A stretch of DNA of 37,765 nucleotides from an uncultured Gemmatimonadales bacterium. GTDB lineage: Bacteria > Gemmatimonadota > Gemmatimonadetes > Gemmatimonadales > JACORV01. The notes under the pieces are model-generated. The model saw only the letters and a list, made by a program, of their open reading frames with translations, did not search any database and had not been told where the DNA came from. Below are positions 1-37,765 of the stretch, piece by piece. Numbering within the stretch: position 1 is the stretch's first letter; the number at the start of each line of letters is the position of its first letter. A program made the translations under genes and the position numbers. The stretch lies in assembly GCA_964358595.1 (NCBI GenBank), contig CAYHQJ010000004.1:1-37765 (forward strand). The letters run 5' to 3'.

Positions 1-596
1 TCGACGAGATCGAGAAGGCGCACCCGGACGTCTTCAACATCCTCCTCCAGGTGCTGGACGAGGGGCGGCTGACCGACAACTACGGCCGCGTGATCGACTT
101 CAAGAACACCGTGGTCATCATGACGTCGAACGTCGGCGCCCGGGACATCACCAAGAGCTCGGCGCTCGGGTTCGTGCAGCAGTCCTCCGAGCACGCGTTC
201 GAGCGGATCGCCGAGAAGGTGAAAGAAGAGATCAACAAGACGTTCAACCCGGAGTTCCTGAACCGGCTGGACGACGTGATCGTCTTCCACCCGCTCTCGC
301 GCGAGCACATCGCACAGATCGTCGCCATCGTGCTCAGGGAGCTGATGGTGCGGCTCTCGGACGAGGAGCTGACGCTGAAGCTCACGGAGAGCGCGTCCGC
401 GTTCCTCGTGAACCACGGCTACGACGAGCACTACGGCGCGCGGCCGCTGAAGCGCGCGATCCAGCGGTACATCGAGGACCCGCTCTCGGAGAAGATCCTG
501 CTGGCCGAGTTCAGCCGCGGTGACGAGATCGAAGTCGACATGGCGCCGGACGGTGAGCGGCTGCAGTTCCGGGCCCTCCAGAGCTCCAAGGCCTAG
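1..596 (+). CDS. clpC: ATP-dependent Clp protease ATP-binding subunit, C-terminal part (5' truncated by window)
   Basis: The frame from position 3 reads DEIEKAHPDVFNILLQVLDEGRLTD (Walker B of the second AAA domain), then IMTSNVG, the ClpP-binding loop LGF, FNPEFLNRLD and YGARPLKRAIQ. Confidence 0.9.
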   Translation, partial: DEIEKAHPDVFNILLQVLDEGRLTDNYGRVIDFKNTVVIMTSNVGARDITKSSALGFVQQSSEHAFERIAEKVKEEINKTFNPEFLNRLDDVIVFHPLSREHIAQIVAIVLRELMVRLSDEELTLKLTESASAFLVNHGYDEHYGARPLKRAIQRYIEDPLSEKILLAEFSRGDEIEVDMAPDGERLQFRALQSSKA

Positions 597-609
597 CCAA
601 ACCGGCGGG

Positions 610-3033
610 ATGCGCGCAGAGACCCTCGCCGCCCTGCTGGCGGCCGCACTTGTCTTCTGCCCGCCTCCGGCGCGGCTCCTCGCGCAGGAGCCGACCGAGG
701 GCGGCGCGCTGATCGATTCGCTCGAGGTCGTCGGCAACCGCCGCGTCACGCGCGAGACGATCGTGAACGCCGCCGGCATCCCGCTCCGCACCCCCGTCAC
801 CTACCGCGACATCCAACGCGCCATCCGCAGCCTCGTCGCCCTCGGCCAGTTCGACGACATCCAGGTCTCCCGCCGCTCCGGCGACGCCGGCGAGGAGATC
901 GTGACGTTCATCCTGCGCGAGCGGCCGCTGCTGGTCCGCGCGGGGGTGCGCGGGGTGGACAAGCTCTCCGAGCGCGCGGTGCGCGAGAGGATCGAGATCC
1001 CCAACGGGCGGCCGCTCGACCCGGCGCTCGTCGAGCGGGCGCGGTTGCGGATCGACTCGCTCTACGAGGCCGAGGGCTACTACCTCGCCGAGGTTCGGCC
1101 GGTCCTCGCGCCGCAGGACAGCGACGCGGTCCGGCTGGTCTTCGATATCACCGAGGGCCGGCGGGTGGCGATCGCCGCCGTGCGGATCGAGGGGAACAGC
1201 GACTTCACCGACGGCCAGGTGGTCAAGCGGATGAAGACGCGCCCCGAGGGCTTCTGGTGGTTCCAGCAGGGCGAGTACTCCGAGGACCGCCTGCGCCAGG
1301 ACCTCGACGAGCGAATCCCTGGCTTCTACGGCAGCCACGGCTACATCGACTTCCGCATCCTGCGCGACACCCTGCTGGTGGATGAGACCAGTGGCAAGGC
1401 CACGCTCGTGGTCGAGGTGAGCGAGGGACGGCCCTACCGCGTGGGCACCGTGACGGTGGACGGGAACCGCTACTTCTCCACCGACCAGGTGCTCTCGCTC
1501 AACCCGTTCGACGTCCGCCCGGGCGCCGGGCTGCGCTGTCTGCTGCGCGGCTGCGGCGCGGCGCGGGTGAACTGGTTCGACCAGACGGCGTGGGATGACG
1601 CGACCGCGAAGCTGCGCACCCAGTACGCCAACGCGGGCTATATCTACGCGGAGGTGCGGCCGCGGATCGAGCACGTCGAGTCGGCCGACACGACCGAGCC
1701 CCCGACCGTGAACCTCAGCTGGGCGGTCAACGAGCAGCACCCGGCGATCGTCAACCGCATCGAGATCCTCGGCAACGAGGTCACCCACGAGCGCGTGATC
1801 CGCGAGGCGCTGGTCATCCTGCCGGGCGACGTCTTCGCGCAGGACCGGGTGCTGCGCTCCTACCAGAACATCAGCAACCTCGGCTTCTTCAACCAGCCGC
1901 TGCCGTTCCCCGACACGCGGCCCGCCAACGATCAGGGCGACATCGATCTCGTGTTCCGGGTCGAGGAGAAGCACACCGGGAACGTCAACTTCGGCGCGTC
2001 GGTCGGGCAGGGGACCGGCGTCGGCGGGTTCCTCGGGCTCGACGAGCCGAACCTGTTCGGCCAGGGCAGGCGCGGCCGCCTCCAGTGGCAGTTCGGGAGC
2101 AACATCAACGACTTCGACATCAGCTACACCGACCCGTCGTTGTGGGGCAGCCGCGTCTCGGGCACCGCGGCGCTGCACAACACGCGGATCCGCTACACGA
2201 TTGCAGACCTCGGCCGGATCACGACACGGGGCGGCTCGCTGCAGCTCGGGCTGCCGCTCCCGCGCAGCCGCTACAGCCGCGTGTTCCTCTCCTACGGTCT
2301 CGAGGTTGAGAAGTACTCCGGTGCGGCGCAGAACCTCACCGGATCGTTCCGCTGCGCCGACTGCCTGCGCTCGACGGTGGGGCTCACCTTCCTGCGAGAC
2401 ACCCGCATCGACCTCCCGTTCGCCACCGGCGGCTCCATGCACAACCTGAGCGCGAACTTCACCGGCGGCGTCCTGGGCGGCTCGGCCACGTTCCAGCGCT
2501 ACGACCTCGAGGGGCGGTGGTACGCGCCCGCCGGCCGGCTCGGCGGGGGCCCCGTGCCGGGCAGCGGGATCCGGCTCGTGCTGGGGCTGACCACCAAGGC
2601 GGGGTTCGTCTTCGGGGACCCGGGGCCGTTCTTCCGCCAGCTGTTCGCGATGGGCGGGACGCAGTTCGGGATCCCGCTGCGCGGCTACGACGAGTTCGCG
2701 ATCACGCCGCAGGGCTTCAACCCCGACGCCACGCTGGGCGGCGTGCCGCGCACGGCCTTCGGCCGGTCGTACTACGCGACGACCGTGGAGTTCGGTGCCC
2801 GGTTCAGCCAGCAGATCTACGTGTCGGCCTTCTACGACGCCGGCAACGTGTGGGCGAGCGCGGCGGGGTTCAACCCGACGCGGCTGTTCCGCGGCGCGGG
2901 CGTCGGGGTGGCGCTGATCACGCCGCTGGGCCCGCTGGGCGTGGACTACGCCTACGGGTTTGACCGGACCGACAGTTCGGGCCGGCCGGCGCCCGGCTGG
3001 AAACTTCACTTCAAGATCGGCAACTTCTTCTAG
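610..3033 (+). CDS. bamA: Outer membrane protein assembly factor BamA
   Basis: ATG at 610 gives a signal peptide (MRAETLAALLAAALVFC...LLAQ). It has POTRA repeats (GN..., YANAGY, NLGFF), a beta-barrel with LRGYD and FYDAGNVW, TPLGPLGVDYAYG and a C-terminal Phe. It lies upstream of skp-lpxD. Confidence 0.95.
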   Translation: MRAETLAALLAAALVFCPPPARLLAQEPTEGGALIDSLEVVGNRRVTRETIVNAAGIPLRTPVTYRDIQRAIRSLVALGQFDDIQVSRRSGDAGEEIVTFILRERPLLVRAGVRGVDKLSERAVRERIEIPNGRPLDPALVERARLRIDSLYEAEGYYLAEVRPVLAPQDSDAVRLVFDITEGRRVAIAAVRIEGNSDFTDGQVVKRMKTRPEGFWWFQQGEYSEDRLRQDLDERIPGFYGSHGYIDFRILRDTLLVDETSGKATLVVEVSEGRPYRVGTVTVDGNRYFSTDQVLSLNPFDVRPGAGLRCLLRGCGAARVNWFDQTAWDDATAKLRTQYANAGYIYAEVRPRIEHVESADTTEPPTVNLSWAVNEQHPAIVNRIEILGNEVTHERVIREALVILPGDVFAQDRVLRSYQNISNLGFFNQPLPFPDTRPANDQGDIDLVFRVEEKHTGNVNFGASVGQGTGVGGFLGLDEPNLFGQGRRGRLQWQFGSNINDFDISYTDPSLWGSRVSGTAALHNTRIRYTIADLGRITTRGGSLQLGLPLPRSRYSRVFLSYGLEVEKYSGAAQNLTGSFRCADCLRSTVGLTFLRDTRIDLPFATGGSMHNLSANFTGGVLGGSATFQRYDLEGRWYAPAGRLGGGPVPGSGIRLVLGLTTKAGFVFGDPGPFFRQLFAMGGTQFGIPLRGYDEFAITPQGFNPDATLGGVPRTAFGRSYYATTVEFGARFSQQIYVSAFYDAGNVWASAAGFNPTRLFRGAGVGVALITPLGPLGVDYAYGFDRTDSSGRPAPGWKLHFKIGNFF

Positions 3034-3048
3034 CGAACGGACCAACGA

Positions 3049-3750
3049 ATGGAGAGGACCATGGCTCGCGTGACCGGCGTAGCGGCCGCCCTTGCGCTGC
3101 TGGCGACCTGGACCGCCGCCGCCCAGGCCCAGCAGCCCGGCGCGCCGGTGGTGCCGTTGCGGATCGCGTACATCAACTCGCAGGTCATCCTGGCGAACAC
3201 GCCGGGTCGGGCCGCGGCGGAGTCGCTGTTCGCGCGCGAGATGGTGCAGTGGCGCGCGGAGGTGCAGCGCCTCCAGCAGCAGCTCGACTCCGTTGTGGCG
3301 GAGTACAGCCGCACCTCGGTGGTGATGAGTCCCACCGCAAAGACGGCGAAGGAGGCCGAGCTGCGCCAGATGGAGCAGCGGGCCCGGCAGCGGGCCGTGG
3401 AGCTGGACCAGCAGTCCCAGACTCGCGAGCAGGAGCTGACGGCGCCGATCATGCAGCGTGTCAACGCGGTGATCGAGGGGATCCGCGCGGAGTTCAACTA
3501 CGCGCTGATCTTCGACGCCGCGGCGCAGAGCGGCGCTCTGGTCACGGCGGACCGCGTGCTCGACATCTCGCCGCTGGTGATCCAGCGGCTCCAGGCGGGC
3601 GCGGGCGCGCCGCCGCAGGGCACGGTGCAGCCGGGGGTGCAGCCGCCGCTCGCAGCGCCGCCAGCCGCCGCCGATTCGACCCGGCCGCGCCCGGCGGCCG
3701 ACACGGCGGGGGCGCGCCCGGCGACGCCGCTCCGGCCGCGCCGACCGTAG
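3049..3750 (+). CDS. skp: OmpH/Skp periplasmic chaperone with a Pro/Ala-rich C-terminal tail
   Basis: Signal peptide, [11 protein letters not shown], coiled-coil body, YALIFD and [10 protein letters not shown]; canonical position between bamA and lpxD. The start may be ATG 3061 (GGAGAGGA upstream). Confidence 0.9.
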
Positions 3751-3772
3751 GCGGGTCGCGCCGGGCCGCCGG

Positions 3773-4807
3773 GTGAGCGCCTCGCTGTCGGCCGCCGAGA
3801 TCGCCGCTCTGGTCGAGGGCACGCTCGTCGGCGACGGCGGCGTGCGGATCGGCGCGGTGGCGGCGCTCGACCGCGCGGGCCCCGGCGACCTGACGTTTCT
3901 TGCCGCGGCCCGCTACCTGCCCTACTTTCACGCCTCCCGCGCCGGCGCCGTGCTCTGTACCGGGGAGCACCGGGCGGTCCAGCCGGGCCCCGCGACCCGC
4001 ATCATCGTCCCGGACCCGCACCGTGCCATGGTGCGCGTGGTGCGGGTTCTGTATCCGGAACCGCCGCGCCGCGCCGGCGTGGACGCCAGCGCCGTGATCG
4101 GCGAGGGCGCCGTGCTCGGGGGCGACGTGGTCCTCGGGCCGCACGTGGTCGTCGGGCCCCGCGCGCGCCTCGGCGAGCGCGTGGAGGTGATGGCGGGTGC
4201 GGTGATCGGCGCGGGAGTCGCGGTCGGTGACGACGCCACGATCTACCCGCACGTGGTCTGCTACCCGGGCACCGTCGTGGGCGCGCGGGTCATCCTCCAC
4301 GCGGGGGCGCGGCTGGGGGTGGACGGCTTCGGCTACGTGCTGGGGCCCGCGGGCCACGAGAAGATCCCGCACGTGGGGCGGTGCATCATCGGCGACGACG
4401 TCGAGATCGGCGCCAACACGACCATCGACCGCGGCAGCGTGGACGACACGGTGATCGGCGCGGGGACCAAGATCGACAACCTGGTGCACATCGCGCACAA
4501 CTGCCGCGTCGGGACGCGGTGCCTGATCATGGCGCAGGTCGGGCTCGCGGGCTCGGTGCGCGTGGAGGACGGCGCGATCCTCGCCGGGCAGGTGGGCGTG
4601 GGTGGGCACCTCACGGTGGGCGCCAGGGCGCAGGTGGGCGGGCAGGGTGGAGTGATCGGCGACATCCCGGCGGGCGCCATCGTGTCCGGCTATCCGGCGC
4701 GGCCGCACCGCGAGGCCATGCGCGCGACCGCCGCGTTGTACCGCCTGGCGGAGATCGTGGACGAGCTGGAGGTTCTGGTCGAGCGTGGCGGGAAGCAAGC
4801 CGGCTGA
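3773..4807 (+). CDS. lpxD: UDP-3-O-(3-hydroxyacyl)glucosamine N-acyltransferase
   Basis: Hexapeptide repeats, [19 protein letters not shown] and [13 protein letters not shown]. Confidence 0.96.
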
Positions 4808-6086
4808 CGCGCCGCGGCGCACCGTGCGCCGCGAGACCTCGCTCGAGGGCGTCGGGATGCACACCGGCGCGACCTCGCGCGTCACGTTCCGGCCCGCGGC
4901 GCCCGGCACCGGCGTGGTGTTCCGGCGGGTGGACCTCGACGGGGCCCCGGCGATCACCGCCCGACTGACCAGCGTGAGCGCGGTGGAGCGGCGCACCACG
5001 CTGAGCCAGAACGGGGCCGAGGTGCACACCGTCGAGCACCTGCTCGCGGCCGTGTCGGTGCTCCAGCTGGACGACCTCGAGATCACGATCACCGGCCCCG
5101 AGCCGCCGATCCTCGACGGCTCGTTCACGCCGTTCTTCGACGCTCTCGTCGCGGCCGAGCCGACGGAGCACGACGGGCAGGCCGACGAGTTCGTCGTCCG
5201 CGAGGCCTTCGCGGTGACGGAAGGCGACTCGTCCTACCTCGTCGGCCCGCATGGCGGGCTGCGGCTCACGACGACGATCGAGTTCCCCCACCCGGTGATC
5301 GGGCGGCAGTCGGGGACCTACGACGTCACGGCCGACGGGTTCGCGCGCGAGCTCGCGCCGGCGCGCACCTTCGGCTTCGTGCACGAGGTCGAGGCGCTGC
5401 GGGCGAAGGGGCTCATCTCGGGCGGTACCGTGCAGAACGCCATCGTGCTCGACGCGACGTCGGTCGTCGGCACGACGCTGCGCTGGCCCGACGAGTTCGT
5501 GCGCCACAAGACGGCGGACATCCTCGGCGACTTGGCGTTGCTCGGCGGGCGCCTCCGCGCGCACGTCGTCGCCACCCGGCCGAGCCACCGCGGCAACGTC
5601 GCCCTCGGGCGGGCCATCCGCCTGCGGGCCGCGCGTTCGGGAGGCGCCATGATGGACATCCGCGACATCCTCGCCGTCATCCCCCACCGCTACCCGATGC
5701 TGCTCGTCGACCGGATCCTCGAGGTCGAGGAGAAGAAGCGCATCGTCGGGATCAAGAACGTCACGTACAACGAGCCGTTCTTCCAGGGGCACTTCCCCGG
5801 CCACCCCGTGATGCCGGGCGTGCTGATCATCGAAGCGATGGCGCAGGTCGGCGGGATGCTGCTGATGTCGTTCGTGCCCCGCGAGGACCACCAGAGCAAG
5901 GTGGTCTACTTCATGTCGCTCGACAACGTGAAGTTCCGCCGGCCGGTGGTGCCGGGAGACCAGCTCCGCTGCGAGCTCGAGATGGTCCAGTTCCGCGGCA
6001 AGACGTGCCGCATGAAGGGGATCGCGTACGTGGACGGCAACGTCGTGTGCGAGGCCGACATGATGGCGGCGCTGGTGGACAAGTAG
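4785..6086 (+). CDS. lpxC-fabZ: Bifunctional LpxC deacetylase / FabZ 3-hydroxyacyl-ACP dehydratase
   Basis: The N-part has [29 protein letters not shown] and [11 protein letters not shown] (LpxC). The C-part has [12 protein letters not shown] and [23 protein letters not shown] (FabZ). Single ORF. Confidence 0.95.
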
Positions 6087-6087
6087 C

Positions 6088-6864
6088 GTGACCCGGCGCA
6101 TCCACCCCACCGCGATCGTCGCCCCCGATGCCCAGCTGGCTGACGACGTCGAGGTCGGCCCGCACGCGATCGTCGGGCCGCAGGTCACCGTGGGGCCGGG
6201 GTGCGTGCTCGGCCCCGGCGTCATGCTCGAGCGCAACGTGATGCTCGGCGCGCGGGTCAGGGTGGGCGCGGGCAGCATCCTGGGCGGCGACCCGCAGGAC
6301 CTCAAGTACCAGGGCGAAGAGACCTGGGTCGAGGTCGGCGACGACACCATCGTCCGCGAATACTGCACGGTGAACCGGGGGACGACGCAGTCGTTCCGTA
6401 CGACCATTGGCCGGCGCTGCCTGGTGATGACGTACGCGCACGTCGCGCACGACTGCCACATCGGCGACGGGGTGATCCTCTCCAACGGCGTCGGGTTGGC
6501 GGGTCACGTCACGATCGACGCGAAGGCCACCCTGGGCGGGATGACGGGCGTGCACCAGTTCGTGCGCATCGGGGCCTTCGCGTTCATCGGCGGGATGGCG
6601 AAGGTGACCAAGGACATCCCGCCGTACGTGAGGGCCGACGGCAACCCGGCACGGCTCTTCGGCCTCAACGTCATCGGGCTGCAGCGCAACGGGTTCACGC
6701 GCGAGACGCTGGACGAGCTCAAGAAGGCGTACCGGCTGTTCTTCCGGTCGAACCTCATCATCAAGCAGGCGATCGCCCGCGCGCGGTCGGAGCTGGCCGC
6801 GCTCCCCGAGGTCGAGGTCTTCGTAGGGTTCATCGAGGCGAGCGAACGCGGGGTGGCGGTGTGA
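6088..6864 (+). CDS. lpxA: Acyl-ACP--UDP-N-acetylglucosamine O-acyltransferase
   Basis: IHPTAIV, PQDLKYQGE, REYCTVNRGT, HVAHDC, VHQFVRIG and GLNVIGLQRNGF. Confidence 0.96.
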   Translation: MTRRIHPTAIVAPDAQLADDVEVGPHAIVGPQVTVGPGCVLGPGVMLERNVMLGARVRVGAGSILGGDPQDLKYQGEETWVEVGDDTIVREYCTVNRGTTQSFRTTIGRRCLVMTYAHVAHDCHIGDGVILSNGVGLAGHVTIDAKATLGGMTGVHQFVRIGAFAFIGGMAKVTKDIPPYVRADGNPARLFGLNVIGLQRNGFTRETLDELKKAYRLFFRSNLIIKQAIARARSELAALPEVEVFVGFIEASERGVAV

Positions 6865-7844
6865 CCACGGCGCCGCTCGCCGTCGGCGTGGCCGGGGTGG
6901 GCAGCCTGGGGTTCCATCACGCACGGCACTACGCGGCGCTTCCCGGCGTGCGGCTCGCCGGCGTGTTCGACGCGCGGCCGGAGCGCGCGGCCGAGGTGGC
7001 GGCGCAGCTGGGCACCAGGGCCTGTCCGTCGCTCGACGCGCTGCTCGAGGACGTCGCGGCGATCTCGGTGGTCGTGCCGACCCCGGCGCACCACGACGTC
7101 GCGCTCGCGGCGCTCGCGCGCGGCCGCCACGTGCTGGTGGAGAAACCGCTGGCCGCCACGATCGCGGAGGCCGAGGCGCTGGTGGCGGCGGCGGAACGCG
7201 CGGGCGTCGTGCTCCAGACGGGGCACATCGAGCGGTTCAACCGCGCCGTGCGCGCGGCGGCCCCGCACCTCGCGCGGCCGCGGTTCATCGAGTCCGACCG
7301 GGTAGCGCCGTTCGTCGCGCGCGGCAGCGACGTCGCGGTGATCCTCGACCTCATGATCCACGACATCGACCTTGTGCTCGCGCTGGTGCGCGAGCCCGTC
7401 ACGGACGTGCGTGCCTCGGGAATCGCCGTGGTGACGCGCAGCATCGACATCGCGACGGCGCGGCTCGAGTTTGCGAGCGGCGCGGTCGCCAACCTCACGG
7501 CGAGCCGCCTCGCGCGCGAGCGGGTGCGCAAGCTGCGCATCTTCCAGCCGAACGGCTACTTCTCGCTCGACCTCGCCGCGGGGACGGCGGAGTACCTGCG
7601 GCTGAGGAAAGACGCCGCCGCGGTGCTGGCCGGCGCCGCGCCGGGCCTGGCGGCGGCGATCGAGCGCGTTCCGCTCGAGGCGCCGGAGGCGGACGCCCTC
7701 CAGCTTGAGCTCGCGAGCTTCGTCCGCGCGGTCCGCGGCGAGGAGCCGCCTGCGGTGACGGGGCGTGACGGGCTCGAGGCGCTGCGCCTCGCCTTCCGGG
7801 TGCTGGAGGCGATGGGTCCGGCGGCCGCCGGGCAGCTGTCGTGA
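6861..7844 (+). CDS. Gfo/Idh/MocA family NAD-dependent oxidoreductase (GnnA-like UDP-GlcNAc 3-dehydrogenase candidate)
   Basis: GTG start overlaps the lpxA stop (GTGA). Motifs: GVGSLGFHHAR, HVLVEKP, GHIERFN, DLMIHDID. It sits between lpxA and lpxB. Confidence 0.85.
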   Translation: MTTAPLAVGVAGVGSLGFHHARHYAALPGVRLAGVFDARPERAAEVAAQLGTRACPSLDALLEDVAAISVVVPTPAHHDVALAALARGRHVLVEKPLAATIAEAEALVAAAERAGVVLQTGHIERFNRAVRAAAPHLARPRFIESDRVAPFVARGSDVAVILDLMIHDIDLVLALVREPVTDVRASGIAVVTRSIDIATARLEFASGAVANLTASRLARERVRKLRIFQPNGYFSLDLAAGTAEYLRLRKDAAAVLAGAAPGLAAAIERVPLEAPEADALQLELASFVRAVRGEEPPAVTGRDGLEALRLAFRVLEAMGPAAAGQLS

Positions 7845-8953
7845 GCACGGTGTTCGTCTCGTGCGGGGAGCCGTCCGGGGACGCGCACGCGGCCGCCCTC
7901 GTGACCGCGCTGCGCGGACTTGCGCCGGACGTCGCGGTCGAGGGCGTGGGGGGACCGAAGCTGGCCGCGGCCGGCGCGCAGCTGATGGCGCGCATCGAGG
8001 AGCTCACGGTGATCGGCTTCGTCGAGGTCGCGAAGAAGATCCCGGCCCACCTGCGCCTGCTGCGCGCGATCGAGCGGCGGCTCGCACGCGGCGACGTGAA
8101 GCTGATCGTGCTGGTGGACTACCCGGGCTTCCACCTGCGGGTCGCGGCCGCCGCGCACCGGCTCGGCGTCCCGGTCTTCTACTACATCGCGCCGCAGCTC
8201 TGGGCGTGGCGCGAGGGGCGGGTGCGCCAGATGGCGCGCACCGTCTCGCGGCTCGCGGTGATCCTCCCGTTCGAGGAGGAGTTCTTCCGGCAGCGCGGCG
8301 TGCCGGCCACGTTCGTCGGCCACCCGCTGATGGACCGCCCGCCGCTGCAGGGCGACCGCGGGACCTTGAAGGCGGCGCTGGGGCTCGACCCCGGCCGCCC
8401 GCTGCTCGGCCTCTTCCCTGGCAGCCGGACGCAGGAGACGGCGCGCCTGTGGCCCATCTTCCGGGACACGGCGCGGCAGGTGCTGCGCTCGCGGCCCGAC
8501 GTCCAGAGCCTCGTGGCGGCCACCGGGGGGGGCGACTACCCCGACGCGGCCGGCGTGCGTATCGTGCCGGGGCGAGCGGCGGAGTGCTTCGCCGCCGCGG
8601 ACGCCGCGCTGTGCAAGTCGGGGACGACGACGCTCGAGGCGGCGCTGGCGCTCACCCCGCAGGTGGTCGCGTACCGCCTGAATGCGCTCTCCTACCGGCT
8701 CGCGCGCCGGCTCGTGAAAGTGCCGTGGATCGGGCTCGTCAACCTGGTTGCCGGGCGGCAAATCGCCCCCGAGTTCGTGCAGGCCGATGCCCGGCCCGAC
8801 CGCCTGGCGCAGGCGGTGTTGCCATTGCTCGACCCGGCCTCCCCCGAGCGCCGCTCGCAACTCGAGGGCCTCGCCGAGGTGCGGCGCCGGCTCGGCGGCC
8901 CCGGGGCGGCGGGCCGGGCCGCGGCGCTGGCGCGTGAGCTGCTGGTCGCGTGA
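7841..8953 (+). CDS. lpxB: Lipid-A-disaccharide synthase
   Basis: GEPSGD, VDYPGFH, YYIAPQLWAWR, ILPFEEEFF, FVGHPL, FPGSR and SGTTTLEAAL. Confidence 0.96.
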   Translation: MSTVFVSCGEPSGDAHAAALVTALRGLAPDVAVEGVGGPKLAAAGAQLMARIEELTVIGFVEVAKKIPAHLRLLRAIERRLARGDVKLIVLVDYPGFHLRVAAAAHRLGVPVFYYIAPQLWAWREGRVRQMARTVSRLAVILPFEEEFFRQRGVPATFVGHPLMDRPPLQGDRGTLKAALGLDPGRPLLGLFPGSRTQETARLWPIFRDTARQVLRSRPDVQSLVAATGGGDYPDAAGVRIVPGRAAECFAAADAALCKSGTTTLEAALALTPQVVAYRLNALSYRLARRLVKVPWIGLVNLVAGRQIAPEFVQADARPDRLAQAVLPLLDPASPERRSQLEGLAEVRRRLGGPGAAGRAAALARELLVA

Positions 8954-10029
8954 GCGGTGTGGACTGGGGACGCGTGGCATCCTGGGTATGGCGGTCGCGC
9001 TCGCCGGGCGCCGTGGCGACCCGCCTGGCGCTGATCCCGGCGGCGGCGCTCTACCGCGTGGGCGTGGGGGCCCGCAACGCCGCGTACGATATGGGCCTGC
9101 GGCGCTCGCGGGCGTTGCCGCTGCCGTCGGTCGGCGTGGGCAACCTGGCGGTGGGCGGGACGGGGAAGACCCCGGTGACGGGATACCTCGCCCGCGAGCT
9201 GGTGCGGCGCGGCCTCAGGCCCGGCATCGTGCTGCGCGGGTACGGCGGCGACGAGGAGCGCGAGCACGCCGCGGCGGTGCCGGAGGCGATCGTGGTCGCC
9301 GACCCGGACCGCCAGGCGGCCGCGGTGCGCGCGGCGGCCGCCGGTGCCGAGGTGCTCGTGCTCGACGACTGCCTCCAGCGGCGCGACGTCGCGGCGGACG
9401 TGATGGTGGCGGTTGTCGCGGCCGAGACGTGGAGCGGCTGGCGGCTCCCGCTGCCGGCCGGAGCGTGGCGTGAAGGCGCGGGCGCACTGGGGCGGGCCGA
9501 CGCCGTGCTCGTGACGTGCAAGACCGCCGCCACCGCGGAGGGGGAGGCGCTGGCGACGCGGCTCGCGCCGCGCACGCGCGGCGGGCTGGGGATCGTGGTG
9601 CGGCTCGCGCCAGCGGGCTTCCGCCCGCTGGGTGCGCGTGAGCCGGTCGGACCGGAGGTCGTGCGGGGTCGCGACGTCGTCGCGCTCTGCGCGATCGGCG
9701 AGCCGGAGCTGTTCGCGGCCCAGCTTGAGCGGCTGGATGCGCGGGTCACGCTCGCGGCCTTCGGCGACCACCACGCCTTCATGGCGGCCGACGTCGCCGG
9801 TGCGCGGGCGCGCTCCGGCACCGGCGGCCTCGTTGTGACGACCGCGAAGGACGCGGTGAAGCTGGAGCCGCTGTGGCCTGCGGGCGACCCGCAGTGCCTG
9901 GTGATGCAGCTGGACGTGCAGCCCGCGGGAAGCGCCGCGGCGCTGGACGCTCTGCTGGATCGCGTTGCCGTTGCGGCACGCGGAACCATCAACCGAAGGG
10001 CGGCAGGTCCGCCTGCGAGACCATCATGA
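8950..10029 (+). CDS. lpxK: Tetraacyldisaccharide 4'-kinase
   Basis: [14 protein letters not shown]-loop, LRGYG, LDDCLQ, FGDHHAF and TTAKDAVKL. Confidence 0.93.
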
Positions 10030-11315
10030 CCGAGAGGACGAGCGTTGTCCGGCCCGAGAGGCAATTCCTGGGCGACGAGCACCCGTTCGAGGCGATGATG
10101 TCGCGGTTCGACTATGCCGCGCAGCTGCTCAACCTCGACCGCGGGCTGTACAAGGTGCTGCGGAACCCCGACCGCCAGATCATCGTCTCGATCCCCGTAC
10201 TCATGGACAACGGCGAGGTCGAGGTGTTCACCGGCTACCGTGTGCTCTACAACAACTCGCGCGGCCCGGGCAAGGGCGGCATCCGGTTCGACAAGAACGT
10301 CACGCTCGAGGAGGTCACGGCGCTCGCCGCATGGATGACGTGGAAGTGCGCCGTCGTGAACATCCCGTTCGGTGGGGCCAAGGGCGGCGTCGTCTGTGAC
10401 CCGAACGCCCTGTCGATCGGCGAGCTGGAGCGACTGACCCGGCGCTACACGGCGGGCATCATCGAGCTGCTCGGCCCCGACACGGACGTCCCGGCGCCCG
10501 ACGTCAACACCAACGAGCAGATCATGGCGTGGATGATGGACACGTACTCCATGCACCACCGCCACACGGTCACCGCCGTGGTCACCGGCAAACCGGTCGA
10601 GATGGGCGGCTCCCTCGGGCGACGCGAGGCGACGGGGCGCGGATGCATGATCGTGACGAAGGAGGCGCTCAAGCACCTCGGCATGCCGATCGAGGGGACG
10701 CGGGTCGCCGTCCAGGGATTCGGCAACGTGGGCTCGGTCTCGGCCGACCTGCTTCAGAAAGAGGGGTTCACGATCGTCGCCGTGAGCGACGTCTCGGGCG
10801 GCGTGTACAACCCGAAGGGCCTCGACGTGCGGGACCTCATGACCTGGCGGGAGACGAACCGGTACCTCCCGGGGTACCCGAAGGCCGAGGCGATCACGAA
10901 CGAGCAGCTGCTGTCCCTTGATTGCGAGGTTCTGCTCCCCGCGGCGCTCGAGAACGTGATCACCGCGCGCAACGCCGGCGCCATCGCGGCGAAGGTGATC
11001 GTCGAGGGTGCGAACGGCCCGACGGCGGCCGGGGCCGACGAGATCCTCGACCGCAAGGGGACGTTCGTGGTGCCCGACATCCTGGCCAACGCCGGTGGCG
11101 TCACGGTCAGCTACTTCGAGTGGGTCCAAGACCGCAGCGGGTACTTCTGGGACGAGGAGACGGTCAACCGCCGCCTGACCCGCATCATGGTCCACTCGTT
11201 CCAGCACGTGCTCGAGGTTTCCAAGCGCTACAATGTCAACATGCGGATCGCCGCCTATACCCTGGCGATCGACCGGGTGGCCGCGGTGCACCGCTTGCGG
11301 GGTATGTACGCCTGA
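10026..11315 (+). CDS. gdhA: Glu/Leu/Phe/Val dehydrogenase (glutamate dehydrogenase)
   Basis: ATG at 10026 (ATGA overlap with lpxK). Motifs: [64 protein letters not shown]. Confidence 0.93.
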
Positions 11316-11863
11316 CCGAGTTCCTGCCGCCTGAGCACGCCGCGCGGCTGCACGCGCTGGCGCACGCGAGCGTCGTCGCGTGGGTGCGGGGGGAGCGCGC
11401 GCCCGCGCTCCCGGAGCTTCCCGGCGACGTGCGGGCGGGGGTGTTCGTGACGCTCTACCATCGTGGCGACCTGCGCGGCTGCCTCGGCCATCTCGAGGGG
11501 GACCGGCCGGTGCGCGAGCTGGTGCTGCAGATGGCGATGGCCTCGGCGCGCGACGACCCGCGGTTCCCGCCCGTTGGCCCCGCTGAGCTGGACGACCTCA
11601 CGGTCGAGGTCTCGCTGCTCACGCCTCCGGTGCCGGCGCGGGCGGAAGGGGTCGAGCCCGGCCGCCACGGCGTCATCGTCCGGCGGGGGCGGCAGCAGGG
11701 CGTGCTGCTGCCGAAGGTGGCCACCGAGATGGGGTGGGGCCGCGAGCAGCTGCTCGCGGGCGTGTGCCGGAAGGCGGGGTTGCCGCGCGACGCGTGGCGC
11801 GAGAGCGGCACGCAGCTCCTCGTGTTCGAGGCCCAGGTCATCGGCGCCCCGGCTGACCCGTGA
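11312..11863 (+). CDS. AMMECR1-domain protein (AmmeMemoRadiSam system protein A)
   Basis: [32 protein letters not shown] and CRKAGL. The start is uncertain: CTG at 11312 overlapping the gdh stop fits best. The upstream part of ORF 10922 only shadows gdh. Confidence 0.85.
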
Positions 11864-12579
11864 GCGAGTGGTTCGAGCGCTGGTTCGGCGAGGAGTACCT
11901 CAGCCTCTACTCGCACCGCGACGAACAGGAAGCCGAGCGCCTGGTGGCACTGCTGGAGGCGCGCGGGATCGTGCGGGTGGGGCTGCGCATCCTCGACCTC
12001 GCCTGCGGGGCCGGCCGGCATGCGGCGGCACTGGAGCGGCGCGGTGCCGCGGTGGTCGGCCTCGACCTGTCCATGCCGCTGCTGGTCTCGGCGCGGCACC
12101 GCGCCGCGGGCGCGCTCGCGCGCGGCGACATGCGCGCGCTCCCGTTCCGGGCCGCCACCTTCGACGCGGTGCTCAACCTCTTCACCAGCTTCGGGTACTT
12201 CGAGGATGACCGCGAGCACGAGCAGGTCCTGCGCGACGTGGCGCGCGTGCTGCGGCCGCGGGGACGGTTCGTGCTCGACTTCCTGAACGCGCCGGCCGTG
12301 CGCGCGCAGTTGGTGCCGCTGGACGAGCGCACCGTGGGCGGCCGCGTGGTCGTGCAGGAGCGCACGCTCTCCGAGGACGGCCGGTTCGTCGTCAAGCGCA
12401 TCCACCTCCGCGGCGACGGGCGCAGCTTTCTGGAGCGCGTCCGGCTCTACGAGCGCCCGGAGCTGGAGCGGATGCTCGGCGCCTGCGGCCTCGCGCCGCT
12501 GGAGACGCTGGGCGACTACGACGGCGGCGTGCACGGCGCGGCCAGCCCGCGACTCCTGATCCTGGCGGCACGCTCGTGA
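11860..12579 (+). CDS. Class I SAM-dependent methyltransferase (candidate N-methyl-bacillithiol synthase, NmbA-like)
   Basis: Motif I ILDLACGAGRH, GLDLS, RGDMR and NLFTSFGYF; N-terminus WFERWFGEEYLSLYSHRD; coupled to bshC by a GTGA overlap. Confidence 0.85.
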   Translation: MSEWFERWFGEEYLSLYSHRDEQEAERLVALLEARGIVRVGLRILDLACGAGRHAAALERRGAAVVGLDLSMPLLVSARHRAAGALARGDMRALPFRAATFDAVLNLFTSFGYFEDDREHEQVLRDVARVLRPRGRFVLDFLNAPAVRAQLVPLDERTVGGRVVVQERTLSEDGRFVVKRIHLRGDGRSFLERVRLYERPELERMLGACGLAPLETLGDYDGGVHGAASPRLLILAARS

Positions 12580-14126
12580 CCATCCGCTTCGCGGCGACGC
12601 CGCTCGGCGCCCTGCGCGTGGGCGGCCTCGAGGGAGTGGTGCGTGCCCAGCGGGGCCGGGCGCTACCCGCCGCCGCCGCGCCGGCGCTGCTCGCCACCGA
12701 GCGCGCCGCGGAGGGGCTGCACGCGCTGCGGGGTGGCGCGGCGCTGGCCGTCACGACGGGCCAGCAGGCGGGACTGTTCACCGGACCGCTCTACGCGTTT
12801 CAGAAGGCGCTCGGCACCGCGGCGCTCGCGGAGGCGCTCACTCAGCGGCACGGCACGCCGGTGGTGCCGGTCTTCTGGGTCGCCGGCGACGACCACGACT
12901 TCGCCGAGATCAACCACTGCGACGTCCTCGGCGCCGACGGCCGGCTGGCGCGCATCGTCCTGCGGGAGCGGACCGCCGACGCGCCGATGCTGCCCGCCTA
13001 CCGCGAGGCGGTGGGGGCGCAGGGCGTGGCGGCGCTCGCGCAGCTCGAGCAGGCCCTGCCGCCCAGCGAGTTCCGCGGCGAGACGCTCGCCTGGCTCGGC
13101 CGCGCCTACCGGCCCGACCACTCCCTCGCCGAGGCCTTCGCACAGGCGCTGGCCGAGGCGCTCGGCAGGTTCGGGGTGGTCGTGTGCCGCGGCTGGGATC
13201 CGGCGATCAAGCTCGCGGCGGCGCCCGTGCTGCTCGGAGCGCTCCGCAACGCCGCGTCGCTGGATCGGGCGCTGGCGGCGGAGGCGCAGCGGCTGCGCGG
13301 CGCGGGGCGCGAGGCGCCGGTCGCGGTGGGCGAGGGGATGACCCTGGTGATGCTCGAGGGCCGCGCCGGGCGCGACCGGCTCCGCATCGCCGGCGACGGA
13401 GCTTTCCAGGCGCGCCGCGGTGGCGAGCAGCTCACCCTCGCCGACCTCGAGCGCGTGCTGGCCACCGAGCCGGGGCGCCTGTCGGGCAACGTCCTGCTCA
13501 GGCCGGCCGTCGAGGCGTTCCTCCTCCCAACGGTGGCATACCTCGGCGGCCCCGGCGAGCTGGCGTACCTCGCGCAGACGGGGCCGGTCTTCGAGGCGCT
13601 GGGCGTGCCGCGGCCGGCCGCGCTGCCGCGCCTCTCCGGGTTCCTCATCGAGGCCAAAGTGGACAAGGTACTCGAGAAGCACCGGCTGGCGGCCCAGGAC
13701 CTCGCCCGGCCGGAGGGTGACCTGGCCGCCGCGCTGGCGCTGGAGGACCTGCCGACCGGCGCCGTGGCGGCGCTGGAGGCCGTGCGCGGGGCGCTCGCAG
13801 AGCGCTACGCCGCGCTCCAGGCCGAGGCGGTGGCGATCGAGAAGACGCTCGAGAAGCCGGTCGAGAACGCCCGCAACCAGGCGCTGCACGGCCTCCAGGA
13901 GATCGAGAAGAAGCTCGTTGCCGCCCTGCGGCGCCAGAACGAGACCGCGCTCCAGCAGGTGGCGCGGGCCCGGGAGCAGCTGTATCCCGCGGGGAAGCCG
14001 CAGGAACGCGTGCTGTGCGTCGCGTCGTTCCTGTCACGCCACGGGGCGGCGGTGCTGGACGTCATGTACGAGGCCGCGCGCGCCCACGCGCGCCGGCTCC
14101 TTGAAGGGGCCCCCCGGGAAGCCTAG
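12576..14126 (+). CDS. bshC: Bacillithiol biosynthesis cysteine-adding enzyme BshC
   Basis: TTGQQAGLFTGPLY..K, VPVFWVAGDDHDFAEI, SGNVLLRP, YLGGPGELAY, coiled-coil and P.GKPQERV. Confidence 0.93.
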   Translation: MTIRFAATPLGALRVGGLEGVVRAQRGRALPAAAAPALLATERAAEGLHALRGGAALAVTTGQQAGLFTGPLYAFQKALGTAALAEALTQRHGTPVVPVFWVAGDDHDFAEINHCDVLGADGRLARIVLRERTADAPMLPAYREAVGAQGVAALAQLEQALPPSEFRGETLAWLGRAYRPDHSLAEAFAQALAEALGRFGVVVCRGWDPAIKLAAAPVLLGALRNAASLDRALAAEAQRLRGAGREAPVAVGEGMTLVMLEGRAGRDRLRIAGDGAFQARRGGEQLTLADLERVLATEPGRLSGNVLLRPAVEAFLLPTVAYLGGPGELAYLAQTGPVFEALGVPRPAALPRLSGFLIEAKVDKVLEKHRLAAQDLARPEGDLAAALALEDLPTGAVAALEAVRGALAERYAALQAEAVAIEKTLEKPVENARNQALHGLQEIEKKLVAALRRQNETALQQVARAREQLYPAGKPQERVLCVASFLSRHGAAVLDVMYEAARAHARRLLEGAPREA

Positions 14127-14136
14127 GTTTCGGCCT

Positions 14137-14421
14137 ATGGTGTGGCTCGTCATCCTCATCGCGCTCATGATTCCGCTCACGGCGGTGGTGCTGGACTCGC
14201 CCGTCGTGCGCGCGTGGGTGGACCGCCGCAGCGGGGGCGGCGGCGACGTGCCGGCCGACGTCAAGGAGCTCGCCAAGCGGGTCGGCGTGCTGGAGACCGA
14301 GCTGGAGGCGATGGCGAAGCAGCTCGGCCAGCTCCAGGAAGAGCACCAGTTCGTGCAGCGGCTGCTCGAGAACCCCGACCGCGCGGTCGAGCAGAAGTCC
14401 CTGCCCAAGCCCGAACGCTAG
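14137..14421 (+). CDS. Small membrane protein: N-terminal TM helix plus coiled-coil (94 aa)
   Basis: ATG 14137; MVWLVILIALMIPLTAVVL is hydrophobic and is followed by heptad-like KELAKRVGVLETELEAMAKQLGQLQEEHQFVQRLLE. It fills the gap exactly between bshC and murJ. Confidence 0.8.
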   Translation: MVWLVILIALMIPLTAVVLDSPVVRAWVDRRSGGGGDVPADVKELAKRVGVLETELEAMAKQLGQLQEEHQFVQRLLENPDRAVEQKSLPKPER

Positions 14422-15987
14422 ATGGCGCGCTCGGCGGGGCGCTCCGCGGCGCTCGTCGCCGCCGGGATCCTGCTGAGCCGCATCGCCGGTCTGGTCCGCC
14501 AGCGGGTCTTCGCCCACTATCTCGGACTCTCGGATGCGGCCGATGCCCTCTCGGCCGCGTTTCGCATCCCGAACCTGCTCCAGAACCTGTTCGGCGAAGG
14601 CGTGCTGTCGGCGTCCTTCATCCCCGTGTACGCGCGGCTCGTGGGGCAGGGAAAGACCGAGGACGCGGGCCGCGTGGCGGGGGCGGTAGCCGGGCTGCTC
14701 GGCCTCGTGGTGGCCGCGATCGTCCTCGCCGGCGTCCTCGCGACGCCGTTCGTCGTGGACCTGCTCGCGCCGGGCTTCACCGGCGACAAGCGGCTCCTCA
14801 CCATCACCCTGGTGCGTATCCTCTTCCCGGCGACCGGCATCCTCGTCCTCTCGGCGTGGTGCCTCGGGATCCTCAACAGCCACGGGAAGTTCTTCCTGTC
14901 GTACGCGGCGCCGGTGGTGTGGAACCTCGCCATCATCGTCGCGACGATCGTCGCCGGTCGGCACGCAGGGGCCGAGCGGCTGGTCGTCGTCATCGCCTGG
15001 GCGGCCGTCGCGGGCAGCGCGCTGCAGGTGCTGGTGCAACTCCCGTCGGTCGTGGGGCTCACCCGGACGCTGCGGGTCTCGACCGACACCACGAGCCCCG
15101 ACGTGCGCACCGTGATCGGCAACTTCGGGCCGGCGCTCGTGGGTCGCGGCGTCAACCAGATCAGCGCGTACGTGGACGGCGTGATCGCCAGCCTGCTCGG
15201 CACCGGGGCAGTGGCCGGCATCACCAACGCGCAGCTCCTCTACACGCTGCCGGTCAGCCTGTTCGGCATGTCGATTTCCGCCGCTGAGCTTCCCGCGATG
15301 TCGGCGGTGCAGGGGAGCGAAGCGGAGCGTCACGAGGCGCTGCGCCAGCGCCTCGAGGACGGGCTGCACCGCATCGCCTTCTTCATCGTGCCGTGCGCCG
15401 TCGCCTTCCTCGCCCTCGGGCACGTGGTCGCGGGCGCCGTGTTCCAGACCGGGCAGTTCTCGGGCGCCGACAGCCGCTACGTCTGGGCGATTCTCGCCGG
15501 GTCGGCGGTGGGCCTGCTCGCCTCCACGCTGAGCCGCCTGTCGTCGTCCACCTTCTATGCGCTCGGCGACACGCGGACGCCGCTGCGCTACGCGCTGGTG
15601 CGGGTGGGCCTGACGACCGCGCTCGGGCTCGCGGCGTCGCTGCTGCTGCCGCCGCTGTTCGGCATCGAGCGGAGGTGGGGCGCGGTCGGCCTTACCGCGA
15701 CGGCGGGCTTCTCGGGCTGGGTGGAGTTCGTCCTGCTGCGCCGCCGGCTCGCCGCGCGCATCGGGCCTGCGCGCCTCGCGCCGGGCTACCTCGCGAGACT
15801 ATGGGGCGCCGCGGGTGTGGCCGCTGCCGCCGGCTGGGGGGTCCTGCTCGCCACCGGCAGGAGCGGCCCCGTCGCGCAGGCCGCGCTGGTCCTGGCACCG
15901 TTCTGCCTGGCGTACGGCGGCATGACCCTGCTACTGCGCGTGCCGATGGCGCAGGCGCTGCTCCGGCGCGGGCTGCGGCGTGACTGA
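14422..15987 (+). CDS. murJ: Lipid II flippase MurJ (MviN)
   Basis: SRIAGLVRQ, AFRIPNLLQNLFGEGVLSASFIPVY, multiple TM helices and FYALGDTRTP. Confidence 0.95.
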   Translation: MARSAGRSAALVAAGILLSRIAGLVRQRVFAHYLGLSDAADALSAAFRIPNLLQNLFGEGVLSASFIPVYARLVGQGKTEDAGRVAGAVAGLLGLVVAAIVLAGVLATPFVVDLLAPGFTGDKRLLTITLVRILFPATGILVLSAWCLGILNSHGKFFLSYAAPVVWNLAIIVATIVAGRHAGAERLVVVIAWAAVAGSALQVLVQLPSVVGLTRTLRVSTDTTSPDVRTVIGNFGPALVGRGVNQISAYVDGVIASLLGTGAVAGITNAQLLYTLPVSLFGMSISAAELPAMSAVQGSEAERHEALRQRLEDGLHRIAFFIVPCAVAFLALGHVVAGAVFQTGQFSGADSRYVWAILAGSAVGLLASTLSRLSSSTFYALGDTRTPLRYALVRVGLTTALGLAASLLLPPLFGIERRWGAVGLTATAGFSGWVEFVLLRRRLAARIGPARLAPGYLARLWGAAGVAAAAGWGVLLATGRSGPVAQAALVLAPFCLAYGGMTLLLRVPMAQALLRRGLRRD

Positions 15988-17788
15988 CGACGCGCTGCAA
16001 CGGAAGCTGGAGGGTCTTCCCGACGCCCCCGGCGTCTACCTCTGGAAGGACGCCGAAGGCACCGTGCTGTACGTCGGCAAGGCCAAGAGCCTGCGCGCGC
16101 GGGTGCGCTGGTACTTCGGCGACGACGTCGAGGCGAACCCTCGCCTCATGCTCCTCCGGAAGCACATCGCCGACCTCGAGACGATCGTCCTCAAGAGCGA
16201 GGCCCAGGCGCTGCTCCTCGAGAACAACCTGATCAAGGAGCACCTGCCGCGGTACAACGTGAACCTACGCGACGACAAGCGGTATCCGTGGCTCGCCGTG
16301 ACCCTCCAGGAGCCGTTTGCCCGCATCCTGGTGACGCGCCAGGCGGCTGACGACGGGGCGCGCTACTTCGGGCCGTACACCGACGTCGGCGCGCTGCGCC
16401 AGACGCTGCGCGTGATCCGCCGGATCTTCACCGTCCGCTCGTGCCACTACGCGCTGCCCGGCGAGGCGCCGGAGCGCCCGTGCCTCGACTTCCACATCGG
16501 CAAGTGCCGGGCACCGTGCGTCGGCCTGGAGAGCCGCGAGGAATACCGGCGCATGATCCAGGACGTGATCCTGTTTCTCGAGGGAAAGACGCTCGAGGTG
16601 CGCACCCGGCTGCGCGAGCGGATGCAGCAGGCCGCGACGGACCTCGACTTCGAGCTGGCGGCGGAGCTGCGCGACGTGCTCGCACGCCTCGACCAGATCG
16701 AGGAGCCCCAGACCGTGGAGCGCGTCGGCGGCGGGAACTGCGACGCCGTGGCCCTGGCGCGCGACGAGGACGACGCCTGCGCGGTAGTGATGCGGATCAG
16801 GGAAGGGAAGGTGATCGGCCGCGAGCACACCTTCCTCGTCGGCGTCGAGGGCGTCCCGGAAGGCGAGGTGCTGACGGCGTTTCTCGTCCGCTACTACTTA
16901 CCGCGGCCGTGGCGCGCGCGGTTGGCCGTGCTCCCGTGCCCACCCGCGGACGAGGACGCCCTGCGCGAAGCGTTCGGCGACGCGCGGTACGCCGTACCGC
17001 AGCGCGGGCTCTACCGCCGCCTTGCCGACCTCGCCGACCAGAACGCGATCCACCTCCTCGAGACGCTGCGGCTCGAGACCTTCGAGGGCGCGGAGCGGGC
17101 TGAGGATCCCGTCTACGCGCTCGGGCGCGACCTCGGCTTGGCGGCGGTCCCGCGCACGCTGGTGTGCGCCGACATCAGCACGGCGCAGGGGCGGGATACG
17201 GTAGGCTCCACGGTGTGGTTCGAGAACGGCCGGCCCAAGCGCGGTGAGTACCGCACGTACCGGATGAAGACCATCGAGGGGCAGGATGACTTCGCGTCGA
17301 TGAAGGAGATGGTCGGCAGGTTCCTGGCGCGCCGCCTCGTCGAAGCGAAGCCGCTGCCGGACCTGTTCGTCGTGGACGGGGGCAAGGGGCAGCTGAACGC
17401 CGCGCTCGAGGCGGCGCAGGAGGCGGGCGTCACGGCGCTCCCGTTCGCGAGCCTGGCCAAGCGCGACGAAGCGGTCTTCCTGCCCGGAAGAAGTGAACCG
17501 CTGCGCCTCTCGCGCCGCAGCCCGTCGCTGCGGCTGCTCCAGCGTGCGCGCGACGAGGCGCACCGCGTTGCCGTCACGTTCAACCGGAAGCGGCGCACCG
17601 CGCGCACCATCACGTCGGCGCTGCTCGAGATCCGGGGCGTCGGCCCGTCGCGGCGCCGCGCGCTGCTGGAACGTCTCGGGTCGCTCGCCGGCGTGAAGTC
17701 GGCCAGCGTAGAGGAACTGAAGCAGATCCCCGGCATCTCGGACGCCATGGCGCAGCGTATCTTCGAGCACGTCCACCGCACCGACTGA
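15980..17788 (+). CDS. uvrC: Excinuclease ABC subunit C
   Basis: GIY-YIG domain (PGVYLWKD..LYVGKAKSLR), FGPY, UVR motif (LDFELAAELRD), DGGKGQL, ARDEAHR and HhH (IRGVGP, IPGIS). Confidence 0.97.
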   Translation: MTDDALQRKLEGLPDAPGVYLWKDAEGTVLYVGKAKSLRARVRWYFGDDVEANPRLMLLRKHIADLETIVLKSEAQALLLENNLIKEHLPRYNVNLRDDKRYPWLAVTLQEPFARILVTRQAADDGARYFGPYTDVGALRQTLRVIRRIFTVRSCHYALPGEAPERPCLDFHIGKCRAPCVGLESREEYRRMIQDVILFLEGKTLEVRTRLRERMQQAATDLDFELAAELRDVLARLDQIEEPQTVERVGGGNCDAVALARDEDDACAVVMRIREGKVIGREHTFLVGVEGVPEGEVLTAFLVRYYLPRPWRARLAVLPCPPADEDALREAFGDARYAVPQRGLYRRLADLADQNAIHLLETLRLETFEGAERAEDPVYALGRDLGLAAVPRTLVCADISTAQGRDTVGSTVWFENGRPKRGEYRTYRMKTIEGQDDFASMKEMVGRFLARRLVEAKPLPDLFVVDGGKGQLNAALEAAQEAGVTALPFASLAKRDEAVFLPGRSEPLRLSRRSPSLRLLQRARDEAHRVAVTFNRKRRTARTITSALLEIRGVGPSRRRALLERLGSLAGVKSASVEELKQIPGISDAMAQRIFEHVHRTD

Positions 17789-17826
17789 CCTTCGACGTTC
17801 AACCCTTCACCGCTTCGACCGCCCTT

Positions 17827-18981
17827 ATGGATTGGTCCCTCGAATGCTCCGGCTGCCGCCAGGCGGCGTCCGCGGACGGACTGCGCACCGTCTGCCCCGA
17901 CTGCGGCTCGCCATGGCTCGTCCGCTACGCGCGCACCGTGCCGCGCCAGGCCCGCGAGGCCCTCGTCGCGCGCGGCCACACCATGTGGCGCTACCGCGAG
18001 TTCCTCCCGCTCGCCGGTGGCGAGGAACCGGTCACGCTCGGGGAGGGCGGGACACCGCTGCTCCGGGCGCACCGGCTCGCCGAGCGGCTCGGCCTCGAGG
18101 ACCTGTGGATCAAGGATGAGGCCGCCAACCCGACGGGGTCGTTCAAGGCCCGCGGCCTCGCCGCCGCCGTCACCCGCGCGGTGCTCGCCGGGGCGACGCG
18201 CTTCGTTCTCCCGACCGCCGGGAACGCCGGCGTGGCGGCGGCGGCCTACGGCGCGCGCGCCGGTGCGACCGTCCGCGTGTACGCGCCGAAAACGACGCCC
18301 CGACCGCTGCTCGGCCAGATCGCCGCGTACGGCGCCGAGCTGATCACCATCGACGGCCACATCGGCGACTGCGGCAAGCTGTCGCGTGCGTACGCCTCCG
18401 AGACGCAGGCGTTCGACCTCTCGACGCTCCGCGAGCCCTACCGCATCGAGGGGAAGAAAACCCTCGGCCTGGAGATCGCCGAGCAGCTCGCCTGGCGCCT
18501 CCCGGGCGCCGTCATCTACCCGACGGGAGGCGGGACCGGGCTGATCGGCATGTGGAAGGTCTACCGCGAGCTGATCGACGCGGGCTGGGTGAGCGGACCG
18601 ATGCCCCGCCTGTTCTCGGTGCAGTCCAGCGGGTGTGCGCCGGTCGTGAAGGCGTTCGAGGCCGGCTCGAGCGCGTGCGAGCCATGGCCGGACCCCTGGA
18701 CGGTGGCCAGCGGTCTCCGGGTGCCGGGACCACTCGGGGGTGCCCTCATGCTGCGCGCGCTCCGGGAGAGCGGCGGCGGGGCGGTGTCGGTGACCGACGA
18801 TGAGCTCACCGCCGATGCCGACCTCCTAGCCTCACTCGAGGGCGTGGATGCCTGCCCGGAAGGGGGCGCGGCCGTCGCTGCGGTTCGTCGCCTGGTGGAA
18901 CGGGGTACAATTGCCAGGGACGAGCGCGTCGTGGTGTTCAATACCGGTGCCGGAGTACTGTACGGGAGGGACTTCAAGTAA
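17827..18981 (+). CDS. thrC: Threonine synthase family PLP enzyme with N-terminal CxxC...CxxC
   Basis: MWRYREFLP, TLGEGGTPL, NPTGSFKARG (PLP lysine), TAGNAG, EGKKT and YPTGGGTGLIG. Confidence 0.85.
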   Translation: MDWSLECSGCRQAASADGLRTVCPDCGSPWLVRYARTVPRQAREALVARGHTMWRYREFLPLAGGEEPVTLGEGGTPLLRAHRLAERLGLEDLWIKDEAANPTGSFKARGLAAAVTRAVLAGATRFVLPTAGNAGVAAAAYGARAGATVRVYAPKTTPRPLLGQIAAYGAELITIDGHIGDCGKLSRAYASETQAFDLSTLREPYRIEGKKTLGLEIAEQLAWRLPGAVIYPTGGGTGLIGMWKVYRELIDAGWVSGPMPRLFSVQSSGCAPVVKAFEAGSSACEPWPDPWTVASGLRVPGPLGGALMLRALRESGGGAVSVTDDELTADADLLASLEGVDACPEGGAAVAAVRRLVERGTIARDERVVVFNTGAGVLYGRDFK

Positions 18982-18985
18982 CCTG

Positions 18986-19014
18986 TTGACGTAGCACGGT
19001 AACTCATGGAGATT
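18986..19014 (+). promoter_or_regulatory. Possible sigma70-type promoter for the TPR gene
   Basis: TTGACG (18986-18991), a 17-nt spacer and a weak -10 (GAGATT) in a locally AT-richer intergenic region; clear SD AAGGAG at 19071-19076. Confidence 0.35.
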
Positions 19015-19085
19015 ATTGCACTTCGGCGGCGCAGCTAAAGCTGGCTGGCACGCCTGAACGATCCTGGTTCAAGGAGAGCTTGAGC

Positions 19086-20579
19086 ATGAGTTTGCGGAGC
19101 GTGGTCTGGGGCGCGCCAGCAGCGGCGCTGTTCCTTGTCGTGGGTACCGCCGCGGCCCAGCAGCCGCCGCAGTGCCGGAGCCTGAGCTTCCGGAGCAACT
19201 TCCGGCTCAACGGCGCGCAGCAGTACCTCGAGCGCGCCGACCGGACGAACCTCGAGGCGGACCGGCGGCGCGAGGTCAACGACGCGGTGCGGAACCTCAC
19301 CGAGGCCTTGACGGACCACGGCGTCGACCAGCTGACGCTGTGGTACTTCTTCGCTCGCGCCTACGCCTTCCGCCGCGACTGGGTCGGTGCCGACTCGGCG
19401 TGGACCAAGGCCGAGCGGCTCGCCGACCCCGAATGCCGGCGCGAGATTGCCCGGCGGCGGCGCAACGAGTGGGTGCCCCTCTACAACCAGGCCGTCGAGG
19501 CGCTGAACGCGCAGAACTACGACTCGGCGCTCGCCATCTTCCGGCGCGCCAACCTGGTCTTCCGCGGCGAGCCCGTCGTGTACGCGAGCATGGCCGGCAT
19601 CTTTGTCCAGCAGGACAACAGCGACAGCGCGATCGTCTACTTCGAGCTGGGGGCGCGGGCGGGGGACGATCCACGCCAGGCCGAAGCGCGCGCGACGGCG
19701 ATGCTGAACGCCGGTCGGCTGCTGCACCGGGCGGAGCGGTTCGCCGCCGCCGAATCGACGTACCGTGCGTACCTCGCCATGAAGCCGCTCGACATGGCCG
19801 CGCGCACCAACCTGGCGGCGGTGCTCACGCGCCAAAACCGGTCGCAGGAAGCCTCGGCCATCTACGACTCGCTGCTCCAGAACACCGACTCGCTCGAGTC
19901 GTTCGACCTGTTCGAGACGGGCGTGGCGTTGTTCCAGCAGGCCGACGCGCTGCCGCGCGCGGACACGGCGCAGCGGGTGCAGAAGTACCGGCTCGCGGCG
20001 CGGGCCTTCGACCTCGGCCTCGCGAAGAACCCGTTCTTCCGCGACGCGCTGTTCAACCTCACGAACGCCTACATCGCGGCGAACGACGGCCCGAACTCTC
20101 TGGGCGCCGCGCGCCGCCTGCTGGCGGCGGATTCCCTCAACCGTCAGTCGTGGACGCTGCTCGCCGGCTCGTACCAGCGTGTCGCCCTGCTGTACCGCAC
20201 GCGCGACTCGATCCTGCGCGCACGCCGGGATTCATTGCCGGCCGCCGACGGGTACGCGGCAAGCTTCCGCGCCTACGCAGACTCGACGGTCTGGGCGCTG
20301 CAGCAACGTGACTCGCTCCCGCTGGAGCTCAGCGTGCACCGCTTCGAGCCGCGCGATTCAACCGCGGTGTTCCGTGGCGGGGCGCAGAACCTCCTGGGGC
20401 ACGAGCGGCCGGCGCTCAGTCTGACGCTGGAGTTCCTGAACGCGGCCGGTGATGTGGTCGCGCGGCAGGTCGTCGAGGTGCCGGCCCTCAGTGCCACGGG
20501 GCAGCCGGGAAGCGTGTACGATTTCAACCTGACCGCGACCGGACGGGGCATCATCGCCTACCGGTACAAGGTGAACTGA
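19086..20579 (+). CDS. Secreted TPR-repeat protein with C-terminal Ig-like (FxLYD-like) domain
   Basis: SD AAGGAG 9 nt before ATG 19086; signal peptide ending AAA-Q; TPR-like helices (YNQAVEAL..YDSALAIF, NPFFRDALFNL); beta-rich C-terminus LTLEFLNAAGDVV. Confidence 0.8.
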   Translation: MSLRSVVWGAPAAALFLVVGTAAAQQPPQCRSLSFRSNFRLNGAQQYLERADRTNLEADRRREVNDAVRNLTEALTDHGVDQLTLWYFFARAYAFRRDWVGADSAWTKAERLADPECRREIARRRRNEWVPLYNQAVEALNAQNYDSALAIFRRANLVFRGEPVVYASMAGIFVQQDNSDSAIVYFELGARAGDDPRQAEARATAMLNAGRLLHRAERFAAAESTYRAYLAMKPLDMAARTNLAAVLTRQNRSQEASAIYDSLLQNTDSLESFDLFETGVALFQQADALPRADTAQRVQKYRLAARAFDLGLAKNPFFRDALFNLTNAYIAANDGPNSLGAARRLLAADSLNRQSWTLLAGSYQRVALLYRTRDSILRARRDSLPAADGYAASFRAYADSTVWALQQRDSLPLELSVHRFEPRDSTAVFRGGAQNLLGHERPALSLTLEFLNAAGDVVARQVVEVPALSATGQPGSVYDFNLTATGRGIIAYRYKVN

Positions 20580-20585
20580 GCATGC

Positions 20586-20613
20586 TTGACACGAGGCGGA
20601 GGGATCCTACATT
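20586..20613 (+). promoter_or_regulatory. Sigma70-type promoter for tRNA-Gly and downstream genes
   Basis: TTGACA (20586-20591), a 16-nt spacer and TACATT (20608-20613), 11 nt upstream of the tRNA 5' end, with a GC-rich discriminator. Confidence 0.65.
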
Positions 20614-20624
20614 CCGCCTCGCAC

Positions 20625-20696
<72 letters not shown>

Positions 20697-20705
20697 CCTG
20701 CAGGG

Positions 20706-20736
20706 CGGGGGCCGCCTCGAGAGAGGCCGGCCCCCG
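20706..20736 (+). other. GC-rich stem-loop with GAGA tetraloop downstream of tRNA-Gly (no U-tract)
   Basis: CGGGGGCCG-CCTC-GAGA-GAGG-C-CGGCCCCCG. Confidence 0.6.
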
Positions 20737-20759
20737 TTCGCCCGTCCGGTAGCTCTCCT

Positions 20760-22031
20760 GTGCTGCGCGTCGCCGCCGTCGCCGCGGGGTCCCTTGGTGC
20801 CGAGCTGGGTCTCGGCCCGGGCGACGAGCTGCTCGCCATCAACGGCCGCGAGCTCGCCGACTTCCTCGACTGGGAATTCCTCGCCGCCGACGACGCGTTC
20901 ATCCTGGGCGTGCGCACCGCCGCGGGCGAGGCGGTCGAGTTCGACATCGAGCGCCCCGAGGGCCTGCCGCTGGGCGTCACCCTCGATCCACCGAAGATCC
21001 GTCGCTGCGCCAACCGCTGCGACTTCTGCTTCGTGGACGGCAACCCCGGGACCGCCCGCAAGACGCTGTTCATCCGTGACGACGACTACCGGCTCTCGTT
21101 CCAGCACGGGAACTTCGCCACGCTTTCGAACCTGAAGGACAGGGACGTCCGGCGGATCCTCGAGTACCGGCTCTCGCCGCTCTACGTCTCCGTGCACGCG
21201 ACCGACGCGGACGTTCGCCGCCGCCTGCTGCGCAACCCGAAGGCGCCGGCGATTCTCGAGCAGCTGGCGATGTTCGCGGCCGGCGGGATCCAGTTCCACG
21301 CCCAGGTCGTGCTCGTCCCGGGCGTGAACGACGGCGCCGTGCTCGAGCGCTCGCTCGCGGACCTGTACGGCATGGGCGAGTCCATCCTCACGGTGTCGGT
21401 CGTGCCGGTGGCGCTCACGACCTTCTCGCGCCACGAGCTGGTACGCAGCCCGACGGTCGGGGAGGCGCGGGCCGCCGTGGAAGCCGTGCGGCTCTGGGAG
21501 CGGAGGGCGAGAGGGGAAAGGGCAGGCGGCTGGGTGTACGGCTCGGACGAGCTGTACATGCTCGCCGGCGAGCCATTCCCCCCCGCCGGGAGCTACGACG
21601 GCTTCCCGCAGGTGGAGAACGGCGTCGGCGCGGTGCGGTACCTGGAAGAGCTGGTCGCCGCGGAGATCGCCACGCTGCCCACGCTGGCGGGCCGGCGCGT
21701 GCTGGTGTGCACCGGCACGGCGATGGGCAGGCTGATGCCCGAAGTCCTGCCGGCGCTCGTGGCGGCGACCGGCGCGACCTTCGAGCTCGCGGTGCTCGAA
21801 AACACGTACTTCGGGTCCGCCGTGACGACGGCCGGCCTCCTGCCGGGCGCCGACTTCCGGCGCGCGCTGGCGGACCGGGGCGACTGCAGCCTCGCGCTCC
21901 TGCCCGCCGAGTCGGTCAACGACAACGGGATCTTCGTGGACGACGTGCCGCTCGCGACGCTCGTCGCCGAGGCGCCGATGCCGGTGAGGCTCTCCTACCA
22001 CTTCACCGACGCGTTGGGGGCGGCGGCATGA
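20760..22031 (+). CDS. DUF512 family PDZ-like + radical SAM-like Fe-S protein
   Basis: N-terminal PDZ-like GSLGAELGLGPGDELLAING; CANRCDFC (CxxxCxxC); RDDDYRLSF..GNF.TL, SPLYVSVHAT, PGVNDG, SDELY and QVENGVG. Confidence 0.9.
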   Translation: MLRVAAVAAGSLGAELGLGPGDELLAINGRELADFLDWEFLAADDAFILGVRTAAGEAVEFDIERPEGLPLGVTLDPPKIRRCANRCDFCFVDGNPGTARKTLFIRDDDYRLSFQHGNFATLSNLKDRDVRRILEYRLSPLYVSVHATDADVRRRLLRNPKAPAILEQLAMFAAGGIQFHAQVVLVPGVNDGAVLERSLADLYGMGESILTVSVVPVALTTFSRHELVRSPTVGEARAAVEAVRLWERRARGERAGGWVYGSDELYMLAGEPFPPAGSYDGFPQVENGVGAVRYLEELVAAEIATLPTLAGRRVLVCTGTAMGRLMPEVLPALVAATGATFELAVLENTYFGSAVTTAGLLPGADFRRALADRGDCSLALLPAESVNDNGIFVDDVPLATLVAEAPMPVRLSYHFTDALGAAA

Positions 22032-23362
22032 GCGCGAAGGCGGCCACCGTCGCGATCATCGGCCGGCCCAACGTCGGCAAGTCCACCCTGTTCAACCGCG
22101 TGGTCGGCGCGCATGCGGCGATCGTGGACGAGCGCCCGGGCTCGACGCGCGACCGGCACTACGGCAAGGCGGAGTGGAACGGCCGCGTCTTCTGGCTCGT
22201 GGACACCGGCGGCTTCCTGCCGCGCTCGACCGAGCCGATGGACGCGGCGATCCGCTCCCAGGTGCAGCTCGCGGTGGACGCGGCGGACGTGGTGCTGTTC
22301 CTCGTGGACGTCGAGACCGGCCCCATGCCGGGCGACCAGGAGATCGTCGAGTACGTGCGCACGCGCGGCAAGCCGGTCGTGCTCGCGGCCAACAAGGCCG
22401 ACGACCTCGCGCGCGAAAAACGCCACCTCGATTTCTACGAGTTGGGCCTGGGCGACCCGCTCGCGGTCTCGGCAGGCACGGGCAAGGGCACCGGCGACCT
22501 CCTCGACGCCGTCGTGGCGGTACTCCCGCCGGCGCCGGCGCCCGCCGGCGAGGACGAGATCCAGGTGGCGGTCATCGGGCGCCCCAACGTCGGCAAGTCG
22601 AGCCTGGTGAACCGGCTCCTCGGCGAGGACCGGCTGATCGTAGCCGACACACCGGGCACGACGCGCGACGCGATCGACACGCCGCTCCGCTTCAAGGCCA
22701 GGGTCCTGAACTTCATCGACACCGCGGGCCTGCGGAAGCGCGGCAAGATCGACGAGGCGGTCGAGTTCTACGCGTTCCTGCGCACCGCGCGCGCCGTTGA
22801 GCGCGCCGACGTCTGTGTGATCGTCGTGGATGCGGCCGAAGGCCTGACCGCGATGGACATCAAGATCGCGGGACAGGCGTGGGAGGCGGGCACGGGGCTC
22901 GTCATCGCGGTCAACAAGTGGGACCTCGTCGAGAAGGACCACACGACCGCCGACGCGGGTCACAAGCAGTCGCTCGAACGCGCGCCGTTCCTCGAGGCGG
23001 TGCCGTTCCTCTACCTCTCGGCCAAGACCGGGCTGCGCGCCCAACGGGCGCTCGACGCCGTCGTGGAGGTCGCCGAGGCGCGGCAGCGCCGCATCCAGAC
23101 GGCGGAGGTCAACCGCGCGATCAAGGAGCTGGTCGCCGAGCGCCAGCCGCCGCAGGCGGGCGGCGCCGAGGTCAAGCTGCTCTACGGCTCCCAGATCGGC
23201 ACGGCGCCGCCGACGTTCGCGATCGTCAGCAGCCGGCCCGACGCGATCCCCGACCACTACCGCCGGTTCCTCGTCAACGGGCTGCGCGAGCGGTTCGGCT
23301 TCCGGGGCGCGCCGATCCGGGTGCGGTTCACGGGCCGCCGCCGCTCGAGGGCCAAGGGATGA
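22028..23362 (+). CDS. der: Ribosome biogenesis GTPase Der (EngA)
   Basis: Two G-domains (GRPNVGKS twice, DTGG/DTAG, NKAD/NKWD) and a KH-like C-terminus; ATG 22028 overlaps the DUF512 stop. Confidence 0.97.
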   Translation: MSAKAATVAIIGRPNVGKSTLFNRVVGAHAAIVDERPGSTRDRHYGKAEWNGRVFWLVDTGGFLPRSTEPMDAAIRSQVQLAVDAADVVLFLVDVETGPMPGDQEIVEYVRTRGKPVVLAANKADDLAREKRHLDFYELGLGDPLAVSAGTGKGTGDLLDAVVAVLPPAPAPAGEDEIQVAVIGRPNVGKSSLVNRLLGEDRLIVADTPGTTRDAIDTPLRFKARVLNFIDTAGLRKRGKIDEAVEFYAFLRTARAVERADVCVIVVDAAEGLTAMDIKIAGQAWEAGTGLVIAVNKWDLVEKDHTTADAGHKQSLERAPFLEAVPFLYLSAKTGLRAQRALDAVVEVAEARQRRIQTAEVNRAIKELVAERQPPQAGGAEVKLLYGSQIGTAPPTFAIVSSRPDAIPDHYRRFLVNGLRERFGFRGAPIRVRFTGRRRSRAKG

Positions 23363-23985
23363 GCGGCCTCGGGTGGGGCTCGCTGCTGTGGATCGTCGGC
23401 GCCTACCTGCTCGGCGCGATCCCGACGTCGTACCTCGTGGCGAGGGCCGCGGCCGGCACGGACCTGCGGACCTTCGGCAGCAAGAACCTCGGCGCGACGA
23501 ACCTGTACCGGCTGCTCGGCTGGAAGGCCGCGGTCCCCGTCGGGCTGTTCGACGTGCTCAAGGGCACAGTGCCGGTGCTGCTCGCCCAGCGCTTCGCGGC
23601 GGGACCCGCGTGGTGGCCGCTCGTGGTGGGGCTCGCGGCGGTGTGCGGGCACGTGTTCTCACCGTTCGTCGGCTTCAAGGGCGGCAAGGGCGTCGCCACG
23701 GCGGCGGGCGTGTTCCTGGCGCTCGCGCCGGGCTCGCTGGGCGTCGCGCTGGTGGCGTGGGCGATCATCGTGCGGCTCTCCGGCTACGTGTCGCTCGGCT
23801 CGATCCTCGCCGCGGGCGCGTTCGTCGCCAGCGTGCCGCTGCTGTATCCGGGCCGGCCCGCGACGCTGTGGGCGGCCCTCGCGGTGTTCGCGTTCATCGT
23901 CTTCACCCACCGCGCCAACATCCGCCGTCTGCTCGCCGGGACCGAGGCGCGCTTCGGCCAGCGGCGCGCGGAACAGAAGGCCTGA
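23359..23985 (+). CDS. plsY: Glycerol-3-phosphate 1-O-acyltransferase PlsY
   Basis: YLLGAIP, GSKNLGATN, DVLKG, GHVFSPF..FKGGKGVAT and HRANIRRL..GTE. Confidence 0.96.
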   Translation: MSGLGWGSLLWIVGAYLLGAIPTSYLVARAAAGTDLRTFGSKNLGATNLYRLLGWKAAVPVGLFDVLKGTVPVLLAQRFAAGPAWWPLVVGLAAVCGHVFSPFVGFKGGKGVATAAGVFLALAPGSLGVALVAWAIIVRLSGYVSLGSILAAGAFVASVPLLYPGRPATLWAALAVFAFIVFTHRANIRRLLAGTEARFGQRRAEQKA

Positions 23986-24983
23986 TGCGCGTCGCGGTGG
24001 TGGGCGGCGGCGCCTGGGGCACGGCCCTGGCAGACCTCCTGGCGGCCAAGGGCGAGGATGTCGTGCTCTGGGCGTACGAGCCCGAGGTGGCCGAGGAGAT
24101 CAACCGCCGCCACCGCAACGACCTGTTCCTCCCCGAGGCGCCGCTGACGCCCTCGCTCCGGGCGACCAATGACGTGGTCCAGGCGGTGGCCGACGCGGAG
24201 CTCGTCGTCTCGGTGGCGCCGTCGCATGCCGTGCGTTCCGTCATGAGCGCGGCCGCGCCGGGGCTCGTTCCGGGCGCCCTCGTCGTGAGCGCCTCGAAGG
24301 GGCTCGAGGCGCGGGGCCTGAAGCGCATGAGCGAGGTGCTGGCCGAAGTCCTCCCGAAAGGCACAACGGTCGTCGCGCTCTCCGGGCCGACGTTCGCGCG
24401 CGAGGTCTACGAGCGGCAGCCCAGCGCCGTCACCGCGGCGAGCGTGGATCCCGACGCGGCCGCGCGCGCGCAGCGCGCGATGAGCGCGCCGACGTTTCGC
24501 GTCTACACCACCGACGACCCGATCGGCGTGGAGCTCGGCGGCGCGCTCAAGAACGTCATCGCCATCGCCGCGGGCATCCTGGACGGCCTCGGGCTCGGCA
24601 GCAACGTGCGGGCAGCGCTCATCACGCGCGGGCTCGCCGAGATCACGCGGCTCGGCGTGGCGATGGGGGCGAAGCCCATGACCTTCGCCGGGCTTGCGGG
24701 CGTGGGCGACCTCGTCCTCACCGCCACCGGGCCGCTGTCGCGCAACCGCAGCCTCGGCGTCGAGCTGGGCAAGGGGCGCACGCTCGAGGAGGTCATGGCG
24801 CGGCGCCTCTCGGTCGCCGAGGGGGTGGGAACCGCGCGCGCCGCCGTCGCGCTCGCCGCCAAGGTCGGCGTCGAGCTGCCGATCGCGAGCCAGGTCCACG
24901 GCGTGCTGTTCGAGGGCAAGCCGCCACGCCAGGCCATCGGCGAGCTGATGGAGCGTGCCCTCAAGAGCGAGAGCTGGAGTTGA
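23985..24983 (+). CDS. gpsA: NAD(P)H-dependent glycerol-3-phosphate dehydrogenase
   Basis: GGGAWGTALA, SKGLE, LSGPTFA, GGALKNVIAIAAG, GVGDLVLT and SRNR. Confidence 0.96.
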   Translation: MRVAVVGGGAWGTALADLLAAKGEDVVLWAYEPEVAEEINRRHRNDLFLPEAPLTPSLRATNDVVQAVADAELVVSVAPSHAVRSVMSAAAPGLVPGALVVSASKGLEARGLKRMSEVLAEVLPKGTTVVALSGPTFAREVYERQPSAVTAASVDPDAAARAQRAMSAPTFRVYTTDDPIGVELGGALKNVIAIAAGILDGLGLGSNVRAALITRGLAEITRLGVAMGAKPMTFAGLAGVGDLVLTATGPLSRNRSLGVELGKGRTLEEVMARRLSVAEGVGTARAAVALAAKVGVELPIASQVHGVLFEGKPPRQAIGELMERALKSESWS

Positions 24984-25363
24984 CGGTGGCCGCCGGACCG
25001 CCCGTGCAGGAGTTCTTTTCGATCGGCGAGGTCTGCACCCTCACCGACCTGAAGCCGCACGTGCTGCGGTACTGGGAGAGCCAGTTCCGGTTCCTGAACC
25101 CCGCCAAGAACCGCTCGGGCAACCGCGTGTACCAGCGCCGCGAGATCGAGCTGATCATGCTCGTCAAGCACCTGCTGTACACGGAGAAGTACACCATCGA
25201 GGGGGCGCGCCAGCGGATCGAGCACTTCCGTCGGACGGGCGAGCTCAAGCCGGCCGCGCGCGACGCGCTGGCGGTCGAGTTGGTGCGCGACCTCAGGCAC
25301 GAGCTCGAGCAGGTGATGAAGATCCTCAACGGCGAGAAGGTCGGGCCGCGGACCGATGGGTGA
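24980..25363 (+). CDS. MerR-family HTH transcriptional regulator (short, no effector domain)
   Basis: FSIGEVCTLTDLKPHVLRYWESQF, GNRVY, LLYTEKYTIEGAR; TTG start overlaps the gpsA stop (TTGA). Confidence 0.9.
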   Translation: MTVAAGPPVQEFFSIGEVCTLTDLKPHVLRYWESQFRFLNPAKNRSGNRVYQRREIELIMLVKHLLYTEKYTIEGARQRIEHFRRTGELKPAARDALAVELVRDLRHELEQVMKILNGEKVGPRTDG

Positions 25364-26072
25364 GACGACGCCCCGCGGCCCGGAGGTGGCGCTGGTGATC
25401 CCGGCCTTCCAGGCCGCGCGCACGCTCCCCGACGTGCTGGCGCGCGCCCGGCGCGCCGTGCCCGGGGCCCAGCTCCTCGTCGTGGACGACGGCTCCGACG
25501 ACGACACCGCGGGGATCGCCCACGCGTGCGGCGCCGCCGTGGCGAGCCACGAGCGCAACCTCGGCAAGGGCAGGGCCCTCGCGACCGGCCTCGCCGGCGC
25601 CGAGGCGCTCGGCGTCCCGTACGTCGTCACGCTGGACGCCGACGGCCAGCACCCGCCGGAGGAGATCCCGATGCTGCTGGCCCCGCTGGTCGCGGACCGT
25701 GCCGACCTCGTGGTCGGCGCGCGGCGGCGCGACGGGTCCGCCATGCCACCCGGCCGCCGGTTTACCAACTGGCTCTCGAGCACCCTCGTCTCGCGCGCCG
25801 TGGGCGCGAGCGTCCCCGACTCGCAGTCCGGCTTCCGCGCGATGCGCGCCGCCGTCGCCGCCACGGTGAGGCCCGCCGGGCAGCGCTACGAGTTCGAGAC
25901 CGAATTCCTGTTGCTCGCCGCCGAGCGCGGCTTCCGCATCACCGCGGTGCGCGTCCCGACCGTGTACGGGGGCGAGCGCAGCCACTTCCGCTACGTCGCC
26001 GACACGCTGCGCCTGGCCGGCGTCTTCGCGCGGCACTGGCGCCGCATCCTCGCGGGCCCGCAACCGACATGA
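25356..26072 (+). CDS. GT2 glycosyltransferase (DPM/DPG synthase-like)
   Basis: VIPAFQ, VVDDGSDDDT, NLGKGRAL, TLDADGQH and DSQSGFR. Confidence 0.9.
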   Translation: MGETTPRGPEVALVIPAFQAARTLPDVLARARRAVPGAQLLVVDDGSDDDTAGIAHACGAAVASHERNLGKGRALATGLAGAEALGVPYVVTLDADGQHPPEEIPMLLAPLVADRADLVVGARRRDGSAMPPGRRFTNWLSSTLVSRAVGASVPDSQSGFRAMRAAVAATVRPAGQRYEFETEFLLLAAERGFRITAVRVPTVYGGERSHFRYVADTLRLAGVFARHWRRILAGPQPT

Positions 26073-26818
26073 GAATCCTGTGCACCAACGACGACGGGCT
26101 GCGCGCCCGCGGCCTCGAGCTCTCGGTCGAGCTCTGCTCGACGATCGCCGAGGTGGACGTCGTGGCACCGGACCGCGAGCAGTCGGCCACCAGCCATTCG
26201 CTCACCCTCTACAAGCCCCTGCGGCCGACCCAGCGCGGACCGCGCCGCTGGGAGGTGGACGGGACCCCGACGGACTGCGTCCTCCTCGCCCTGGGCGCCC
26301 TGCTCGCTGAGAAGCCGGACTTCGTCGTCTCGGGCGTGAACCACGGCCCCAACATGGGCGAGGACGTGCTCTACTCGGGCACCGTCGCCGCCGCCATGGA
26401 GGGACTGTCGCTCGGCATCCCCGCGGTCGCGCTCTCTCTCGCCTCGCGCGACCAGGACCTCCTGCCAACGTACCGCGATCCCCTCGAGCGCCTGCTGCGC
26501 ACTATCCTCACCGCGAACGCGTTCCCCCAGGACACACTGCTCAACGTGAACCTGCCGCCGATTCCCGGTGACCAGGTGCAGGGCGTCCGCGTCACCGCGC
26601 TCGGCAGCCGCGTCTACCAGGAATCGCTCCAGCGCATGAAGGATCCGTGGGGCCGAGACCTCTTCTGGATCGGCGGCGGCCACATCAACTGGACGGGCGG
26701 CGCCGATTCCGACTTCCACGCGATCCACGCCGGCTTCATCTCGGTGACGCCGCTCCACCTTGACCTCACCAGCTACTCGCACCTCGACGCCGTGCGGGCC
26801 TGGAAGCTCGAGATCTGA
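26069..26818 (+). CDS. surE: 5'/3'-nucleotidase SurE
   Basis: MRILCTNDDG, VVAPDREQSATSHSLT, GTPTDCV and SGVNHGPNMGEDVLYSGTVAAAMEG. Confidence 0.96.
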   Translation: MRILCTNDDGLRARGLELSVELCSTIAEVDVVAPDREQSATSHSLTLYKPLRPTQRGPRRWEVDGTPTDCVLLALGALLAEKPDFVVSGVNHGPNMGEDVLYSGTVAAAMEGLSLGIPAVALSLASRDQDLLPTYRDPLERLLRTILTANAFPQDTLLNVNLPPIPGDQVQGVRVTALGSRVYQESLQRMKDPWGRDLFWIGGGHINWTGGADSDFHAIHAGFISVTPLHLDLTSYSHLDAVRAWKLEI

Positions 26819-26819
26819 C

Positions 26820-27476
26820 GTGCCCCGCAGCGACTCGTACGCCGGCTACCGGGCGAAGCTCGTCGAAGCGGTCCGCCAGAACGGGATCCGCGACCTGGCC
26901 GTGCTGCGCGCCGTGGGTGAGGTGCCGCGCCACCTGTTCGTGCCGCCCGCGCTCCAGCGCCAGGCGTACGAGGACACCGCGCTCCCTATCGGCAGCGGCC
27001 AGACGATCAGCCAGCCCTCGACACAGGCGCGCGCGCTCGAAGCCCTGCGGCTCACCGGGCGCGAGAAGGTGCTCGAGGTCGGCACGGGATCGGGGTACCA
27101 GACGGCCCTGCTGGCGATGGTCGCCGGGCAGGTGTTCTCGGTGGAGCGCGTCGCGGCCCTGGCCGAGCGCGCCCGCGCCGCCCTCGCCGAGGCGGGCATC
27201 GGCAACGTGTCGGTCATGGTCGGCGACGGCACGCTCGGCTGGCGCGACTACGCACCATACGAGGCGATGGTCGTCGCCGCCGCGACTCGCGAAGTGCCGC
27301 GGCCGCTCCTCGAGCAGCTCGCCCCGGGCGGGCGCATCCTCCTGCCGCTCGGCCCACGCGAGAGCCAGGTCCTCACGCTCGTCACGGTGAACGCCGACGG
27401 CACCACGAACGCGCAGCCGCTCGCCGGCGCACGGTTCGTCCCGCTGCGCGGCACCCACGGATTCACCGATGCTTGA
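26820..27476 (+). CDS. pcm: Protein-L-isoaspartate O-methyltransferase
   Basis: VPRHLFVP, AYEDTALPIGSGQTISQP, VLEVGTGSGYQTA, GDGTLGW and RFVPL; follows surE. The GTG 26820 start is inferred. Confidence 0.95.
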   Translation: MPRSDSYAGYRAKLVEAVRQNGIRDLAVLRAVGEVPRHLFVPPALQRQAYEDTALPIGSGQTISQPSTQARALEALRLTGREKVLEVGTGSGYQTALLAMVAGQVFSVERVAALAERARAALAEAGIGNVSVMVGDGTLGWRDYAPYEAMVVAAATREVPRPLLEQLAPGGRILLPLGPRESQVLTLVTVNADGTTNAQPLAGARFVPLRGTHGFTDA

Positions 27477-28128
27477 GCAGCTCGGTTTCTGGCTGGTGGA
27501 CACCATCGGCCGGCTTGGCTACAGCGGCATCGTCCTCCTCATGGCGATGGAGTCGTCCGTCCTGCCCGTGCCGTCGGAGCTGGTGATGCCGCCGGCGGGC
27601 TACCTCGCGTACCACGGCGAGATGAACCTCTGGGTGGCGTTGCTGTGCGGGACCGTCGGCAGCCTCGCCGGCGCGTACGCCAACTACTGGGTCGCCTCGA
27701 AGGTCGGCCGGTGGGTCTTCGTCCGCTATGGGAAGTGGGTCCTCCTCACCGAGAAGTCGCTCGAGCGGACGGAGCGCTTCTTCAACCGGCACGGCGAGAT
27801 CGCGACGTTCATCGGACGCCTGTTCCCGGTCATCCGGCACCTCATCAGCATCCCCGCCGGCCTGGCACGGATGCGGCTCGACCGGTTCTTCCTGTACACC
27901 GGCGCGGGCGCCGCGCTGTGGTGCGCGGTGCTGCTCGGCGTCGGGTGGATCATCGGCCGCGCGGGTGGCGTGTTGTCGCGGGGGGTGCTGAGCGACTACG
28001 CGCACCGTGCCGCGCTCTGGATGTTGCCGTTCGTCATCGCCCTGGTCGCGGCGTACGTCATGCGGCTCCGGGCACGGCGGGGCAGGGACGCGTCCGCCGC
28101 GGGGGCGGAGGACGATGCCGGGACCTGA
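27469..28128 (+). CDS. DedA family membrane protein
   Basis: MAMESSVLPVPSELVMPPAG, FFNRHG and GRLFPVIRHLISIPAG. Confidence 0.93.
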   Translation: MLEQLGFWLVDTIGRLGYSGIVLLMAMESSVLPVPSELVMPPAGYLAYHGEMNLWVALLCGTVGSLAGAYANYWVASKVGRWVFVRYGKWVLLTEKSLERTERFFNRHGEIATFIGRLFPVIRHLISIPAGLARMRLDRFFLYTGAGAALWCAVLLGVGWIIGRAGGVLSRGVLSDYAHRAALWMLPFVIALVAAYVMRLRARRGRDASAAGAEDDAGT

Positions 28129-28408
28129 GGGGATCCGCGCGCTGCGCTGGGTCGCGGAGGGCAGCGTGCAGGGAGTCGGCTTCCGCTGGTACGTCCTGAA
28201 CCGCGCCCGCGATCTGGGGGTGCGCGGCTGGGTGCGCAACCGTGAGGACGGCGCCGTCGAGGTCGTCGGCCTGGCCACCGCCGCCACGCTCGAGGAGCTG
28301 GACGCGATCGTGCGCGCGGGCCCGCCGCTCGCCCGCGTGACCCGCGTCACGACGCAAGAGGTTCCACACGAGATTGTGGACGCTAAGTCCTTCGTCGTCA
28401 AGCACTAA
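28115..28408 (+). CDS. acyP: Acylphosphatase
   Basis: GSVQGVGFRW, GVRGWVRNREDGAVEV and GPPLARV; ATG 28115. Confidence 0.92.
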   Translation: MPGPEGIRALRWVAEGSVQGVGFRWYVLNRARDLGVRGWVRNREDGAVEVVGLATAATLEELDAIVRAGPPLARVTRVTTQEVPHEIVDAKSFVVKH

Positions 28409-28426
28409 GGCAACATCGTTCACACC

Positions 28427-28987
28427 ATGTCAGAGGTTCCCATGTCGGAAACCCTCTACCGGCTCGTTCGCGACGTCCCGGACTTCCCGCGCCCTGGGAT
28501 CCTATTCCGGGACATCACGCCGATCCTCCTCAACCCGCTCGCGCTGGTGGAGGCGGTGGAGCTGCTGGCCAGGCCGTTGAGGCCACTCAACGTGACGCGG
28601 GTGGCGGCCATCGAGTCTCGCGGGTTCCTGCTGGGTGCGCCCGTCGCGCTGGCTCTCGGGGTGGGCCTGGCGATCATCCGAAAGCCGGGCAAGCTCCCGG
28701 TGGACAAACACCGGGTGGAGTACGCGCTCGAGTACGGCAGCGACGCGCTCGAGCTGCACACCGATGCGCTGCGGGCCGGGGACCGCGCCGTGATCGTGGA
28801 TGATGTGCTGGCGACGGGCGGCACGGCCGCCGCCGCGGCCCAGCTCGTCGAGCTAAGCGGCGCGACGGTGGCGGGCTTCGGTTTCCTCATCGAGCTGGCG
28901 GATCTCGACGGGCGCCGTCTGCTGGGCGATCGGCCGGTGTACCCGGTGCTGCGCTACCCGAGGCCGGAGGGACAGTCGCAGCCTTGA
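28427..28987 (+). CDS. apt: Adenine phosphoribosyltransferase
   Basis: VPDFPRPGILFRDITP, ESRGF, RKPGKLP, YALEYG and PRPP motif IVDDVLATGGT. Alternative start ATG 28442. Confidence 0.96.
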   Translation: MSEVPMSETLYRLVRDVPDFPRPGILFRDITPILLNPLALVEAVELLARPLRPLNVTRVAAIESRGFLLGAPVALALGVGLAIIRKPGKLPVDKHRVEYALEYGSDALELHTDALRAGDRAVIVDDVLATGGTAAAAAQLVELSGATVAGFGFLIELADLDGRRLLGDRPVYPVLRYPRPEGQSQP

Positions 28988-29023
28988 GAAAGGGCCGCCG
29001 GCTAGCGATTTTTTGAAGGCTGC

Positions 29024-29098
29024 GCCCCCGTAGCTCAGCTTGGATAGAGCAGCGGTTTCCTAAACCGTTGGCCGCGTGTTCGAGTCACGCCGGGGGCA
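29024..29098 (+). tRNA. tRNA-Arg (anticodon CCT)
   Basis: Acceptor GCCCCCG/CGGGGGC, D-arm GCTC...GAGC, anticodon arm GCGGT-TTCCTAA-ACCGT and T-arm GCGTG-TTCGAGT-CACGC; CCA not encoded. Confidence 0.95.
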
Positions 29099-29138
29099 TG
29101 GGCGGGGCAGGACTCCCACGCAGAGGACGGACGAGTCG

Positions 29139-29849
29139 ATGAGCGCACCGGAAACGACGGGCCCCAAGGCTGGCACCCCGGTCCAGCTGGGCGACCAGGA
29201 CTGGATGGCCTGGCTGCAGCAGCACGGCCGCACCGCGGCGCTCGCCGCGGGAACGGTCGTGGTGGTGGCGGCCGCCGCCTGGCTCTATGTGTCGTCCTCG
29301 GCGCGGAAAGAGTCCTTCGCTTCGCAGGCGCTGACCCAGGCACGGGCGAGCGCCGAGTCGGGCAATCTGCCGCTCGCCGCGAGCGACCTCAACCGGCTCA
29401 CCGACCGGTTCGGCGGAACCAATGCGGCCGACGAGGCCGTCATCCTCCTCAGCCAGATCCGGTTGATCCAGGGCCAGCGCGACGCCGCCGTCCAATCGCT
29501 GCAACAGTTCGTTCGCGGCGCTCACGCGGACTACGTGAAGGCCTCGGCATACGCACTCCTCGGCGGCGGGCTCGAGGACCAGGGCAAGCTCCGGGAAGCG
29601 GGCACTGCCTACCGTGAGGCGTCCCGCGCGGCGCGGCTCGACTTCCTCAAGGCGCAGTACCTCATCGATGCCGGCCGCACGCTGGCGGCCTCCGGCGACA
29701 CGGCCGGCGCGAGGGCCGCCTACGGAGAGGTCCTCCAGAAGTACGGAGAGCTCCAGCAAGCCTTCGAGGCTAGGGTCCGCATGGCCGAGATCGGCGGCGA
29801 GGTCCTGCCGCCGCCGAAGCCCAAGCGGGAGGGCACCACGCCCGGCTGA
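29139..29849 (+). CDS. Single-pass membrane TPR protein (YfgM-like)
   Basis: WLQQHG followed by one TM helix (ALAAGTVVVVAAAAWLYV), then TPR-like helices (DRFGGTNAADEA, YGEVLQKY); GAGGA upstream of ATG 29139. Confidence 0.8.
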   Translation: MSAPETTGPKAGTPVQLGDQDWMAWLQQHGRTAALAAGTVVVVAAAAWLYVSSSARKESFASQALTQARASAESGNLPLAASDLNRLTDRFGGTNAADEAVILLSQIRLIQGQRDAAVQSLQQFVRGAHADYVKASAYALLGGGLEDQGKLREAGTAYREASRAARLDFLKAQYLIDAGRTLAASGDTAGARAAYGEVLQKYGELQQAFEARVRMAEIGGEVLPPPKPKREGTTPG

Positions 29850-29932
29850 CGGCCGCGCTTTCCACAGATCCAAAGATCCAAGGCAGCAGCCCATCCGACG
29901 GCTTCGATGCACCTTCTTGCCACCCCTCCGCC

Positions 29933-29960
29933 ACTTCGTATAATAAGTGTTATGTTAAGT
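29933..29960 (+). other. dif: dif-like XerCD chromosome dimer resolution site
   Basis: ACTTCGTATAA-TAAGTG-TTATGTTAAGT has the 11-6-11 architecture. The right arm differs by one base from the E. coli XerD arm TTATGTTAAAT, and the left arm resembles XerC arms. It is intergenic, where gene orientation converges. Confidence 0.85.
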
Positions 29961-30016
29961 TGTCGTGTTGAAAAAGGTGGATAACAGCTTCAGGATATCC
30001 ATCCCCTTGCAGTGCT

Positions 30017-30850
30017 TCATGTTGGCAGCTCTCCGACGATTCCTCTGCACACCAGTCTCCCTTCGCCACGGAGGCGAATGGACGTAATGAGGTCGGCGTT
30101 TCGCGTCCAGGAGACGTCCAGGGGCAGACGGCTCCGCGTCCAGATGCGGACGGGGCTCGAGGCCATCGCCTTCTCCTCGAGCGTCAGGGCGCAGGCTACG
30201 GCCCCCGTACCGCAGGCCAGCGTTTCCCCCTCGACCCCCCGCTCCCAGGTTCGCATCCGGTACGTCCCGTCGCCGACCGGGGAGACCCAGTTCACGTTGG
30301 CACCGCCGGGTCCTATGGCCGGGTCCCGCCTCAAGGGGGGCCCGCGGCGGTCCAGATCCACCTTGTCCACATCCGGGACCAGGAGGACGAGGTGCGGGAC
30401 GCTGGGACAGGCGTAGGTCGGGAACGCCTCCCCATCGGTCGTCCGGGCGCCCGGGAGGGACTTGGGCGGCGGGCAGTCGGGCAGCTCGATCTCGGGCCGG
30501 CCGTCCACGATCCACCCCCGGTGGACCCCCGCCGGGGTGGCGAAGCGGACCTCGGCCTCGAGCGGGGCGAGCTCGAGCAGGGTGGCCAGCCGGGTGGCGC
30601 ACAGGGCGCCGTTGCCGCACATCGGGCCCTCGGATCCGTCGCTGTTCCAGAAGTGGAACGTGAAGTGGACGTCCGGGCCCTCCGCCGGAGCCAGGAGGAT
30701 GACCCCGTCCGCGCCGACGCCGAGCCGGCGGTCGCACAACGCCGCGATGCGCTCCGTGGTGAAGTCCTCGCGTCGCAGGTACCGGCCGTCGAACATCAGG
30801 AAGTCGTTCCCCGAGCCGGTCATCTTGTGGAATACGCTGCCCGTCTTCAC
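30017..30850 (-). CDS. dapF: Diaminopimelate epimerase
   Basis: FHKMTGSGNDF, GVGADG, NSDGSEGPMCGNGALC, GANVN and RTWERGVEGETLACGTGAVA; GTG start overlaps the upstream stop. Confidence 0.95.
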   Translation of the reverse strand: MKTGSVFHKMTGSGNDFLMFDGRYLRREDFTTERIAALCDRRLGVGADGVILLAPAEGPDVHFTFHFWNSDGSEGPMCGNGALCATRLATLLELAPLEAEVRFATPAGVHRGWIVDGRPEIELPDCPPPKSLPGARTTDGEAFPTYACPSVPHLVLLVPDVDKVDLDRRGPPLRRDPAIGPGGANVNWVSPVGDGTYRMRTWERGVEGETLACGTGAVACALTLEEKAMASSPVRIWTRSRLPLDVSWTRNADLITSIRLRGEGRLVCRGIVGELPT

Positions 30851-31569
30851 ACGCGCCCCGTGAGCGCCCACCAGCGCAGGCGCCAGACCATCCAGACCGC
30901 TTCCCAGACGATGCCCCGGGACATCTTGCTCTGCCCGTGGCTGCGGTCGGTGAACAGGATGGTGATCTCCTTCAGCCGGAATCCCTTCCGCCAGGCCCTG
31001 AACGACATCTCGATCTGGAATGAATAGCCGTTCGAGCGGACGCGGTCGAGATCCACGGCCTCGAGCACCCTCCTCCGGTAGCACTTGAAGCCTCCGGTGG
31101 AGTCCCAGAGCTTGAGTCCGGTGACCCACCGCGCGTACACGTTGGCGAAGTACGAGAGGAGCAGTCGCGTCATCGGCCAATTCACCACTGTGACGCGCTT
31201 GTCGAGGTAGCGCGAGCCGATGACGAGGTCCGCGTCGTGGATCTGCGCGAGGAACTCCGGCAGGTGCTCGGGGTCGTGCGAGAAGTCGGCGTCCATCTCG
31301 TACACATAGTCGTAGCGGTGCTCGAGGGCCCACCGGAAGCCCGCCACGTATGCGGTGCCGAGCCCCAGCTTCCCCGTCCGGTGGAGCACGTGCACCCGCG
31401 GCTCGGCCTGCGCGAGCGCCTCGGCGAGCTCGCCCGTGCCGTCGGGCGAGCTGTCGTCCACGACCAGGACCTCGAGCCGCGGGTCCTGCTCGAGGATCTG
31501 GGGCACGATCCTGGGCAGGTTCTCGTGCTCGTTGTAAGTCGGGATGATGACGAGCGCGCGCTCAGCCAC
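30847..31569 (-). CDS. Polyprenol monophosphomannose synthase-like GT2 (DPM1/Ppm1 family)
   Basis: IIPTYNEHENL, VVDDSSPDGTG, KLGLGTAY, EMDADFSHDP, GSRY, DSTGGFKC and SNGYSFQIE. Confidence 0.9.
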   Translation of the reverse strand: MAERALVIIPTYNEHENLPRIVPQILEQDPRLEVLVVDDSSPDGTGELAEALAQAEPRVHVLHRTGKLGLGTAYVAGFRWALEHRYDYVYEMDADFSHDPEHLPEFLAQIHDADLVIGSRYLDKRVTVVNWPMTRLLLSYFANVYARWVTGLKLWDSTGGFKCYRRRVLEAVDLDRVRSNGYSFQIEMSFRAWRKGFRLKEITILFTDRSHGQSKMSRGIVWEAVWMVWRLRWWALTGRV

Positions 31570-33931
31570 GGCGCCTCCGCACCAGCAGCGGAATGCCGAT
31601 CCACCCGATCACGCAGGCCAGCGAGGCGAACGTCAGCAGCGCGCCCTGCCGGTAGCGCTCCCGCGAGTACTCGAGCCGGACGTCGCGCGCGCCGGCCGGG
31701 ACGGGCACGGTGAGGAACGTGTAGTCGCCGCGCAGAGCGCGCACCTCGCGGCCGTCCACGGTGGCACGCCACTCCGGGTACCAGTTCTCGCTGATCAGCA
31801 CGTACGATGGGGCGTCGGGCGCCGGATCGAGCCGGAGCGTCATCGTCCCCGGCTCCCAAGCCGTGACCTGGGCGCGCGAGGCGCTCGGCGCCGGCAGGCC
31901 GCCGGTGATCGGCGGAACCTCGACGGGCGCGTCCTGCGGCAGCAGCACGATGCGGTCCACGTCGAGGCGGCGGTCCATCAACGTCGGGACGATCTGCGCA
32001 TTCGGGATCTTCGCCGCCGCCGGCACGATGCGCGCGTAGGGGGGGACGGTGTCGGCCTCGAGCAGGACGGCCTGCCCGCCGGGCGTGATCGCCGACTGTC
32101 CCGTCACCTCGTGAAACCCCGGAACCGGGAGCGATTGGGGAAGGATGATGAAGCGCACCGCGAGCAGCTGGTAGAGGTTTCGCGGTCTGCTGATCAGGTC
32201 CTGGATCTGCCCCGTCGGGAAGAGGTTTCGCCAGACGTTCTTGCCACCGAGCAGGTTGTCGTAGTCGTTCAACTCGTTGCCGTGGTGGCCGATCGCCTGC
32301 GGGATGCCCTTGGCCATCAGGTAGGCCGTCGGGTAGACGCCCGGATCCAGCACGCGGTAGGGCTTGGGGGTCGCCTCGAGCTGTCGGGTGATCGGGTCGT
32401 CGGCGTAGAGCTCGGCGGCACGGGGTGAGTACTGCCAGAACCGCCGTACGTTGAGGAACAGGTCGCCGCCCACTAGGGCGGCGAGCGCGAAGGCGGAGCC
32501 GAGCGCGCGGAGTCTCCCCCCCAGCACCGCGAGCGCCAGGCCGGCGGCGGCCGCGGCGAACGCCGCCGCCTTGACCGCCGACAGCGCGACGTTGCCCGCG
32601 TTGTCGGCTGCGGTGCCGGCCTTTCCGGGATCGGCGACCGATTCCGCGATGCTCCCGAGCGCGCCGCTGGCGCCGAGCAGCAGCAGCGCGCCGGCAGCGA
32701 CCAACACGCCCCACACCACTCGCCTGCCCTCGCCCCGCTCGAGCCGTTCGACGCCGAGCGCGGCGAACAGCGCGAACGCGAAGGTGGAGATGAAGAAGGC
32801 CATCCCGGCGGCCCGTGTGACTTTGACGCCCGGCACGAGGGCGTACCAGATCCGGTAGAACGGCGTGTGAGCGCCGAGGCTCACCAGCAGGAATAGCAGG
32901 CCGGCACCGGCGAAGAACCACACCAGGGGACGGCGATCCTTGTGCCCCACGCCGAGGGCGGCGAGCGCGAGCACCGCGGCGCCGACGTACTCGGTGTGCA
33001 GCTTGGCCGCGTTCTCGCCCGAGTAGTGCGCCAGGATGCCGGTGAAGTCCGAGACGACCCAGTCCACGACGTTGGGCAGCGGCATCGCCCAAGACGTGGC
33101 GTACTCCCAGCCCTGCGCGCCGGCGCTGCGCGCCGCGTACGGCATGTACTTGACGAACGGCCACAGCTGGATCATCGCGACGCCGCAGGCGAGCACGATG
33201 GCAGCCAGGGCGAGGCCGAGCGAGGCCCAGCGCCAACGCGGCTCCGGTCGCTCGGGGCTCCAGAAGCACAGGTAGAGCGTGAACAGGCCCGCCAGGATGA
33301 GCGTGTATTGCATCATCTGGATGTGCGGGCTGATGATCCCCGCCCCGGCGGCGAAGGCGAGCAGCCCGAATCCCTCGAGGCGCCGGTCACGGATGCCGAG
33401 CACCAGCGCCGTGAGCACCACGGGCATCCACGCCGAGACGAACAGCTTGCCGTCGTGGCCGGGGCTCACCAGCGAGGCGACGATGCCCGAGAGCTGGTAC
33501 GCCAGGCCGCCCACCACGCTGCCCGTCCAGCTGATCTTCAACACGCGGAAGAACAGGTAGGCGAACAACCCTGCGAGCACGCAGTGCACGGCGAAGCCGA
33601 GGTTCATCGCGATGTCGATCGGCAGGACGAGGCGGAGCCACGCCGTCGGGTAGAAGATGTCGCCGTGCATCGCCCCGACGAACGGCAACCCGCCGAACAT
33701 GAACGGGTTCCACAGCGGGATGTGGCCCGTGCGGCGCCACTCCCCGGCGCCGAACCAGCGGAACGGCACGCCGGTCCACATCTGGTCGCTGCTCGGGTTC
33801 ACGAGGAACTTCCCCGTGAACATCGGGAGGCAGAGGAGCAGGATCCACGCCGTCAGCAGCGCCAGCGCGAGGAGCGTCGGGGCGCGGGGCCTGAATGGCT
33901 CGAGGCTCGTCGCCTCAGGCTTCGGGGCCAT
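31562..33931 (-). CDS. YfhO-family multi-pass membrane protein (GT-C-fold glycosyltransferase candidate)
   Basis: GHIPLWNPFMFGGLPF, FYP, more than 10 TM helices, and a large extracytoplasmic C-domain with LISENWYPEWRATVDG and VPVPAG..VRLEY before a final TM helix. Confidence 0.85.
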   Translation of the reverse strand: MAPKPEATSLEPFRPRAPTLLALALLTAWILLLCLPMFTGKFLVNPSSDQMWTGVPFRWFGAGEWRRTGHIPLWNPFMFGGLPFVGAMHGDIFYPTAWLRLVLPIDIAMNLGFAVHCVLAGLFAYLFFRVLKISWTGSVVGGLAYQLSGIVASLVSPGHDGKLFVSAWMPVVLTALVLGIRDRRLEGFGLLAFAAGAGIISPHIQMMQYTLILAGLFTLYLCFWSPERPEPRWRWASLGLALAAIVLACGVAMIQLWPFVKYMPYAARSAGAQGWEYATSWAMPLPNVVDWVVSDFTGILAHYSGENAAKLHTEYVGAAVLALAALGVGHKDRRPLVWFFAGAGLLFLLVSLGAHTPFYRIWYALVPGVKVTRAAGMAFFISTFAFALFAALGVERLERGEGRRVVWGVLVAAGALLLLGASGALGSIAESVADPGKAGTAADNAGNVALSAVKAAAFAAAAAGLALAVLGGRLRALGSAFALAALVGGDLFLNVRRFWQYSPRAAELYADDPITRQLEATPKPYRVLDPGVYPTAYLMAKGIPQAIGHHGNELNDYDNLLGGKNVWRNLFPTGQIQDLISRPRNLYQLLAVRFIILPQSLPVPGFHEVTGQSAITPGGQAVLLEADTVPPYARIVPAAAKIPNAQIVPTLMDRRLDVDRIVLLPQDAPVEVPPITGGLPAPSASRAQVTAWEPGTMTLRLDPAPDAPSYVLISENWYPEWRATVDGREVRALRGDYTFLTVPVPAGARDVRLEYSRERYRQGALLTFASLACVIGWIGIPLLVRRRRG

Positions 33932-34829
33932 CGCCGGTGCGTCTCGTGAGAGGAAGCGTGATCAGGGCGGCCAGGACCTCCGTGCCGGTCATCAGGATCC
34001 GGGATCCGATCGAAACCACCGTCGCGCCCGCGGGCCCGAGCGGTCCCGACAGCCAAAGGTAGAGGGCTCCCTCGCGCACGCCGAGTCCCCCCGGCGTGAA
34101 CACCGCGATCAGCCCGAACAGGTACGACCCGGTGAAGACGCCGATGGCGGTGCCGACCGGGATCGCCGCGCGGCCGAGCAGGCCGCGGGTGCAGAAGTGG
34201 AGTGCGAGGCCGTACGCGACCCACGCGAACGTCGTCACCGCCGCGGAGATCACGAGCGGTCCCGCCGCGACGGGGGCGAGCTGGAACGGCCGGCCGAGGG
34301 CGCTCAGCATCCGTGCGAGCAGTTTGGTACTCGGTTCCCACGCCAGCGTTCCCACCCCGACGGCGGCGGCCAGGCCCGCCGCGACTATGAGCAGCGGGTG
34401 GCCCGACTGCGGCACGAGCAACCCGGTGACGAGGGCGCCGGTCGCGACGGCGAGCAGCTGCACGATGATCGCCGAGCCGGCGGCGGCCCACGGCTTCACA
34501 CCCGCCTGCTGTGCGAGGGCGGCCATGCTGGCGATCTGCCAGATCCGGCCGGGGACGTAGCGAGCGAGGTTCGAGAGGCACCAGATGCGCGCGGCGGCCG
34601 GGTAGCGCAGCCGCTCGCCCCATCCCAGCAGCACGGCCCGCCACGCCCCGATCAGCAGCGCGTAGCTGGCGAGGATGATCGCGACTGCGGCGGCCAGCGC
34701 GCCGAGGTCGAGATGGATCGTCGCGGCGGAGCCGCGGACCTCCGCCCAGTTGCGGGTGATCGACCGACCGACGAAGTACGCGACCAGGCCGATGAGCGCG
34801 ACCTGCGCGGCGACCCAGAGCCGCCGCAT
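33915..34829 (-). CDS. Lysylphosphatidylglycerol synthase TM-domain / flippase-like membrane protein
   Basis: About 8 TM helices, SNLARYVPG.IW, TPGGLGVREG and SR.L. ATG 34829 (or GTG 34832) overlaps the GT4 stop. Confidence 0.82.
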   Translation of the reverse strand: MRRLWVAAQVALIGLVAYFVGRSITRNWAEVRGSAATIHLDLGALAAAVAIILASYALLIGAWRAVLLGWGERLRYPAAARIWCLSNLARYVPGRIWQIASMAALAQQAGVKPWAAAGSAIIVQLLAVATGALVTGLLVPQSGHPLLIVAAGLAAAVGVGTLAWEPSTKLLARMLSALGRPFQLAPVAAGPLVISAAVTTFAWVAYGLALHFCTRGLLGRAAIPVGTAIGVFTGSYLFGLIAVFTPGGLGVREGALYLWLSGPLGPAGATVVSIGSRILMTGTEVLAALITLPLTRRTGDGPEA

Positions 34830-36019
34830 CACGGCCGCACTCCGGCGACGCTCCCGCGGCTGCTCCGCCCCCGCGCCGCGCGGTAGATCCCCTCGAACTG
34901 CTCGGCCACCTTCTCGGGCGAGAGCCGCTCGGCGATCGCCTTCCCCGCGCGCAGGGCGCCGATGGCGAAGCGGTCCTCCGCGAGCACCATCCTGATCGCC
35001 TCGGCGAGGGCGCCGGGATCGCCGGGTGGCACGAGCGCGCCGGCCTCGGGGTCGCGCAGCAGGTCGGGGATGCCGCCCGAGCGGGTCGCGACCACGGGCA
35101 CGCCCAGGGCGAGCGCCTCGGCCACCGCGAGCCCGAGTCCCTCGTTCACCGAAGGCAGGATGAAGATACGCTTGCCCGCGAGGTGGTCGAACACCCGCTC
35201 CGGCGGCACGAAGCCGGTGAACATGACCGGCAGGCCGAGGGCGATCGCCTGCGCCTTGAGCGCGGCGCGCTCCGGCCCGTCGCCGACGACGGTGAGGTCG
35301 ATCGAGAGGCCGGTGCGCCTGAGCCTGGCGAGCGCGTCGAGCAGGTGGTGGACGCCCTTCTGCTGCGTCAGCCGGCCCACGAAGATCGCGCCGCTGCGCG
35401 CCGCGTCGGGGTCCGGGAACTTCGTCATCGCCATCGGCATCGGCGTGAGCGGGATGGCGTGGACCGGAACGCCGAGCGCCCTGGCGGCGTCGGCGGCGAG
35501 GAAGCTCGAGACGGCGGTCACGGTGGTGGCGCGGCGCAGCACGGCGGCCATCGCGGCCGTGCCGCCCGGCAGCCGGTTCGCCACGGCGACATCGGTGCCG
35601 TGCAGGGTGACGATGAACGGGCGACCGTGCCGCCGGGCCAACGCGCTCGCGAGCCCGGCCGGCACCCACCAGTGCGCGTGGATCACGTTCACCGTGCCCT
35701 TGAGGCATTCCTCGGCGATCGCCCGGGAGAACGCGCGCAGGAGGCCGGCGAACGCGAGGACTGCGAGCGGCGAGCGCCCGACGTCGCTGTGCATCGTGCC
35801 GTGGTAGGCGAGGGTTTCCCGCTTCGCTGACGCGTAGCGGAGGCGGCGCACCGCGACGCCGCCGAGCGTGGCCGGGCCCACGTCCCCCTGATCGGCTGGC
35901 GCCAGCACCAGGACGCCGTGGCCGCGGTCCGCCAGGGCTGCGGCGAGCCGCCAGATGAACGCGCCGGCGATATCTCCTTCCACCCGGGGGAAGGAGTGCG
36001 CGACCATCAGGACCCGCAC
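34829..36019 (-). CDS. GT4 family glycosyltransferase
   Basis: MRVLMVAHSFP, IHAHWWVPAG, TLHGTD, FVGRLTQQKG, VGDGPER, EGLGLAVAEA (Ex7E) and GGIPD. Confidence 0.92.
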   Translation of the reverse strand: MRVLMVAHSFPRVEGDIAGAFIWRLAAALADRGHGVLVLAPADQGDVGPATLGGVAVRRLRYASAKRETLAYHGTMHSDVGRSPLAVLAFAGLLRAFSRAIAEECLKGTVNVIHAHWWVPAGLASALARRHGRPFIVTLHGTDVAVANRLPGGTAAMAAVLRRATTVTAVSSFLAADAARALGVPVHAIPLTPMPMAMTKFPDPDAARSGAIFVGRLTQQKGVHHLLDALARLRRTGLSIDLTVVGDGPERAALKAQAIALGLPVMFTGFVPPERVFDHLAGKRIFILPSVNEGLGLAVAEALALGVPVVATRSGGIPDLLRDPEAGALVPPGDPGALAEAIRMVLAEDRFAIGALRAGKAIAERLSPEKVAEQFEGIYRAARGRSSRGSVAGVRP

Positions 36020-36023
36020 GGCC

Positions 36024-36995
36024 CTAGCGCTCGTCCCGGCGCCGGGCCAGCTCGCCCGTCAGCTCGCGCACGGCGCGGTGGAGCTCGCGGACCTCCTCGC
36101 GCTGCCCCGCCAGCAGCTCGCCGATGAAGCCGAACCCGAACAGCGCGATGCCGGAGATCACGAGGGTCTCGATGAGGTTGAGGATCGGCCGGAAGCCCAC
36201 GCCGTAGCCGAACCGCACGATCAGCGCGGCGAGGCCGGCGAGGAAGCCGAGGACGAACAGCACGGTGCCCAGCACGCCGAAGAACAGCATCGGCTTGCGG
36301 CCGAAGCGCAGCTGGAACCAGACCGACAGCAGGTCCATGACGCCGACCGGGATCCGCGCGAGACCGAACTTGCTGCTCCCGGCGCGGCGCGGGTGGAGCG
36401 TGACCGGCCGCTCCGCGAGGCGGAAGCCCTGCGCGCTGGCGACGACCGCGAAGAAGCGGTGCCAGTCGGGACGCATCGGGATCGTGTCGGCGACCTCCCG
36501 GCGGTACGCCTTCACCGAGTTGAGGTCGGTGACGTTCACGCCGAACAGTCGGCGGCAGAGCACGTTGTAGATCCCCGAGACGAACGCTTTGTCGTAGACG
36601 CCCTGCTTGGTGCCGGTGACGAGGTCGGCCTCGCCGGCGAGGATCGGGGCGACGAGGAGCGGGATCTCGGCCGGCAGGAACTGGAGGTCGGCGGGGTAGA
36701 AGACGAACACCCTGCCCCGCGCGGCGAGCGCGGCGGTGCGGAGGGCCTCGGTGATCCCCTGGCGCGTGCGGTGGCGTTCCCAGCGCAGGAACGGGTGGCG
36801 CGCGGCCAGCTCGCGCAGCACGTCCGGCGTCGCGTCCGCGCTGCCGTCGTCCACCACCAGGACTTCGGCGCGGAAGTCCGTCGCCGCGAAGGCGTCGGCG
36901 CACTGGCGGACGAACTCGGGCAGGCTGTCGGCCTCGTCCTTAGCGGGGACGAGGACGCTCACGTCCACGGGGCCCGTCGCGTCGGCGAGGCTCAT
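36024..36995 (-). CDS. GT2 glycosyltransferase with two C-terminal TM helices (GtrB/ArnC/CsbB-like polyprenyl-phosphate sugar synthase)
   Basis: VLVPAKDE, VVDDGSADAT, PADLQ, HPRRAGSSKF, KPMLFFG, two TM helices and GFIGEL; ATG 36995 overlaps the rpoN stop. Confidence 0.88.
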   Translation of the reverse strand: MSLADATGPVDVSVLVPAKDEADSLPEFVRQCADAFAATDFRAEVLVVDDGSADATPDVLRELAARHPFLRWERHRTRQGITEALRTAALAARGRVFVFYPADLQFLPAEIPLLVAPILAGEADLVTGTKQGVYDKAFVSGIYNVLCRRLFGVNVTDLNSVKAYRREVADTIPMRPDWHRFFAVVASAQGFRLAERPVTLHPRRAGSSKFGLARIPVGVMDLLSVWFQLRFGRKPMLFFGVLGTVLFVLGFLAGLAALIVRFGYGVGFRPILNLIETLVISGIALFGFGFIGELLAGQREEVRELHRAVRELTGELARRRDER

Positions 36996-37765
36996 ACGCG
37001 CTTGCGCATCCGCGCCGAGAGGATGCCGAGCTGGTCGCGGTACTTGGCCACGGTGCGGCGCGCGATGCGCACGCCCCGCTCGCGCAGCTTCTGGACGATC
37101 TGCTGGTCGGTGAGCGGGTCCAGCGCGCTCTCCTCGTCCACCAGCCTCTGGATCTGCGCCTTGATCGAGCGCGCGCTGGCGTCTTCCCCGGTCGTGGTCG
37201 AGAGGGCGCTCGAGAAGAAGAACTTGAGCTGGAGCACGCCGCGCGGCGTCTGCACCCACTTCTCGTTGGTCACGCGGCTCACCGTGCTCTCGTGCATGTT
37301 GATGACCTCCGCGACCTCGCGCAGCGTGAGCGGCCTGAGGTACTCGATGCCCTTCTCGAAGAAGTCGTGCTGCCGGTCCACGATGAAGTTCATCACCTTG
37401 AGCATCGTCTGGCGGCGCTGCTCGATCGCCTGGATCATCCACTGGGCGCTGTTGAGGCGCTGGGTGATGAACTCCCGGTTCTCGCCCACGAACTTCTTCT
37501 TGTCGCGCGCGACCTCCCGGTAGGCGCGCGCGAGGCGCAGCCGCGGCAGGTTCGTGTCGTTGAGGAAGACGTGGTACTTCCCGTCCACCTTGTCGACGAC
37601 GAGGTCGGGGATGATGTAGTCCTCGCCGCCGGAGCCGTGGCGCAGCCCCGGCTTCGGGTCGAGCTTGGCGATCTCGTCGGCGGCAGCCTGCACCTCGGCG
37701 GCCCCGATCCCGAGCCGCTTGGCGAGGTCGCTCCAGCGGTGGGCGATGAGGTCGGGGAACGCCTC
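36992..37765 (-). CDS. rpoN: RNA polymerase sigma-54 factor, C-terminal part (5' end outside window)
   Basis: LDPKPG, PLTLREVAEVINMHESTVSR, TPRG..LKFFF and the RpoN box ARRTVAKYR. Confidence 0.97.
   Translation of the reverse strand, partial: EAFPDLIAHRWSDLAKRLGIGAAEVQAAADEIAKLDPKPGLRHGSGGEDYIIPDLVVDKVDGKYHVFLNDTNLPRLRLARAYREVARDKKKFVGENREFITQRLNSAQWMIQAIEQRRQTMLKVMNFIVDRQHDFFEKGIEYLRPLTLREVAEVINMHESTVSRVTNEKWVQTPRGVLQLKFFFSSALSTTTGEDASARSIKAQIQRLVDEESALDPLTDQQIVQKLRERGVRIARRTVAKYRDQLGILSARMRKRV

Follow-up and report, generated by a model that had tools for sequence, protein, structure and literature searches.

General O-glycosylation directed by a sequon counts as a hallmark of the Bacteroidota, in which the identity of the transferase has been sought for more than 15 years. 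There, the sequon D-(S/T)-(A/I/L/V/M/T) is confined to non-cytoplasmic proteins and occupied almost in full, and the attached glycans share a core at the reducing end that comprises hexose/mannose, deoxyhexose and hexuronic acid (PMC12871550). The bacteria-wide ring in the same review names the Bacteroidota and the Fibrobacterota alone as sequon-enriched (PMC12871550). A preprint predicts that YfhO is the Bacteroidota OTase and, in its account, Porphyromonas gingivalis glycosylates its proteins yet lacks YfhO (bioRxiv 10.64898/2026.07.27.740950). As described in one recent report, YfhO-family enzymes together with GtrB/PgfS-type GT2s O-glycosylate extracytoplasmic proteins in streptococci, a role established by experiment, and CsbB/GtcA/YfhO glycosylates teichoic acids in Bacillus and Listeria (PMC12041528, Nat Commun 2025).

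Here we describe a stretch of 37,765 nt (the window) from a Gemmatimonadales genome (GCA_964358595.1; 2.38 Mb, 72.8% complete, 2252 genes called) that carries both a sequon-rich exported TPR protein, P0001, and an rpoN-linked operon with a YfhO-family glycosyltransferase, P0122 (Table 1). The Gemmatimonadota are an environmentally abundant phylum, separate from the Bacteroidota although both belong to the FCB group. In our view, the likely role of the P0001 triplets is to accept sugars from a general O-glycosylation system with the sequon of the Bacteroidota, one probably run by the rpoN-linked operon.

Table 1. Coordinates of the features discussed, in window positions
Feature	Position	Strand	Basis or conservation
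P0001 gene, 497-aa exported TPR protein	19086..20579	+	ORF list and translation
P0001 predicted Sec signal peptide, residues 1-25	19086..19160	+	Sequence reading and heuristic scan
P0001 TPR repeat region, about residues 132-366	19480..20180	+	Family profile against TPR structures
P0001 C-terminal domain, about 125 aa, fold without assignment, 5/12 sequons	20190..20576	+	Weak DUF3426 match
Twelve-sequon span of P0001	19392..20363	+	
Sequon ADSA103 (DSA)	19392-19400	+	Conserved in 90/121 family members
Sequon YDSA146 (DSA)	19521-19529	+	Conserved in 117/121
Sequon SDSA180 (DSA)	19623-19631	+	Conserved in 120/121
Sequon YDSL261 (DSL)	19866-19874	+	Conserved in 101/121
Sequon TDSL268 (DSL)	19887-19895	+	Conserved in 110/121
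Sequon ADTA293 (DTA)	19962-19970	+	Conserved in 22/121
Sequon ADSL349 (DSL)	20130-20138	+	Conserved in 76/121
Sequon RDSI374 (DSI)	20205-20213	+	Conserved in 22/121
Sequon RDSL382 (DSL)	20229-20237	+	Conserved in 35/121
Sequon ADST399 (DST)	20280-20288	+	Conserved in 73/121
Sequon RDSL409 (DSL)	20310-20318	+	Conserved in 107/121
Sequon RDST424 (DST)	20355-20363	+	Conserved in 78/121
GT2 like polyprenyl-phosphate sugar synthases, directly downstream of yfhO	30850..31569	-	PF00535 121.8 bits
P0122, YfhO-family GT-C membrane glycosyltransferase, 789 aa, candidate sequon-reading transferase	31565..33931	-	PF09586
Membrane protein with LPG_synthase_TM (UPF0104) flippase-like domain	33918..34832	-	PF03706 42.3 bits (cut-off 33.4)
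GT4 glycosyltransferase	34832..36019	-	PF00534 125.8 bits, PF13692 126.4 bits
GT2 with C-terminal membrane segments (like ArnC/GtrB/PgfS), first after rpoN	36027..36995	-	PF00535 78.4 bits
rpoN (sigma-54), heads operon, cut by window end	36995..37765	-	Sigma54_DBD 208.8 bits, Sigma54_CBD 72.7 bits

The N-terminus of P0001 reads as a signal peptide, with Arg4, a 19-residue hydrophobic core (VVWGAPAAALFLVVGTAAA) and cleavage between A-A-A and Q-Q, and a pattern of this type is kept in the family consensus (58 aligned homologues); no lipobox was found there on reading the sequence. The assignment as non-cytoplasmic follows from this signal peptide, as called by a heuristic and not by SignalP. The 58 family sequences all share Cys30 and Cys117, a pair that may form a disulfide in the periplasm. 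The gene could also start at a TTG at 19080. Pfam places TPR_19 (34.3 bits, cut-off 25) and TPR_16 (34.0 bits, cut-off 32.7) on the protein, and its family profile matches 154 PDB sequences at E ≤ 0.01, with engineered or consensus TPRs at the top (9qhb, E 8e-52; 8bu0, E 1e-26; profile positions 135-376). P0001 thus has the same 34-residue repeat as consensus TPR proteins and periplasmic TPR scaffolds, with about 240 positions aligned, but it has an additional C-terminal domain, on which the DUF3426 match (19.5 bits) falls below its cut-off of 27.7. Unlike consensus TPRs, the family is seen in the Gemmatimonadota only: the 120 homologues among the matches listed are all Gemmatimonadota where named, the nearest of them being 93% identical and also 497 aa long, and a search of the ESM Atlas returned Gemmatimonadota TPR clusters only. 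NCBIfam models for TPR proteins (PrsT, FlcA, Tgl, PorW and others) matched weakly and below threshold, and pointed to no specific function. The neighboring genes, a PLP enzyme upstream and a radical-SAM DUF512 protein and Der downstream, give no functional lead, and a scan for promoters and terminators around the gene found nothing else useful beyond a promoter-like site at 20586-20613, 3' of the gene.

A script count reproduces exactly the list of 12 sequons among 31 Asp given in the initial annotation, and all 12 D-[ST] dipeptides of P0001 are followed by a permitted third residue, as had been stated there. Composition alone predicts 1.35 sequons and 3.2 D-[ST] dipeptides; the highest count in 20,000 shuffles was 7 sequons, so that none gave 12, while 12 D-[ST] arose in a fraction of 5e-5, and P0001 ranks second in sequon enrichment among the 2252 called genes. 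The cytoplasmic proteins with which it had been compared do carry about zero to one sequon each (LpxD 1, LpxA 1, LpxB 1, GDH 0, UvrC 1 and Der 1). The density is a family trait, with a mean of 10.5 sequons per member against 1.5 expected (121 members). In the family alignment D103, D146/S147 and D180/S181 are invariant; S104 is present in at least 90% of 58 aligned members, and the position holds S or T in 121/121. At the conserved D-S sites the next residue varies among I, M, L, V, A and T, plus S.

This property extends to the exported proteome as a whole, the outcome that the initial annotation had named as support for its claim. The mature parts of proteins with a predicted signal peptide (n = 479) contain 1150 sequons where 434.5 are expected, a ratio of 2.65 (bootstrap 95% CI 2.44-2.86), compared with 785 against 728.2, or 1.08 (CI 0.98-1.18), in the cytoplasmic class (n = 1184). 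Removing the 20 most enriched proteins leaves a ratio of 2.32, and only 128 of the 1150 sequons have another at a distance of 8 residues or less. After D-S in exported proteins, the observed-to-expected ratio is 4.10 for L, 3.84 for I, 3.70 for V, 3.42 for T, 3.20 for A and 3.11 for M, and then drops to 1.48 for S, 1.31 for G and 1.13 for F; in cytoplasmic proteins every third residue stays at about 1. When 3,400 tripeptides of the exported class are ranked blind, DSL, DSA, DSV and DST take places 1-4, DSI is sixth, and DTL and DTT are tenth and eleventh. The third-residue preference derived blind from this genome is equal to the Bacteroidota motif.

The pattern also appears within single proteins. 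Among membrane kinases, whose topology is certain, 7 of 21 kinase-motif proteins pass a preset rule, with 1 sequon in their cytoplasmic parts (4.7 expected) and 32 in their ectodomains (9.0 expected); under a relaxed rule, for which 10 of 17 qualify, the counts are 2 (6.6 expected) and 19 (6.0 expected). Multi-pass membrane proteins, with loops assigned by the positive-inside rule, give 75/39.6 = 1.89 for inside and 81/49.3 = 1.64 for outside loops. Six proteins of the cytoplasmic class are strongly enriched. Several of these six, and of the other outliers without a called signal peptide, resemble exported proteins with a miscalled start, or kinases with ectodomains. When four proteins from a survey of the most and least sequon-rich were searched against Pfam, the one on contig C61 matched no family.

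We regard it as extremely unlikely that the genome-wide signal is an artefact of gene calling, of the signal-peptide heuristic or of the composition model. The gene caller and the signal-peptide and transmembrane classifiers are home-made heuristics, starts are uncertain (the caller put that of P0001 at 19101 instead of 19086), and in another sampled genome, G022, cytoplasmic proteins score high too (63/31.2 = 2.02). Against this, the signal-peptide classifier sees only the first 60 residues, whereas sequons are counted on the mature part with each protein's own composition as the expectation, and misclassification could only dilute the contrast. Four control motifs are flat in the signal-peptide class (D[ST][not AILVMT] 0.76, E[ST][AILVMT] 0.85, N[ST][AILVMT] 0.71 and the reversed motif 1.03), and the ratio is the same for signal peptides called from primary starts (2.66, n = 389) and from alternative starts (2.60, n = 90).

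Other genomes were passed through the same gene-calling and classification pipeline. Escherichia coli K-12 (1.18 for the signal-peptide class vs 0.91 for the cytoplasmic class) and Sinorhizobium meliloti pSymB (1.09 vs 0.96) show no enrichment, and Bacteroides hominis gives the modest signal expected of it (1.38 vs 1.10), an imprint smaller than the 2.65 of the Gemmatimonadales genome. Lack of enrichment need not mean lack of the system, because Algoriphagus, a member of the Bacteroidota, shows none (1.05 vs 0.90). Eight other Gemmatimonadota, when pooled, give 557/244 = 2.28 for exported and 395/347 = 1.14 for cytoplasmic proteins, with DSL and DTL ranking first and second of 4,088 tripeptides; the samples of G027, G049, G012 and G003 (20-31 kb each) are too small to show enrichment or its absence. 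One lineage, G058, departs from this pattern: in an evenly spaced sample its exported proteins are depleted in the sequon (74/123.1 = 0.60), and its sequons are concentrated as dense arrays on LptA/LptC-like proteins. A 40-kb piece of the same genome gives 3.29x, caused by two array-bearing Lpt-like proteins. A reading of G058 as a non-enriched control lineage is not borne out, as the evenly spaced sample shows depletion plus arrays.

The initial annotation had cautioned that Y-D-x-A is also favored by TPR helix geometry, and a stricter reading would make all 12 triplets by-products of that geometry or of helix capping at the helix A/B turn, with no modification involved. The caveat stands in part. 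Both the D and the A of sites 146 and 180 belong to the TPR consensus, so that the D-E-A turn of consensus TPRs corresponds to D-S-A in the P0001 family, and at site 349 the D is that of the consensus L-D-P, read as V-D-S-M in the family; P0001 sites are, moreover, conserved in position as structural residues are. The caveat fails for the Ser. Consensus TPRs have E and not S at that position, and orthologues in three other lineages carry, at the three conserved D-S-A sites, VEF/QAA/GGA (G058), HEA/ERA/ERA (G027) and DAA/ERA/EQA (G049), keeping the A while E-R, Q-A, G-G and the like replace D-S. Because these orthologues lose D-S, the TPR fold keeps the A without needing D-S, and the Ser is not accounted for by TPR geometry. 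Site 103 resembles the other D-S-A sites yet is not covered by the TPR-consensus alignment, and 5 of the 12 sites fall beyond the TPR region. The same triplets lead the blind scan of exported proteins, a class made up mostly of proteins other than TPR proteins, but stay at chance level in cytoplasmic proteins, and the kinases bear them on their ectodomains and not on their cytoplasmic halves. Geometry with no modification is, therefore, a very improbable account of the 12 triplets. Counting against the glycosylation reading, the TPR consensus by itself already supplies the D and the +1 residue at 3 or 4 of the 12 sites.

Taken with the 12 sequons of P0001, the marking of the whole exported proteome indicates that sequon-directed O-glycosylation probably works in the Gemmatimonadota too. 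The claim that the same system operates in this non-Bacteroidetes FCB lineage is thus supported, at the level of sequence, by enrichment confined to exported proteins and by the blind match at the third position. The likeness to the Bacteroidota system is close: the sequon is identical, restricted to non-cytoplasmic proteins, biased to Ser over Thr and spread over many unrelated exported proteins, and a homologous yfhO gene is present. The candidate genes differ in their setting, being linked to rpoN in the Gemmatimonadales (in the order GT2, GT4, flippase-like, YfhO, GT2) and adjacent to sahH/luxS in the Bacteroidota.

P0122, the YfhO-family protein of this operon, matches PF09586 at 35.1 bits (cut-off 28.5) over its C-terminal 49 residues only, and three Bacteroidota YfhO ORFs match in the same partial manner (35.7-50.5 bits). 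Profile alignment with the sahH-adjacent YfhO of Bacteroides hominis (hhalign) gives a probability of 99.7% and an E of 6e-27 over 704 columns, and the two are reciprocal only-hits; by this comparison, P0122 is a full-length homologue of Bacteroides YfhO. A crude scan finds at least eight hydrophobic segments. In other GT-C enzymes, catalytic acidic residues lie in the first extracytoplasmic loop; all 36 Gemmatimonadota YfhO sequences compared share D49, D91 and H159-D160, with the register against Bacteroides near D49 off by one, and a profile search of the PDB returned no relatives of the family at E ≤ 1. A YfhO homologue is present in 61 of 61 sampled Gemmatimonadota and 60 of 61 sampled Bacteroidota genomes. 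The flippase-like protein has a weak TIGR00374 match. For the GT2 downstream of yfhO the top NCBIfam models, all below their cut-offs, are AglJ, PpgS, ArnC and a Dol-P-hexose transferase; for the GT2 next to rpoN, which has two predicted hydrophobic segments, they are ArnC-type (79 bits), AglJ and PgfS, again below cut-off. P0122 in turn matches PgfM2 and PgfM1 weakly, as the operon GT2s do PgfS. The window contains MurJ and GT2/GT4 genes, and no metG-wzx (LFG-type) arrangement was seen within its 37,765 nt.

These weak matches lead back to the streptococcal systems. As far as they are described in that report, GtrB/PgtC2 and PgfS/PgfM1 form the same module, in which a GT2 makes an Und-P-monosaccharide and a YfhO-family GT-C transfers it onto Ser/Thr, and they act in monoderm cells on Ser/Thr-rich disordered regions with no defined sequon; the Gemmatimonadales, by contrast, are diderm and have a strict D-S/T-hydrophobic candidate acceptor triplet that lies mostly in folded domains. 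CsbB/GtcA/YfhO of Bacillus and Listeria, on the same account, combines the same families (GT2, small flippase and YfhO) in the same logic of a lipid-linked monosaccharide donor, but its acceptor is teichoic acid, whereas the Gemmatimonadales data point to proteins. Teichoic acid polymers are not known from Gram-negative bacteria.

It is possible, although unlikely in our judgment, that the sequon is read in the periplasm by a transferase other than YfhO, by a non-homologous system or by another export-specific process; variants include the PMT_2 proteins of contig C26, a Wzy_C/PglL-like ligase, another enzyme, a different modification or a periplasmic recognition factor. Two PMT_2 (ArnT/PMT-like) GT-C proteins are indeed encoded on C26 above cut-off (49.0 and 46.5 bits), but PMT_2 has no match in the Bacteroides thetaiotaomicron control. 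No Wzy_C (PglL-type) protein exceeds the cut-off of 31.7 bits in this 72.8% complete genome, the best match reaching 27.8 bits on contig C174. YfhO is the sole tested GT-C family to pass its Pfam cut-off in both this genome and B. thetaiotaomicron. A shared reader is also favored by the third-position profile, which is that of the Bacteroidota sequon, and enzymes of the YfhO family have been proven to O-glycosylate proteins in streptococci (PMC12041528). On the other hand, YfhO presence does not predict enrichment, since G058 has a homologue and a proteome that avoids the motif. The case for YfhO as the transferase is also weakened because P. gingivalis, according to the preprint, glycosylates without it (bioRxiv 10.64898/2026.07.27.740950), and the OTase of the Bacteroidota is still unproven (PMC12871550).

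We infer the attachment of a glycan, the enzyme that attaches it, the identity of the glycan and the role of the TPR protein from the data above. Under glycosylation by a sequon-reading system, P0001 would be exported by Sec as a soluble periplasmic (or outer-membrane-associated) TPR scaffold, and the Ser or Thr of its sequons would receive a sugar after export, where the inner membrane faces the periplasm. The GT2 enzymes of the operon would load this sugar onto undecaprenyl phosphate, the flippase-like protein would move the lipid-linked sugar across the membrane and the YfhO-family GT-C would transfer it onto protein, with further sugars perhaps added later. P0001 may thus be heavily glycosylated, and could serve as a periplasmic scaffold that binds proteins, with glycans shielding or stabilizing the surfaces at its helix turns.

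More tentatively, at somewhat under even chances, the rpoN-linked operon would be the general protein O-glycosylation machine of the Gemmatimonadota, with its YfhO the orthologue of the Bacteroidota transferase, in a system that predates the split of the FCB group and has led to opposite adaptations of the proteome. YfhO would then act in a PMT-like manner, using an Und-P-sugar as donor to start the glycan on D-S/T-x; the sequon would be the most over-represented exported tripeptide in most Gemmatimonadota, while the G058 lineage would avoid it in exported proteins and gather it into repeat arrays of LptA and LptC, two LPS-transport proteins.

If sequon-directed glycosylation does operate here, a second phylum with a stronger imprint would place the origin of the system nearer the root of the FCB group. 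Two distant phyla have the sequon and YfhO in common, which bears on the identity of the long-sought transferase. Proteins would be the likely target of a YfhO operon that is phylum-wide in the Gemmatimonadota, and in these genomes sequon density could flag, at little cost, which proteins are exported and which parts of a membrane protein lie outside the cytoplasm.

P0001, an exported tetratricopeptide repeat (TPR) protein whose open reading frame translates to 497 residues, contains 31 Asp and 12 D-S/T dipeptides. A script count found A, I, L, V, M or T after all 12, reproducing the manual list of Bacteroidota O-glycosylation signals (sequons, D-(S/T)-(A/I/L/V/M/T)) in the initial annotation. 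Composition predicts 1.35 sequons, and none of 20,000 shuffles reached 12 (maximum, 7); the cytoplasmic neighbours described earlier as sequon-poor hold 0–1 each on recount. Among the 2252 proteins called in the source genome (72% G+C, 2.38 Mb, 296 contigs, 72.8% complete), P0001 ranks second for sequon enrichment. At its N-terminus, Arg4 and a 19-residue hydrophobic core precede a cleavage site between A-A-A and Q-Q, with no lipobox there, and Cys30 and Cys117 are invariant across 58 aligned homologues, which would fit a periplasmic disulfide. TPR_19 and TPR_16 exceed their Pfam cut-offs, and the family profile aligns over ~240 positions with consensus or engineered TPR proteins (9qhb, E = 8e-52; 8bu0, E = 1e-26); the last ~125 residues form a domain without a recognised fold, and no specific function is assignable from Pfam or NCBIfam matches. 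A homology search returned 210 relatives at E ≤ 0.001, and among the 120 listed the source, wherever named, was Gemmatimonadota or Gemmatimonadales; ESM Atlas neighbours are likewise TPR clusters from Gemmatimonadota.

The motif is conserved beyond this one protein. Across 121 family members (33–93% identity), the mean is 10.5 sequons versus 1.5 expected, and a permitted third residue follows 85.5% of D-S/T dipeptides, with A, I, L, V, M and T together making up ~42% of P0001 residues. D103, D146/S147 and D180/S181 are invariant in the family, S104 is retained by at least 90% of the 58 aligned sequences (all 121 have S or T there), and variable +1 positions hold I, M, L, V, A or T, with S as the main exception. 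The initial annotation had cautioned that TPR helix geometry itself favours YDxA. In a profile alignment, sites 146 and 180 fall on the consensus TPR D-E-A turn and site 349 on consensus L-D-P, so the caution holds to the extent that at these three sites the Asp and the following residue come 'free', but the Ser is an addition. Orthologues in families f2 and f3, from the phylum's representative genomes, largely retain D-S/T-A at sites 103, 146 and 180, and those of three genomes (G058, G027 and G049) read VEF/QAA/GGA, HEA/ERA/ERA and DAA/ERA/EQA (the comparison set aside L264 of G057 and the partial loci L278 and L280). What the fold requires is the Ala, not the D-S.

The initial annotation had proposed to test its reading by a genome-wide contrast between exported and cytoplasmic proteins. 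Genes were called with a self-trained codon model (coding density, 0.92; the window's genes are consistent with Pfam), proteins were classed by an N-terminal signal-peptide heuristic and a count of hydrophobic segments, and expected sequons came from each protein's own composition, counting signal-peptide proteins over the mature part only. In these heuristic classes the contrast is clear: signal-peptide proteins (n = 479) hold 1150 sequons against 434.5 expected, a ratio of 2.65 (bootstrap 95% CI 2.44–2.86), whereas cytoplasmic proteins (n = 1184) hold 785 against 728.2, or 1.08 (CI 0.98–1.18). Multi-pass membrane proteins (n = 253; 223/149.9) stand at 1.49, those with a single extra TM segment (n = 154; 126/114.0) at 1.11 and 5'-truncated proteins (n = 182; 211/133.0) at 1.59. 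Control motifs are flat in the signal-peptide class (D[ST][other], 0.76; E[ST][AILVMT], 0.85; N[ST][AILVMT], 0.71; reversed, 1.03). The signal is broad: at least one sequon occurs in 68% of signal-peptide proteins versus 39% of cytoplasmic ones, enrichment is present in all length classes, removing the 20 most enriched proteins leaves the ratio at 2.32, and only 128 of the 1150 sequons have another within 8 residues. Fifty-three proteins have Poisson p < 1e-3, 41 of them in the signal-peptide class; the other 12 include a multicopper oxidase (Pfam), two proteins with lipoprotein-like N-termini and membrane kinases with large ectodomains, and several of these (the oxidase and the lipoprotein-like pair) look like exported proteins with a miscalled start.

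The data also return the specificity of the motif unprompted. After D-S in signal-peptide proteins, the residues with the highest observed/expected values are L (4.10), I (3.84), V (3.70), T (3.42), A (3.20) and M (3.11). Values then drop sharply, to S 1.48, G 1.31 and F 1.13, and the cytoplasmic class stays at ~1 for all third residues. The preference after D-T is less marked (T 2.47, L 2.26, V 1.69). A blind scan of the 3,400 tripeptides whose expected count in signal-peptide proteins is 12 or more ranks DSL, DSA, DSV and DST 1–4 (z 13–20), DSI 6, DTL 10, DTT 11, DTA 63 and DTI 444. The motif so derived matches the Bacteroidota sequon, including its Ser preference, as given in a 2025 review (PMC12871550). 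Topology within single proteins points the same way. Ser/Thr-kinase catalytic-loop motifs occur in 21 proteins, 7 of which satisfied a rule fixed in advance: a single predicted TM segment following the kinase domain, and an ectodomain no shorter than 60 aa. In these 7, the cytoplasmic portions contain 1 sequon (4.7 expected) and the ectodomains 32 (9.0 expected). A relaxed TM threshold, covering 10 of 17 proteins, gave 2/6.6 and 19/6.0, respectively. A rougher test on the loops of multi-pass membrane proteins gave 75/39.6 = 1.89 inside and 81/49.3 = 1.64 outside.

Sequon ratios (observed/expected) in comparison genomes
Genome	Signal-peptide class	Cytoplasmic class
E. coli K-12	71/60 = 1.18	143/158 = 0.91
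S. meliloti pSymB	53/49 = 1.09	163/170 = 0.96
Bacteroides hominis	180/131 = 1.38	125/114 = 1.10
Algoriphagus marincola	93/89 = 1.05	130/145 = 0.90
G032 (another class)	2.40	1.21
G016	2.65	1.04
G040	1.95	0.73
G059	2.34	0.75
G002	2.27	1.26
G006	1.97	1.05
G008	2.22	1.09
G022	2.48	2.02

The same code run on 400 kb of each of the four genomes from outside the phylum gave ratios from which we conclude that the sequon signal is not made by the pipeline. The imprint is stronger in the source genome than in Bacteroides hominis, which belongs to a genus with a proven system and in which DSL ranks 6 among 3,687 tripeptides. Pooling the eight Gemmatimonadota genomes in the table gives 557/244 = 2.28 for signal-peptide and 395/347 = 1.14 for cytoplasmic proteins, with DSL and DTL ranked 1 and 2 among 4,088 tripeptides; four further samples of 20–31 kb each are too small for judgement. 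An 80-kb stretch of G022 (C91:1-80000, L315–L318) has 63 cytoplasmic-class sequons against 31.2 expected, which may reflect misclassified exported proteins.

G058, from the same class but another order, is an exception (contig C1; L002–L021, L281–L282, L321–L340). Twenty evenly spaced 20-kb pieces gave 74/123.1 = 0.60 for signal-peptide and 0.80 for cytoplasmic proteins, a 400-kb block 0.85 versus 0.81, and DTT is within the six most under-represented tripeptides. Paired proteins of ~1100 and ~580 aa in that block (SusC/SusD-like by size only) have 0 sequons where 4.2–4.5 are expected. The same genome has an LptA-like protein (632 aa, 28 sequons) and an LptC-like protein (291 aa, 12 sequons) with dense (A/P)-D-(S/T)-(A/T)-A-A arrays, whose genes adjoin an lptB-rpoN-YfhO operon (gene names by size and order). 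The source genome's top sequon protein (contig C113; 20 sequons in 525 aa), whose gene probably follows directly where the window's contig stops in rpoN, resembles LptA/LptD_N weakly (17.9 bits, under cut-off) and has a similar C-terminal A-D-S-T / P-D-T array. Avoidance in G058 and enrichment elsewhere both imply that the motif has periplasmic consequences.

A candidate transferase, the 789-aa YfhO-family GT-C protein P0122, lies in the rpoN-linked operon, and the proteome data suggest that proteins are this operon's target. P0122 exceeds the Pfam YfhO cut-off through its C-terminus only (35.1 bits), as do three Bacteroidota ORFs of 805–833 aa. A profile of 36 Gemmatimonadota YfhO sequences matches a Bacteroides hominis ORF over 704 columns (probability 99.7%, E = 6e-27); that ORF directly follows sahH and is therefore the yfhO which the accessible part of a 2026 preprint (10.64898/2026.07.27.740950) predicts in silico to be the sequon-reading transferase. 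Searched in the source genome, the ORF finds P0122 alone, and P0122 in three Bacteroidota genomes finds only each genome's single YfhO-like ORF (820–833 aa). All 61 Gemmatimonadota genomes sampled have a homologue (60 of 60 without G057), as do 60 of 61 sampled from Bacteroidota, and none was found in E. coli K-12 or pSymB. In NCBIfam the operon's GT2s are similar to polyprenyl-phosphate sugar synthases (ArnC, AglJ, PpgS, PgfS, Dol-P-hexose transferase), each match falling under its cut-off. Other GT-C candidates in the source genome are two PMT_2 proteins, which might carry out periplasmic glycosyl transfer instead, and a Wzy_C match under cut-off; STT3 was not found in this 72.8% complete assembly. 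That YfhO is the transferase we regard as an evenly balanced call. In many Gemmatimonadota genomes the P0001 orthologue lies 10–26 kb from the YfhO gene (for example, G059:C10, G039:C3, G045:C1 and G058:C1), a spacing that suggests a housekeeping region of conserved gene order, not an operon link.

Coordinates of the features discussed (window positions unless a contig of the source genome, G000, is named)
Feature	Position	Strand	Detail
P0001, TPR protein	19086-20579	+	sequon Asp at 103, 146, 180, 261, 268, 293, 349, 374, 382, 399, 409, 424
rpoN-linked operon	30850-37765	-	rpoN (cut by window end), GT2 (ArnC/GtrB-like, C-terminal membrane segments), GT4, flippase-like (LPG_synthase_TM/UPF0104), YfhO, second GT2, dapF
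P0122, YfhO family	31565-33931	-	
Third GT2	25356-26069	+	between MerR regulator and surE
LpxC-FabZ fusion	4785-6083	+	433 aa; PF03331 + PF07977
GFO/IDH/MocA oxidoreductase	6861-7841	+	between lpxA and lpxB
BshC homologue	12576-14123	+	Rossmann-like_BshC (225.7 bits) + CC_BshC
Top sequon protein	C113:4167-5741	+	
Two large PMT_2 (ArnT/PMT-like) GT-C proteins	C26:3044-3385 and 12213-12692	+	ORFs 948 and 856 aa

Other genes in the window deserve mention. The third GT2, apart from the YfhO operon, is polyprenyl-phosphate-sugar-synthase-like (best NCBIfam match PpgS, 98 bits, under cut-off). LpxC is fused to a FabZ-like dehydratase, an arrangement known in other FCB-group bacteria, and the oxidoreductase in the lipid A cluster may be GnnA-like, serving the synthesis of a 2,3-diamino-sugar lipid A. 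The BshC homologue suggests bacillithiol synthesis in the source Gemmatimonadota.

A search for Gemmatimonad* and O-glycosylation found no report of such a system in Gemmatimonadota; the phylum is not mentioned in the text of the review PMC12871550, and the preprint, as far as its accessible part goes, describes P. gingivalis as without YfhO and does not treat other phyla. Experiments in PMC12041528 show that streptococcal YfhO-family GT-C proteins, each with a GtrB/PgfS-type GT2 as partner, O-glycosylate extracytoplasmic Ser/Thr-rich regions. In the mechanism we propose, the operon's GT2s would make an undecaprenyl-phosphate-linked donor, the UPF0104 protein would flip it, and YfhO would move the sugar onto the Ser/Thr of D-S/T-x after Sec export.

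Overall, the export-specific sequon statistics lend computational support to the original reading of Bacteroidota-type O-glycosylation in this Gemmatimonadota lineage, and we consider it likely that the sequons are O-glycosylation sites of such a system. It would be a system of a known kind in a phylum where it has had no earlier description, with P0001 as a probable new and very dense substrate, whose glycans would sit on its C-terminal domain and at the turns between helices A and B.
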